Shown: piece by piece, positions 1 through 64,000 of the stretch
Position numbering within the stretch: the stretch's first letter is position 1
How the letters are laid out: the number at the start of each line of letters is the position of its first letter
DNA from: Rickettsiales bacterium
Lineage (GTDB): Bacteria > Pseudomonadota > Alphaproteobacteria > Rickettsiales > JABIRX01
Length of the DNA stretch: 64,000 nt
Direction of reading: 5' to 3'
Assembly (NCBI GenBank): GCA_965222515.1
Contig: CBDCUE010000021.1
Span: 85,871-149,870 of the forward strand
Position numbers and translations under genes: made by a program
Notes under the pieces: model-generated
Told to the model about the DNA's origin: nothing
The model's database searches: none
Seen by the model: only the letters and a program-made list of their open reading frames with translations

Positions 1-11
1 ATCCTAGCAGA

Positions 12-1019
12 ATGGTAATTTTAGCAAAATATGATTTTTCTACTTCTAGAAATTCATTACTTGGGGTAATAAATCCAATCATCTTAAATTCTCCAAAATA
101 TATTAAACAACTTAAAAAAGATGTTAGCAACAAAACAAAAGAATTTTTGCAAGAAAAAAACTTTTCTAAATATTCTTTATCATTCAAAAAACAAAGATAC
201 ATAAAAAAAGAGTTAAAAACTAGTCAAATTAACAAATTAGACAAAACAATTGTGAGAGCTGAAAAAGATGAAATTGGAGTTTATCATTTTAGCAAAGAGA
301 AAAATGCTTTAAATCAAAACATATCTATTACTGCAGAAACAGTTTTGAACGGCAATAATTACATATCCATAGGAGTAACTAGAACCTTTCCTTTAGAACA
401 ACAGATCTCTACTGCAGAACTAGCAGTCATCTATAAAAAAGAAAAAGAATACATAAAATCTATTATTATTGCAAATGATAACAAGCAATATACTGAAATA
501 TCTTTTCACAAAAACAAAGTAAAAGTTCCAGATTTTCTAGGATTACTTAAATTTAAAAACAATAAAATTATAAAAAAATATAATAATGTTTTACAAAAAG
601 ATGGTATGTATGTCAAAAATATATTCATAGACACCTACTTAAAAAAAGATAAAAAAGACAATAAAGTTCTTACTTTTAACAATGTCAAAACCAAGGGTGC
701 AATATATATAGCACTTCCTAATGAAAAAAAATATCAACCTATATTATTAAGCGATAAAGAATATCTTGATGATATTTATAAAAACTATAACAAAAAATAT
801 TATTTAGATAATGCTAGAAGATATAAAGATGGTGTATTAGCTCTAAAATTTAATAATAAAAATATAATTTTATATTATTACACAATATTCAATAAAACAC
901 CTTTATTATACACTTATAATTTCATTGCAAAGAAAAATTTTGATATAGCAAAAGAGCAAAATATTATTGTTAAGAAAATTAGAAAGCATTTTGCAATGCT
1001 CAAGAAAATGAATTCTTAA
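12..1019 (+). CDS. hypothetical Lys/Asn-rich protein, possibly 5'-truncated by the window edge
   Basis: 335-aa ORF in track. No recognisable motif. Codons 3-11 upstream of the ATG carry no stop, so the frame is open to the window edge. Confidence 0.4.
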   Translation: MVILAKYDFSTSRNSLLGVINPIILNSPKYIKQLKKDVSNKTKEFLQEKNFSKYSLSFKKQRYIKKELKTSQINKLDKTIVRAEKDEIGVYHFSKEKNALNQNISITAETVLNGNNYISIGVTRTFPLEQQISTAELAVIYKKEKEYIKSIIIANDNKQYTEISFHKNKVKVPDFLGLLKFKNNKIIKKYNNVLQKDGMYVKNIFIDTYLKKDKKDNKVLTFNNVKTKGAIYIALPNEKKYQPILLSDKEYLDDIYKNYNKKYYLDNARRYKDGVLALKFNNKNIILYYYTIFNKTPLLYTYNFIAKKNFDIAKEQNIIVKKIRKHFAMLKKMNS

Positions 1020-1154
1020 TAAAAAAAGAATTTTTAAATAATTTTCTAAAAATTCCCGATTACCAGACTTGTCTCCACCTCATGGCCGTTAACAATTCTG
1101 AAACAAAACTCCTAGTATATATTATTAGTAAATTTGTGCATTTAACAAGAAAAA

Positions 1155-1252
1155 CCCTCCGCCGTCATCCTCGCGAAAGCGGGGATCCATTGTAGCAAAG
1201 GTCTGAAAAGACTGCAATCTACCTTGGATCCCCGCTTACGATTAAACGGCGA
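1155..1252. repeat. GC-rich palindromic element, copy 1 (RPE-like); inverted relative to copy 2 at 51917-52019
   Basis: Left arm ccctccgccgtcatcctcgcgaaagcggggatcc, with a degenerate right arm ggatccccgcttacgattaaacggcg. The central 41 nt is the reverse complement of the centre of the 51917-52019 copy. GC-rich island in AT-rich DNA. Confidence 0.75.
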
Positions 1253-2189
1253 CCAATTTTAGGAGTTTTTCTATGATGTCTTCAGCAGTAACATTGTCTA
1301 TTTCTGCTTTATAGTTTAAGATGATTCTGTGTCTTAAAATATTTACAGCAATTTTTTGAATATGATCGGGGGTAACATATTCAGCATTTTCTAAATAAGC
1401 TATTGCTTTTGCAGTTATGTTAAGAGAAATGGAGGCTCTTGGAGATGCACCATATTTAATGTATTCAGATAATGTTTTATCATATTTTTCTGCTTCTCTA
1501 GTGGCATTTACTAAGGTTACTATGTACTTTTTTAATTTCTCATCTATATAAATTTTCTTAAATTCTTCTCTTATATTAAGAATATCTTTTATTTCAATTA
1601 AAGGTTGTTTTTTTTGTTTGCCATTTTCATTTTCTACTAAATTTAAAATTTCTAATTCTTCTTGAATGCTAGGGTAAGAAATTTTTGTGTGTAACAAAAA
1701 TCTATCTAACTGTGCTTCAGGTAATGAATATGTTCCTTCTTGCTCTACTGGATTTTGGGTTGCTATTACTAAAAATACTTCTGGCAATTTATAGGTTTTT
1801 TTTCCTACTGTTATTTGTTTTTCACCCATTGCCTCTAATAAAGCAGATTGAACTTTTGCAGGAGAACGATTTACTTCATCTGCCAAAATGATATTAGCAA
1901 ATAATGGTCCTTCAGAAAATGAAAAACCACCAGTTTTTTCAATATAAATGTCTGTGCCAACAAGATCTGATGGCAATAGATCAGGTGTGAATTGAATTCT
2001 TTTAAATTGTGATTTAATGGAATTTGCCAATGCCTCAGCAGATCTAGTTTTTGCCAGTCCCGGCATTCCTTCAAGGAGGATATGCCCACCTGTGATTAAG
2101 GCAATGATTAAATTTTGGATTAATTCTTCTTGTCCAATAATATGTGTTTTTAAATAATTGTGGACTAGATCTAATTTTTTTTTACTCAT
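1242..2189 (-). CDS. MoxR-family AAA+ ATPase
   Basis: Walker A LLEGMPGLAKT, Walker B/sensor region ILADEVNRSPAKVQSALLEAMGEKQITV, and 315 aa, typical of MoxR/RavA-like ATPases. Confidence 0.9.
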   Translation of the reverse strand: MSKKKLDLVHNYLKTHIIGQEELIQNLIIALITGGHILLEGMPGLAKTRSAEALANSIKSQFKRIQFTPDLLPSDLVGTDIYIEKTGGFSFSEGPLFANIILADEVNRSPAKVQSALLEAMGEKQITVGKKTYKLPEVFLVIATQNPVEQEGTYSLPEAQLDRFLLHTKISYPSIQEELEILNLVENENGKQKKQPLIEIKDILNIREEFKKIYIDEKLKKYIVTLVNATREAEKYDKTLSEYIKYGASPRASISLNITAKAIAYLENAEYVTPDHIQKIAVNILRHRIILNYKAEIDNVTAEDIIEKLLKLVAV

Positions 2190-3924
2190 AATAAATTTTA
2201 CCTTTTTTTATAAAAATTTTTAATTTTTGAAATTGCCTTAAATTATGCCGTGAAATAGTTGTAGTGCTAAAGCAATTATCAAAAGTTACTCGGTTGTAAA
2301 TTACTAAATCTACTTTTTTGCAAATATCTTGCAAATGAATATAAGTAATTTTTTTATTAATAAAAGATATTTTTATATTTTCTTTTTCATAGAAACAAAT
2401 TTTATCTTGGCAATTAAATTTTATATTTTTTTCTTCTATTTTGCTATCTTGTAAATTAATTAATTTGGTTTCTCCAAAAAGATTTTTTATTTTTTTTCTC
2501 AAAAATTCTCTTTTTGGTTTTTTAGAGATCAAATAATTATTATTATCACTTTTAATTAGAAAAAAATTATTTTTTTCAAATAAGATAATATCAGAATCAT
2601 TACTAGAAATAAACAAGCTACAGCCATATAAAATAATTGAAAGAATTATTGTTTTATAATCTTTTTTAAAACAAATTAAGCTAACTAATATAATTAATAA
2701 AGCAAATAAAGAAAATTTATTAGGTTTTAATATTTTGATAGAATCCAAATTATATTGAGCAAAAAAACTGGCAATATCTCCTAAAAAATTTAAACAAATA
2801 TCAAAAATATAAAATAAATTTATAGAAAAAAAACCATCCATTATTATTGAAAAAATACCAAGAGGCATAATTATTAAAGTCACTAAAGGAATGGCAAAAA
2901 TATTAGCAAATGGACTGATAATTGATCCTGAAGAAAAATAAAAAAGACTGATGGGTAAAACAAATATAGAAATTATAGAAGAGGTAATAAATATTTTAAT
3001 GGCATAGTTATAATTATGCATTTTTGGTAAATATTTCATAGTTATAATAATGGCACAAATTGCGGTAAATGATAACTGAAAGCCTACTAAAAATAAATTA
3101 TAAGGATTAATTAATAAAATTACGGCACTAGTTAAAAGAGTGATGTTTATTAAAGATGGAATGACAGCAAAAAGATAAGCAAGAGAAAAGAACATTAGAA
3201 AAATAAAAGCTCTTTGTCCAGAGATAGGAAAATCTGCCAAAAATAAAAAAAAATATGCAACTAGCAAACTGAGTAATAAAGATATTTTTCTATTATCATA
3301 TTTTTCTGAAAGATTCTTGAATAAACTAAAAAACTTGTGAAATAATAGAAAAAATATTAGTGCTATACCTCCAATATGAAGACCAGAAATTGCTAAAATA
3401 TGTGCGATACCTGCTTCTTGAAAATCTTTATATATTTTTTTATCTAATTCTTTTTTGTTTCCTGTAAGCAATGAAATTGCAAGAGGACTTTTACTTTTTT
3501 CTTTGACATTTCTGATTATTTTATCTTTTATTTTAGCAAAAATAGAGATTTTTGAAGTTTTGATAATTTTTACCTCAGTATTTTTTTTAACAGAAACATT
3601 AGCACTAACATCAGGATGTGCATAAGAAACATTATAATCATTAGCTGATAAAGGCTGATTTAAAGGAAAAATATAGCCACTAAATTGCAAAACATCATTT
3701 TTATGATATAAAGAGCAGAGTTTTTTACAGTAAAAAAGATATTTTTTATCAGTTTTTTGCAAAATCAATTTATTACTAAATTTTTGCACCACCTGCCATT
3801 GTTTATTTTTTTGATAAGAAAAAAAATATTGTTTTTTTGTAGGATTATTTATTTTAATAAGTAAAAAACTTATGATAAAAATATAAATAATAATGGCCAG
3901 ATAGATGTTTTTATTATAAGTCAT
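2182..3924 (-). CDS. comEC: ComEC/Rec2-family competence membrane protein
   Basis: Polytopic membrane protein with the ComEC core motif GIAHILAISGLHIG. 8-nt overlap with the downstream MoxR-like gene. Confidence 0.8.
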   Translation of the reverse strand: MTYNKNIYLAIIIYIFIISFLLIKINNPTKKQYFFSYQKNKQWQVVQKFSNKLILQKTDKKYLFYCKKLCSLYHKNDVLQFSGYIFPLNQPLSANDYNVSYAHPDVSANVSVKKNTEVKIIKTSKISIFAKIKDKIIRNVKEKSKSPLAISLLTGNKKELDKKIYKDFQEAGIAHILAISGLHIGGIALIFFLLFHKFFSLFKNLSEKYDNRKISLLLSLLVAYFFLFLADFPISGQRAFIFLMFFSLAYLFAVIPSLINITLLTSAVILLINPYNLFLVGFQLSFTAICAIIITMKYLPKMHNYNYAIKIFITSSIISIFVLPISLFYFSSGSIISPFANIFAIPLVTLIIMPLGIFSIIMDGFFSINLFYIFDICLNFLGDIASFFAQYNLDSIKILKPNKFSLFALLIILVSLICFKKDYKTIILSIILYGCSLFISSNDSDIILFEKNNFFLIKSDNNNYLISKKPKREFLRKKIKNLFGETKLINLQDSKIEEKNIKFNCQDKICFYEKENIKISFINKKITYIHLQDICKKVDLVIYNRVTFDNCFSTTTISRHNLRQFQKLKIFIKKGKIYYE

Positions 3925-3980
3925 TAAAGGGGGTTATGTTAAAAAAATGACAAAGTAAGACAAGAAGTAAGCGGGTATTT

Positions 3981-4036
3981 ATACTATCTCTAGTTATTAA
4001 TTTAATACTTAATCAAATAATAACTGGATATAGTAT
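3981..4036 (-). terminator. imperfect 19-bp inverted repeat immediately 3' of rnpB; same sequence family as the palindrome at 53010-53050
   Basis: atactatctctagttatta (3981-3999) versus the reverse complement of taataactggatatagtat (4018-4036): 17/19 match with an 18-nt spacer. Confidence 0.4.
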
Positions 4037-4037
4037 A

Positions 4038-4421
4038 GAGATAAATCTATAAGCTGGATTTTGTGTAAAGTAGTTATTTATCTTGAATAATTATCACTAA
4101 TTATTTCTAGCAATCTACCCAAATAGCAGAATATGAAGAATATTCCAAAATATCTTTAGATATTTTGTAGCTATTTCTATTTGATTTTGCACCTAGTGGG
4201 GTTTAGCCTAGCATTTTTTGTTACCAAAAAACCGGTAAGCTCTTACCTTACCTTTTCACCCTTACCTAAAAAAATAGGCGGTTATTTTCTGTGCCACTGG
4301 CCTTAAATAATTTTAAATAAAATTATCCACTTGAAGTTATCAAGCACTATTTCTCCATGGTGTCCAGACTTTCCTCTGTTGCAGATTTAAAATTTACAAC
4401 AGCAACTACAAGATTTATCAA
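4038..4421 (-). ncRNA. rnpB: RNase P RNA (bacterial type A)
   Basis: Minus-strand reading contains the conserved blocks GAGGAAAGTCTGGACAC (P4 5' strand), CAGTGGCACAGAAAATAACCGCC, GGTAAGGGTGAAAAGGTAAGGTAAGAGCTTACCGG and ACAAAATCCAGCTTATAG. The terminal P1 helix is gataaatct/agatttatc. Ends are approximate. Confidence 0.85.
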
Positions 4422-4496
4422 AAAAGATTATAAAGACTTTTATTTAATTAAAAACTATATTATTTTTGTAATTAACTTAAAAAAAAATTAAAAAGT

Positions 4497-5159
4497 ATGG
4501 CTATTATTGAATTAAAAAATCTTACTAAATTTTATGGTATTAAACATAGTAAAGTTGAAATTTTTAAAGATGTTAATTTTAAAATAAATAAAGGAGACAA
4601 CATAGCTTTAGTTGGTCCTAGTGGTAGCGGAAAAACAACTTTATTACAAATTTTAGGACTTTTGGATGTTCCTTGCTCTGGCTCAATATTATTTAATGAT
4701 AAAAAAGTAACTACAGAAAAAGAAAGAGTTAAATTTCGTAGAGAATCAATTGGCTTCATATATCAATTTCATCATTTAATGCCAGAATTCACAGCAATAG
4801 AAAATGTTATTATGCCCTTAATGATTAATAAAAAAAGCAAAAAAGAATCATTATTAGAAGCAGAAGAAATATTGATTTCTTTGGGTTTAAAAAACAGAAT
4901 GAATAACAGGCCTCATAGTTTATCAGGTGGAGAAAGACAAAGAGTATCCATTGCTAGAGGCTTGGTGCATAAGCCTGAAATATTATTAGCAGATGAGCCA
5001 ACTGGAAATTTAGACCCCTCTAATGCAGATAATATTTTTAATATCTTTCTTTCCGAATTAAAAAAGAGAAATCAAACTTCAATAATAGTAACTCACTCTC
5101 AAGATATAGCTAAAAAATGTGCTAAAATCATTACCATATCTAATAAAAATTTAAAATGA
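4497..5159 (+). CDS. lolD: lipoprotein-releasing ABC transporter ATP-binding protein LolD-like
   Basis: Walker A GPSGSGKTT, signature LSGGERQRVSIARGL, Walker B ILLADEPTGNLD. 220 aa. Confidence 0.8.
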   Translation: MAIIELKNLTKFYGIKHSKVEIFKDVNFKINKGDNIALVGPSGSGKTTLLQILGLLDVPCSGSILFNDKKVTTEKERVKFRRESIGFIYQFHHLMPEFTAIENVIMPLMINKKSKKESLLEAEEILISLGLKNRMNNRPHSLSGGERQRVSIARGLVHKPEILLADEPTGNLDPSNADNIFNIFLSELKKRNQTSIIVTHSQDIAKKCAKIITISNKNLK

Positions 5160-5383
5160 TTAGTTTTTTAATGATCTATTTTTTAATTTGGTGGATATTA
5201 TTATTTGTATCTTTGCCTATTTGTATTAAAGAAAAAGAAACTAACACTAAAAAAATCTATAAAAAAGAAATAACAAAAATTTATTTACTACCAAAGCTAT
5301 TAATTATCACCATCACATCTTTACCCTTAGCTTATTTTTTTAATGAATATTTAAAAGAAATGATTATAGAATTTTTAAAATAA
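5156..5383 (+). CDS. small membrane protein, DUF1467-like
   Basis: 75 aa. The N-terminal IYFLIWWILLFVSLP resembles the alphaproteobacterial DUF1467 signature. 4-nt overlap with lolD. Confidence 0.5.
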   Translation: MISFLMIYFLIWWILLFVSLPICIKEKETNTKKIYKKEITKIYLLPKLLIITITSLPLAYFFNEYLKEMIIEFLK

Positions 5384-6478
5384 ATAATTCCTTCTACATC
5401 TATGTCCCAAAGAGGCGATTATTTCGTATGAAATTGTTTCTGCTCTTGATGCTAGCTGGCTTAATTTAACATTTTCTCCAATAATTTCTACCTCATCACC
5501 TATCTTTATTTCATTTTTTTTAAAAGATGAAATATCTATCATAATCATATCCATAGATACATAACCCAAAACAGGCACTGATTTATTTTTTATATAAACA
5601 TAGCTTTTATTTGAAAGTGATCTTAAATATCCATCAGCATATCCTATGGGGACAGTTGCTAAAACCATATTTTTGGCCACGGGACAAATATTGCCATATC
5701 CTACCATACCATCTTCTTCTATTTTTTTGATATGAATCACTTTTGACATAAGATTAAAAACCTGTTCCATAGGATTTGCTTTAAAATATGGTGTAGGATT
5801 AATCCCAAAAAGCCCAGCACCTGGTCTTACTAAATCAAAATGATATTCTTTTCCTAAAAAAATACCTGAAGAATTTACTAAACTATATTTATAATTAGGT
5901 AACAACTTAATGATTTCTTTAAATCTATTTAACTGCTCCTTATTCCTAACATTATCTATTTGATTAGCACAAGCTAGATGTCCTATAACATATAAAACAT
6001 CTATATTTGATAAGATTTTTCTTGTGGTTTTTGCTATTTTTTTGACTTCTAAAAAACTAATGGCCTGTCTATTAAGTCCTGTTTCTATATGCAAAATTGC
6101 TGAGAATTTTTGATTTTGTTTTTTAGCAAAATCATTCCAAATATTTATTTGAGCCAAATCATTAAGGACAGGAACTAAATTACATTCTGCAAAAGCTTCT
6201 ATTTCATCATATTTAATACCATTTAAAATATAAATATTACCTTTTTTACTTAAATTTCTCAAAAAAATCCCCTCTCCTAAAGTGGCCACAAAAAAATCCT
6301 GACAATCCACCTCTAATAATGCCAAAAAAATCTTACCTACTCCAAGACCATAAGCATCAGCCTTTAACACAGTAGAAGTTTTTGCAGGAGCTACTTGCTC
6401 TTGATAAGTTTTATAATTTTTTTGAATTTTTGACAAATCTACATTTAAAGTAATATCAAAAAATTTATTTTTATACAT
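5375..6478 (-). CDS. alr: alanine racemase
   Basis: PLP-lysine motif VLKADAYGLG near the N-terminus. 367 aa. C-terminal ISYEI...R motif. Confidence 0.9.
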   Translation of the reverse strand: MYKNKFFDITLNVDLSKIQKNYKTYQEQVAPAKTSTVLKADAYGLGVGKIFLALLEVDCQDFFVATLGEGIFLRNLSKKGNIYILNGIKYDEIEAFAECNLVPVLNDLAQINIWNDFAKKQNQKFSAILHIETGLNRQAISFLEVKKIAKTTRKILSNIDVLYVIGHLACANQIDNVRNKEQLNRFKEIIKLLPNYKYSLVNSSGIFLGKEYHFDLVRPGAGLFGINPTPYFKANPMEQVFNLMSKVIHIKKIEEDGMVGYGNICPVAKNMVLATVPIGYADGYLRSLSNKSYVYIKNKSVPVLGYVSMDMIMIDISSFKKNEIKIGDEVEIIGENVKLSQLASRAETISYEIIASLGHRCRRNYLF

Positions 6479-6514
6479 ATTTTAGCTATTAATATTATAC
6501 AAGAGTCTTACTTT

Positions 6515-6976
6515 TTATTCTACTCTCTTTTTTTTAAAAATATCATTAGCTCTTTTTTCAAATGCTAAGGTCATTTTTCTATATGCAGTTTCAAAAAAAA
6601 AAGAGAAAATTTTATTCAAAAAAAAAGAATTTAATTCTATATCTATATCAAAAAGAATTCTGGTTTTATTTGCAGATATTTTTTGAAATTGCCATTTTGT
6701 TTTTAAGATTTTAAAAGGACCAGAAATTAATGCAACATCTATAATATAGTTATTATCTTCGTAAGAAGAAACCGTTTTTGAAATATAATCATAGTTAAAT
6801 GCCTTAAAATCTACCGTAGTTCTAGCATAGAAAATATCTTCTCCCTTTCTTTCTGTAATAATTATTTTTTTGCACCAAGGTAAAAATTCTGAATATTTTT
6901 CAACCTCCATAACTAATTCATAAAGCTGTTTATTAGAAAAATCTAAAATTTTACTTTCTGAGTGAGTATGTATCAT
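6515..6976 (-). CDS. SRPBCC (START-like) protein, RatA/COQ10 family
   Basis: 153 aa. The EKYSEFLPWC motif is typical of the polyketide cyclase/dehydrase RatA-COQ10 family. Confidence 0.7.
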   Translation of the reverse strand: MIHTHSESKILDFSNKQLYELVMEVEKYSEFLPWCKKIIITERKGEDIFYARTTVDFKAFNYDYISKTVSSYEDNNYIIDVALISGPFKILKTKWQFQKISANKTRILFDIDIELNSFFLNKIFSFFFETAYRKMTLAFEKRANDIFKKKRVE

Positions 6977-7554
6977 TTTTTTAATAAATTACTTATAATA
7001 TTTTCTAAATCACGAAATAACCTATCTTTTTTATAAATATTATTCAATACCCAATTTGCTAGATTTTCTTTGTTTTTGAATTTTCTTTGTTTTTTTAAAA
7101 TCTCTGCTAATTTATCCAAACTACCCTTATTTCTTAGCAAGAATCTTTCTTGTTGCAATTCTTTTGAAGTTTTTATATAAATAACATAATCACATTTTTT
7201 ATCCAAACCATTTTCAAATAACAAAGCAATATCTAAAAATAATAAGTCTTCATCTATGTTCTTTTTTAAAAAATTATCTAGTTCTTTTTTAACCAAAGGA
7301 TGTAAAATTCTTTCCAATAAATGCAAAATACCTTGATCAAAAAAAGCCAAATCAGATAATTTCTGCTTGTTAATTTTGTTGTTTTCAATAATTTCTGGTA
7401 TTTTTTTTTCTATCTCAACAATAAAAGATTCTTTTGTATAAATTTCTTCAACTATTTTATCAGCATCAAATATTTTATATTTCTTTTCTTGCAAATAATC
7501 AGAAATAATAGTTTTTCCAGAAGCTATTTCTCCTGTTAAACCCACAATTTTCAT
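6973..7554 (-). CDS. coaE: dephospho-CoA kinase
   Basis: N-terminal P-loop IVGLTGEIASGKT. 193 aa. Confidence 0.85.
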   Translation of the reverse strand: MKIVGLTGEIASGKTIISDYLQEKKYKIFDADKIVEEIYTKESFIVEIEKKIPEIIENNKINKQKLSDLAFFDQGILHLLERILHPLVKKELDNFLKKNIDEDLLFLDIALLFENGLDKKCDYVIYIKTSKELQQERFLLRNKGSLDKLAEILKKQRKFKNKENLANWVLNNIYKKDRLFRDLENIISNLLKK

Positions 7555-8102
7555 TTAGCAATACCAATAATTCCTCCCGCTACTTTTTTTCCTGCATTAC
7601 CTACCTTCCCTGTTCCATCATCTTCATCTTGATGAATAATAATCGTTCTACCAATAATATTGTTTGGACCTGATAGTTTTATATTTGAATTATTAAAATT
7701 CATTGATATTTTATAATATTCATCAGCAACAATATTTCCTAAATCTCCTATATGCCTTTCTTTTATATTTAAAGTTGAATGTTCGTGATTATTAGGATTA
7801 AAATGACTTCCTACATTATTAAATTTTTCATCAGTCAAATCTCCATATTGATGAATATGAAAACCATGCCTACCTGTTGCAATATTTTTAATATCAACTG
7901 CAATATTGATAGTTCTATCTTCATTTTCAGTGAATTTTATTTTACCCAAAATTCTGCCTGTTCTTGATGCCCTAACCACTGCAACAGCCTTTTTTACAGA
8001 GCTGATTTTTGGCAAGTCTATTCTTTTTAGTTTACCACTATCTTTTACAAGAAAATTACAAGATGTAGTAAATAAAACAAAAACTAATAGAATTTTATTC
8101 AT
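7551..8102 (-). CDS. sodC: periplasmic Cu,Zn superoxide dismutase
   Basis: GFHIHQYGD and GNAGKKVAGGIIG motifs, plus an N-terminal signal sequence ending ...TTSC. Confidence 0.9.
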   Translation of the reverse strand: MNKILLVFVLFTTSCNFLVKDSGKLKRIDLPKISSVKKAVAVVRASRTGRILGKIKFTENEDRTINIAVDIKNIATGRHGFHIHQYGDLTDEKFNNVGSHFNPNNHEHSTLNIKERHIGDLGNIVADEYYKISMNFNNSNIKLSGPNNIIGRTIIIHQDEDDGTGKVGNAGKKVAGGIIGIAK

Positions 8103-8958
8103 AATAATTATTTTTAAAAAATACAGTTATTTTCTCTAAAGCCCTTTCTTCAATTTGCCTAACTCTTTCTAAAGAAATATTATATTTATTGCTTAAATCT
8201 TTTAGAGTTATAGCTTTCTCACTTAATTTTCTAGCATAAATCACTTCTTTCTCCCTGTCATTTAGAATTTGCATTGATTTATATAAAATGTTTCTTTTAT
8301 TTTCTGTTTCTTGATTTTTTAACACAATTTCTTCTTGAGTAGCTTGCTCTAATATTATTGTATCTAGCAAAGAACTAGATTCTTCCTCTTCCTCATTTTT
8401 TATCTTATCTTCTAAATAAATATCTGCTTGACCTAATCTTGAAAGCATTTCTTTAGTGTCTTTTATAGAAACACCCATTTCCACTGCCATATCCTTGATG
8501 TTATCTTCACTAAGAGATGCACCTGAATAATCCAAAATTTTTTTCTTAACTTTACTTAAATTAAAAAATATCTTTTTTTGAGCAGCTGTTGTACCAATTT
8601 TTACTAATGACCAAGATTTTAAAATATATTCTTGAATTTGAGCTTTGATCCAAAGCATTGCATAGGTAGATAATCTAACCCCTTTTTTTATATCAAATTT
8701 TTTAATAGACCTCATTAAACCAATATTTCCTTCAGAAATAATATCCATTAAAGAAATTCCATAATTCTTGTAAGAAAAAGCTATTTTTACTACTAACTTT
8801 AAATGAGAAGTGATTAGTTTTTGAGCAGATTTTAAATCTCCTTGATCCTGATATTTAGCAAACAAACATTGTTCTTCCTCTAATGATAGTAAAGGGATTT
8901 TATTTATCTCCTTAATATATATTTGTAATTCCGAAGAATTACTTAGAATTGGCAACAT
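8095..8958 (-). CDS. rpoH: RNA polymerase sigma-32 (heat-shock) factor
   Basis: Sigma-70 region 2 (ISEGNIGLMRSIKKFD), RpoH-box-like TTAAQKKIFFNLSK, and a region 4 HTH (ISLERVRQIEERAL). Confidence 0.9.
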   Translation of the reverse strand: MLPILSNSSELQIYIKEINKIPLLSLEEEQCLFAKYQDQGDLKSAQKLITSHLKLVVKIAFSYKNYGISLMDIISEGNIGLMRSIKKFDIKKGVRLSTYAMLWIKAQIQEYILKSWSLVKIGTTAAQKKIFFNLSKVKKKILDYSGASLSEDNIKDMAVEMGVSIKDTKEMLSRLGQADIYLEDKIKNEEEEESSSLLDTIILEQATQEEIVLKNQETENKRNILYKSMQILNDREKEVIYARKLSEKAITLKDLSNKYNISLERVRQIEERALEKITVFFKNNYYE

Positions 8959-9059
8959 TTTTTTATTTTTAATTAGTATATATTAAAACAAAATTGATTT
9001 GTTTTGTATATTATTAAGATCGTTGCACAAACGAATCTTTTCCATTATTAAAATATAGT

Positions 9060-9311
9060 TTATACTGCTTGAACTAAAGCAATTGTTTTGGCTTTTGTTT
9101 TTTTGAAAGCTACAACTCCATTAATTAATGAATAAATTGTGTGATCTTTTCCTAAACCAACATTTTCTCCTGGATAATATTTTGTCCCTCTTTGTCTTAA
9201 AATAATTTGACCTGCTTTTATTACTTGACCAGCATATAATTTGATACCCAGCCTTCTACCTGCCGAGTCTCTACCGTTTCTGGAACTACCACCTGATTTT
9301 TTATGAGCCAT
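9060..9311 (-). CDS. rpmA: 50S ribosomal protein L27
   Basis: [25 protein letters not shown]-terminus. Confidence 0.95.
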
Positions 9312-9331
9312 TTTTCTGTATTATTTAGTTA

Positions 9332-9646
9332 TTAGTTAAGTTTTATATCGCTAATTTTTACAAGAGTATATTCTTGCTTATGACCTATTTTTCTTCTGTA
9401 ATTATGTCTTCTTTTCTTTTTAAACACTATAATTTTTTTATCTCTTTCATTACCAACAACCGTAGCTGTAACAGTTGCTCCTGCTACATTTGGAGCTCCT
9501 ATATGAGATTCTTTACCATCATTTAGTAATAAAACATTATCAAAAGTAACAAAGGCATCTTTTTCCAGATCAGTCCTGTCAATTTTTATTAGTTCATCTT
9601 TATTAGCTTTATATTGCTTTCCGTTATTTTCAAATATTGCAAACAT
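9332..9646 (-). CDS. rplU: 50S ribosomal protein L21
   Basis: MFAIFENNGKQYKA... and the KKRRHNYRRKIGHKQ motif. Confidence 0.95.
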   Translation of the reverse strand: MFAIFENNGKQYKANKDELIKIDRTDLEKDAFVTFDNVLLLNDGKESHIGAPNVAGATVTATVVGNERDKKIIVFKKKRRHNYRRKIGHKQEYTLVKISDIKLN

Positions 9647-9712
9647 AGTTTTTTATAAAATATTTTATGAAAATGAAATATAATATGATTATTTAATAAT
9701 GTCAATTATTTA

Positions 9713-10618
9713 CTAGCTGTGTAACTTCTTTTTTTCTTTATGATTTAATTTATAACCAATATTAAATAGAAAAATATCTAAATCTTGAGAAATACTATAT
9801 TCTCTTTTAAAGGAATTCTGCTCAACATCATATTTATATTCTAAATTTCGCAGATTATAATATTTAATAGCAAAAATTAATTGGGATTTGTTTTTTAAAG
9901 TATATAAAAACCCTAATTGCAGTTTATTTAAAGGCACAATATCAGATTCTCCTCTTGCTGGCTTAAATACAGACACACCATATCCTGCTCCTATGTAAGG
10001 AATAATCTTTCTCTTTCTTGAAGCAAGATGAAAATATATATTAAATGAAAGAGAACTTATATTAATTTCACTACCTATATTTCCATTAAGCTCTCCGTTA
10101 ATATCATCATTCTGCACAGGTCCATCTTCTGTATAAGAACCATCACCAACAGGATCGCTATTAGATACCGTTAAAGAATTTTTAGAGATACTAGCAAACT
10201 CCAACCTGTCAAGAGATAGAGCCACATCATAACGAAAAAAATTATGTTGCTGACCAAATGACATATCCAAACCTAAATTACCTTTAAAATCTATCTCACC
10301 TTGATAATTAATATTATTTTCAGTTCCTAAACTAGGATAAAACACCTTATTAGAAGAAAATCCTCTACTTTTATCTGTGATAAGATGTTCTATTCCAAGA
10401 GTAAAATAAAGATTTTTAGTTTCTTCAGACTTTTTATGCCATTCTGCAGAATGTTCTCCCGTATATTGACTATAATTAGGGATTTGAATATGCTTTCTTT
10501 TTCTTAATTCTTTACCAAATTGTCTAATTGGCGGGATAGTTTCTATAATATATTTATCTTTAGCAAAAGCAGGAAGACAAAACAAAATAGCAAATAATAA
10601 AACTATATTCAAATTCAT
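9713..10618 (-). CDS. putative outer-membrane beta-barrel protein
   Basis: Signal peptide MNLNIVLLFAILFCLPAFA. Alternating hydrophobic beta-strand pattern with aromatic-rich C-terminal strands. No specific family recognised. Confidence 0.45.
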   Translation of the reverse strand: MNLNIVLLFAILFCLPAFAKDKYIIETIPPIRQFGKELRKRKHIQIPNYSQYTGEHSAEWHKKSEETKNLYFTLGIEHLITDKSRGFSSNKVFYPSLGTENNINYQGEIDFKGNLGLDMSFGQQHNFFRYDVALSLDRLEFASISKNSLTVSNSDPVGDGSYTEDGPVQNDDINGELNGNIGSEINISSLSFNIYFHLASRKRKIIPYIGAGYGVSVFKPARGESDIVPLNKLQLGFLYTLKNKSQLIFAIKYYNLRNLEYKYDVEQNSFKREYSISQDLDIFLFNIGYKLNHKEKKKLHS

Positions 10619-10619
10619 T

Positions 10620-11600
10620 TTATAACATTTTTAAAACTTCTCTTTTCATTTGCTCTAAATTTCTTTTAGCCAAAGAAGATATTGCTAATATATTATTATT
10701 ATTTGTTTTCTTCTGCAAATCAATTATTTTTTTACTCAGCTCTTCTTCATCTATTAAATCTATTTTATTCAAAATAAGCAATTCTTTTTTTGTAGTCAAT
10801 ATAGAACTATAATTTTGCAATTCTTTTCTAATAATTTGATAATCTTGGTATAAATCTTTTGAGCTAACATCTATTAAATGAATCAAAGCCTTGCATCTTT
10901 CTATATGTTTTAAAAATCTATACCCTAATCCTACCCCCTCGCTTGCTCCTTTAATTAACCCTGGTATATCTGCTATAACAAAATCTTTATCATCCACAAA
11001 TACCACTCCTAATTTTGGCTTTAAAGTTGTAAATGGGTAATTTGCAATTTTTGGTTTTGCATGAGAGATACTGCTAAGTAATGTAGATTTACCAGCATTA
11101 GGAAAACCAATCACTCCAACATCAGAAATGATTTTTAATTGCAATTCTATGTTTAATTCTTTGCCCTGCTCTCCTTTTTGTGCTGTTTTCGGCGATTGAT
11201 TTCTTGAATTTTTAAAAGCTGTGTTACCAGCTCCACCCTTGCCCCCTTCCAGCAAAATAATTTGATCACCAGCATTATCCAAATCAGCAATTACTTTTTT
11301 AGTATCAGTCAATATTTGAGTTCCAACTGGAACTTCTAAAATAACATCTTTACCTGCCTTACCAAAACGATTTTTTCCTTTTCCTCCTTCACCATTATCT
11401 GCTTTATGATGTTTTCTATAATAAAAATCTACCAAAGTATTTTTACTAGAAATAGCCTTAAAAATAACATCTCCTCCCTTACCGCCATTACCACCATCTG
11501 GCCCTCCTTTAGGAACATTCGCCTCTCTTCTAAAGCTAGCACAACCATTACCGCCATTGCCACTTTTTATATAAATTTTTGCTTCATCTATGAATCTCAT
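10620..11600 (-). CDS. obg: GTPase Obg/CgtA
   Basis: Gly-rich Obg fold (GNGGNGCASFRREANVPKGGPDGGNGGKGG) and G1 GFPNAGKST. Confidence 0.95.
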   Translation of the reverse strand: MRFIDEAKIYIKSGNGGNGCASFRREANVPKGGPDGGNGGKGGDVIFKAISSKNTLVDFYYRKHHKADNGEGGKGKNRFGKAGKDVILEVPVGTQILTDTKKVIADLDNAGDQIILLEGGKGGAGNTAFKNSRNQSPKTAQKGEQGKELNIELQLKIISDVGVIGFPNAGKSTLLSSISHAKPKIANYPFTTLKPKLGVVFVDDKDFVIADIPGLIKGASEGVGLGYRFLKHIERCKALIHLIDVSSKDLYQDYQIIRKELQNYSSILTTKKELLILNKIDLIDEEELSKKIIDLQKKTNNNNILAISSLAKRNLEQMKREVLKML

Positions 11601-12532
11601 TGTTTTATAATCATTTTTAGTTCTTTATATATTTCTTGCCAAGACATTTCAATCTCTGGACATTTATTAATTATATTATTTATTGCATTATCATACAGAT
11701 CTATTTGGTATATTTTTTCTTCTTTCTTTTTTTCTAATTTAATTTTATTTTTTATAATTTTTATTAACCTCTTATCTTTTTTACCTTCAGCTAATTTTTG
11801 AGCTTTTAATTTTTTTATATATTCTAATTCAAAAATAGTTTCGTCTATATAAAAACCAAAATCCTCTTCTTTTAAGTCTACAATGCTACTTTCAGGAGTT
11901 GGAAAATTATAACATAACTGCCCTTCTATTCTCTGATTTACAAATGGTTTTAAAGTAGAAAAATATTTTAAATTTTCTAATGAAAAAATTTGATTAACTA
12001 AATCAATCATCAGAATTAATGTTATATGATTATTATAAGCACTCTCTTTATAAAGTTGTTCCACATTTCCTTTCTTTATAGTAAATACTTTTTTTGCTGA
12101 TGTTTTTAATTCAAGACAAAATTTTTTACCGTTATTTAAAGTAATAATAAAGTCTGGTTGAACTGATTTGATACCTTCTACAATAATTTTTTTTTCTTCA
12201 CCATTATAAATAAATTTGTGAGAGCTGTCTCCACCTAAAAGCTTTATATTACTAATATTCTTATTAAGTTTTAAATATTCCAAAAACAACTCTTCTATAA
12301 ACCAACCCCATATAATATTTCTTCCCCATTTTATTTCTCCTCTACCTAATGTTCCTCCTTTTATTTTAAATTCTAAACTTTCATATTTTACAAATTCTTC
12401 ATATATATTCTGAATATCATTTTTTACTTTTATAAAAATTTCTCTCTTTAATTTATAAATAAAGATTTTTTCATATAAATTAGCAATTTGTTGAAAATCC
12501 ATTTCATCTAACCTTGGTAACAATATATTCAT
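11597..12532 (-). CDS. putative type II restriction endonuclease (PD-(D/E)XK fold)
   Basis: Candidate catalytic motif VQPDFIITLNNGKKFCLELKTS (PD...E-L-K). ATGA overlaps with both the upstream C5-methyltransferase and downstream obg. No other family match recognisable by eye. Confidence 0.5.
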   Translation of the reverse strand: MNILLPRLDEMDFQQIANLYEKIFIYKLKREIFIKVKNDIQNIYEEFVKYESLEFKIKGGTLGRGEIKWGRNIIWGWFIEELFLEYLKLNKNISNIKLLGGDSSHKFIYNGEEKKIIVEGIKSVQPDFIITLNNGKKFCLELKTSAKKVFTIKKGNVEQLYKESAYNNHITLILMIDLVNQIFSLENLKYFSTLKPFVNQRIEGQLCYNFPTPESSIVDLKEEDFGFYIDETIFELEYIKKLKAQKLAEGKKDKRLIKIIKNKIKLEKKKEEKIYQIDLYDNAINNIINKCPEIEMSWQEIYKELKMIIKQ

Positions 12533-13560
12533 ACTAAGTTTTCTGTTAATTTTCTAATAAATTTTGGTGGTACACCTTCACCTATCACTTCTCTTATTAA
12601 ATTCTCTGTTGCCCATAAGGGAACATTCCAATCTTTTGGCAAAGAAGATAAAATAAAAATTTCAAGCAAAGTCAAGACTCTTGCATCAGAATATATTCCT
12701 ACCTCCTTCTTCCTACCTGGATGAACATTGTTTTGAGAAGATATAGCACCGTTACACATAGTGATGGTAGGAGATGGTTTATCCCACTCTATCCTTTTAT
12801 AGGTTGTACTATACCCTTTTATTTTTCTACCATCTTTTTGTGGAAAATATATTTCATTATCAAGAGCTGTATTTCCTGTTTTTGTATGTCTCATCCATAA
12901 AATATGATTATCATTATGTTTCTTTGCATAATGCCATTTTATTTCTGACTTTTCTTCACTTTCTAAGCTAGGTAAGTGAGATATTACCTCTCTTACTGTT
13001 ATATGTTCTGATTTTTTTGGAAATTCCCATTTTTTTTCCTTAGAAAGCAATATAATAACCCTTTTTCTTGTTTGAGGAACTTGATAATCAGCTGTATCTA
13101 ACACATCATAATTTATATAATATTCTGATAATTCTTTTTTTATATAATCTATAATTTTTATTTTTTGATTATTAACAATAATATATGTTTTAAGCATTGC
13201 AGGAACATTTTCTATCAAAAAATATTTGGGCTGTAATTTTTTGGCAAATTTCACTGCATAAACAATTAAATTATTTCTTGGATCATCTTCTTTCATTTTT
13301 CCAGCTACTGACATTCCTTGACAAGGTGGGGTAGCCATTAAAAAATGGCACTCTTCTCTTATTGCTTCATCTAAAAGAGATTGAAATAAAAAATTATCTA
13401 CAATAGATCCAATAAACATTTTAGTATTGGGGTACAAATCTTTATAAAACTTTCCTCTTTTCTCTATTAATTCATTTGCTAAAATAATATCTATATTATT
13501 ATCTTTCAAATATGTTTCTGCTACTCCAACATTAGCAAATAATGAAACTCCTTTTAACAT
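12529..13560 (-). CDS. DNA (cytosine-5)-methyltransferase
   Basis: Motif I LFANVGVAE, motif IV TPPCQGMS, motif VI LIENVPAM, motif VIII QTRKRVIIL, motif X GEGVPP. The track ORF extends to 13602, but the ATG at 13560 (MLKGVSLFANVG) avoids a 38-nt overlap with der. Confidence 0.9.
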   Translation of the reverse strand: MLKGVSLFANVGVAETYLKDNNIDIILANELIEKRGKFYKDLYPNTKMFIGSIVDNFLFQSLLDEAIREECHFLMATPPCQGMSVAGKMKEDDPRNNLIVYAVKFAKKLQPKYFLIENVPAMLKTYIIVNNQKIKIIDYIKKELSEYYINYDVLDTADYQVPQTRKRVIILLSKEKKWEFPKKSEHITVREVISHLPSLESEEKSEIKWHYAKKHNDNHILWMRHTKTGNTALDNEIYFPQKDGRKIKGYSTTYKRIEWDKPSPTITMCNGAISSQNNVHPGRKKEVGIYSDARVLTLLEIFILSSLPKDWNVPLWATENLIREVIGEGVPPKFIRKLTENLV

Positions 13561-13564
13561 AATT

Positions 13565-14944
13565 TTATTTCTTCTCCGTTTTAAACTCTCTTCCCTTAGC
13601 AAAAGGGTTTTTTTGTCTTTTGAAAATAAACCTTGGGATTACTCCTTTCAAGTGAAAAGATTCATTAATAGAATTTTTTAAATATCTAATGTAAGAGTCA
13701 GGTATTTTTTCTGGATAATTTGTCATTATTACAAAAGTCGGTGGTCTTGTGCTTATTTGAGTTATATATTTTAATTTTATATCTTTTCCTCTATATAATG
13801 GCAATCTATGTTCTCTATTGGTCCATTCCAGCCATTTATTTAACTCTCTCGTGTTAATTCTAACATTCCAATTTTCATAAACATCCAAGCTAGAATCTAT
13901 TACTGGCCAAATATTTTTTTTATTTTTAGCAGAAACTGTCCAGATTTTTAATTCTTTATTTTGTGGCACATATTTTCCAATTTGATATTCCACCTCCTCA
14001 ACAGCTTTTTTTAATTCATCCCTAGTCAATAAATCTGTTTTGTTAAGCACCACAATCAAGCCCCTACCCTCTCTAATAATTTCTGATGCTATATGAACAT
14101 CTTGTTTTTCTAATTTCTTTTGAGAAGCATCCAATAATAAAATACAAATTTGAGCAAATCTAATTGCCTTAAAAGAAGAAGCATAAGATAATTCTTCTAA
14201 TTTATGACTAATTTTACTTCTTTTTCTAATTCCTGCAGTATCTACCAAAGTAATATCTTTTCCTTTATATTTCCATTTAATTTCAATGGCATCTCTAGTA
14301 GTACCGCTTTGATCACAAGTAACCAATCTTTCATTATCTAAAAATGCATTAATTAAAGTAGATTTTCCAACATTAGGCTTTCCTACAATAGTTATTTTTA
14401 TACTCTTATCATCCTTACTGCTCTCTTCTAATTCCTGATAATCTTTTTGATATATTTGATAATATTTATCAATTTTCTCAAACAAAATTTCATATCCTAA
14501 TTTATGTTCTGCTGATAAAAACACCATATCTTTAAAACCTAATTTTTTTGCATTCTCTTCTGTTATATTTTTCTTTTTTACTTCTGCTTTATTTACTAAC
14601 AAAACAATATCTTTATTTTGCTTTCTTAAATATGAAATAAATTCTAAATCATCAAATAAAACACCACTTTTACTATCTATCACCAATAACAACAAATCAG
14701 CCTCTGCCACCGCATATGAAATTTGTCTTTCAATTCCTTTAGCCAGAATTTTCTCACTACTTTTCTCAAAACCAGCCGTATCAACCAATCTCATTTTCAT
14801 ATCCATAAATTCAACAACCTCCTCCTTTCTATCAATCGTAACACCAGCAATATCATAAGCCAAAGCAGATTTTTGCTTTACCAAAGAATTAAAAATAGTA
14901 GATTTTCCAACATTAGGCTTCCCAACAATAGCTAACGTAAACAT
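13565..14944 (-). CDS. der: ribosome-associated GTPase Der/EngA
   Basis: Two tandem G domains (GKPNVGKSTIFN and GKPNVGKSTLIN) plus a KH-like C-terminus. The likely start is the ATG at 14944 (MFTLAIVGKPNVGKS) rather than the track start at 15007. Confidence 0.9.
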   Translation of the reverse strand: MFTLAIVGKPNVGKSTIFNSLVKQKSALAYDIAGVTIDRKEEVVEFMDMKMRLVDTAGFEKSSEKILAKGIERQISYAVAEADLLLLVIDSKSGVLFDDLEFISYLRKQNKDIVLLVNKAEVKKKNITEENAKKLGFKDMVFLSAEHKLGYEILFEKIDKYYQIYQKDYQELEESSKDDKSIKITIVGKPNVGKSTLINAFLDNERLVTCDQSGTTRDAIEIKWKYKGKDITLVDTAGIRKRSKISHKLEELSYASSFKAIRFAQICILLLDASQKKLEKQDVHIASEIIREGRGLIVVLNKTDLLTRDELKKAVEEVEYQIGKYVPQNKELKIWTVSAKNKKNIWPVIDSSLDVYENWNVRINTRELNKWLEWTNREHRLPLYRGKDIKLKYITQISTRPPTFVIMTNYPEKIPDSYIRYLKNSINESFHLKGVIPRFIFKRQKNPFAKGREFKTEKK

Positions 14945-15231
14945 ATATTTTTTATTTTTTAAAGTTAAGATTGTTATGTGCAGTTTTGCAATCTTTTTAA
15001 CATCCACACAGCTTGTTTTTTGTTTTTTATATCATAACAGAAACTATTAATAATATCTACAATATATACTATTCTTACCATTAAATCAATTATATTTTTG
15101 CCTTCATATAAACTATGATTCTAGATAAAAAAGCTCGGTGTTATTTTTACAAAGATATTTTGCTTGAATAATTAATAATTTCATAATAATTTGAAATTAT
15201 ATTTTTTATTTAATCAAACCACAAAATTGCT

Positions 15232-16908
15232 ATGAAACTCAACAAGGTAACAACCCTTAGTGCTATACCTGATTTTTTAGAAAAACAAACAAACAATCCA
15301 AACTATCTTAATATTTTAGATGAAAAACAAGAATGGCAAACTATCTCTACTTTAGATTTTGCTACAAAAATAAAAATTCTTGCTTCTCATCTATCCAAAA
15401 TAGGTATTAAAAAAAATTTGAGAGTGGCAATATTTGCTCCTTCTTCTACAAACTGGCTATTGTTTGATTTAGCTTGCCAATATGTGGGGGCAATCACAGT
15501 GCCAATGTTTACCAACATATCTCAAGATAATCTTAAATTTCAATTAAAAGATTCCAAAGTAGAATATGCTTTTGTTTCATCCACAGATAATTGGAAAATT
15601 ATTGAGCAATATCAAGCAAAATTCAAAAAAATTATTATAGACAAAATTAACACAACTAACAAAAAAGTTATAGAACTAAACAGTTTATTAACTAAAATAA
15701 AAATAATTGAAAAAATAAAAATTGATAAAAATGATATCGCCACAATTATTTATACCAGCGGTAGTACAGGAACTCCTAAAGGAGTGGTTTTAAGTAATGA
15801 CAATTTAATTTCACAAATCATCTCTGCTCACAAAACATTTCCTCTAAAAACAAAAGACAAAACTCTTAGCTTTTTGCCTTTAGCTCATATTTTTGAAAGA
15901 ATGATAATATATTTTTACCTAACCTCAAATATATCCATTTATTTCGCAGATAATATTGATAATGTGGTAAATTTATTACAAAAAGTAAAACCTACAATTT
16001 TTACTTCTGTGCCAAGATTACTAGAAAAAATCTATTCAGCAATTTTAACTAAAACAGACGAGGCCACAGGAATTAAAAAATTTATTGCTAAATTTGCAAT
16101 TAATTCTGCTCTAAAAATACCATATCTTTTAAGAAAACTATTTTTCTTAGATTGTATTTTTTCCTTTTTAGTTTATCGCAAATTTCTTGCAGCTACAGGA
16201 GGCAAAATTAAAAATCTAATAGTTGGAGGTGGAGCAACTGATAAAGAAATATGTAAATTTTTTACTAATATTGGCTTGCCAATCTATCAAGGATACGGCT
16301 TAACCGAGACTTCTCCTGTAATTTCTACAAATTGTGCCAAAAATAACAAAATAGGTTCTGTAGGAAAACCCTTTCCAAATATCTCAGTAAAAATATCAAA
16401 AGATAATGAAATTTTAGCAAAAGGAAAAAATGTTATGATTGGTTATCTTAACAAACCAGTAGAAACTAGCAAAACCATTAAAAACGGTTATTTAGCAACA
16501 GGAGATAGAGGCTATATTGACGAAGACGGGTTTTTATTTATCACTGGTAGAATTAAAGAATTAGAAAAAACCTCTAATGGAAAATATGTTGCAGTAAATA
16601 ACATAGAATTAATTTTAAAAAAAATAACTTATATTGATAATGCTGTGGTGATTGCAAATAATAGAACTTTCACTAGTGCTATTATTTTTACCGAGAAGAA
16701 AAATCTCTCACAAGAAAAAATTCAGCAAGATATTGATAAAATAAACAAAAAATTAGATCACTGGGAGCAAATAAAGAAATTTATTATTAGCAATAATTGC
16801 CCAAATATTGATAATGAAGAATTGACTCCTGCATTAAAAATCAGAAGAGATATTATTTTAAAAAATTACAAAAGTAATATAAATAAATTATATAAGAAGA
16901 ATGGATGA
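15232..16908 (+). CDS. AMP-dependent long-chain acyl-CoA synthetase/ligase
   Basis: AMP-binding signature YTSGSTGTPKGV, then GYGLTETS and ATGDRGYIDEDGF. Confidence 0.85.
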   Translation: MKLNKVTTLSAIPDFLEKQTNNPNYLNILDEKQEWQTISTLDFATKIKILASHLSKIGIKKNLRVAIFAPSSTNWLLFDLACQYVGAITVPMFTNISQDNLKFQLKDSKVEYAFVSSTDNWKIIEQYQAKFKKIIIDKINTTNKKVIELNSLLTKIKIIEKIKIDKNDIATIIYTSGSTGTPKGVVLSNDNLISQIISAHKTFPLKTKDKTLSFLPLAHIFERMIIYFYLTSNISIYFADNIDNVVNLLQKVKPTIFTSVPRLLEKIYSAILTKTDEATGIKKFIAKFAINSALKIPYLLRKLFFLDCIFSFLVYRKFLAATGGKIKNLIVGGGATDKEICKFFTNIGLPIYQGYGLTETSPVISTNCAKNNKIGSVGKPFPNISVKISKDNEILAKGKNVMIGYLNKPVETSKTIKNGYLATGDRGYIDEDGFLFITGRIKELEKTSNGKYVAVNNIELILKKITYIDNAVVIANNRTFTSAIIFTEKKNLSQEKIQQDIDKINKKLDHWEQIKKFIISNNCPNIDNEELTPALKIRRDIILKNYKSNINKLYKKNG

Positions 16909-18040
16909 AGCAGTTTTAATTAGCCAAGAATTAATCAAGAAGAAATCAATCACCCCAATAGATGATGGGGCCATTCCATATATTAAAAATTTTTTAGAAA
17001 ATATAGGATTCTTTTGTAAAATATTAAGATTTCAAGAAGAAGGGAGCGAAAAAATAATTAATCTTTATGCAAAATATGGTAATTCTCAGAAAAATCTTGC
17101 TTTTGCAGGTCATACAGATGTTGTTCCTACTGGCGATCTAGAAAAATGGCAATTCCCTCCTTTTTCAGCTACTATTAAAGATGATATTTTATATGGTAGA
17201 GGAACGGTTGATATGAAAGGAGGAATTGGCTCTTTTCTTGCTGCCACTGCTGAATTTCTACAAAAAAATGCAGATTTTCAAGATTCAATCAGTTTTATTA
17301 TCACTGGTGATGAAGAAGCTATTGCTATCAATGGCACAGTGAAAATGGTAGAATATTTACAAAAAAAGCAAGAAAGTATCTCTCATTGTATTGTAGGAGA
17401 GCCATCTAATCCACACAAAATGGGAGAGATGATAAAAGTTGGTAGAAGAGGAAGTATAAATTTTATAGTCAAGGCAATTGGCAAACAAGGTCATGCTGCT
17501 TATCCTCAAAATGCACTCAACCCTATTACCGAATTAATTAATACAAGTCAAAAATTAATTAATTATGAATTTGATCAAGGAAATGAATATTTTGATGCAA
17601 CTCATCTTGAAATAACTAGCTTTGATGTTGCAAACGAAACCACTAATATAATTCCACAAGAGGCAGTGGTGAAATTTAATATTAGGTTTAGCAGTGAATA
17701 TAATGGCAAAGAAATTTCTGAAGCAGTAAAGAAAATCTGTCAAGAAAATATTGGTAATTTTGAATTTAATTATACAATAAGTGGCGAGAGTTTTTATAAT
17801 CAAGATGCAGAATTTAGCAAATTAATTGCTCAATCTGTGCAAAACATCACTAATCTATCTCCAACATTAAGCACAGGAGGAGGAACTTCTGATGCTAGAT
17901 TTATCAAAAACATTTGTCCTTGCATAGAATTAGGTTTAATTAGTCAAACTGCTCATCAAATTGATGAAAATGTAGCAGTATCAGATATTATTACTTTAAA
18001 AAACATTTATTTAGATATTTTAAAAAATTATTTTAAGTAA
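16901..18040 (+). CDS. dapE: succinyl-diaminopimelate desuccinylase
   Basis: M20 peptidase motifs AGHTDVVP, GRGTVDMKG and ITGDEE. 379 aa. Confidence 0.85.
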   Translation: MDEAVLISQELIKKKSITPIDDGAIPYIKNFLENIGFFCKILRFQEEGSEKIINLYAKYGNSQKNLAFAGHTDVVPTGDLEKWQFPPFSATIKDDILYGRGTVDMKGGIGSFLAATAEFLQKNADFQDSISFIITGDEEAIAINGTVKMVEYLQKKQESISHCIVGEPSNPHKMGEMIKVGRRGSINFIVKAIGKQGHAAYPQNALNPITELINTSQKLINYEFDQGNEYFDATHLEITSFDVANETTNIIPQEAVVKFNIRFSSEYNGKEISEAVKKICQENIGNFEFNYTISGESFYNQDAEFSKLIAQSVQNITNLSPTLSTGGGTSDARFIKNICPCIELGLISQTAHQIDENVAVSDIITLKNIYLDILKNYFK

Positions 18041-18112
18041 ATAATTGTTTATATTTGCTTTTTATGTTACAATTTAACTAACGAGGGGATATTAATTTTA
18101 TTAAATAAGACT

Positions 18113-18316
18113 ATGAAAAAAGAAACAAAAAAAGACAATATGTCTAAAAAATGTTGTAAAAAAATGATGATTTACTGGATAATCAGTTTATTTATTGTTG
18201 GAATAGTGTTTTTTAAATTAGGATGTTATTTTAGCTTAAATTATGCAGAAAAACTCTACCCTGATATTAGAGAAGAGATGAAAATGCATTGGCAACAAGA
18301 AAAAAATAAAAAATAA
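18113..18316 (+). CDS. hypothetical small membrane protein
   Basis: 67 aa with one predicted TM helix (MMIYWIISLFIVGIVFF). No homology recognisable. Confidence 0.3.
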   Translation: MKKETKKDNMSKKCCKKMMIYWIISLFIVGIVFFKLGCYFSLNYAEKLYPDIREEMKMHWQQEKNKK

Positions 18317-18330
18317 GAAAGCCCTACCTA

Positions 18331-19089
18331 ATGAAACTAATTATAAAACATATAATAGTAACCGCATCAAGAGACTGGCTTTTTTTAAGTCTTTTTATAA
18401 TGCTATTAATTTGTCTTACTCTTTCTTTTTTTTTGGGAAATGTTGCTCTTTCTGAACAAGAGCATATGAAAATGGTTTTTTTGGCAGGAAGTAGTAGGAT
18501 ATTTTTAATTATAGGAGTTATTTTATTTATTTGTTTTTCTATAAAAAGATCTTTTGAAAATAAAGAAATAGATTTTATTATTTCTAGACCAATTAGTAGA
18601 GTTAGTTTTTTATTTTCTTATTTTATTGCATTCTCTTTGTTATGTTTAATACTAGTTTTGCCTTTACAGTTTTTTATTTATTTATTTTTTCAGCCTAATT
18701 TATTGGGTTTTTTAAGTTGGGGATTATCTTTGTTTTTAGAATTAGTTATTATTGCTAGTTTTGCAATTTTTAGTTCATTAATTCTAAAAACTGCTCTTGC
18801 TAGTGTGTTATCTTGTTTTGCTTTTTATTTTATTTCTAGAATTATGGGTTTTGCTGTATCTTCTATCATCATCCCTGCAAATTTTTCTAATGTGGATGGA
18901 ATTTTGGCAACTATTTTAAAATTATTATCTTCATTGTTACCTAGATTAGATTTATTTACTCAAAACAAGTGGTTAGTTTATGGCGATATAAATATTAGCA
19001 ACATTTATTTAATTGTTATTTATGCCGTTATTTATGTTGCCTTATTATTATTAATGTCAATTTTTGATTTTAAAAGGAAGCAGTTTTAA
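18331..19089 (+). CDS. polytopic membrane protein, ABC-2-type permease-like
   Basis: About six hydrophobic helices. The ENKEIDFIISRPISR motif resembles the E...l.s.P.sR motif of ABC-2 permeases. No adjacent ATPase. Confidence 0.45.
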   Translation: MKLIIKHIIVTASRDWLFLSLFIMLLICLTLSFFLGNVALSEQEHMKMVFLAGSSRIFLIIGVILFICFSIKRSFENKEIDFIISRPISRVSFLFSYFIAFSLLCLILVLPLQFFIYLFFQPNLLGFLSWGLSLFLELVIIASFAIFSSLILKTALASVLSCFAFYFISRIMGFAVSSIIIPANFSNVDGILATILKLLSSLLPRLDLFTQNKWLVYGDINISNIYLIVIYAVIYVALLLLMSIFDFKRKQF

Positions 19090-19838
19090 TGAAACACTTT
19101 GTAAGAGAAGATATTTTTATCAAAGTTTTTCTTATATTAATATTATTTGCACAAATTTTTATTTGGTCAAAAACTAATCATATCAAACCAGATATGATTA
19201 TTGTACCAAAAGTTATTAGCAAAAATACGGCAAAAATTATTTCTTTGGGAGATGAACAGTTTTATTTTAGATATTTAACTTTTAGATTACAAATCATAGG
19301 AGATAGTTGGGGTAGATGGACTGCTTTAAAGAAATATGACTATCAAGAACTAGCAAAATGGTTTTATTTGCTTGATCAATTTGATCATCAATCAAACTTT
19401 GTTCCATCTATTGCCAGCTATTACTATTCACAAACACAAAATAAAAAAGATAATATTTATATTGTTAATTATTTAGTCCATCATTCAGAAAAAGATTTAG
19501 CAAATAAATGGTGGTGGTTAACTCAAGCCGTTTATATTGCAAATCATAAATTAAACGACAAAAAACTAGCCTTAGAGATTGCTTATAAATTAAAAAATAT
19601 GCCCATGAAAATAAAAACTCCTTTATGGGTTAGACAAATGCCCGCTTTTTTACACGAGCAATTAGGCGAATATGATGCTGCTCAAAAAATTATTGTTGAG
19701 ATTCTAGAAAATTGGCAAAATTTTACTGAAGGTGAGTTAAATTTTATGGAATATTTTTTAAATGAAAGGTTAAAAAATCCTAATTTTTTTAAAGATGTAA
19801 AAGATTTAATAAAAAGTAGGAGAGCTAACTCTTTATAA
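19089..19838 (+). CDS. hypothetical protein with N-terminal membrane anchor
   Basis: 249 aa. Its start overlaps the stop of the preceding permease-like ORF (TAATG). No motif recognised. Confidence 0.4.
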   Translation: MKHFVREDIFIKVFLILILFAQIFIWSKTNHIKPDMIIVPKVISKNTAKIISLGDEQFYFRYLTFRLQIIGDSWGRWTALKKYDYQELAKWFYLLDQFDHQSNFVPSIASYYYSQTQNKKDNIYIVNYLVHHSEKDLANKWWWLTQAVYIANHKLNDKKLALEIAYKLKNMPMKIKTPLWVRQMPAFLHEQLGEYDAAQKIIVEILENWQNFTEGELNFMEYFLNERLKNPNFFKDVKDLIKSRRANSL

Positions 19839-20873
19839 ATATTTAAGCAAATTATCTATTTTATTATTATTTACTATTTTTTTTAAATTTTTTTCTAGCA
19901 CTTCTCTTGCTGATTTATTCACAATTAAGTTTTTGAAAATCTTTTGTATTTTTTCTTTTTGGTATTTTTTCTCTTCTAATAAAATCGTTGCATCATTATC
20001 ACTTAAAAATTTAGCATTTTGTAATTGATGATTATCGCTACTATAAATATATGGAATTAAAATTGAGGCTTTGTTAAAGAAAATTATTTCTGCCATAGAT
20101 GATGCTCCTGACCTAGCAATTACTAAATCTGCTTCAAAAATTCTTTTTTCCATATCATTAAAATAATCTTTTACCACATAATTTATCTTGGTTTTTTTTA
20201 ATATATCTGTTGTCTTATCACAAAATTCAGATCTTGCCTGCACAGTTAAATTTATTTTCTCAAAAATTTTTTTATCTAAAGAAGTAATTAAATCAAGAGT
20301 TATATCTGTAACAAATTTTGCTCCTTGAGAACCTCCTAAAGATACAATATTTATTGATTTAGAGCTAGATGCTTTATATTTGCTCTTGATAAAATTACCA
20401 GTATAAATAATTTTTTTCTTAAATTTATCAGATTTTTTTAGCTTAGGAAAATTACAAGCAATATATTTTGCAAATTTTGCAAAAAACAAATTAGACCTTC
20501 CTATAACTGAATTTTGCTCGTGTAGAATTAGAATTTTAAAGCATAATATTGCAGCAATATTACTGCTAATTCCTGTATAACCACCAAAACTGATAACTTT
20601 ATTAATTCTATTAAAAAAGATGGTATTATTAGTTTTTAGAATATTAATTAATAAATAAAATAAAAATTCTATAAATTTACTAGGTTTTTTAGAAAAAGGA
20701 GCTGCTTTTAAAATATGTATTTTGTAAGGCAAATCTTTAGGTAAATATTTTTTACAACGATCATCTGTGATAAAGGTAATTTTATATTTTTCCTTATGTA
20801 ATATTTTAGCAAGGTTAAGTGCAGGTGATAAATGCCCACCAGTTCCACCAGCTGATAACAAAATATTTTTCAT
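19833..20873 (-). CDS. murG: undecaprenyl-PP-MurNAc-pentapeptide UDP-GlcNAc transferase
   Basis: N-terminal GGTGGHLSPALNLA. C-terminal RSGASSMAEI and HQ..NA motifs. Confidence 0.9.
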   Translation of the reverse strand: MKNILLSAGGTGGHLSPALNLAKILHKEKYKITFITDDRCKKYLPKDLPYKIHILKAAPFSKKPSKFIEFLFYLLINILKTNNTIFFNRINKVISFGGYTGISSNIAAILCFKILILHEQNSVIGRSNLFFAKFAKYIACNFPKLKKSDKFKKKIIYTGNFIKSKYKASSSKSINIVSLGGSQGAKFVTDITLDLITSLDKKIFEKINLTVQARSEFCDKTTDILKKTKINYVVKDYFNDMEKRIFEADLVIARSGASSMAEIIFFNKASILIPYIYSSDNHQLQNAKFLSDNDATILLEEKKYQKEKIQKIFKNLIVNKSAREVLEKNLKKIVNNNKIDNLLKYL

Positions 20874-20899
20874 TAGTTTTTTTAATTAAGTTTGTTTTA

Positions 20900-21063
20900 T
20901 ACTATTTTAGCTTTATAATTGACCTATAGCCAAAAAGATATTTAGTAGAAATTGTTTTTTTTAATTATTTGTTAGCCATAGCTATAGCTAACAGATTATT
21001 AAAAAAAGCAATTTATGCTGAGCAGATTGAAGGCTATAGGTCAATTATAAAACTAAAATAGTA
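20900..21063. repeat. approx. 160-bp palindromic MITE-like element, copy 1
   Basis: 32-nt terminal inverted repeats tactattttagctttataattgacctatagcc / ggctataggtcaattataaaactaaaatagta (31/32). Inner palindrome gttagccatagctatagctaac. A second copy lies at 37664-37822. Confidence 0.8.
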
Positions 21064-21072
21064 TTAGTATAT

Positions 21073-21558
21073 TTAAAAACCTTTTATAGTAAAAAATTTT
21101 CCAGTTAACTCAAATCCTTGATTTTCATAAAATTTATGAGCTCTTTTATTTTCGACATACACAACTAAAGTAATTCTTCTTATTTTGTGTTTTTTTGCAT
21201 ATGATTTTATATAATCAACAAATTGTTGCCCTAATCCCTTAGATCTATATTCTTTTTTTATAAAAAAATTATCTAATTCTAAATATGAACCACACCAAAA
21301 ACGATAATTTTTCCAAACACCTACATAACCAATAATATTTTCTTTTTCATCTAAACCAAGAAGAATCTGATAACCTAAAGATTTCATATAATCTATTTTT
21401 TCTAAAAAATTGCTGTAATCTATACCAAAAGAACAAAAATCCCAAAAATCTTTATTTTCTTGAACAACTAAATCAAAAAACTCTTTATAAAATCTTTTTT
21501 CTATTTTTTTTATTATCATTTTTTTTTGAAAAATAAACTGTGTTAATATAAAGTGCAA
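21073..21558 (-). CDS. GNAT-family N-acetyltransferase
   Basis: Acetyl-CoA motif A RSKGLGQQFV and C-terminal FYENQGF. The real start is possibly the ATG at 21519. Confidence 0.75.
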   Translation of the reverse strand: MHFILTQFIFQKKMIIKKIEKRFYKEFFDLVVQENKDFWDFCSFGIDYSNFLEKIDYMKSLGYQILLGLDEKENIIGYVGVWKNYRFWCGSYLELDNFFIKKEYRSKGLGQQFVDYIKSYAKKHKIRRITLVVYVENKRAHKFYENQGFELTGKFFTIKGF

Positions 21559-22095
21559 TTATAATAAACAGTGAGCTAATAATTTGTTGCATTGTCATTG
21601 TTTCATCCAATATTAGAAAACATAAAAATATTGTAACAACGGGACCTGTACTATTGAGCAAAGCAAATTTAGTAGCTCCTATTAATTTTATTCCTTCACT
21701 TATTAATAAAAGTGGTAAAAATTAGAAAATATAGACATAGTAATAATTATTAGCCAAGCTAAATTTGAAATAGTGTTTATTTGCTCGAATGAAGAGGTTA
21801 AGAAAAATGTATATTCATTAATATACAAGAAAAGCTAATTGCATATCCTCTAAATAATATACTGCCTATTTCTTTGCTAGTTTGTTGATTGATAATCAGG
21901 TAAATTGCATAACTAATTGCTGCAAAAAAAGCAAAGTAAATAAAAAACGAAAATATAGCAAATAAGCAACTGATATATTCTCACTATAAGCAAATTTAAC
22001 CAAAACTGATCTAACCGATAGTAATAATGTGGCAATTAATATGAGAATTATACCTTTAGAAGAATCTTTTGAGATACATCCAATAATTGTTAATT
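21545..22095 (-). pseudogene. decayed EamA/DMT-family transporter remnant
   Basis: Minus-strand translation of 21545-21720 gives an EamA-type C-terminus (...GATKFALLNSTGPVVTIFLCFLILDETMTMQQIISSLFIIIALYI). Upstream parts are broken by stops, and no ORF of 60 aa or more is present. Confidence 0.5.
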
Positions 22096-22100
22096 ATATT

Positions 22101-23001
22101 TTATTCTAACTCTGCTGCAATGTTGTATTTTTTATATTTTATCAAAGTTATTTTTACTCCCAAAATCATCAAAATACTACCAATAACCATTATTTGTGTA
22201 AGAGGTTCATTTAATATAAGTACTCCACTAAAAACTCCAAAAATAGGAACTAACAACATTAGAAATATAATTTTATTAATAATATAATTTGTAATTAAAT
22301 ATCCCCAAATACCATGAGCAATTATTGAAGCAAATATTGCTGTGTATAAAAGTGCTAACCAATGTTTAAAAGATGTATCTTTTAAAATTTGTAAATGATT
22401 ATCTTCAAAAATAATGGATAAGATGATTGTGATGAAAAATGAAAAGAATGAAATCCAAGTAACTAAAGCTAGTGCAGATTTTGAATTTATTTTTTTTAAC
22501 CAAATGCAATATAAACCCCAACAAAAGCCTGATAATATTATTAAAAAAAATGCTAGCTTATTATCAATTGAGTTTGGAGTCTGTGCCAGCAATATAGTTC
22601 CTATAATGGCAAGAATCATACCAATATATTTTAAAGCATTAGGTTTTTTCTTTAAAAAACAAAAAAGCAAGTAATATAGTAAACGGAACTCCTATTTGAG
22701 TTACTACAACTCCAATAGATGCACTAATTCCTATATAAAGAGCAAAATACATAAATCCTAAATGACCTAATCCAAAAAATAATGAGACTATTACAATTTG
22801 TTTTATAGGTATAGGTGGCTTAGGGTAAAATGGAAATAAAATAATAAAGGCTATAAAGAATCTTATAGATAAGGCAAGAAAAGGAGGAAAATTAGTTAAA
22901 GCAATTTTTGAGATTGTAAAATTAAATCCCCAAATACTTACAGAAATTAATGCCAACACTACAAGTAATATGGGATATTTTTTGATTAATGAGTTATTCA
23001 T
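22101..23001 (-). pseudogene. EamA/DMT-family transporter split by one frameshift
   Basis: The 120-aa N-terminal ORF (22639-23001) and 189-aa C-terminal ORF (22101-22670) together form one 10-TM EamA protein. The junction lies in an A/T homopolymer-rich stretch (...ttttttctttaaaaaacaaaaaagc...). Confidence 0.7.
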
Positions 23002-23124
23002 AATTAATTTTTCCTTATTCTGTTGAAGAAAGATATAATAATTTTGAATTTATTCAAGTTTTTTAATATTTATTTTCTTTAACAACACAAAAAAAAGAGT
23101 AATTTTTGTTACAAATTCTATTTT

Positions 23125-23172
23125 TTCTATAATTAGAATTGTTGCCTGCAAGGGGTAACAGTTTCCTCGAGC
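23125..23172. repeat. composite dispersed repeat (ataattagaatt module + ctgcaagggg...module), copy A
   Basis: ttctataattagaattgttgcctgcaaggggtaacagtttcctcgagc. Related copies lie at 26781-26880 and 38001-38060. Confidence 0.6.
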
Positions 23173-23290
23173 ATAATTGCTATTATGAAATAGCCCTACC
23201 CCTTTACTTTGTGATAGAAAAATAGTGTTAGAAAAAAAATAGCTAAGAAGTTTTAGCTAGGGATAATAAGTAAATATTTATTTTGATGAC

Positions 23291-23306
23291 AATTAGGAGT
23301 AGTGGG
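23291..23306 (-). other. 16S trailer half of a putative pre-rRNA processing stem
   Basis: aattaggagtagtggg is the reverse complement (15/16) of cccactactcttaatt at 24941-24956, so the two halves bracket the 16S gene. Confidence 0.5.
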
Positions 23307-23369
23307 AAGATAAATTTTGTGTCAATATATTGGAATATTATAGATCTAGTCTATAAACCAATATATTAG

Positions 23370-24873
<1,504 letters not shown>

Positions 24874-24940
24874 ATCCTTAAGATTTTTACATCTTAAATT
24901 GTTTTGACAGATCTAGTCTGTCTTTTGGAATTTACGGTTT

Positions 24941-24956
24941 CCCACTACTCTTAATT
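24941..24956 (-). other. 16S leader half of a putative pre-rRNA processing stem
   Basis: Complementary to 23291-23306 (see that feature). Lies about 70 nt upstream of the mature 5' end. Confidence 0.5.
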
Positions 24957-25192
24957 ATTATCAAAATTATTTATTTGAAACAATTTTATTTAATTAATTG
25001 TAATTAAAAAACATTATTTATATTTACTTATATCAAAGAACTTTCCTTGTAATTTTAACAATAGTTGCAACAAGGAGAGCTATTTATAACTAGGCTATAA
25101 CTAATAGTCAAACTTTTTTTATAAAATCATTGTTTTTTTATCAGGGATGTTTGATGCAGGTTGATTGATGTGATAAAAAACCCTAAAAATAA

Positions 25193-25220
25193 GGGAATTA
25201 TATACATAAATCCACAAAAT
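25193..25220. repeat. left 28-bp inverted repeat of the methyltransferase-HNH cassette
   Basis: gggaattatatacataaatccacaaaat is the exact reverse complement of 26727-26754. Confidence 0.9.
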
Positions 25221-25337
25221 AATATAGCTGATTAATAATATTAAATTATTGAATAAAAATTATAGAATGGTAATATTAAAAATATTGATTTGTAGTATGA
25301 TTAATAAAAGACTAACTTATAAGAAATTAATAGCATA

Positions 25338-26564
25338 GTGAAAAACACATTATATACAGGAGATAATCTATACATATTAAATGGAATGAATAGTGAGTCT
25401 GTTGATTTGATTTATTTAGACCCTCCTTTTAATTCAAAGAGATTTTATTCTGCTCCAGTCGGAACTAAAGCAGCAGGGACTAGTTTTAAAGATATGTGGA
25501 CTTGGCAAGATATAGATGAAGGATATTTAGAAAAAATGATTGTTAATTACCCTTTTATGACTAGTTATATTCAAGCAATAGAGGGTATAAGTGGTAAAGC
25601 TATGATGTCTTATGTAATATATATGACTCAAAGAATAATAGAATTACATAGAATATTAAAAGAAACGGGAAGTTTTTATTTACATTGTGATTCTACAGCT
25701 AGTCATTATTTAAAAATAATTTTAGATAGAATATTCGGTAAGGATAATTTTGTTAATAATATTAATTGGTGTTATAATACACAAGGAAAGCCAAAAAAAG
25801 GATTTGCTAAAAAACATGATGATATTTTATTTTATGTTAAAAACAAAAAATTATTTATATTTAATAAGATAACTATAGCACCAAATGACATTGCAAGATA
25901 TAACAAAACAGAAAAAGATACAGGTAAAAAATATCAAATAGATGGTAAGGGGTATAAGTATTATTTAGACAAGGGAAGATATTGTCCTGATTATTGGGAT
26001 ATACCAGCTTTAACTAGCAATAGCAAAGAAAGAACAGGATACCCAACTCAAAAACCATTGTCATTATTACATAGAATTATAAAAGCAAGTAGTAATGAAA
26101 GGGACGTTGTATTAGACCCTTTTTGTGGTTGTGCAACAACTTGTGTTGCTTCACAGCAATTAAATAGACAATGGATAGGGATTGATATTGAAAAAAAAGC
26201 AACAGAAATTTTAATTGATAGATTAAGCGATGATGCTGGTTTATTTAGTGATTTTATCCATAGAACAGATATACCAGAAAGAACTGATATAAAAAAAGAA
26301 GCTATAACCAAAACAATAAAAGAAAAGCTATTTAAAGAGCAAAAAGGAGTATGTAATGGTTGTAATGTTACAATTGATCTATGGCATTTTGAGGTTGACC
26401 ATATTATACCAAAATCAAAAGGAGGGGGAGATTATTATAATAATTATCAATTATTATGTGGTAATTGTAATAGAACAAAAGGTAATAGACCTATGGAGTA
26501 TCTTAATATGAAAATCAAAGCAAGAGATGAACTTATGAAAAACAAAATAACATTTGGAGGTTAA
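25338..26564 (+). CDS. beta-class (N6A/N4C) DNA methyltransferase fused to a C-terminal HNH endonuclease domain
   Basis: Motif IV IYLDPPFN lies N-terminal and motif I VLDPFCGCATT downstream, which is the beta-class order. The C-terminus has CNGCN...EVDHIIPKSKGG...NYQLLCGNCNRTKGN (CxxC...H-N...CxxC HNH zinc-finger nuclease). GTG start. Confidence 0.85.
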   Translation: MKNTLYTGDNLYILNGMNSESVDLIYLDPPFNSKRFYSAPVGTKAAGTSFKDMWTWQDIDEGYLEKMIVNYPFMTSYIQAIEGISGKAMMSYVIYMTQRIIELHRILKETGSFYLHCDSTASHYLKIILDRIFGKDNFVNNINWCYNTQGKPKKGFAKKHDDILFYVKNKKLFIFNKITIAPNDIARYNKTEKDTGKKYQIDGKGYKYYLDKGRYCPDYWDIPALTSNSKERTGYPTQKPLSLLHRIIKASSNERDVVLDPFCGCATTCVASQQLNRQWIGIDIEKKATEILIDRLSDDAGLFSDFIHRTDIPERTDIKKEAITKTIKEKLFKEQKGVCNGCNVTIDLWHFEVDHIIPKSKGGGDYYNNYQLLCGNCNRTKGNRPMEYLNMKIKARDELMKNKITFGG

Positions 26565-26571
26565 TAAACTG

Positions 26572-26724
26572 ATGTTAAACAAACCTATAAAAGAAAAAGA
26601 TTTAAAAAAATGTATTAATGATGTATTCTTTAATAAAAAGAATACAGATAATAAGGTTGATTATATAAATAAAAAACCTACTCAAAAAGAATTAAATACT
26701 AAGTTTAAAATTAAGGGGAAATAA
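26572..26724 (+). CDS. hypothetical 50-aa Lys-rich ORF inside the cassette
   Basis: ATG 8 nt after the methyltransferase stop: MLNKPIKEKDLKKCINDVFFNKKNTDNKVDYINKKPTQKELNTKFKIKGK. It ends 2 nt before the right inverted repeat. Too short for the track and may be non-coding. Confidence 0.25.
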   Translation: MLNKPIKEKDLKKCINDVFFNKKNTDNKVDYINKKPTQKELNTKFKIKGK

Positions 26725-26726
26725 TA

Positions 26727-26754
26727 ATTTTGTGGATTTATGTATATAATTCCC
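26727..26754. repeat. right 28-bp inverted repeat of the methyltransferase-HNH cassette
   Basis: attttgtggatttatgtatataattccc is the exact reverse complement of 25193-25220. Confidence 0.9.
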
Positions 26755-26780
26755 AAAAATAATTACTACCCCACAAACAG

Positions 26781-26880
26781 CAACAATTCTAATTATGGAA
26801 AAAGAGGTAGCCGTTTTTCTTGTTATGACACAGTCTGCAAGGGGGGAGCAGTTGCTCCGAGCTTTTCTTTGAATTTACTA
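26781..26880. repeat. composite dispersed repeat, copy C (contains the GGGGGGAGCAGTTGCTCC core)
   Basis: caacaattctaattatggaa is the reverse complement (19/20) of 23125-23144. The core ggggggagcagttgctccgagcttttctttgaattt recurs at 49615-49660 (inverted), 55100-55135 (inverted) and 38021-38060. Confidence 0.7.
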
Positions 26881-26904
26881 AAACTCGCTATAGCCCTATT
26901 ATAA

Positions 26905-27420
26905 TCAATTTTGTTTTAGCATATAAGTAATTCTTTCAAATGAGACAGGACCTCTGATATGAGAAATTATTGTGTTATCTTTAGAAAGCAAAAAAGTTTC
27001 TGGAACTCCTATGATTCTAAAAACCTGTTTGCTTTTTTTACCAGTTCTATCCATAGCAATGATTTTGTAAGGATTACCGTTAATTTTTAGCCACTCCTCA
27101 ACCGATATCTGGTTATTTTTCCAAGCAATGCCAATAATTTCAAGATTCTTAATGTTTGATAATTTTAATAAAGTTTTATGCTCTTCGTAACAAGTTTTGC
27201 ACCAGCTAGCAAAAAAATTGATTAACTTATATTTTGAATTTGATAATTGTTCACTGTTAAAAACCTTATTTTCTTCTCCAAGCAAAGGCAAAACTAATGC
27301 AGGTGCTTTTTTTCCTGCCAAATAGCCCATCTCAACTCTCTTCTCTTTATTAAAAAGATTACTAAATAAGAAAAATAATAATATTACAGATGCTAATAAT
27401 GTTATTGTAGTATTTTTCAT
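26905..27420 (-). CDS. periplasmic thiol:disulfide oxidoreductase (TlpA/DsbE/CcmG-like thioredoxin)
   Basis: N-terminal membrane anchor. Thioredoxin active site FFASWCKTCYEEH. GVPETFLL motif. Confidence 0.8.
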   Translation of the reverse strand: MKNTTITLLASVILLFFLFSNLFNKEKRVEMGYLAGKKAPALVLPLLGEENKVFNSEQLSNSKYKLINFFASWCKTCYEEHKTLLKLSNIKNLEIIGIAWKNNQISVEEWLKINGNPYKIIAMDRTGKKSKQVFRIIGVPETFLLSKDNTIISHIRGPVSFERITYMLKQN

Positions 27421-28034
27421 TTTCTATTTTTTCTTTTAAAAATTATAACATAAGTAACGATACAAATAATAACAAAAATTAGTAATACTATTGAAATAAT
27501 AAAAAGATTTTCTTTTAAAAACACTTCATTATGAGCGAACAACATTCCTGTAATGGTTAGAATTATCATCCAAATTCCACTTCCTAATGCAGTAAAAAAA
27601 ATAAATTTGTTTAAATTCATTGATGCAATTCCTGCTGGAAAAGATATATATTGTCTAATTCCAGGAATTAATCTTCCAGTAAAGGTTGAAATTGCTCCAT
27701 GAGTATTAAAAAATTTTTGCATCTTATCTAATTCTTTGTTTTTTAAGAAAAAATATTTACCAAATTTTTTTAAAAATTTATACCCTAAAGTTTTTGCAAT
27801 ATAATAATTTACTAAACCACCTGCAATACTTCCCAAAACACCAGCTGATACCACCAAAACAAATGACAATTCTCCTTTGCTAACTAAATAACCAGCAGGA
27901 ATCATTACCACTTCACTAGGAAATGGTATAAAGCTACTTTCTAGCATCATTAAAAGAAAAATTATAGGGTAATTATATGTTGCAATTATATCATTAACAT
28001 TTCCTATTATAGAGAAAAATATGTCTTCAATCAT
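27417..28034 (-). CDS. DedA-family inner-membrane protein
   Basis: SFIPFPSEVVMIPAGY and GRLIPGIRQYISFPAG motifs. 205 aa. Confidence 0.85.
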   Translation of the reverse strand: MIEDIFFSIIGNVNDIIATYNYPIIFLLMMLESSFIPFPSEVVMIPAGYLVSKGELSFVLVVSAGVLGSIAGGLVNYYIAKTLGYKFLKKFGKYFFLKNKELDKMQKFFNTHGAISTFTGRLIPGIRQYISFPAGIASMNLNKFIFFTALGSGIWMIILTITGMLFAHNEVFLKENLFIISIVLLIFVIICIVTYVIIFKRKNRK

Positions 28035-28099
28035 TTTTTTTAAATATGTAATTATAAAAAAATTATATTATCATTAAAGCTTAAAAATAATAGATTTTT

Positions 28100-30253
28100 T
28101 TGATTTTTTTTCTTATGCACATATATAATGTTATTTTACCTATAAAACTAAACCAAATTTTTTCTTATTTAAGTCAAGAAAACTTAGAGATTGGGGATAT
28201 TGTGCTAGTTCCTTTTGGCAGAATGAAAAAAACAGCTATTATTTGGCAAATAGTAAATTCTACTAATATTAAAAAATTAAAAGAAATAAAAAAAACAATA
28301 TCTAAAAGAAAATATAATAAAAATTATCTTAAATTTATCAAAAGATTTGCTGATTATAATTTAATTTCTTTGGGACAAGTTGCAGATTTGATTTTACCTA
28401 ATCAAAAAATATTAGATTATTTTTTAGAAAAAAATTATTATTACATCAAAAACAAAAATCTAACTCTTACCAAACAAAGGAAACTCTTGCTTGATTATTT
28501 AAATATAGAAAAAGAGGAAGAAAATATTATTAATGATTTAAAAACAAGCAAAACTTATTTACAAGCACAAATAAAAGCTGGATTCTTGCAAAAAACTGCA
28601 AAAGAAACTTTTTCTGATGTTAGTAAAGAATATATTTTGAATCAAGATATCAGTCTATCGGCTGAACAAGAAAAAGTTTTTTTTCAAATCAAAGAAAATT
28701 TAAAAAGCTTTTCAGTTAGCTTGATAAATGGAGTTACTGGAAGTGGAAAAACAGAAATATATTTTAGATTAATTGCAGAAGTTTTAGAAAAACAAACAGA
28801 AGATTCACAAATTCTAATTCTAGTTCCTGAAATATTACTCACCAAGCAATTATTAGATAAATTCCAAAAAAGATTTGCTCAAAAACCTTTTTTGTGGCAT
28901 TCTGCAACTCCTATTGCTAATAAAAAGAAAATCTGGTATAATCTAAAAAATGAAAAAATAATTATTGGTACTAGATCCTCCCTATTTCTACCATTTCACA
29001 ATTTAAAATTAATTATTTTAGATGAGGAACACGACAATTCTTACAAGCAAGAAGATATTGTTTCTTATAATGCAAGAGATATGGCCGTGTTAAAAGGATA
29101 TATTGAAAATATTCCTATTATTTTAGGCACCGCAACCCCTTCATTAGAAACAATTTTAAATATCAAACAAGGAAAATATAAAGAATATTTTTTGAAAAAC
29201 AGATATGGGCAAGCAGAACTTCCTGAAATTAATATCATAGATCTAAAAAAAGAATTTGCTTTAGTTCAAGACAAAAATAAACAAATTATTACAGAAAGAT
29301 TAAAAGATGAAATTAGAAAAACTCTTTTTAAAAAAGAGCAAGTTTTATTATTTTTAAATAGAAAAGGCTATGCACCATTAAATATTTGTCTTGGCTGTGG
29401 CTATAAGTATCAATGTAATAATTGCCAAATTTTTTTGGTAGCATATAAAAGCAGAAACATTTTAACTTGTCATCATTGTGATTATACTATTTCTACAGAA
29501 AAAAACTGCCCATCTTGCAAAGAAGAAACAAAAATATTAAATATTGGTTTTGGGGTAGAAAAATTGCAAGAAACCATAAAAAAGAATTTTGTAAATAGCA
29601 ATATTGCAGTTTTAACTGCAGAAAAAAGCAAAGAAGAATTAAAACAATCTTTTCAAGATATAGAAGATAATAAAATTGATATAATAATTGGCACTCAAAT
29701 CTTAAGTAAAGGTCATCACTTCAAAAACCTAACCTTGGTTGGAGTGATTGATGCAGATATATCAGATAGCACGGATATTAGAGCAAATGAGAAAATGTTT
29801 CAATTAATTCAGCAAATATCAGGTAGAGCTGGCAGAGAGCAGAAAAAAGGCAGAATCTTTTTGCAAAGCCTAAACCCAGATGTAGCTTTTTTGCAAGCAA
29901 TCAAAAATTATGATATAGATAATTTTTATCAATTAGAAATAAATAGCAGAAAAAAATTTAACCTACCTCCATACAGCAAATTTGTGGCTATAATTGTTTC
30001 TCACAAGCAAAAAAATATTGCAGAAGAAACAGCAAATGATTTAGCAAACTATTTTAAGAACTGGCAAGAAGTAAAAGTTTTAGGGGTGATTAAAGCACCA
30101 TTATTTTTTTTAAGAAATCATTATAGATTTCGTATTTTATTAAAATTAGAAAAAAAACACAATATCAAAACTGTTTTTGATCCTATTTTTGATGAAATCT
30201 TAAAAAATAAAGCAAAAATAAAAATAGATGTTGACCCGATGAATTTTTTGTAG
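28100..30253 (+). CDS. priA: primosomal protein N' (replication restart helicase PriA)
   Basis: Walker A GVTGSGKTEIY, DEEHD box, and Cys-rich zinc-binding insert CLGCGYKYQCNNCQ...CHHCDY...CPSC. The track uses a TTG start at 28100, and an in-frame ATG is at 28115. Confidence 0.9.
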   Translation: MIFFLMHIYNVILPIKLNQIFSYLSQENLEIGDIVLVPFGRMKKTAIIWQIVNSTNIKKLKEIKKTISKRKYNKNYLKFIKRFADYNLISLGQVADLILPNQKILDYFLEKNYYYIKNKNLTLTKQRKLLLDYLNIEKEEENIINDLKTSKTYLQAQIKAGFLQKTAKETFSDVSKEYILNQDISLSAEQEKVFFQIKENLKSFSVSLINGVTGSGKTEIYFRLIAEVLEKQTEDSQILILVPEILLTKQLLDKFQKRFAQKPFLWHSATPIANKKKIWYNLKNEKIIIGTRSSLFLPFHNLKLIILDEEHDNSYKQEDIVSYNARDMAVLKGYIENIPIILGTATPSLETILNIKQGKYKEYFLKNRYGQAELPEINIIDLKKEFALVQDKNKQIITERLKDEIRKTLFKKEQVLLFLNRKGYAPLNICLGCGYKYQCNNCQIFLVAYKSRNILTCHHCDYTISTEKNCPSCKEETKILNIGFGVEKLQETIKKNFVNSNIAVLTAEKSKEELKQSFQDIEDNKIDIIIGTQILSKGHHFKNLTLVGVIDADISDSTDIRANEKMFQLIQQISGRAGREQKKGRIFLQSLNPDVAFLQAIKNYDIDNFYQLEINSRKKFNLPPYSKFVAIIVSHKQKNIAEETANDLANYFKNWQEVKVLGVIKAPLFFLRNHYRFRILLKLEKKHNIKTVFDPIFDEILKNKAKIKIDVDPMNFL

Positions 30254-30380
30254 AGTGTAAGTGGAGAAGTTGCACAATTTTATTTCGTTTGTTATATATT
30301 CCTCTATGATATAACATTTAAATCAATATATTTCTATCTGTGCTATTTTGAGTTAAAAATACCAAAGAAGAGTATTTAAA

Positions 30381-33089
30381 TTACAGAAAGGGGCTTAAAA
30401 AACTACCTTCCCCCTTCTGCCTTTCAAGTTGCAGATATATTTTTTTTAATCTATCCACAAAACCATCAAATTGTTTAAAATTATATATTTTTTCCTGATT
30501 ATTAAAATCTCCTGATGTGGCATAGCTGATGTTAAGAGAAATGTTCTTTATTTTTTTTTGAGTTTTGTAATAACCATAAAAACTATAAGCACCATTCATT
30601 CTAATAGTTCTTTTGGAAAGGTTAATTATGCCTTGGCAGATTCCTTGAACACCATTAGATTTTAGATTTATATTATTGAAAATAATATTACCTTTTGTAA
30701 TATTAAATTTCTGCTCTTTTGCTCTAAATATAGTTCTTCCTTGAGTGATTAATTCTTTGCTAGGTGTTTTGAAAGCATTTCTTGGATCTTTATTTAATTT
30801 TACAATTTCTTTGGAAAGCTTTTTTATGGTTAAATTATCTATAACTAACTTAGTTAAATTAAATGTATTTTTAGCTTCAATATTTCTTACCAAAACATTT
30901 GTAGTGTTACCATAGCTTGTTAGGTTTCCTATTAAATTACCATTAATTTGCAAATTTTTTGTTTTAATAAAATTACTAATCAATTTCTCAAATGCAATAT
31001 TAGTGAATTTATAAGTTAAGTTCAATGTTGGTAAATCATCTAAAATAAAATCTCCTGTTATATTAAAAATTCCCCTACCAAAGGCAGAATTGAATTTTTT
31101 TATCCTCAAGGCTTGATTATTGATAGAAAAATCTAAATTCGTTTTTTTTAATTCTAAATTATCATATTTTAATTTATTTATTCTACTAGTAAATTTCATA
31201 TTCATATTTTTGAAATTTGGAATATTAACCAATTCTCTTGACCATTTATCTCGATTTTTATTTTTATCTTGCAAAAAAGAAAGATTCATTTTTCTAGCAT
31301 TGATATTCATAATAACATTAGGCCTTTCTGACTTTATGTCTATTATGCCATTAGCATCAAAATCATTGTTTTTTGATAAGAACTCTACTTTATCTATATT
31401 AAAATACCGATGCCTTACTCTTCCAGAAACAAAAATTTTTTCAAATAATTCTTGATTATAAAGAGAATCAACAAACTTTATATTATATGATATATTGCTA
31501 TATAAATCTCTTAACCAAAATACTTCTTTTAACAAACTTGTATCATCTTCTCTATTTGATAATTTATCATAAACATAATTTATAATGTTCTTGTTAGTTT
31601 TGTTATCTTTTAATAAGAAATCATCAAAATCAAAACTCTTTATTAAAAATGAACTAGTAATTCTTTTTGTTTTCTTAGTTAAATCTGTTGACATTTCACC
31701 TGATATTTCACTGCTAGGTAACTTTAATAAAATATTATAAATTTTAAAATGATCTTCCGCTAATTCAAAATTAGCAGTATTCTCATAAGCTATTTTCTTG
31801 GTATTAGAAAATTCTATTTTCTTATGATATATTTTATTTAATATATTTATAATGTTACTTCCTTTTGAAATTATTTTTCCTATAAAACTGTGTTGCTCAC
31901 CAGTTTTTTTTAATATCCCTGTAATATTAGTTTTATCTTCTCCTGTAATACTAAAATTAAAACTCTCAACACTAATTATTTTTTTAGTGTTGAGTTTACT
32001 TTTCATAGATAATGGACCAATTGCTTTTGATTGATAAATAAGTTGTTTTATATTTCCTTCAAAGAGAATATCATTGGTTAAATCACCTAACGAAAATATA
32101 CTATTAAATTTTTTATCTTTACTAGCAATAATTGCAGCTTCTTTTGTTTTAGAAGTTAAAATTTCATCTATACTCAAACTATCTAAATTAAATTTTATCT
32201 CTCTTTCTCCTGATTTTAAAAACTCTCCTTGAAAATTCCCTGCTACAACATCACCTTTGATCAAGCCATTACTAATTATTAGTTTATCTTTTTCTTGTTT
32301 GAAATCAAAAGAGCTATTGAAGAAATATTTACTATTATCTGGATAAAAATACCATATATTTTGCAAATTATTAAAAATGAATTTTTTTATATTTTTACTT
32401 TCTATCTCTACATTTCCAGAAATTTCTTTATCTTGAGCATTATAATTAACATCAAAAAACATTTTTGCACTAACCATCGTCAAATCTCCTTTTATAATAA
32501 AATTCCTATTTAGAATAAAAATTATATTTGAATTTAATGAATATTTTTTATCTTCTAAAAAAAAACTACCTTTTATAACCAAGCTTTGACTAGTAGAAAA
32601 ATTATCATCTAATTTTAAATTTATTTTTTGATATAATTTGGTTATTTTTCTGTCAACAGACAATTGTTTAATTTTTGCATCCACAAGATTCACACTATAT
32701 GGAACATTAATTCTAGTTTTTTTCTCAGAATCAGGAGTTTCTGTTACCTCAGCATCTAATTGATACAATGAAACATTATAAATATTTGTTTTACCAAAAA
32801 GAAGCCCTATCAAAGAAACACCAAAAACTGCTTTTTTTGCCTTACCAGTAATTTTATAGTTTTTTATTTGATGTTCGTGAAAGTTTATATCTTCTACGAT
32901 CAATTTAGCTCTAGGAAATGTTTTTAAACTAATATTACCATTGATGGTATTTTTATCATCTATTTTTTGAAAAATTTTTGCTTCTATCTCCTTTTTATCA
33001 ATTGACAAATAAGACGATAAAATCAAAAATGGAGAAGCAAAAAATATTAAAGATAATATTATTATAAAAAGAGACTTTTTTTTTAGCAA
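30381..33089 (-). CDS. large envelope protein, AsmA-family-like
   Basis: 902 aa. Single N-terminal TM anchor followed by a long beta-rich region. The family assignment rests on architecture only. Confidence 0.4.
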   Translation of the reverse strand: MLKKKSLFIIILSLIFFASPFLILSSYLSIDKKEIEAKIFQKIDDKNTINGNISLKTFPRAKLIVEDINFHEHQIKNYKITGKAKKAVFGVSLIGLLFGKTNIYNVSLYQLDAEVTETPDSEKKTRINVPYSVNLVDAKIKQLSVDRKITKLYQKINLKLDDNFSTSQSLVIKGSFFLEDKKYSLNSNIIFILNRNFIIKGDLTMVSAKMFFDVNYNAQDKEISGNVEIESKNIKKFIFNNLQNIWYFYPDNSKYFFNSSFDFKQEKDKLIISNGLIKGDVVAGNFQGEFLKSGEREIKFNLDSLSIDEILTSKTKEAAIIASKDKKFNSIFSLGDLTNDILFEGNIKQLIYQSKAIGPLSMKSKLNTKKIISVESFNFSITGEDKTNITGILKKTGEQHSFIGKIISKGSNIINILNKIYHKKIEFSNTKKIAYENTANFELAEDHFKIYNILLKLPSSEISGEMSTDLTKKTKRITSSFLIKSFDFDDFLLKDNKTNKNIINYVYDKLSNREDDTSLLKEVFWLRDLYSNISYNIKFVDSLYNQELFEKIFVSGRVRHRYFNIDKVEFLSKNNDFDANGIIDIKSERPNVIMNINARKMNLSFLQDKNKNRDKWSRELVNIPNFKNMNMKFTSRINKLKYDNLELKKTNLDFSINNQALRIKKFNSAFGRGIFNITGDFILDDLPTLNLTYKFTNIAFEKLISNFIKTKNLQINGNLIGNLTSYGNTTNVLVRNIEAKNTFNLTKLVIDNLTIKKLSKEIVKLNKDPRNAFKTPSKELITQGRTIFRAKEQKFNITKGNIIFNNINLKSNGVQGICQGIINLSKRTIRMNGAYSFYGYYKTQKKIKNISLNISYATSGDFNNQEKIYNFKQFDGFVDRLKKIYLQLERQKGEGSFLSPFL

Positions 33090-33202
33090 TTTATCAACAA
33101 TAAGTTTATACTAAAACAAAATTGTTTTGGTATAGTAATAATACTAACCTTTGTAAATAATTTTTTCTCTTTAGTAAATATTTATTTTATATTTTATAAA
33201 AA

Positions 33203-35296
33203 ATGACTTTAAACAAAACACAAGAACAAGCCGTCCAGCATAAGCAAGGAGCTTTACTAATTCTAGCAGGAGCAGGAACTGGAAAAACTAGAGTATTGAC
33301 TCATAGAATTGCAAAATTGATTGAAGATCAAGATGCTTATGCTTCTCAAATTCTAGCAGTTACCTTTACTAATAAGGCCTCAAAAGAGATGAAAAGCAGA
33401 ATATTTGATTTATTGGGATATGAGTCCCCTGAGATGTTCACAGGAACTTTTCATTCTATTTCGGCTAGAATTTTTAGAAAACACTCAAATTATCTTGGTT
33501 TTTCTAATGATTTTAACATTGTCAATCAAGATGATGCCCTTAGATTAGTAAAAAGAATTTTGACTGAAAACAAAATTACAGACAAAATAAATTATAAAGC
33601 AATTTTGCATAAAATATCTTTTTGGAAAGATAAAAACATCTTACCTAGTCAAGATTATCTACTAACTGACAAAAATGATTTTTATGATGTTAGCTAATTA
33701 TGTTTATGCAACCTATCAAGAAGAATTAAAAGCCTCAAACTCTTTAGATTTTGGTGATTTAATTCTCTACACCATAAAATTATTAAAAGAAAACAAAGAT
33801 TTGCAAGAATATTACAGCAAAAAATTTAAATATATTTTAGTAGATGAATATCAGGATATTAACACAGCTCAATATTTATGGTTAAAATTGTTTTGCTTAA
33901 ATCATAGTAATATTTGTTGTGTTGGAGATGATGATCAATCAATCTATTCCTTTCGTGGAGCTGAAGTAGAAAACATATTAAGATTTGAACAAGATTTTCC
34001 TAAAGCAACAATAATTAAATTAGAAGAAAATTATCGCTCTACCCAACATATTCTAAACACCGCAAATCATCTTATCTCACACAATAAAAACAGGCATAAA
34101 AAAAGCCTTTTTACCTCTCAAAATCAGGGTAGAAAAGTGCAAATCAGATCAAATTTTGATGATAACAAAGAAGCATATAACATTTGTAAAGAAATCAAAA
34201 ATCTATCAGGCTCTTTGAAAGAGGTAGCTATTTTAGTAAGAGCATCTCATCAAACTAGAACAATTGAAGAGAATTTAATAAATTCAGCCATTCCTTATCA
34301 AGTAATAGGTGGAATGAAGTTTTATGATCGTAAAGAAATTAGAGACATTATTTCTTATTTAAGAATAATTCATTCTAAAAATGATATTTTAGCATTTGAA
34401 AGAATAATTAACATTCCTAAAAGAGGAATTGGATCAGTTGCTTTTAGCAAAATAAACAATTTAACAAAAACAGAGAACATCTCTTTTTTAACTGCCATAA
34501 AAACTGCCATAGTAAATAATGTTGTTAACAAAACCACTGCTCAACATTTAGATAAATTTGTCAAATTATTAGCAAATACCAAAGCTCATTTAGTTACTCA
34601 TTCCCTAGAGGAGGCTTGTAAATATTTAATAGAAAATTCTGGTTATCAAGAAATGCTTAAAACTAGCAAAGAAAGTAATGCAGAATCTAGATTAGAAAAT
34701 TTACAAGAATTTATCAGGGCAATTGGTGAATTTGATGATTTAACCAGCTTTTTAGATTATGTTAGTTTGATTAATGAAACTCAAAATAATGATAATATTG
34801 ATAAAGTTAATATCTTAACCCTACATTCTGCTAAAGGCTTAGAATTTGACAATGTATTTTTAACAGGTTGGGAAGAAGGTTTATTTCCTAATCAAAGGGC
34901 ATTGGATGAGCAGGGAGAAAATGGCCTTGAAGAAGAAAGAAGGCTTGCTTATGTAGGAATTACTCGTGCAAAACAAAATTTATATATTTCATATACAGAA
35001 AATAGAAGATTATATAATAAATGGCAATCAAGAGCTCCCTCTATGTTTTTAAAAGAATTACCTAGTGAAACTACAAAAATAATAGAGTATAAAAAAACTA
35101 GTCATTTTAATTATTATTATCAAAAACCAAAAAAAAGATACTTCTAGCAAGGTAAATAATTTTAGTTCAGGAAAAACAATAGAGCATAAAAATTTTGGCA
35201 TAGGTACTATAAAATCTTCAATCGGAGATGTGTTAGAAGTCCAGTTTGATTTCAGGAAAAACAAGATATGTAACTGCAAATAGTTTAGTAAAATAG
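33203..35296 (+). pseudogene. uvrD: UvrD/PcrA-type DNA helicase II with at least three frameshifts
   Basis: Walker A AGAGTGKTRVLTHRIA, VDEYQDINTAQ, and motif VI VGITRAK. The frame changes near 33690 (gatgtt-a-gctaat), in the A8 run at about 35130, and at about 35252. The C-terminal Tudor-like tail (GKTIEHKNFGIGTI...VQFDF / GKTRYVTANSLVK*) is readable only in other frames. Confidence 0.8.
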
Positions 35297-35331
35297 TGAT
35301 TTTAAATTTCTGTTAGTAAATAAAGACCTAC

Positions 35332-35360
35332 TTGACAAAGTCCTTTAAAAATGATACAAT
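35332..35360 (+). promoter_or_regulatory. near-consensus sigma-70 promoter
   Basis: TTGACA (35332-35337), exactly 17 nt of spacer, then TACAAT (35355-35360). It lies about 170 nt upstream of the frameshifted ORF starting at 35532. Confidence 0.35.
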
Positions 35361-35531
35361 AGCATTATTAACAAGTTATAAATTTGAATTTAACTTAAGA
35401 ATTACAAGAATATACAAGCTAAAAATAATTTTGAGTATTTGTTTTTTCTTACCTTAAATGATCTTAATTATTATGTTTAATATAAATTTAGGATCTTAAA
35501 TTATAATAAAATTTAATATGGTATAAGCATT

Positions 35532-35833
35532 ATGGCAACAAAAGAAAAAAAAATATCCCCCTTTACATAAAAGTAGGGATTTTCTCATTACCTATTGCTA
35601 CATTCCTCCTTTCTTTCTTTGTACTATCTCTTCCTATTATCACTACAATACCTGTTGTTTCAGGAGTTGCAATAGCAACCCTAGCTCTTTCTTGGGCTTA
35701 TGAAAATAATTATTTTCCTGATGTATGTATCCTACAAAAACAGAAGGTAAAGAAAACAGAAAAAACAATAGGAGCAACAGAAGCAGGAGTAGCAGGAGCT
35801 CCAACAGGTACAACAAAATGTTACAAACAATAA
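35532..35833 (+). pseudogene. small two-TM membrane protein gene interrupted at an A9 tract
   Basis: ATG...GAAAAAAAAAT: frame 0 stops after 12 codons. The other forward frame then reads about 95 codons (VGIFSLPIATFLLSFFVLSLPIITTIPVVSGVAIATLALSWAYENNYF...) and would join the ATG if the A run were 10 instead of 9. Confidence 0.3.
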
Positions 35834-36375
35834 CAGCAACAGAAGACCCAACAAAAACACAAATGTTAATGAAGAACTACAAAACATCTAAATGATGTTA
35901 CAGCTGAACTAAATAATTGTAAAAAATGTGCAAGATACTATGAATATAATAACCTAAAGAATCAAATACCGTCTATAATATACAATACCTTAATAACAGA
36001 GAAAATAAATACATTTTGCGAACGAGTGCAATAAAAAAACAAACGATCAAAGAACAGAGATAGAGCAATCAGTACTAGAAGCAAAGGCAAAAAAAACTTT
36101 TAAACAATATATTAGAGCAGACACAAGAGAAAGGATCTCTTTTCATAGATGAATTAATACATAAGCATCCAACTTTAATACAAGGACTAGTTATTCAAAA
36201 AAGTAATATAGATAAAATAAACTTAATTCACCATGCTATCATTAACCCCTCCACTCAACAACAAACAGCCACAGCTGACCAAAACAACAAGAATAAAGAT
36301 GGAAAATAAAATCCATTGATAAATAAATTTAATCACTATATAAAAATAATAGCATCAACTATTTAATCAAATAAT

Positions 36376-37663
36376 ATGAAAGAAAGAATTGCTATTTGTC
36401 TAGGTTATAGACTCCTATGGGAAAAATGGGAGGAAATTTATCAAAAATATCTGCAGATGTTTTGGGGAGCTTTATTACTAGAGAAGTTTTTAGTAAATAT
36501 CAAGATTACAGCTCAGAATTAGATGAAGTTATATGTCGGAAATGTATCTCAAACCTGCTGATTCTGCCAATATTGCAAGAGTTATTGCTTTGAGAGCAGG
36601 TATTGATCAAAAATCCCAGCCTATACAGTTCATAAGAAATTGTGCTTCTGGGATGGAAGCTGTAACTTCTGGAGTCTGCAAAATTTTATCAGGAAAATCA
36701 GAGGTTATTTTAGCAGCTGGAGTGGAATCTATGAGCAATCTTCCTTTTTTATTTTCTAATCAAAGCCAAAGATTTTTTGAAAGTCTAGCTTATAGCAGAA
36801 CTATTTCTCAAAAACTAAGAAATCTACTAAAATTCAAATTTAATTTTATAGCTCCAGTAATTGCCTTAAAATGTGGCTTAACAGATCCAATTTGTAATAT
36901 GATTATGGGAGATACGGCAGAATTGCTTGCTAAAGAATTTAATATCACTAGAGAAGAACAGGATAAATTTGCTTGTTTAAGTCATAATAGAGCAGAAAAA
37001 AGCTACTAAGAAAGGAATTTTTGGCAGAAGAATTATTCCATATCCTGTAAAAAACAAAATGATAGAAACAGATCAGGGCATTAGAAATGGTCAAAATAAT
37101 ATGGCTTTGGCTAAATTAAAACCATTTTTTGATCGAAAAAACGGCACAGTAACAGCAGGTAATTTCATCACAAATCACAGATGCTGCAGGAGCCTTAATT
37201 ATGATGGAGAAGAAAAAAAGCAAAAATCATTAGGTTTGAAACCTTTAGGATATGTTAAAGATTTTTGTTATATGGGTTTAGAAGGTGAAAGAATGGGCTT
37301 GGGACCTGCTTATACCATTGCTAATTTATTATTAAAACATAAAAAAATCTATCAAAAGATATAGATTTATTTGAAATTAACGAGGCTTTTGCTAGTCAAA
37401 CAATTGCTTGCACCAAAGCTCTAAATAGTGCAGAATTTTGCAAAAATAAATTAGGCTTAAAAGCTAAATTAGGCTTAATTCCAAGTAGCAAACTAAATGT
37501 CAATGGTGGAGCAATATCATTAGGTCATCCAGTTGGAATGAGTGGTATTAGATTAATTATCACTTTACTTAGAGAATTAAAAAGACAAAATAAACAAACA
37601 GGAATAGCATCTTTATGTGTAGGAGGAGGACAAGGAGGAGCTTGTTTATTGGAGGTAAATTAA
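36376..37663 (+). pseudogene. acetyl-CoA acetyltransferase (thiolase) with multiple frameshifts
   Basis: Thiolase blocks are scattered over three frames: NCASGMEAVTSG (active-site Cys), GVESMSN, NGTVTAGN, EINEAFASQ, NVNGGAISLGHPVGMSG, and the C-terminal CVGGGQGGACLLEV. The track shows only the 158-aa and 101-aa pieces. Confidence 0.8.
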
Positions 37664-37822
37664 TACTATATCAGTTATTAATTGACCTTATAGCCAAAAA
37701 AGATGTTTAGTAGAAATTGTTTTTTTAATAATCTGTTAGCCATAGCTAACAGATTATTAAAAAAAACAATTTATGCTGAGCAGATTGAAAGCTATAGGTC
37801 AATTATAAAAACTAAAATAGTA
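37664..37822. repeat. approx. 160-bp palindromic MITE-like element, copy 2
   Basis: Collinear with 20900-21063 (...attgaccttatagccaaaaaagatgtttagtagaaattg...gctataggtcaattataaaaactaaaatagta). It begins directly after the thiolase stop codon. Confidence 0.8.
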
Positions 37823-37953
37823 TTAGAAAGCAACTCCACAAAATATCATCCCTACGAAAGCAGGAAGTAAACACAAATTGTAATCTTATTAGGACTTTGC
37901 TTCACTTTTTGCTATGCAAAGTGAAGCCCCCACCAAAACTATTATATAGTTTT

Positions 37954-38060
37954 AGCTCCCCCTCAAGGGGGGGAGCTATTACCATGAGCCTTTTTTTCTA
38001 TTCTTTCATAATTAGAATTATCTGACAAGAGGGGCGGTAGCTCCTAGCTTTCTTTAAATT
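37954..38060. repeat. cluster of GC-rich hairpin repeats (composite repeat copy B)
   Basis: agctccccctcaagggggggagct hairpin (37954-37977), then ttcataattagaattatctgacaagaggggcggtagctcctagctttctttaaattt, related to 23125-23172 and 26831-26880. Confidence 0.6.
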
Positions 38061-38191
38061 TAAAATTACATAACCACACCAGCCCTTGCTTCGGTGAGGA
38101 ATCTCGTTGTCAAGAGGACAATAACTGCTGATAAAACCCCGCTTACAATATTACTTCTACTACAAATCAGTATATCTATCAATATTGATTT

Positions 38192-38742
38192 TCTAACCTA
38201 TCTCTCTATCAACTTGATCGTAAGTTAAATTTACTGGAGTTTCTCTTCCAAAAATAGATACAGATACAACTAAAGTTCTCTTGTCTGAATCACAAGATTC
38301 TATAATACCAGTAAAATTATTAAAAGCTCCTCCAATCTATAATTTTTACATTCTCTCCAACACTTCATATTCTGTATTATCAACCATATCAAAACTTTCA
38401 TCTTCTAATCTTACCTATAATGTCTTCTGCTTCTTTTTCTTTTTAATGGTATAGGTTTTCCTGAGTTGAGAAATAAACCCTGATACTTTTGGAATAGATT
38501 TTAATTAAATGCCATAATTCATTAGTTAAATCCATATTCACCATTACATAACCTGGAAAAAGTTTCTTTTCTACTTGAATTTTCTTACCTTTTTTAATTT
38601 CTTGAACTTTTTTTGATGGAACAATTATATCTTTTATTAAATCAGACATTTTCAGCTCTTTCAGCTCTTTGAATAAAATAGACTTTTCTACAGAATATTC
38701 ACAATTTGAATAAGCTTGCACAATATACCACTTGGTTGACAT
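38192..38742 (-). pseudogene. nusG: transcription antiterminator NusG, heavily frameshifted
   Basis: The NGN domain is intact for about 80 aa (MSTKWYIVQAYSNCEYSVEK...FPGYVMVNMDL). The downstream pieces IPKVSGFISQ, GKPIPLK, GENVKIID and GGAFNNFTGIIESCDSDKRTLVVSVSIFGRETPVNLTYDQVDRE lie in different frames, implying at least five frame changes and internal stops. Confidence 0.75.
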
Positions 38743-38779
38743 TTATTTTTTAATATTAATTCATTAATTATTTTTTAAT

Positions 38780-38962
38780 TTATCCTAAAATTTTGGAAAT
38801 TAAACTAGACCATAATAAATCTACTGCTAAAAAAAATATAGAAAAAAATACCGACTATCATAAAAACTGAGAAAGCCGTATTAATTAATTCTTTTTTTAT
38901 TTATCCAAGTAACTTTAGAAACTTCTTTTTTTACATCAGTAAAGAAAATTTATTATTTTCAT
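38780..38962 (-). pseudogene. secE: preprotein translocase subunit SecE, frameshifted
   Basis: The SecE-like sequence FFTDVKKEVSKVTWINKK / ELINTAFSVFMIVGIFFYIFF / LAVDLLWSSLISKILG* is readable only by shifting frame three times (0 to 1 to 2 to 0), two of them at A7/T7 runs. The frame of the ATG has five internal stops. Confidence 0.55.
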
Positions 38963-38981
38963 TATTTTTTTTATTATTAAT

Positions 38982-39057
38982 TGGCAGGAGCGAGAGGAAT
39001 TGAACCCCCAACCTACGGTTTTGGAGACCGGCGCTCTACCAATTGAGCTACACTCCT
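38982..39057 (-). tRNA. tRNA-Trp (anticodon CCA)
   Basis: AGGAGTGTAGCTCAATTGGTAGAGCGCCGGTCTCCAAAACCGTAGGTTGGGGGTTCAATTCCTCTCGCTCCTGCCA. Cloverleaf with anticodon loop CTCCAAA. 3' CCA encoded. Confidence 0.95.
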
Positions 39058-39067
39058 AAATTTTCTA

Positions 39068-40246
39068 CTATTCTATAATTTTAACAACAACTCCAGAACC
39101 TACAGTTTTGCCTCCTTCTCTAACCGCAAATCTCATTCCTTTAGTCATCGCTACTGGATTAATTAATTCTACTGTTAAAGTTACATTATCTCCAGGCATT
39201 ACCATTTCTGTTCCTGAAGGCAAATCAACACTTCCTGTTACATCTGTTGTTCTAACATAAAATTGTGGGCGATAATTATTAAAAAATGCTGTATGTCTTC
39301 CTCCCTCTTCTTTAGTCAAAACATATAATTGCGCTTCAAACTTTTTATGTGGAGTTATAGTCTTCGGCTTTGCCAATACTTGACCTCTTTGCACATCTTC
39401 TTTTTTTGTTCCTCTAAGAAGCACACCTACATTATCTCCTGCTTGACCTTGATCTAACAGCTTTCTGAACATCTCTACTCCTGTACAAATTGTTTTTTGA
39501 GTGTCTTTTAATCCTACGATTTCTATTTCTTCTCCAACTTTTACAATTCCTGTATCAATTCTACCAGTAACTACTGTTCCTCTTCCTGAGATAGAAAATA
39601 CATCTTCTATTGACATCAAAAAATCTCCTTCTATTGCTCTTTTAGGTTCTGGAATATCTACATCCAAAGCTTTCATTAAAACATCTATTGATCCTTTCCC
39701 TAAATCAGTTTCTTTTCCTTCTAAGGCAGCTAAGGCACTTCCTCTTATTATTGTAATATTATCACCATCAAACTCATATTTAGATAATAACTCTCTTAAT
39801 TCTATTTCTACCAACTCCAACAATTCTTCATCATCTACTTGGTCGCATTTATTCAAATATACCACTAAATTTTTTACACCTACTTGTCTTGCAAGCAAAA
39901 TATGTTCTCTAGTTTGAGGCATAGGCCCGTCTGATGCTGAACATACCAAAACTCCTCCATCCATTTGAGCTGCTCCTGTTATCATATTTTTTACATAATC
40001 AGCATGTCCAGGACAATCTACATGGGCATAATGTCTTGCTTCTGTTTCATATTCAACATGGGCTGTTTGAATGGTTATTCCTCTTGCTCTTTCTTCTGGA
40101 GCTTTGTCAATTTCATCATATCCTAATTTAGATGTTCCATAATATTTTAATATTGCTGCTGTCAAAGTTGTTTTTCCATGATCTACATGCCCTATTGTTC
40201 CTACATTTATATGTGGTTTATTTCTTTGAAAAGTTTCTTTACTCAT
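39068..40246 (-). CDS. tuf: translation elongation factor Tu
   Basis: [18 protein letters not shown] and NKCD motifs. 392 aa, intact. Confidence 0.98.
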
Positions 40247-40361
40247 TTTATTTTTTATATAAAGTTATTTTATTCTCCTTTTAACTATTTCTTTTTTGAA
40301 CTAGTTAAACATTTCAGCAGATTTAAATTTTGCAGATACAAACTTTGCAAACTTTAAATTT

Positions 40362-40435
40362 TGGAGCGGGTGAAGGGGATCGAACCCTCACCACTAGCTT
40401 GGAAGGCTAGAGCTCTACCATTGAGCTACACCCGC
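40362..40435 (-). tRNA. tRNA-Gly (anticodon UCC)
   Basis: GCGGGTGTAGCTCAATGGTAGAGCTCTAGCCTTCCAAGCTAGTGGTGAGGGTTCGATCCCCTTCACCCGCTCCA. Anticodon loop CTTCCAA. Confidence 0.95.
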
Positions 40436-40493
40436 AATAAACACCAAAATATCTCAGTATTACCTCGCGAAAAGCCCTCTTTTCCAAAAAAAA

Positions 40494-40579
40494 TGGTAGA
40501 GGGGACAGGATTCGAACCTGTGTACGTATACACGGGCAGATTTACAGTCTGCTGCCTTTAACCACTCGGCCACCCCTCC
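40494..40579 (-). tRNA. tRNA-Tyr (anticodon GUA), long variable arm
   Basis: GGAGGGGTGGCCGAGTGGTTAAAGGCAGCAGACTGTAAATCTGCCCGTGTATACGTACACAGGTTCGAATCCTGTCCCCTCTACCA. Confidence 0.95.
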
Positions 40580-40962
40580 TTAAATTTCTAGCTTAATTAT
40601 CTAAACATAAATCAAACACACCAAACTTTAAAAAGGAGGAGTAATATTTAAAGCATAAAAAGATAATTGTCAATTATTTTCTTATTTTTTTAAGACTAAA
40701 AAGAAAATTTCTTTAATATTTTGTAAGACAACATAACTGCACTTCTATTATTTTCAACCATTATAACTAATATTCAGCAATCTTAAACTTGATAATTGAT
40801 AACTTAATCAACTAACTTTCAAAAATAAATTTATTTTTGAAAGCAAAGGAACAGCCTAAATATTATTTTTATAAAGTAAATTAACATCAAAAATATGAAG
40901 AGAAAGTTTTTAATTAGTCATCCCTAAAAAACTATAAAAAGCCTTGCAGTATAAGGGTTTAG

Positions 40963-41193
40963 TTGTATAATTTGCATAGTAAAAACACAAGCTTTTTACC
41001 AATAACTCTTAAAACCTTGCAAAAATGTTACACAAAACTCACCAAACAGGAAGCTAGAAATTCTTTAGTTAGGAATTATTTGGCTAGATTTAATAGAAAA
41101 ACCAAAAGATTTTCCAAGTCCTTTGATATGATTTATACTAGTTTAAATCTGTTGTTCAATAAAAAATACCTTAATCTTAATTTTTATCTATAA
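40963..41193 (+). mobile_element. IS1-family transposase C-terminal remnant
   Basis: EARNSLVRNYLARFNRKTKRFSKSFDMIYTSLNLLFNKKY resembles the conserved IS1 InsB C-terminus (ERhNLnlRqhlaRLgRKslsFSKS...). No N-terminal part and no inverted repeats. Confidence 0.4.
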
Positions 41194-41374
41194 TTATGTC
41201 TCAATGCCCCGTTTCAATGTTTTTTTTATTTGACAAAGCTTCATTTTTTGTATAAGTTTAAGACTCCTTGCATAATCGTATATCGTTCTTTTATTTTTTG
41301 TGAGTGTAAAATCTTCAAAAGCGGAACATACTTAATAGTATGTGAGCATTTTTAAAATTTTATCTCACAACTCT

Positions 41375-49699: not shown

Positions 49700-51706
49700 T
49701 TACTCAAACTCTACTAATAATTGCTCAACTGTTACATTGTCTCCTGCTTTTATTTTTATATCTTTAATTACCACATCTAAATCAGCTACTAAACAATTTT
49801 CCATTTTCATCGCCTCTACTATTAATAATTCTTGGCCAGCAGAAATTTTTTCTCCTATTTTAACTTTTACTTCAACAATTTTACCAGAAATTGGAGCAAT
49901 TAGAGTTTTTAAATTTTTATCTGCAGTTTTTTCTTTCATATGTCTCATTAATTCTGCAGTTTTTGGGGATACTACTAAAACATCTAAATAATTACCTAAA
50001 TAATTAAATCTATACAAACCAGAATTAGGCAATTGCTTTAATTTTAAACTAAATTCTTCTCCTGCAATATTTGCTTTAAAAAAAGGTTGTCCTATATTCC
50101 ACCTAACATTAGTGATTATAACCAACTCACCATTAAAAACTAACTCAAAACTATCTTCAGTTTTTCTAGTAACATCTATTAACACACTATCTTTACCAAC
50201 TATAACCGCCCATCTTGGATCTATATCATTAGTCTCTCCTTCCATTTTATCTGTGGTGCTCAAAGAACGATTTTTCTCAAGCCATTTGATAATTACCGAT
50301 GCATAAACAACATTTATACATTCATTATAAACTAATGATGATAATTTGTAACCTTCTGGATATTCTTCTGCTATATAATTAGTAGACAATTTTCCTGTTG
50401 AAAATTTTTTGCTAGCAAAAATATTTTCTAAAAAATGAATATTATCTAAAATTCCTTCAATATAATATTCATTTAATGCTTTTCTCATATATGAAATAGC
50501 CTCTTTTCTATTTTTTCCATAAGAACATAATTTGGCAACCATAGAATCATAATAAACACTAACCTCACCACCTTCATAAATTCCTGAATCAATTCTAATG
50601 TTCTTACCAGCTTTTGGCTCGTGATATTTGCTAATTCTACCACTTGATGGCAAAAAGTTTCTAGTAGGATCTTCTGCATAAATTCTTGATTCCATTGCCC
50701 AACCTTTTAGTTTTACATCTTTTTGTTCAAAAGATAATTTTTCTCCATTAGCCACTCTAATCATTTGCTCAACCAAATCTAAACCCGTGATTAATTCTGT
50801 CACAGGATGCTCTACCTGAAGTCTAGTATTCATTTCTAAGAAATAAAAATTTTTGCTTTGATCAACAATATATTCTACAGTTCCCGCAGAGCAATAATCA
50901 ACCTTTCTTGCTAATTCCTTACTTTGCTCATACATCTTGTTTCTAATTATCTCATCCAAAAGTGGACTAGGTGCTTCCTCTATTACTTTTTGATTATATC
51001 TTTGAATTGAACATTCCCTCTCTCCTAAACAAACTATATTACCATGCTGATCTGCCAAAACTTGAATTTCTATATGCCTAGGATTCTCAATAAATTTTTC
51101 TATAAATATTCTACCATCACCAAAACTATTAATAGCCTCCTTTGAAGCTGAACTAAAAGCAGAACCAATGTTTTTTTCGTTATGAACAATTCTCATCCCT
51201 CTTCCACCTCCGCCAGCTGCTGCTTTTACCATTACTGGATAACCAACATTTTTAGCAATTTCACTTGCTTCTTTCTCATCCTTAATCACACCCATATAAC
51301 CTGGCACAATATTTACCCCCGCTTCTTTAGCAATTTTTTTAGAAATAATTTTATCCCCCATATCATTTATGGCCCTAGATTTTGGCCCTATAAAAGACAC
51401 CCCTATTTTTTCCAATTCTTGACAAAACTTAGTGTTCTCTGATAAAAACCCATAACCTGGATGCACCGCATCAGCTCCAGATTCTTTGATTATTTTTAGC
51501 AGGTTTTTAATACTTAAATAACTAAAATTAGATGGCGATGGTCCTATATAATATGCCTCATCTGCCATCTGCACAGCTAAAGAATTTATATCAGCCTCAG
51601 AATATACAGCCACAGTTTTAATATTCATTTTTCTAGCCGTTTTAATAATTCTAACAGCTATCTCACCCCTATTAGCAATTAAAATTTTAGTAATCTGTTT
51701 CTTCAT
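49700..51706 (-). CDS. pccA: biotin-dependent acyl-CoA carboxylase alpha subunit (propionyl-CoA carboxylase PccA-like: biotin carboxylase + BCCP domains)
   Basis: ATP-grasp biotin carboxylase (KILIANRGEIAVRI, GGGGRGMRIV) and a C-terminal biotinyl-lysine motif EAMKMEN. 668 aa. Confidence 0.85.
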   Translation of the reverse strand: MKKQITKILIANRGEIAVRIIKTARKMNIKTVAVYSEADINSLAVQMADEAYYIGPSPSNFSYLSIKNLLKIIKESGADAVHPGYGFLSENTKFCQELEKIGVSFIGPKSRAINDMGDKIISKKIAKEAGVNIVPGYMGVIKDEKEASEIAKNVGYPVMVKAAAGGGGRGMRIVHNEKNIGSAFSSASKEAINSFGDGRIFIEKFIENPRHIEIQVLADQHGNIVCLGERECSIQRYNQKVIEEAPSPLLDEIIRNKMYEQSKELARKVDYCSAGTVEYIVDQSKNFYFLEMNTRLQVEHPVTELITGLDLVEQMIRVANGEKLSFEQKDVKLKGWAMESRIYAEDPTRNFLPSSGRISKYHEPKAGKNIRIDSGIYEGGEVSVYYDSMVAKLCSYGKNRKEAISYMRKALNEYYIEGILDNIHFLENIFASKKFSTGKLSTNYIAEEYPEGYKLSSLVYNECINVVYASVIIKWLEKNRSLSTTDKMEGETNDIDPRWAVIVGKDSVLIDVTRKTEDSFELVFNGELVIITNVRWNIGQPFFKANIAGEEFSLKLKQLPNSGLYRFNYLGNYLDVLVVSPKTAELMRHMKEKTADKNLKTLIAPISGKIVEVKVKIGEKISAGQELLIVEAMKMENCLVADLDVVIKDIKIKAGDNVTVEQLLVEFE

Positions 51707-51916
51707 TTTTTTTATTTTTTCAAGTTAAGGTTATTCAGTTCAAATTATTAATCTAATTAACATTTACACTTTTTTAATTCAGATTTTGTGTTAAGTCTAG
51801 TACAAACTTGTAATTTCCTGTTTGCCATAATATAATAACAAACAAAAAAATTAGAGGTATTGCCCCACTCAAGCAGACTGTGTCGCAATAGCGACAATAA
51901 CATTTTTTAGAAAAAA

Positions 51917-52019
51917 CCTCCCTCGCCGTCATCTTCGCGAAAGCGGGGATCCAAGGCAGATTACAGTTTTTTCAGATCTTTGCTACAATATATCCCCGCT
52001 TTCGCGAGGATGACGGAGG
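51917..52019. repeat. GC-rich palindromic element, copy 2 (complete; RPE-like)
   Basis: Arms cctccctcgccgtcatcttcgcgaaagcggggat / atccccgctttcgcgaggatgacggagg flank a 41-nt centre. Related to 1155-1252. Confidence 0.8.
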
Positions 52020-52084
52020 TGTGTGTTTCTTGTCAAAAATACAAATTTACTAATGCGACATAGCCTGAAAGCGAGGATCTTAGT

Positions 52085-52144
52085 GCAAAGAGGACGGAGG
52101 GGGGTTCTGGAGATTTTATTACCCTCTTACTCCGTCCTCTTTGC
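52085..52144. repeat. second GC-rich palindrome
   Basis: Perfect 15-bp arms gcaaagaggacggag / ctccgtcctctttgc separated by 30 nt. The track ORF 52023-52208 over it is probably spurious. Confidence 0.6.
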
Positions 52145-52221
52145 AGGAATGATGTCAGGACAGGGTTCTTGTGATATATTCAGTAACCAAACAGTCTTGG
52201 TAAAATGATGTGCAAAAAAAA

Positions 52222-52298
52222 TGGCGGGAGTGACGAGACTCGAACTCGCGACCTCCTGCGTGACAGGCAGGCGCTCTAACCAACTGAGCTACACCCCC
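52222..52298 (-). tRNA. tRNA-Asp (anticodon GUC)
   Basis: GGGGGTGTAGCTCAGTTGGTTAGAGCGCCTGCCTGTCACGCAGGAGGTCGCGAGTTCGAGTCTCGTCACTCCCGCCA. Confidence 0.95.
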
Positions 52299-52323
52299 AA
52301 AATATTGAGGTATTTTTTATAAA

Positions 52324-52400
52324 TGGTGGGTGATGAGAGATTCGAACTCCCGACCCTCTCGGTGTAAACGAGATGCTCTAGCCAGCTGAGCTAATCACCC
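52324..52400 (-). tRNA. tRNA-Val (anticodon UAC)
   Basis: GGGTGATTAGCTCAGCTGGCTAGAGCATCTCGTTTACACCGAGAGGGTCGGGAGTTCGAATCTCTCATCACCCACCA. Confidence 0.95.
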
Positions 52401-52414
52401 TTTTTAATTTTAGT

Positions 52415-52491
52415 TGGTGGAGGTAAGCGGATTCGAACCGCTGACCCCTTGCTTGCAAAGCAAGTGCTCTAGCCAACTGAGCTATACCCCC
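52415..52491 (-). tRNA. tRNA-Ala (anticodon UGC)
   Basis: GGGGGTATAGCTCAGTTGGCTAGAGCACTTGCTTTGCAAGCAAGGGGTCAGCGGTTCGAATCCGCTTACCTCCACCA. G3:U70 identity pair present. Confidence 0.95.
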
Positions 52492-52571
52492 TACAAAACT
52501 AAAATTATCTTTTTTTAAAAAGAAGACAGATATATAAAAGAAAAATTATATATTTGCAATGTTTTTTTTAA

Positions 52572-52988
52572 TTAACCAACTAATTCTTCCTGAGAAAAGA
52601 AGAATTTAATTTCATTTTCTGCATTTGCTAAAGAATCAGAGCCATGAACAGAATTTGCCTCTATTGATTCTGCAAAATCTTTTCTAATAGTTCCTTCACC
52701 TGCTTCTTCTGGATTTGTTGCTCCCATTACTTTTCTATTTAAGCTAACTGCATCATTTCCTTGCAATACTTGAATAACAACTGGAGCAGAGATCATAAAT
52801 GAAACTAAAGAATTAAAAAAAGGTCTTTCTTTGTGAATTTCATAAAAATTTTCAGCTTGTTCTTGAGATAGCTTAATTCTTTTTTGAGCGATAATTCTAA
52901 GCCCAGCTCCTTCTAAATAGCTATTAATTTTACCTGTAATATTTCTTTTAGTGGCATCTGGCTTGATGATTGATAATGTTTTTTCCAT
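52572..52988 (-). CDS. ndk: nucleoside diphosphate kinase
   Basis: TLSIIKPDA and the active-site NSVHGSDS. 138 aa. Confidence 0.95.
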
Positions 52989-53009
52989 TGTTCTATAGTA
53001 AATGTTAAT

Positions 53010-53050
53010 AATGATACTATCTCCAGTTAATAACTGGAGATAGTATCATT
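53010..53050 (-). terminator. perfect 20-bp-arm palindrome between the mscS-family gene and ndk
   Basis: aatgatactatctccagtta-a-taactggagatagtatcatt. Lies 97 nt downstream of the MscS-family stop codon. Sequence-related to the inverted repeat at 3981-4036. Confidence 0.5.
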
Positions 53051-53146
53051 ATATTATTATATAAAACACTAATAAAATTATCAAGGTTAATTTTTAATCT
53101 AAAAAAATAGCCTTGGCAATTTTGTTTGGTATAAGTTGTAATAATA

Positions 53147-54196
53147 TTATTTAGCTAGATCTTCTAAAAGCATTGCAGGTAATGAAAACCTTGCTTTGTT
53201 TTTTCTTATTATATCTCCTATATCAAAAAGAATTTTATGCTTAATTTTTTGAAACTCCTTCCATTCTGTTTCATAAATATGACAATAAACTGCAACCTCT
53301 AATGAAGATTTGGCAAAATCATTAAAATTTACAAAAGATACTTCATCATTATCTATCAAATCAGAATTATCAAAATATTCTTGCACCGCATCGGCAATTA
53401 TATTTAATTGCTGAAAATCTTTATAATAAATATTTATTTTCTCGTAAATTCTTCTATGAGACATCCTTGACGGATTTTCAACTACAATAGTAGTAAAAAT
53501 TGAATTAGGAACATAAATAGGTCTTTTGGCAAAAGTAATTATTTTGGTTAATCTCCAGCCAATCTGATCCACCACCCCCTCTATTTCTCTATCAGGAGAT
53601 TTTATCCAATCACCTATTTTAAATGGCTTGTCTAAAAAAATCATTATTGCCCCAAAAAAATTTGCCAATAAATCTTTAGCAGCAAAACCAACGGCAATAC
53701 CTCCCATTCCTCCAAAAGCAAGCAAGCCACCTACATTTAAACCTAAATTATGCATCAATATCAAAATTGTAGTAATAATTACACTAGCTTTAATTAATTT
53801 TGTAATAATATTAATAGTGTGTATTTGTTCTTTAGAATTAACTGATTTTTTTCTTAAATATAGTTTTTCTATCTGAGTTGATAGCTTCAAAACAAAAGAA
53901 CAAGTTATAAAAATAATAGCTATATTGATAATTGTTTGAACTTTTTTGATTTCTAAATCATAACCTAAAATAGATAAAACTATTAAGGCTCCTAATAGAT
54001 AAATAGTAACTTTAACAGGCTTTATTAAAGAAATGAGCAAGGCATTATCCCAAAGATGACTAGTTTTTCTTGCTTTGTTTAGCAAATAATTAAGAACTTT
54101 TCTAACTATAAAACTAATGAAAAGAGTAGCCAAAACTATTGTGAATATTTTGAATTCTAAATCATAGCTATTGATGAGTTTGCTTAAATATAACAT
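53147..54196 (-). CDS. mechanosensitive ion channel family protein (MscS-like)
   Basis: N-terminal TM helices, then the MscS pore/beta-domain motif FLDKPFKIGDWI...EGVVDQIGWRLTKI. Confidence 0.85.
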   Translation of the reverse strand: MLYLSKLINSYDLEFKIFTIVLATLFISFIVRKVLNYLLNKARKTSHLWDNALLISLIKPVKVTIYLLGALIVLSILGYDLEIKKVQTIINIAIIFITCSFVLKLSTQIEKLYLRKKSVNSKEQIHTINIITKLIKASVIITTILILMHNLGLNVGGLLAFGGMGGIAVGFAAKDLLANFFGAIMIFLDKPFKIGDWIKSPDREIEGVVDQIGWRLTKIITFAKRPIYVPNSIFTTIVVENPSRMSHRRIYEKINIYYKDFQQLNIIADAVQEYFDNSDLIDNDEVSFVNFNDFAKSSLEVAVYCHIYETEWKEFQKIKHKILFDIGDIIRKNKARFSLPAMLLEDLAK

Positions 54197-54770
54197 TGTT
54201 TTTTTGATAATTAACAGAAGATAAAATATTGTTTATTTCGTGTAAAGGAAGGCCCATAATATTAGAAATTGATCCTGAAACCCAAGACAGATGTTTTCCC
54301 ATCAAGCCTTCAATTGCATAACCCCCTGAACATCCTTGCCACTCCTTACATTCTATAATTTCTTCTATTTCTTGTTTAGAAAATCTTTTGAATTTTAAAA
54401 CAGACATAGAATCTTTTGCAATAGCAATATTCTTATTGTAAATCTTAGCTGAAATACTGGTGTACAGTCTGTGCCTTCTGCCCCCAATTAATTTCAAATA
54501 TTCTCTTTCTATCTTATCATCATAAGTTTTATCTAAAATTCTTGTGCCAACAACAGAAACCGTATCTGCTGATATAACCAAATCATCTGGATATAATTTT
54601 GCTATTTTTTTACATTTTGCCTCCGATAATCTTCTGCACATATCTAAAGGTTTTTCTTTTTTCTCTCTAAGTTCCTCAATATCTGGACTAATGATTAAAT
54701 CAGGAACTATACGAATTTGCTTTAATAAATTCAATCTTGATTTTGAACCTGATGCTAAAATAAGTTGCAT
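54168..54770 (-). CDS. maf: Maf-like nucleoside triphosphate pyrophosphatase
   Basis: LILASGSKSRLNLL N-terminus, GCSGGYAIEG and GLPL motifs. Confidence 0.85.
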   Translation of the reverse strand: MQLILASGSKSRLNLLKQIRIVPDLIISPDIEELREKKEKPLDMCRRLSEAKCKKIAKLYPDDLVISADTVSVVGTRILDKTYDDKIEREYLKLIGGRRHRLYTSISAKIYNKNIAIAKDSMSVLKFKRFSKQEIEEIIECKEWQGCSGGYAIEGLMGKHLSWVSGSISNIMGLPLHEINNILSSVNYQKNNVIFKQTHQ

Positions 54771-54988
54771 TACTTCTTTCTATGAGTAATTCTTCCTTTG
54801 CTCAAATCATAAGGTGTCATCTCAACCGTTACATCGTCATGTAACAAAATTCTAATTCTAAATTTTCTTATTTTACCAGAAGTATGAGCCAAAATAACAT
54901 GCCCATTTTCCAATTCTACTTTAAACATAGCATTGGGTAAAATCTCTATTACCTTGCCCTCAAATTGTATCAATTCTTCTTTCGCCAT
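54770..54988 (-). CDS. infA: translation initiation factor IF-1
   Basis: [42 protein letters not shown]... 72 aa. Confidence 0.95.
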
Positions 54989-55099
54989 TTTTTTTATTTT
55001 TTTAAGTTAGTTTTTTTTAAGTTAAGTTAGTTAAATGCAAGGTTACAATTTATGGAGCATTTACACAAACCAATTTATTGCCTTTTTATTATCTCTGGC

Positions 55100-55135
55100 A
55101 AAACAAGCTAGGAGCAATTGCTCCCCCGACATCAT
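55100..55135. repeat. GGAGCA-RY-TGCTCC core repeat, inverted copy
   Basis: aaaacaagctaggagcaattgctcccccgacatc. Confidence 0.6.
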
Positions 55136-55249
55136 TCTTGAATCATACATTAAAATATGTATATACTAATCTGATTTCAAAATATTGATTTTATCTGCAG
55201 ATTAGTATAAGTTGAACTTTACTAATTAACTTTTGATGTTAATAATAAA

Positions 55250-55378
55250 ATGATTAATAATCAAACAAATAATTTTTTAGAAATTGATGTTTCTAAAGAT
55301 GAACTTGTTATCTACAGTTTTGTAGATAACAAAACAAAATCTAGCCCTAATGATAAAAGCTCTATTGTCAGTCTTTAA
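55250..55378 (+). mobile_element. IS110-family transposase N-terminal remnant
   Basis: The 42-aa ORF MINNQTNNFLEIDVSKDELVIYSF... resembles the IS110 N-terminal motif (iGIDVSKd.L.v). Truncated. Confidence 0.35.
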
Positions 55379-55490
55379 ATCCACACAAGCATAACCTAGA
55401 TCAAACAGCTTTGCCATATATGTTTGTTAATAAAAAAAATCTTGCATAATATGTGGAATTTGATAGTTTTGTCTTGGTGTTAAGAAAAGT

Positions 55491-55600
55491 AAATGTTTTG
55501 TAGATCGCAAAAAGTACATAACAACCTTAACATTCAAAAATGTGTAAATGCTTTGCAGATTGCGATACTGCACATAACAACCTTAACTTTAAAAAAACAA
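55491..55600. repeat. two-copy imperfect tandem repeat (period 55 nt) upstream of ruvX
   Basis: aaatgttttgtagatcgcaaaaagtacataacaaccttaacattcaaaaa / aaatgctttgcagattgcgatactgcacataacaaccttaactttaaaaa. The ataacaacctta core recurs at about 57447. Confidence 0.6.
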
Positions 55601-55605
55601 AAAAT

Positions 55606-56061
55606 ATGATTATTAAGAAAGTGGCTCGTGTTAGGGAGGATGTTTTTCAGAATAGAGCGGTAGTTTCTGTTGATTTTGGGACTAAGAGGTTTGGTGTTGC
55701 TCATTCTGATAAGTCAGGAATTATTGCAACTCCGTTTGTTAATTATGAAAGATTAGGTATTGATCAAGATGTTGATTTGATTAGACATATTTTACAAAAA
55801 TATGATAGTAATATTTTGTTGTTTGGTTATCCTAAAGATGAACAAAATAAGAATAACAAAATAATTAAGCAAATTGAGAGTTTTGCAGATATTGTAAATA
55901 ATGCTATTTTAGATATAAATATCTTTTTTTTTGATGAGAGATATTCTTCTAAGGCGGCAGAGCAAATAACTAAAGAAAAAGAATTTAGAAATGTTAAGGA
56001 TGATAAAATAGCAGCTACTATATTTCTACAAGCTTTTTTAGACTTTAAAAATAACAAATAA
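55606..56061 (+). CDS. ruvX: YqgF/RuvX putative pre-16S rRNA nuclease (Holliday-junction-resolvase-like)
   Basis: VVSVDFGTKRFGVAHSD N-terminal motif and DERYSS. The track start at 55540 lies in the tandem repeat, so the ATG at 55606 (MIIKKVARV...) is more plausible. Confidence 0.8.
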   Translation: MIIKKVARVREDVFQNRAVVSVDFGTKRFGVAHSDKSGIIATPFVNYERLGIDQDVDLIRHILQKYDSNILLFGYPKDEQNKNNKIIKQIESFADIVNNAILDINIFFFDERYSSKAAEQITKEKEFRNVKDDKIAATIFLQAFLDFKNNK

Positions 56062-56063
56062 AA

Positions 56064-57383
56064 ATGACTGTAATAACTAGATTTTCACCCAGCCCAACAG
56101 GAGACATTCATATAGGAAATGTTAGAACTGCATTAATTAATTATTTATGGACAAAAAAGAAAGAAGGGAAATTTCTTTTAAGGATGGATGATACAGATCC
56201 TAAAAGATCAAAAAAAGAATGGACAGAAAACATTAAAGAAGATTTGCTTTGGTTGAGCATTAGCTGGGATGAATTTTATCAACAATCAGACAAATTAGAG
56301 TTTTATAATCAGAAAAAAAAAGAATTAGTCAAAATAGGAAAAATTTATCCCTGTTTTGAAACAGAAAAAGAATTATCTTTTAAAAGAAAAATACAATTAT
56401 CACAAAAAATAACTCCAATTTATGATAGAGATTCTTTAAAACTATCTAAAGAAAAGCAGGAAGAAAAAATAAAGCAAGGCATAAAACCATATTATCGCTT
56501 TTTATTAGATGATAATGTAGTTAGCTGGGAAGATGGTGTTAAAGGTATGATTTTTTTTAAAAAAAGAGCATTTTCTGATCCTGTTGTTTTTCGTGCAGAT
56601 GGTAGCCCAACCTATACTTTTTGCTCTGTTATAGATGATATTGATTATAATATTACCGATGTCATAAGAGGAGAAGATCATATTTCTAATACTGCTGTGC
56701 AAATACAAATTTTTAGAAGCTTAACCGATAAATTACCAAATTTTCATCATTTATCTTTATTAAAAACTAAAGAAAGTGGAATTTCAAAAAGATATGGAGG
56801 ATTTTCAGTGAGAGAGTTAAGAGAACAAGGTATTGACCCTATGGCCATCAATTCATTGCTAAGCAGAATGGGTTCATCTTTAAATATTGATCCTTGCTCT
56901 TCTATGCAAGAAGTAGAAAAAGATTTTGCAATGAAAAATTTTTCTAGCTCTGCTGTATTATATAATACAAAAGATGTTTTTTTATTAAATAGAAAAATTT
57001 TAGCAAAGAAATCTTTTTTTGAGGCAAAAAAACATTTTACAGACGATATCACAGAAGAATTCTGGAATTCAATTAGAGAAAATATAATCAGTTATAATGA
57101 TATTAAAGAATGGTATGATATTTTTTATAAAGAAATTAAAACAACAATAAATCCTGAAGAAAGAGCATTTATTAAAATTGTGGCTGATAATTTACCAGAA
57201 GATATTAGCGATTTTAAATTATGGATAAAAGATATTATTGTTAAAACTGGCAAAAAAGGAAGAGAATTATACCACCCTTTGAGAATAGCACTAACTGGTA
57301 AAGAACAAGGACCAGAGCTTAGCAAAATAGTCCCTTTATTAGGCAGACATATTATTTTAAATAGATTAAAAAGGAATTTTTGA
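56064..57383 (+). CDS. gltX: glutamyl-tRNA synthetase
   Basis: RFSPSPTGDIHIGNVRTAL (HIGH) and a KMSKS variant GISKRYG. 439 aa. Confidence 0.85.
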   Translation: MTVITRFSPSPTGDIHIGNVRTALINYLWTKKKEGKFLLRMDDTDPKRSKKEWTENIKEDLLWLSISWDEFYQQSDKLEFYNQKKKELVKIGKIYPCFETEKELSFKRKIQLSQKITPIYDRDSLKLSKEKQEEKIKQGIKPYYRFLLDDNVVSWEDGVKGMIFFKKRAFSDPVVFRADGSPTYTFCSVIDDIDYNITDVIRGEDHISNTAVQIQIFRSLTDKLPNFHHLSLLKTKESGISKRYGGFSVRELREQGIDPMAINSLLSRMGSSLNIDPCSSMQEVEKDFAMKNFSSSAVLYNTKDVFLLNRKILAKKSFFEAKKHFTDDITEEFWNSIRENIISYNDIKEWYDIFYKEIKTTINPEERAFIKIVADNLPEDISDFKLWIKDIIVKTGKKGRELYHPLRIALTGKEQGPELSKIVPLLGRHIILNRLKRNF

Positions 57384-57482
57384 ATTTTTTCTTGTAGAAG
57401 CCCTATTTTTATGTTACCATAGTAATATATGGGGTTGGTTATATGAAATAACAACCTTATAAAATTGCAATATAAGGGATCT

Positions 57483-60400
57483 ATGTTTTTCAATAATTAT
57501 GGTACAAATTTTGCCGAATATATTAATTCATCTAACAAAAATAACTCAACTACCGAGATTGCTTTTTTTTCCGATAATGAAGATCATATAGAAGAGACTT
57601 TTGTCTCTTTTATCCAAGTTTTGGAAAAAGATATAGAACAAAGAATAGAAATATCAAGTTTAGTAGCAACAGAAGAACAACAACCTAGTATTTCTCAAAA
57701 ATACATAAATTCACTAGAACAGCAAAACACACAACAAGAACAGCTTGCATCTCAAAATAATGAAGTAATATTAAATCATCAAGATAAAATAATAGAAGTT
57801 ACAAATACACCAGAAACACTAAGCTTTAATACATTTAGTGTTACTCAAAAAACACTGGGAGAAATACAGGAGATACAAGGCATATCTGAGCAATTTAAAA
57901 AAGCACAAGAAAAGAATTTTGATATTATTAATATTGAAATAAAAGCTCCTGCTCAAAAAATTGCCATACCATTTAAATCTGAAACAGAAAAACTACAAGA
58001 AATACAAATAGAGCAAAAAAAACAAGAGAAAAAACTACAAACAGAGCAACAAGCAGAGCAAGAAGCAGAGCAAGAAGAACAAGAGCAACCAACAGATCAG
58101 CAAGCAGAAACAAACCATCAACCAGAAATAGTAAAACCAAATATTTATCTTAGTGTAGATGGAAAAAATGGAACTTTTGATATTGCAAATATTACAACAA
58201 ATTTTGCACATATTATTGATGGAATAACATTCTCTATTGAAGCTAATCAAGATAATTATCTTGAAGATAGCACTGAAAACTTAACAAATCTAAGTAACAA
58301 CTTTTTATATAACAAAGATAATGTTTCATATATTGATTACATCTCTAATATAGATAGCTATGTTTCATTTAATACAACTTTTTCTGCTGTTTCTGTTGTT
58401 TCTGGTTTGGTTGCTAATATCACAGAAGGGCAAACTACAGTTTCAAGCATAGTAAGCAATCTTACAAATGTTGGTTTTGTTGGAGATAGCGGAACAGGTA
58501 GTGCTAATTATGGAACTTATTCTGTGTCAGAAATTGGTTTTTGGATATATATTCCAGATATAATAAAATTTGATAGCTTAGCAGAAGGAGAGATGGTTCA
58601 AGACAGCTTCTCTGTCACTACTAGCGATGGAAAGACAGAAACCATAACTATTAATTTAATTGGAGTAAATGATCCAGCAATTATTACTGGGGATAATAGC
58701 GGTAGTTTAATAGAAGATGACTCAGTTACTACCTCTGTTTTTGGAAATTTATCCGTTAATGATGTTGATACAAATCAAAGTAGATTTAATGTTCTTACCG
58801 ATGAGACCTCTACTTATGGAACATTTTCTATTACAGAAGATGGAGCTTGGCAATATCAATTAGATAATAATAAATCACAATCTTTAAATGTATCAGGTAT
58901 TACGACAGAAGAGATTAAGGTAACTTCTGTTGATGGCACAGAACATTTAATTACTATTTTTTTATCTGGTGTCAATGATGTTGCAACTATCACTGGCTTT
59001 AATGATAAAACTATTAGTTTAAATGATAATATAATAAAAATTGCTAATGATGTTGTTATAGAAGATGTTGATGATGCTAATTTGAATAATGTTACTATTC
59101 AAATCACTAATTATAATAATACAGAAGATTTATTCTATTTTGAAGATCAAGTAATAACATTAACAAATAATGAAACTAGTTTAGAAAACACAGGATTTAA
59201 CTATATAGCCACAGAAGACTCATCCACTCAATTAACCATAACGATAACAGGAGATAAAACAATAGCAGAATATCAATCATTAGTAAGTAGCTTTTCTTAT
59301 AATAAGAGTAATACAACAAATCCAGACACAACTACTAAAAACATTACAATAACTGTTGATCAAGGGATTGCTAATGAAGCTCAAATTGTAGCAAATCTAA
59401 TTATTACAGCTTTAACAACAAGTGAAAATACGACAAGCAATCCAGCTGATGATACCACAACTTTATTTACTGCTCAAGAGCCAGAAATAGATTCAATCAG
59501 TAAAACATATGAAATCACCTCTGTAATGGATAAACAAGAAAATGATGTAGTAGGATTATTTGAAATAGATGCTAACACTGGAGAAGTAAGTCTAGTTACA
59601 GGACAAAATTTTGATTATGAAACTGCTCAAAGATATGATATAACTATCAATGTAAAAGATCAAAATGGCAATATATTACAAACACAAAATTATGTTTTTA
59701 ATATAACTGATTTAGATGATGGAAACTTTGCATTTATTGAAACAAATTATCTTGAAAGTAATAGTGCTAACATAATCTCTGCTTATAATTTTGAAAATTC
59801 TGTTACTGGAGGGATAAGTAATAATTTAGTGGATGATATAGCTCACAAAAGTTCTGATGTTAACGAAAAAGATGGGACAATTGGAACAGGAGCAAATTCT
59901 GGAGTAACTGCAACAGATAATTCAAAAGGAAATTTTTTGTCATTAGATGGCACAAATACTGCAAACTTATCTTTAGGAAATATTACTTTAAGCAATGAAT
60001 TTTCTTTATCAGGTTGGTTTAAGTTTAATCAAGATGACACTAACTCTAATGAATATTTATTTTCTGCAACAACTGAAAATGGAGGGAGTTTTTCTATATA
60101 TAGAACAGCTAATGATCATAGTATTATATTTTTATATAGAGAAAGCCATTCTAACAATGCTACTGATGATTATATAATCATTAATAATATAATAGACACA
60201 AGTGCAACAACAAATGAATTTGATCATTACAGCTTTACTATGAAAAGCATTATTAAAGATGATAGAGATGCAATCAATGTATCAGCCTATGTAAATGGTA
60301 TATTAAACATGTCAGAAATAGTATTTTCAGCTGGAGGAAATTTAACTTTAGCAGGTGATTATAGCAATGCAGAAATTGGTAATGTCCTTGATGGCGGAGT

Positions 60401-64000: not shown

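What the first reader, a model, noticed from the sequence alone, without database searches (positions are those of the whole stretch)
25193..26754. Methyltransferase-HNH fusion gene packaged between perfect 28-bp inverted repeats next to the 16S gene
gggaattatatacataaatccacaaaat (25193-25220) is exactly reverse-complementary to 26727-26754, and the match stops abruptly at both ends. The 1,562-bp unit so defined carries one 408-aa protein. It joins a beta-class amino-methyltransferase (DPPF motif IV before FCGCATT motif I) to a C-terminal HNH zinc-finger nuclease (CNGCN...EVDHIIPKSKGG...NYQLLCGNCNRTKGN). A possible 50-codon Lys-rich ORF ends 2 nt before the right repeat. There is no transposase, integrase or separate restriction gene. 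A single polypeptide with both methylase and nuclease modules, inside perfectly conserved terminal inverted repeats, could be one of three things. It could be a self-contained single-chain restriction-modification or nicking system. It could be a homing-type selfish cassette that uses the HNH domain for mobility. Or it could be a non-autonomous element mobilised in trans. The perfection of the repeats in a genome that is otherwise decaying argues for recent activity. It lies about 320 bp upstream of the 16S 5' end, i.e. in or near the rRNA promoter region.
Basis: partly seen in the sequence, partly recalled or inferred. Interest (0 to 1): 0.75.

Follow-up and report, generated by a model that had tools for sequence, protein, structure and literature searches.

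The report
Transposase-less IS1595 cassette carrying methylase-nuclease
The two perfect inverted repeats are the ends of an IS1595-type transposon that has lost its transposase but keeps an intact DNA-methylase/HNH-nuclease fusion gene, so this is a recognisable mobile-element remnant and not a new self-mobilising system.

Summary
A perfect 28-bp inverted repeat (25193-25220 / 26727-26754) brackets one intact 408-aa N6_N4 methyltransferase-HNH gene and a 50-codon ORF.

The fusion protein is not rare: at least 8000 full-length relatives exist across many phyla. In 20 of the 80 best genome loci, the fusion gene sits within about 1 kb of an IS1595-family DDE transposase. In 11 of those loci, transposase plus fusion gene are bracketed by terminal repeats of the same type (GGGRATTAY...) and perfect 8-bp duplications. 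The element in a Candidatus Oxydemutator genome matches the window's repeat at 24 of 26 bases.

The window unit is therefore a transposase-less derivative of a passenger-carrying IS1595 element, of the "mobile insertion cassette" kind. It inserted about 80 bp upstream of a likely 16S promoter. Homing by the HNH domain is not supported.

The protein has intact methylase and nuclease motifs and a modular, swappable recognition domain. This suggests a single-chain restriction-modification-like role, but no activity was tested. It is a new member of a known kind, of moderate interest.

The parts
25185..25192 (.). Left copy of the 8-bp target-site duplication AAAAATAA
   Evidence: It is identical to 26755-26762 and flush with the repeat ends. 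Eleven related transposase-bearing elements have perfect 8-bp duplications in the same position.
25193..25220 (+). Left terminal inverted repeat, IS1595-family type (GGGAATTATATACATAAATCCACAAAAT)
   Evidence: It is a perfect inverted copy of 26727-26754. It matches the L004 element end at 24 of 26 bases. It fits the GGGRATTAY consensus of 13 related loci, with G1, G3, T6, T7 and A8 invariant.
25338..26564 (+). Passenger gene: 408-aa beta-class N6-adenine-type DNA methyltransferase fused to a C-terminal HNH nuclease (GTG start)
   Evidence: Pfam gives PF01555 at 1.5e-47 and PF01844 at 1.3e-11. The N-terminus MKNTLYTGDNLYIL matches relatives. All catalytic and zinc residues are invariant. The AF2 model (pLDDT 76) is closest to M.BceJIV, M.RsrI, CcrM and the EcoP15I Mod subunit.
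25785..26003 (+). Target-recognition domain of the methyltransferase (about aa 150-222), the modular and variable part
   Evidence: Identity to the window protein is bimodal in this segment: 77-85% in 5 relatives and 25-47% in 30. The flanking core is 63-81% identical in all 35.
26352..26489 (+). HNH nuclease domain (aa 339-384): CNGC...DH...N...CGNCN
   Evidence: Pfam HNH, HNH_5 and HNH_4 hits. NCBIfam similarity to the Cas9d, IscB and Cas9 HNH domains. PDB sequence matches to Cas9 HNH, a group II intron maturase and McrA. Invariant columns in alignment A1.
26572..26724 (+). Conserved small ORF (50 aa, Lys-rich) belonging to the element backbone; function unknown
   Evidence: Its C-terminal motif NKKPTQKELNTKFKI matches small ORFs in the same position next to the right end in L004 (NKKPTEEELHQKWKL), L086 (NKKPTKKEQNEKWRI) and L020 (HQPTRRELRQRWKL). 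It has no Pfam or NCBIfam match.
26727..26754 (-). Right terminal inverted repeat
   Evidence: It is the perfect reverse complement of 25193-25220.
26755..26762 (.). Right copy of the 8-bp target-site duplication AAAAATAA
25083..25111 (-). Putative 16S promoter (context, not part of the element): TTGACT-17 nt-TATAAA, preceded by an A-rich tract
   Evidence: Read directly from the sequence. The tool's scan missed it because it requires T at position 6 of the -10 hexamer. It lies 81 bp from the left repeat and about 205 nt upstream of the mature 16S 5' end. Its function is inferred.
23369..24872 (-). 16S rRNA gene (context)
   Evidence: Rfam RF00177, 1545.6 bits, full length.

Best explanation
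The 1,562-bp unit (25193-26754), together with its flanking 8-bp duplication, is a transposase-less derivative of a passenger-carrying insertion sequence of the IS1595 family. It is a "mobile insertion cassette"-type remnant.

**Insertion (shown by anatomy and relatives).** An IS1595-type DDE transposase recognised the GGGAATTAT... ends and inserted the element into an A/T-rich site. Repair of the staggered 8-bp cut duplicated AAAAATAA. The insertion point is about 80 bp upstream of the -35 box of the likely 16S promoter.

**Complete form (shown in relatives).** It reads left end, transposase, methylase-HNH gene, small ORF, right end.

**Loss of the transposase (inferred).** I think the most likely route is an internal deletion after insertion, at roughly 55%. 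Less likely, at roughly 30%, is that it moved as an already transposase-less cassette using a transposase from elsewhere. Either way the unit cannot move on its own now.

**Cargo (inferred from sequence only).** The cargo is an intact single polypeptide. Its beta-class methyltransferase, probably N6-adenine because of the DPPF motif, uses a central and readily exchanged recognition domain. A tethered Cas9/IscB-like HNH domain is positioned to nick or cut near the same site when it is unmethylated. This would be a compact restriction-modification-like module. It could pay for the transposon's carriage by defence, or stabilise it by addiction.
For: **Anatomy of the window element**
- Perfect 28-bp ends and a flush perfect 8-bp duplication.

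**Link to IS1595 transposons in relatives**
- Among the 80 best genome loci encoding relatives of the fusion, 20 have an IS1595-like transposase within about 1 kb. The transposases tested have PF12762 plus the PF12760 zinc ribbon.
- It is the only recurrent neighbour.
- In 11 loci (L004, L014, L020, L030, L043, L049, L065, L066, L079, L081, L082), transposase plus fusion gene are enclosed by terminal repeats and perfect 8-bp duplications. A further example, L089, has the terminal repeats enclosing both genes; its duplication was not checked.
- Nine of these eleven, plus four more loci, share the end consensus GGGRATTAY with the window. The L004 end is identical at 24 of 26 bases.
- The small ORF next to the right end is conserved in L004, L020 and L086, so the window keeps the backbone architecture minus the transposase.

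**Published precedent**
- IS1595-family elements make A/T-rich 8-bp duplications (PMC12561309).
- Passenger-carrying ISs and transposase-less MIC/MITE derivatives are established categories (PMC3129680, PMC7986276).
- R-M genes flanked by inverted repeats plus 8-bp duplications, without a transposase, have been described (PMC2853133).
- MITE-like derivatives with the same end type exist in L084.

**Cargo**
- Catalytic motifs are intact and invariant.
- The fold matches beta-class N6-adenine methyltransferases.
- The recognition domain is modular while the core is uniform.
- No separate restriction partner is conserved.
Against: - No empty site could be examined. The host is an isolated alphaproteobacterial lineage: its nearest PriA is 53% identical and shows no synteny.
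- The rest of the source genome could not be searched, so a cognate transposase or further copies cannot be excluded or shown.
- No other transposase-less copy with both ends was found among about 165 related loci, so the cassette form is so far a single case.
- The protein's closest relatives (69-77% identity, same recognition domain) are solitary genes without transposon ends. One is wedged between ilvC and rnd with no room for ends. The gene therefore also spreads or persists outside IS1595 elements.
- Transposase and fusion-protein divergences are only weakly correlated (Mantel rho 0.24, 261/2000 permutations), so the partnership is not a single stable lineage.
- Assignment to the ISNwi1 subgroup rests on my memory of ISfinder's end consensus, not on a database test.
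- No enzymatic activity, methylation motif or cleavage was tested.
Confidence: 0.8

Rival explanations
1. Live non-autonomous cassette. The unit never lost a transposase in place. It transposed recently as a transposase-less cassette, using a cognate IS1595 transposase encoded elsewhere in the same genome, and could do so again.
For: - The ends and the duplication are perfect.
- MITE-like derivatives of the same end type exist in another genome, L084, so trans-mobilisation of such ends is plausible.
- MICs are an established category (PMC3129680).
Against: - There is no IS1595 transposase in the 64-kb window.
- The exact protein is on record on only one contig, which argues against multiple fresh copies.
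- No second cassette of this form appears among about 165 related loci.
- Perfect ends are also the norm in single-copy complete elements.
Confidence: 0.25
2. Self-mobilising homing cassette. The HNH domain cuts a target site, the gene copies itself in by recombination, and the methylase protects the occupied allele. The inverted repeats are incidental.
For: - Several close relatives are solitary genes squeezed between housekeeping genes without transposon ends.
- The family is spread across many phyla at 56-77% identity.
- The HNH type is the one used by homing enzymes and group II intron maturases.
Against: - Homing does not create terminal inverted repeats or an 8-bp target duplication.
- Insertion sites of the 12 elements are unrelated A/T-rich octamers, not one conserved target.
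- A dedicated DDE transposase sits inside the same ends in relatives.
Confidence: 0.04
3. Vertically inherited host gene. This would be an orphan or single-chain R-M methylase whose flanking inverted repeat is a chance or regulatory feature, not a mobile-element boundary.
For: - The element's GC (25.7%) and GC3 (14.7%) are indistinguishable from host genes.
- The gene is intact.
Against: - The repeat has 0 chance matches in shuffles.
- It is homologous to the transposon ends of 13 other loci from unrelated phyla.
- A flush 8-bp duplication is present.
- The nearest relative of the host lacks the locus arrangement.
Confidence: 0.03

Closest known systems
IS1595-family insertion sequences with passenger genes (tIS); Siguier, Gagnevin and Chandler 2009, cited in PMC3129680, PMC4611040 and PMC7986276. 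From my memory of ISfinder, the ISNwi1 subgroup has ends 'ggnnatTAT' and 8-bp duplications.
   Same: The terminal repeats begin GGGAATTAT and there is an 8-bp A/T-rich target duplication. Complete relatives carry a PF12762/PF12760 transposase plus passenger genes inside the same ends (8-bp duplications for the family in PMC12561309).
   Different: The window copy has no transposase, so it is not an autonomous IS. The specific passenger (methylase-HNH plus a small ORF) was not found described in the searchable literature.
Mobile insertion cassettes (MICs, e.g. MIC231 of Bacillus cereus; De Palmenaer et al. 2004, cited in PMC3129680)
   Same: IS-type inverted repeats flank passenger ORFs with no transposase.
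   Different: The IS family differs (IS1595, not IS231/IS4). Trans-mobilisation and multiple copies, which were shown for MIC231, are not shown here.
Transposon-like restriction-modification units flanked by inverted repeats and 8-bp direct repeats (Furuta, Abe and Kobayashi 2010, PMC2853133; Xanthomonas oryzae and Neisseria gonorrhoeae examples)
   Same: R-M-type genes sit inside inverted repeats of 26-65 bp with an 8-bp target duplication and no transposase inside. One example is a single-chain Type IIG gene. The authors raised the same question of self- versus trans-mobilisation.
   Different: In the present case the responsible transposase family can be named from complete relatives. The cargo is a beta-class methylase-HNH fusion, not a classical Type II or IIG system.
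Single-chain Type IIC/IIG restriction-modification enzymes (MmeI-like; own knowledge)
   Same: One polypeptide combines nuclease, methyltransferase and a swappable recognition domain. Allelic diversity in the recognition domain is seen here as well (Type IIG TRD diversity noted in PMC2853133).
   Different: Those enzymes have an N-terminal PD-(D/E)xK nuclease and a gamma-class methylase. This protein has a beta-class methylase with a C-terminal HNH. Cleavage has not been demonstrated, so this is a "works like" comparison, not membership.
Beta-class N6-adenine methyltransferases M.BceJIV, M.RsrI, CcrM and M.MboIIA, and Type III Mod subunits (EcoP15I)
   Same: These are the best sequence and fold matches to residues 1-300. 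They share the motif order IV-TRD-I.
   Different: None of them carries an HNH domain, and no solved structure covers both domains. No Res partner is present.
Transposon-encoded accessory nucleases TnpB/IscB of IS200/IS605 and IS607 (own knowledge)
   Same: A non-transposase nuclease rides inside an IS. The HNH domain here scores against the IscB and Cas9 HNH models.
   Different: There is no RuvC domain or guide RNA. Targeting would come from a protein recognition domain coupled to methylation. A role in transposon retention is pure speculation.

Membership tests
IS1595-family transposable element (autonomous IS) | Encodes a DDE transposase with the ISXO2-like catalytic domain (PF12762) and an N-terminal zinc ribbon (PF12760) | tested here: not met
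   No such ORF exists in the unit or anywhere in the 64-kb window (tblastn; ORFs). It is present in complete relatives L004, L014, L020, L032, L043 and L089.
IS1595-family transposable element (autonomous IS) | Terminal inverted repeats with family-typical termini | tested here: met
   The window ends align with those of 13 transposase-associated loci. The consensus is GGGRATTAY, and the match to L004 is 24/26. Agreement with ISfinder's ISNwi1 consensus comes from memory and was not tested.
IS1595-family transposable element (autonomous IS) | 8-bp target-site duplication, often A/T-rich | tested here: met
   AAAAATAA lies on both sides. Eleven relatives have perfect 8-bp duplications. The literature reports the same for ISApl4 (PMC12561309).
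Mobile insertion cassette (MIC) | IS-type inverted repeats enclosing passenger ORFs and no transposase | tested here: met
Mobile insertion cassette (MIC) | Mobilisable in trans by a cognate transposase; further copies or empty sites in the genome or population | not testable with these tools
   The source genome is absent from the searchable collections. No close relative is available for an empty site.
Beta-class N6/N4 amino DNA methyltransferase | Motif IV (D/S)PP(Y/F) N-terminal to the AdoMet motif I, with the TRD between; PF01555 | tested here: met
   DPPF at aa 28-31 and FCGCATT at aa 262-268. PF01555 scores 1.5e-47. The residues are invariant. The fold matches M.BceJIV, M.RsrI and CcrM. 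Whether the base modified is adenine or cytosine is inferred from DPPF only.
HNH (beta-beta-alpha-metal) nuclease | Two CxxC zinc ligand pairs, a catalytic His (in the DH dipeptide), and structural and metal-binding Asn residues | tested here: met
   C339/C342, D354-H355, N369 and C374/C377-N378 are all invariant in 36 sequences. PF01844 scores 1.3e-11. Nuclease activity cannot be tested here.
Single-chain Type IIC/IIG restriction-modification enzyme | Nuclease and methyltransferase in one polypeptide sharing one recognition domain | tested here: met
   The domain architecture is shown, the single modular TRD, and the lack of a separate R gene among neighbours.
Single-chain Type IIC/IIG restriction-modification enzyme | Demonstrated sequence-specific cleavage blocked by the enzyme's own methylation | not testable with these tools
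   This needs biochemistry or methylome data. No characterised homologue was found in the literature searches.
Single-chain Type IIC/IIG restriction-modification enzyme | MmeI-like build: N-terminal PD-(D/E)xK nuclease plus a gamma-class methylase | tested here: not met
   This protein has a beta-class methylase and a C-terminal HNH. It is not a member of the MmeI-like lineage.
Free-standing HNH homing endonuclease gene | Inserted at a specific conserved target, without terminal repeats or target duplication | tested here: not met
   Terminal repeats and an 8-bp duplication are present. The insertion sites of related elements are unrelated octamers.
Type III restriction-modification system | Mod subunit partnered with a Res helicase-nuclease gene | tested here: not met
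   The protein is structurally similar to EcoP15I Mod, but no Res-like neighbour exists in the window or in 80 related loci.

The most novel reading that the evidence does not exclude
The methylase-HNH fusion may be a transposon-serving nuclease and not just cargo. In this reading it is a protein-guided counterpart of TnpB/IscB.

- Its swappable recognition domain would mark the host chromosome by methylation.
- Its Cas9/IscB-like HNH domain would cut unmethylated copies: incoming DNA, or cells and sister chromosomes that have lost the element.
- This would enforce retention and spread of IS1595 elements.

It would explain why this one fusion is repeatedly found inside IS1595 ends of several subtypes in symbiont genomes. 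The window copy would then be a case where the addiction or defence module outlived its transposase.
Probability: 0.12. Interest if true: 0.75.

Novelty: new member of a known kind. Interest (0 to 1): 0.4.

Why it matters
**For this genome.** The finding turns an apparent oddity into an annotatable feature: an IS1595-derived cassette with a target duplication, sitting just upstream of the 16S promoter. It also flags a probably active DNA methylase-nuclease in a reduced, Rickettsiales-like genome.

**More generally.**
- It gives a concrete answer, for one family, to a question left open by Furuta et al. (PMC2853133): who moves R-M genes that are flanked by inverted repeats and 8-bp duplications? 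Here the answer is an IS1595-type transposase that complete relatives still carry.
- It highlights a very large family of methylase-HNH fusions (at least 8000 members) for which I found no experimental characterisation. The family has modular recognition domains and is abundant in sponge and termite-gut symbionts. It is a candidate source of compact, programmable-by-domain-swap methylase/nickase enzymes.

Tried and rejected
- **Other copies of the repeat.** The outer 22-mer gave no exact hit in 185,579 species-representative genomes, so the source genome is not in that collection. A degenerate 26-mer gave one hit in JGI metagenomes (L086): a solo end with the small ORF but different cargo.
- **Fetching the source contig.** Look-ups by exact protein failed for P0001 and P0122.
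- **Empty-site or synteny test via PriA.** The nearest homologue is 53% identical and has a different neighbourhood. The test is not feasible.
- **A remnant of the transposase gene in the 117-bp left spacer or elsewhere in the window.** tblastn at E<=10 found nothing. Alignment of the spacer to L004 was uninformative.
- **Co-phylogeny of transposase and fusion protein in 15 loci.** The correlation is weak (rho 0.24; 261/2000 permutations reach it). This is inconclusive on single versus repeated capture.
- **A conserved restriction partner.** None is found among neighbours. The SIR2-like gene beside P0004 is a one-off.
- **Plasmid and phage collections.** Only methylase-only relatives appear, with at most 76% coverage. 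In IMG/VR only about 4 of 80 loci have the HNH part, and one of those (L089) is again an IS1595 element.
- **Family assignment of the small ORF.** No credible Pfam or NCBIfam hit.
- **RNA genes in and around the unit.** There are no Rfam matches at E<=1. The GC-richer stretch 26763-26880 does not fold better than shuffles.
- **Literature.** No paper was found describing this fusion or its link to IS1595. The FEMS and ISfinder reviews were not held.
Full report

Yes. The 28-mer GGGAATTATATACATAAATCCACAAAAT at 25193-25220 is exactly reverse-complementary to 26727-26754. Allowing three mismatches, these are the only two copies in the 64-kb window, and none occurred in 100 dinucleotide-preserving shuffles.

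Between the arms lies one long ORF, 25338-26564 on the plus strand, 408 aa with a GTG start. It scores for PF01555 N6_N4_Mtase (1.5e-47) and PF01844 HNH (1.3e-11). A 50-codon Lys-rich ORF (26572-26724) ends 2 nt before the right arm.

The 16S rRNA gene lies on the minus strand at 23369-24872, so its 5' end is 320 bp from the left arm. The neighbours on the other side are a redoxin, a VTT/DedA membrane protein and PriA.

The octamer AAAAATAA sits flush outside both arms, at 25185-25192 and 26755-26762. At this base composition, my arithmetic puts the chance of such a flush 8-bp identity at roughly 1e-4.

**2. The protein is a member of a very large family.**

The best 120 are all full-length methylase-HNH fusions, 56-77% identical, from Gammaproteobacteria, Bacteroidia, Planctomycetes, Ignavibacteria and others.

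In an alignment of 36 members, the key residues are all invariant:
- the DPPF motif;
- the AdoMet motif;
- both CxxC pairs;
- D354-H355, N369 and N378.

The HNH domain is therefore not degenerate.

Conservation is strikingly modular. The N-terminal and C-terminal parts are 63-81% identical to the window protein in all 35 relatives. The central recognition domain is either 77-85% identical (five sequences) or 25-47% (thirty). The relatives with the most similar cores have unrelated recognition domains.

An AlphaFold model (pLDDT 76) matches beta-class N6-adenine methyltransferases (M.BceJIV, M.RsrI, CcrM, MboIIA) and Type III Mod subunits. No solved structure covers both domains. The HNH part scores against the Cas9d, IscB and Cas9 HNH models.

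**3. What the repeats are.**

I fetched 80 loci encoding relatives from one-genome-per-species bacterial assemblies. Many come from sponge symbionts (Poribacteria, Poriferihabitaceae, Dehalococcoidia) and termite-gut symbionts.

In 20 of the 80, an IS1595-like transposase lies within about 1 kb of the fusion gene. The seven transposases scanned with Pfam all have the PF12762 domain, and six also have the PF12760 zinc ribbon. Clustering all neighbouring ORFs showed that this transposase is the only recurrent neighbour.

In 11 loci, transposase plus fusion gene are enclosed by terminal inverted repeats and perfect 8-bp direct repeats. The duplications are TTTCTGAT, GAACTTTT, AAATCTTT, TCTGTTTT, ATATAAAG, ATTGCTTA, TATCGTTG, CAAATGAA, CAAAATTA, AAAAATTT and AAAAATAT. 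A twelfth example, L089 in a viral-contig collection, has terminal repeats of the same type enclosing transposase and fusion gene; its flanking duplication was not checked.

The ends of most of these elements begin GGGRATTAY. The window's ends fit this consensus. The element in a Candidatus Oxydemutator genome (L004) has the end GGGAATTATATACTTAAATCTACAAA, identical to the window at 24 of 26 positions. Its layout is left end, transposase, methylase-HNH, small ORF, right end.

The small ORF is conserved at the protein level next to the right end:
- window: NKKPTQKELNTKFKI;
- L004: NKKPTEEELHQKWKL;
- L086: NKKPTKKEQNEKWRI;
- L020: HQPTRRELRQRWKL.

The window unit therefore has the backbone of such an element with the transposase missing. 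tblastn finds no trace of a transposase anywhere in the window.

**4. How this fits established knowledge.**

- IS1595-family elements generate A/T-rich 8-bp duplications (ISApl4, PMC12561309, which cites Siguier et al. 2009 for 7-9 bp in the IS1016 group).
- ISs that carry passenger genes (tIS) were first defined for this family. Transposase-less derivatives with passenger genes (MICs) or without (MITEs) are standard categories (PMC3129680, PMC4611040, PMC7986276).
- Furuta et al. described R-M genes flanked by inverted repeats of 26-65 bp and 8-bp duplications with no transposase. They left open whether such units are self-mobilising or moved in trans (PMC2853133).
- From memory, the ISNwi1 subgroup in ISfinder has ends 'ggnnatTAT', 8-bp duplications and members with passenger genes. 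The match is exact, but I could not test it against the database.

**5. Most likely history and mechanism.**

A complete element, or a cassette using a transposase in trans, inserted by DDE transposition into AAAAATAA. A good promoter candidate for 16S lies at 25111->25083 on the minus strand: TTGACT, 17 nt, TATAAA, preceded by an A-rich tract. The simple scan missed it because of its rule for the -10 hexamer. The insertion point is 81 bp upstream of that -35 box, so the core promoter is intact and the fusion gene is transcribed divergently.

I favour loss of the transposase by deletion in place, for four reasons:
- the exact protein is on record on one contig only;
- no transposase is nearby;
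- no other two-ended transposase-less copy turned up among about 165 related loci;
- small genomes tend to lose DNA (general knowledge).

A live cassette served by a transposase elsewhere in the genome cannot be excluded. MITE-like derivatives of the same end type exist in L084.

Composition gives no sign of recent arrival from a GC-richer donor. The element has 25.7% GC against 27% for the window, and its GC3 of 14.7% lies within the host range.

**6. What the cargo probably does.**

This part is inference. A beta-class, probably adenine-specific, methyltransferase carries a tethered HNH domain and has no separate restriction partner. It has the logic of a single-chain restriction-modification enzyme. 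The recognition domain would direct both protection and cutting.

The cassette-like exchange of recognition domains is the pattern seen in Type I S subunits, Type III Mod and Type IIG enzymes, where specificity is under diversifying selection (Type IIG example in PMC2853133). For a transposon, such a module could act as a benefit to the host (defence) or as an addiction device.

It is not a member of the MmeI-like Type IIG lineage, because both the nuclease type and the methylase class differ. No activity has been shown for any member that I could find.

**7. What does not fit neatly.**

The protein's closest relatives (69-77% identity, same recognition domain) are solitary genes without transposon ends. 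Where DNA was available, no ends were found, and one gene sits between ilvC and rnd with no spare sequence. The gene therefore also persists, and perhaps spreads, outside IS1595 elements.

Transposase and fusion-protein divergence correlate only weakly. At least two other end types occur, in L014 and in L082/L017. This suggests repeated capture or shuffling, not one stable lineage.

**8. Verdict.**

The element is a new member of a known kind, an IS1595-derived transposase-less cassette with R-M-type cargo.

Interest is moderate. The broader pattern is worth a dedicated study: an uncharacterised family of at least 8000 methylase-HNH fusions with modular recognition domains, recurrently carried by IS1595 transposons in symbiont genomes. 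The window locus itself is an ordinary remnant of that system.

Noticed in passing
L086 11462-13427 (JGI metagenome contig Ga0056111_1000067): A solo end, GGGAATTATATACATAAATCTACAAA, lies directly after mnmG. Next to it is a 46-aa ORF homologous to the window's small ORF, but there is no methylase-HNH gene. Instead the region holds a NgoFVII C-terminal fragment, a MUG113/T5orf172 protein and a 197-aa ORF. The end-plus-small-ORF backbone seems to outlive or exchange its cargo.
   Followed up: partly
L084 3758-3950 and 7804-8005: Two copies of a MITE-like unit of about 200 bp carry the same GGGAATTATAT end type and a GC-rich palindromic core (CATTGCGAGCGAGTGCAACGAGCGTGGCAATC). One copy, half decayed, lies immediately upstream of a methylase-HNH gene that is 70% identical to the window's.
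   Followed up: partly
L032 3200-6984: An IS1595 element with methylase-HNH cargo sits inside a Type I hsdS specificity gene. The flanking hsdS fragments are inverted duplicates of each other, which suggests an IS-mediated inversion in an R-M locus.
   Followed up: no
L001 6239-7489: The methylase-HNH gene of P0004 (72% identity) is followed by a 416-aa protein with weak SIR2-like matches (Pfam SIR2_2 3.5e-4; PADLOC SIR2 7e-5). It could be a defence partner, but it was seen only at this locus (the same arrangement in two contigs, L001 and L002).
   Followed up: partly
Loci L003-L082 (genome contigs): The fusion family is heavily represented in sponge-symbiont MAGs (Poribacteria, Poriferihabitaceae, Dehalococcoidia, Acidobacteriota) and in termite-gut protist symbionts. 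Some genomes carry two or more copies, for example OZ240210.1 with L032 and L039.
   Followed up: no
window 41437-45453: A 1338-aa ORF has 69-bp (23-aa) leucine-rich-repeat-like tandem repeats (arrays at 41691-42034 and 42853-43275). This is typical of host-interaction proteins of intracellular bacteria.
   Followed up: no
window about 58000-64000: A very long ORF with a repetitive, Asn/Thr-rich, adhesin-like sequence runs off the end of the window. The ORF tool therefore does not list it, and the region looks non-coding at first sight.
   Followed up: partly
window 23369-24872 and whole window: No 23S or 5S gene accompanies the 16S gene anywhere in the 64 kb. This split rRNA arrangement, together with PriA best hits to Rickettsiales and Holosporaceae MAGs at only 39-53% identity, points to an isolated Rickettsiales-like lineage.
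   Followed up: partly
L085 7001-9649: The PriA of the host's nearest relative (53% identity) is 882 aa long and carries an inserted DUF559 (Vsr-like endonuclease) domain that the window's PriA lacks.
   Followed up: no
window 26763-26904: A GC-richer stretch (about 32% GC) lies between the right target duplication and the redoxin gene. It has a terminator-like hairpin at 26845-26858 on the plus strand. It has no Rfam match and does not fold better than shuffles, so its meaning is unknown.
   Followed up: yes

What the first reader, a model, noticed from the sequence alone, without database searches (positions are those of the whole stretch)
38192..40579. Normally essential secE and nusG are broken directly downstream of an intact tuf in the canonical tRNA-tuf-tRNA-Trp-secE-nusG arrangement
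The cluster tRNA-Tyr, tRNA-Gly, tuf, tRNA-Trp, secE, nusG matches the widely conserved bacterial 'tufB' layout. Here, however, secE is readable only by three successive +1 shifts, two of them at A7/T7 runs. nusG keeps an intact NGN domain for about 80 codons and then fragments, with its KOW-domain pieces in other frames. The expected continuation (rplK-rplA...) is replaced by repeats and a dead thiolase. I see three possible explanations. This may be a decaying second copy of a duplicated tuf region, with functional secE/nusG elsewhere. The organism may have lost NusG/SecE, which would be remarkable. Or expression may be rescued by slippage. The secE shifts sum to exactly one codon, so the ATG and the stop codon are in the same frame, which is curious.
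Basis: partly seen in the sequence, partly recalled or inferred. Interest (0 to 1): 0.65.

Follow-up and report, generated by a model that had tools for sequence, protein, structure and literature searches.

The report
Frameshift patch across secE and nusG
The secE and nusG genes really are frameshifted in this sequence, but the breaks belong to a 3.9-kb patch of tiny insertions that crosses five unrelated genes and leaves every repaired protein looking fully functional, so this is most likely a local sequencing or assembly error and not the loss of two essential genes.

Summary
On the minus strand the order is tRNA-Tyr, tRNA-Gly, intact tuf, tRNA-Trp, then secE with three +1 insertions and nusG with a 99-codon open NGN part followed by five +1 insertions and one +2 insertion. 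rplK is absent.

- **The frameshifts follow position, not genes.** About 24 small indels (about 7 per kb, at least 85% insertions, about 60% outside long homopolymers) fill window 35,130-38,945. They cross the 3' end of uvrD/pcrA, an unknown ORF, a thiolase, nusG and secE on both strands. They stop just before tRNA-Trp.
- **The rest of the window is clean.** Its 41.8 kb of intact ORFs contain 154 A/T runs of 7 or more.
- **The repaired genes look functional.** No repaired reading path has a nonsense codon. Repaired NusG, SecE, thiolase and PcrA score like functional orthologues.
- **This is the ancestral locus.** It matches the tuf-tRNATrp-secE-nusG site of related Rickettsiales-like MAGs.
- **No second copy was found.** Protein searches found no second NusG, SecE or Tuf from this genome.

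Best reading (about 0.55): a locally low-quality consensus stretch, with both genes probably intact in the organism. The rivals are a young redundant duplicate (0.17), a chimeric assembly (0.07), true loss (0.07) and recoding (0.03). Read mapping or PCR resequencing of 35.0-39.1 kb would decide.

The parts
40494..40579 (-). tRNA-Tyr (GTA)
   Evidence: ARAGORN and Rfam. It sits in the same position as in relatives L002, L085 and L086.
40362..40435 (-). tRNA-Gly (TCC)
39068..40246 (-). tuf, intact, 392 aa
   Evidence: One ORF. It scores 716 bits as EF-Tu and is 89% identical to Tuf of the closest relative R1.
38982..39057 (-). tRNA-Trp (CCA), intact
   Evidence: It aligns without any indel to the tRNA-Trp of four relatives. 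It marks the right edge of the indel patch.
38780..38962 (-). secE, readable only with three +1 skips (about 38944, 38892, 38843)
   Evidence: Three-frame reading and shortest-path repair. The repaired 59-aa product scores 47.3 bits to TIGR00964 (cutoff 27.55; orthologues score 50-61). It is 51-66% identical to SecE of relatives.
38193..38742 (-). nusG, with six insertions (38499, 38465, 38440, 38409 at +1; 38360 at +2; 38334 at +1)
   Evidence: The repaired 180-aa product scores 194.6 bits to TIGR00922 (cutoff 135.7; intact orthologues score 189-199).
38443..38742 (-). Open 99-codon ORF, the NGN domain of nusG plus an out-of-frame tail
   Evidence: 89.2 bits, model positions 1-84 of 172. It is present in the protein collection as the singleton P0036.
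37664..38192 (.). Spacer between the convergent thiolase and nusG. It holds a hairpin at 37704-37782 (arms differ by T7 versus A8) and G+C-rich hairpins at 37900-38110.
   Evidence: No Rfam family and no rplK remnant were found.
36376..37663 (+). Thiolase with 7-8 small indels (36412 at -1; 36534, 36553, 37001, 37164 at +1; 37219/37225; 37347)
   Evidence: The repaired product scores 412 bits to TIGR01930 over its full length, and the Cys/His/Cys motifs are present.
35532..36308 (+). Unknown membrane-protein ORF chain that needs about 5 frame changes
   Evidence: Three-frame reading only. No Pfam family matched, so these lesion positions are inferred.
33203..35295 (+). uvrD/pcrA helicase. It has one shift at about 33690, then two more at about 35135 (an A8 run) and 35253.
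   Evidence: The repaired product aligns as one stretch, residues 2-681, to model positions 4-707 of 725 of TIGR01073, scoring 763 bits.
35130..38945 (.). Position-defined patch of about 24 small indels (about 7 per kb, at least 85% insertions) that crosses five genes on both strands
   Evidence: Lesion list. The flanks are clean.

Best explanation
The secE and nusG breaks are part of one stretch of about 3.9 kb (window about 35,130-38,945) in which the deposited consensus carries roughly one extra base per 140 bp. The most likely cause is locally poor sequence. Examples are a stretch covered by one or very few long reads of modest accuracy, an unpolished gap fill, or a contig-end join next to tuf. 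Gene decay is less likely.

On this reading the organism has a single, intact secE and nusG at the ancestral site downstream of tuf and tRNA-Trp. Only the loss of the nusG-rplK linkage is a real rearrangement.

What is shown: the position-bound distribution of lesions, the insertion bias, the absence of nonsense codons, undiminished family scores after repair, and orthology of the locus. What is inferred: that the cause is technical. No reads were available to check.
For: - **Lesions follow position, not genes.** The 3' 170 bp of uvrD has 2 shifts while its first 1.9 kb has 1. My own binomial estimate gives p of about 0.02 for 3 lesions spread uniformly. The patch then runs through an unknown ORF, the thiolase, nusG and secE on both strands. 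It stops 37 bp before an indel-free tRNA-Trp.
- **Insertions dominate.** Of 17 well-supported lesions in thiolase, nusG and secE, 15-16 are insertions. About 60% of 20 lesion sites are not in runs of 5 or more.
- **No nonsense codons.** None occurs in 665 repaired codons. The expected number is 3 at 3 substitutions per indel (P0 = 0.05) and 5 at 5 substitutions per indel (P0 = 0.007).
- **Repaired proteins are as good as functional ones.** NusG scores 194.6 bits against 189-199 for intact orthologues. SecE scores 47.3 against 50-61. The thiolase scores 412 bits over its full length with its catalytic motifs. PcrA scores 763 bits in one stretch.
- **The rest of the window is clean.** It holds 41.8 kb of long ORFs with 154 A/T runs of 7 or more, a 4-kb LRR gene and a giant ORF of more than 6.4 kb.
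- **The locus is the ancestral one.** Relatives L001, L002, L005 and L009 all have tuf-tRNATrp-secE-nusG.
- **No other copy was found.** The collections hold this contig's own gene calls, yet contain no NusG above 59% identity, no SecE and no second Tuf from this genome.
Against: - No reads, coverage or quality values were available, so the technical cause is inferred.
- The assembly is otherwise very clean, so a special local circumstance is needed.
- Repaired NusG and SecE are more diverged from the closest relative than Tuf would predict. NusG is 58% identical against about 75% expected. NusG also has 10 unique changes at otherwise invariant columns, against 5 for the next longest branch. 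This could mean relaxed constraint.
- Synteny with rplK is truly broken.
- The genome does hold other frameshifted genes outside the patch: EamA at about 22,650, a decayed EamA remnant at 21,480-22,100, and uvrD at about 33,690. Real erosion therefore does occur here.
- The rest of the genome could not be inspected. The genome scan was swamped and the source assembly is not indexed.
Confidence: 0.55

Rival explanations
1. The pseudogenes are real but very young, and exist because the segment is redundant. Functional secE-nusG, probably still joined to rplKAJL-rpoBC, lies elsewhere in the genome. The duplication could have arisen by recombination between two tuf copies. This copy is being eroded by an indel-rich mutation spectrum.
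For: - rplKAJL-rpoBC is missing after nusG although all four relatives have it there.
- The closest relative R1 carries two identical tuf genes whose downstream regions have been exchanged (L001 and L085). Recombination at tuf therefore happens in this clade.
- NusG and SecE are somewhat accelerated.
- Real pseudogenes exist in the window.
Against: - No NusG above 59% identity and no SecE from this genome appear among called proteins, although the 99-aa fragment is there.
- No second Tuf was found.
- Both edges of the patch lie in native context. uvrD reads straight across the left edge, and secE abuts tRNA-Trp as in the relatives. It is therefore not an inserted extra copy.
- The 5' 1.9 kb of uvrD is almost clean although it belongs to the same broken gene.
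- There are no nonsense codons and no loss of family score.
Confidence: 0.17
2. True loss in progress. The single-copy secE, nusG, thiolase and uvrD were all inactivated very recently, and the bacterium lives without SecE and full-length NusG. It may keep an NGN-only NusG fragment.
For: - No other copy was detected.
- The NGN ORF of 99 codons is open.
- The genome shows other gene erosion.
Against: - The window encodes proteins that depend on Sec: periplasmic Cu/Zn SOD, AsmA-like, PpiD-like, ComEC, MscS and giant surface proteins.
- SecE is needed for SecY stability in studied bacteria (established knowledge, from memory).
- Nine frameshifts with no substitution-level damage is not what neutral decay gives.
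- The lesion pattern ignores gene borders.
Confidence: 0.07
3. The genes are broken in DNA but are expressed through transcriptional slippage or ribosomal +1 frameshifting. This resembles the poly(A)-tract frameshifts of Blochmannia and Buchnera.
For: - Two of the three secE sites are A7 and T7 runs.
- The repaired proteins look under constraint.
- In Blochmannia, single indels in long poly(A) tracts are thought to be corrected, with about 30% full-length transcripts (PMC3017870).
Against: - The known cases have one indel per gene in tracts of 9 or more.
- Here secE needs 3 corrections and nusG needs 6. At least one secE site and four or five nusG sites are not homopolymers.
- Even at 30% per site, the secE yield would be below 3% and the nusG yield below 0.1% (my arithmetic).
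- About 35 other genes in the window need no correction.
Confidence: 0.03
4. The assembly is chimeric. The patch comes from a second, diverged and dead copy of this region, for example a copy integrated in the host genome or a co-occurring strain, and was merged into the symbiont contig.
For: The patch has sharp, gene-independent borders. NusG and SecE are somewhat more diverged than expected.
Against: A dead copy should also carry nonsense and missense damage, and none is visible. No direct evidence supports this reading.
Confidence: 0.07

Closest known systems
Canonical tufB-type cluster (tRNAs-tufB-tRNATrp-secE-nusG-rplKAJL-rpoBC), as in E. coli and in relative L002
   Same: The order tRNA-Tyr, tRNA-Gly, tuf, tRNA-Trp, secE, nusG and the orientation are identical to L002.
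   Different: rplKAJL-rpoBC does not follow nusG. secE and nusG are frameshifted in the deposited sequence.
Exchanged tuf contexts in Rickettsia (fus-secE-nusG and tuf-S10; recalled from Syvanen et al. 1996, not checked here) and in relative R1 of this clade
   Same: R1 has fusA-tuf-tRNATrp-secE-nusG-rplK (L001) and tRNATyr-tRNAGly-tuf-rpsJ (L085), with 100% identical Tuf. This shows that the tuf genes are recombination points in this lineage.
   Different: The window keeps the unexchanged, ancestral arrangement on both sides of tuf. Only one tuf product is known for this genome.
Frameshifts in poly(A)/poly(T) tracts of endosymbiont genes, corrected by transcriptional slippage (Blochmannia, Buchnera; PMC3017870)
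   Same: The genome is AT-rich, some shifts lie in A/T runs, and the genes are otherwise undamaged.
   Different: There are many shifts per gene, most runs are shorter than 9, and most sites are not runs. The shifts are clustered by position across five genes.
Local clusters of indel errors in long-read or hybrid assemblies, in low-depth or unpolished stretches (general knowledge, not tested here)
   Same: Errors are almost all indels and are biased to insertions. The patch has sharp borders that ignore genes, and the flanks are clean.
   Different: The sequencing platform, depth and polishing history of this record are unknown to me.

Membership tests
SecE (TIGR00964 secE_bact) | The protein scores above the curated cutoff over the whole model. 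| tested here: met
   The repaired 59-aa product scores 47.3 bits against a cutoff of 27.55, covering model positions 1-56 of 57.
SecE (TIGR00964 secE_bact) | An uninterrupted reading frame in the DNA as given. | tested here: not met
   Three +1 skips are needed, at about 38944, 38892 and 38843.
NusG (TIGR00922) | NGN and KOW domains in one protein that scores above the cutoff. | tested here: met
   The repaired 180-aa product scores 194.6 bits against a cutoff of 135.7, covering model positions 1-171 of 172. This equals intact orthologues, which score 189-199.
NusG (TIGR00922) | An uninterrupted reading frame in the DNA as given. | tested here: not met
   Only the 99-codon NGN ORF is open (89.2 bits, below the cutoff). 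Six insertions follow it.
tufB-type gene cluster | The order tRNAs-tuf-tRNATrp-secE-nusG. | tested here: met
   with the same order in L002, L005 and L009.
tufB-type gene cluster | Continuation into rplKAJL-rpoBC. | tested here: not met
   tblastn with L11, L1, L10, L7/L12 and RpoB of relatives finds nothing in the window.
Decaying pseudogene (neutral erosion) | Frame-disrupting lesions. | tested here: met
   There are 9 lesions in secE and nusG.
Decaying pseudogene (neutral erosion) | Accompanying nonsense or missense damage and a falling family score. | tested here: not met
   There are 0 nonsense codons in 665 repaired codons. Family scores equal those of the orthologues.
Decaying pseudogene (neutral erosion) | Lesions bounded by the gene that lost function. 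| tested here: not met
   The patch starts inside uvrD and spans five genes.
Decaying pseudogene (neutral erosion) | A functional paralogue elsewhere, for a redundant copy. | tested here: inconclusive
   None appears in the protein collections. However, the rest of the genome could not be read.
Slippage-rescued frameshift gene (Blochmannia/Buchnera type) | A single indel inside a long (9 or more) A/T tract of an otherwise intact gene. | tested here: not met
   There are 3 and 6 lesions per gene, the longest tracts are 7-8, and many sites are not tracts. The criterion is taken from PMC3017870.
Local assembly or consensus error | Low depth or low quality at the site, with the extra bases not supported by reads. 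| not testable with these tools
   No reads or quality values are available.

The most novel reading that the evidence does not exclude
The insertions are real and secE and nusG are single-copy. A Rickettsiales-like bacterium with a normal envelope would then either live without SecE and full-length NusG, or make them from genes that need three and six frame corrections each. The second case would imply an unknown, efficient correction mechanism that acts on a defined chromosomal patch.
Probability: 0.08. Interest if true: 0.85.

Novelty: not a real feature. Interest (0 to 1): 0.2.

Why it matters
If the frameshifts were real, a bacterium lacking SecE and NusG, or correcting nine frameshifts during expression, would be remarkable. 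The evidence instead points to a local error patch. The practical value is therefore a caution. Annotating these genes as pseudogenes would wrongly suggest loss of essential functions in an uncultured Rickettsiales-like lineage. A cluster of frameshifts that ignores gene borders, is biased to insertions and leaves repaired proteins pristine is a usable signature for telling such artefacts from true erosion.

Tried and rejected
- **Looking up the source contig.** I searched by exact protein (tuf and the NusG fragment), and neither is on record. The cluster look-ups gave no names and only "NCBI+ENA, contig 191,773 bp".
- **The single genome-contig scan.** I ran it with a NusG subfamily alignment. 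The patterns (WY[VI]VQAYS and similar) were too general.
- **SecE protein search.** Only one candidate was retrieved and there was no hit. This is informative only against a near-identical copy.
- **An alternative genetic code.** Rejected, because TGA ends 9 of 35 long ORFs.
- **General homopolymer miscalling.** Rejected, because 154 runs of 7 or more lie in intact ORFs.
- **An ORF-free 57.5-64 kb region as further decay.** Rejected. It is one giant open ORF that runs off the window end.
- **An RNA gene in the nusG-thiolase spacer.** Only spurious miRNA-like hairpin hits were found.
- **A gradient of lesion density toward tuf.** The trend is weak, at 5.8 versus 9.2 per kb in my own split, so I do not rely on it.
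- **Literature searches for a reported secE/nusG pseudogene pair or for the organism.** Nothing relevant was found.
Full report
**What is in the sequence**

The window has about 27% G+C. It carries an unlinked 16S rRNA gene and RNase P RNA and mostly intact housekeeping genes.

On the minus strand, ARAGORN and Rfam find tRNA-Tyr (40494-40579), tRNA-Gly (40362-40435) and tRNA-Trp (38982-39057). Between them lies an intact 392-aa tuf at 39068-40246, which scores 716 bits as EF-Tu.

Downstream of tRNA-Trp, secE begins at ATG 38962 and ends at TAA 38782-38780. It can be read only with three +1 skips, at about 38944 (a C inside TTTT-C-TTT), 38892 (A7) and 38843 (T7).

nusG begins at ATG 38742. A 99-codon ORF (38443-38742) covers the NGN domain. 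The rest needs skips at 38499, 38465, 38440 and 38409 (+1 each), 38360 (+2, a GT duplication) and 38334 (+1). It ends at TAG 38195-38193.

No remnant of rplK, rplA, rplJ, rplL or rpoB is present in the window. After nusG come about 530 bp with hairpins and a convergent, frameshifted thiolase.

**Evolutionary context**

The best NusG homologues (57-59% identity) come from Rickettsiales-like metagenome contigs. In all of them the order is tuf-tRNATrp-secE-nusG-rplKAJL-rpoBC (L001, L002, L005, L009).

L002 also has tRNA-Tyr and tRNA-Gly upstream of tuf, exactly as in the window. The window locus is therefore the ancestral, orthologous secE-nusG site and not an odd extra copy.

The closest relative by Tuf (89%) I call R1. 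It has two 100% identical tuf genes with exchanged downstream regions: fusA-tuf-tRNATrp-secE-nusG-rplK in L001 and tRNATyr-tRNAGly-tuf-rpsJ in L085. Recombination at tuf thus occurs in the clade. That keeps a duplication scenario conceivable.

**Search for a second copy**

The window's own gene calls are present in the protein collection as singletons from one 191,773-bp contig (NCBI and ENA). They include the 99-aa NusG fragment P0036 and Tuf. Against that collection:
- The repaired NusG finds nothing closer than 59% identity.
- An exhaustive HMMER search with the NGN ORF finds nothing closer than 56% identity.
- The repaired SecE finds no candidate at all.
- Tuf finds no second copy. The next best hit is 89% identical and belongs to R1.

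The source genome itself could not be read. Exact look-ups returned "not on record", and the one genome scan was swamped by unrelated alphaproteobacteria. Absence of a second copy is therefore suggested but not proven.

**The key finding: the frameshifts are bound to position, not to genes**

Reading outward from secE and nusG, I found more lesions:
- The thiolase (36376-37663) needs 7-8 small corrections.
- An unknown membrane-protein ORF chain (35532-36308) needs about five. This is inferred from three-frame reading alone, because no family matched it.
- The last 170 bp of uvrD/pcrA needs two, at about 35135 and 35253. Its first 1.9 kb has only one, at about 33690.
- A hairpin in the spacer has arms of T7 versus A8.

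Together, about 24 small indels lie between about 35,130 and 38,945, or about 7 per kb. They cross five consecutive genes on both strands and end 37 bp before a tRNA-Trp that has no indel relative to four relatives.

Outside this patch:
- 41.8 kb of long ORFs hold 154 A/T runs of 7 or more without a break.
- A 4-kb LRR gene is intact, and so is a giant ORF of more than 6.4 kb.
- TGA is a normal stop codon.

If uvrD were simply a dead gene decaying at the patch rate, its 1.4 kb between 33.7 and 35.1 kb should carry about ten lesions. It carries none.

**Nature of the lesions**

Of the 17 well-supported lesions in thiolase, nusG and secE, 15-16 are insertions (+1 or +2) and one or two are -1. 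Only about 40% of 20 sites lie in runs of 5 or more.

No nonsense codon lies on any repaired path. With a 5.9% chance that a random substitution creates a stop, 17 indels accompanied by 3, 5 or 10 substitutions each would predict 3, 5 or 10 nonsense codons. The corresponding probabilities of seeing none are 0.05, 0.007 and 0.00005.

After repair the proteins are as good as functional ones:
- NusG scores 194.6 bits to TIGR00922, against 189-199 for intact orthologues.
- SecE scores 47.3 bits, against 50-61 for orthologues.
- The thiolase scores 412 bits over its full length with its Cys/His/Cys motifs.
- PcrA scores 763 bits as one continuous alignment.

From general knowledge, bacterial pseudogene decay is usually biased towards deletions and brings nonsense and missense damage. 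This patch shows neither.

**Interpretation**

The best explanation, at about 0.55, is a local stretch of poor consensus in the deposited assembly. Possible causes are very low depth of long reads, an unpolished gap fill, or a join at the tuf repeat. On this reading secE and nusG are intact in the organism, single-copy, and at their ancestral place. Only the separation of nusG from rplK is a real rearrangement.

This reading accounts for four things:
- the essential nature of the genes;
- the missing second copy;
- the pristine repaired proteins;
- the insertion bias and the gene-independent borders.

Several points count against it:
- I could not see reads.
- The assembly is otherwise clean.
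- Repaired NusG and SecE are more diverged from R1 than Tuf would suggest (58% against about 75% expected).
- NusG has 10 unique changes at otherwise invariant columns, against 5 for P0001.
- The genome does contain other eroded genes, namely the EamA transporters at 21.5-23.0 kb.

**Rivals**

- **A young redundant duplicate with functional genes elsewhere (0.17).** This fits the lost rplK linkage and the tuf recombination seen in R1. It does not fit the native context at both patch borders, the clean 5' part of uvrD, or the failure to find another copy.
- **A chimeric assembly containing a dead copy (0.07).** This fits the sharp borders. It predicts substitution damage that is not seen.
- **True loss (0.07).** This conflicts with the many Sec-dependent proteins encoded nearby and with the lack of decay.
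- **Slippage or recoding (0.03).** The known cases are single indels in tracts of 9 or more, with about 30% corrected transcripts (PMC3017870). Here three and six corrections are needed, mostly at sites that are not slippery.

That follows simply from three +1 events.

**Verdict**

The biological interpretation is probably wrong, and the feature is most likely not real. Interest is low (0.2) unless read-level data verify the insertions. In that case it would become a striking instance of essential-gene loss or multi-site frame correction.

Noticed in passing
window 57500-64000 (+): One giant open reading frame of more than 2,100 aa runs off the window end. It has repeated cadherin/VCBS-like modules. 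The ORF listing does not list it because it is open-ended. The relative L001 also has giant cadherin-domain proteins with HlyC acyltransferases next to its str operon.
   Followed up: partly
window 41437-45453 (+): A 1,338-aa leucine-rich-repeat protein with 69-bp tandem units (41649-41993). It resembles type III effector LRR domains (XopL, XopAE, XopAC) and sits directly upstream of the tRNA-Tyr/tuf cluster. Relatives have hisBHA at that position instead.
   Followed up: partly
window 22101-23001 (-) and 21480-22100 (-): There are two EamA/DMT transporter genes. The first is split by one +1 shift at an A7 run (about 22,650). The second is a multi-frame remnant with at least one stop. These are frameshifted genes outside the 35.1-38.9 kb patch.
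   Followed up: partly
window 33690 (+): An isolated +1 frameshift in uvrD/pcrA lies 1.4 kb outside the dense patch and is not at a homopolymer. It may be a real lesion or a sporadic error.
   Followed up: partly
L001 8365-9594 and L085 10001-11179: The closest relative (ENA ERZ26695902, two contigs at about 4x depth) has two 100% identical tuf genes with exchanged downstream contexts: fusA-tuf-tRNATrp-secE-nusG and tRNATyr-tRNAGly-tuf-rpsJ. This resembles the Rickettsia rearrangement, but both tuf copies are retained.
   Followed up: yes
window 23369-24872 (-): The 16S rRNA gene stands alone with no adjacent 23S or 5S, as in Rickettsiales. It is flanked by EamA remnants and by a DNA methylase-HNH gene (25338-26564).
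   Followed up: no
window 37900-38110: Short segments richer in G+C, with hairpins (for example AGCTCCCCCTCAAGGGGGGGAGCT), lie in the nusG-thiolase spacer. No Rfam family matched and their function is unknown.
   Followed up: partly
window 41374-41423: A 25+25 nt palindrome, 96% complementary with no loop, lies just upstream of the LRR gene start.
   Followed up: no
window 38963-38981: The spacer between tRNA-Trp and the secE start codon is only about 19 nt. In the four relatives it is about 60-85 nt.
   Followed up: no
window 12529-13602 (-) and 11597-12532 (-): A C-5 cytosine DNA methylase is followed by an ORF with no family match. This may be a restriction-modification pair, lying between the GTPase genes der and obg.
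   Followed up: no
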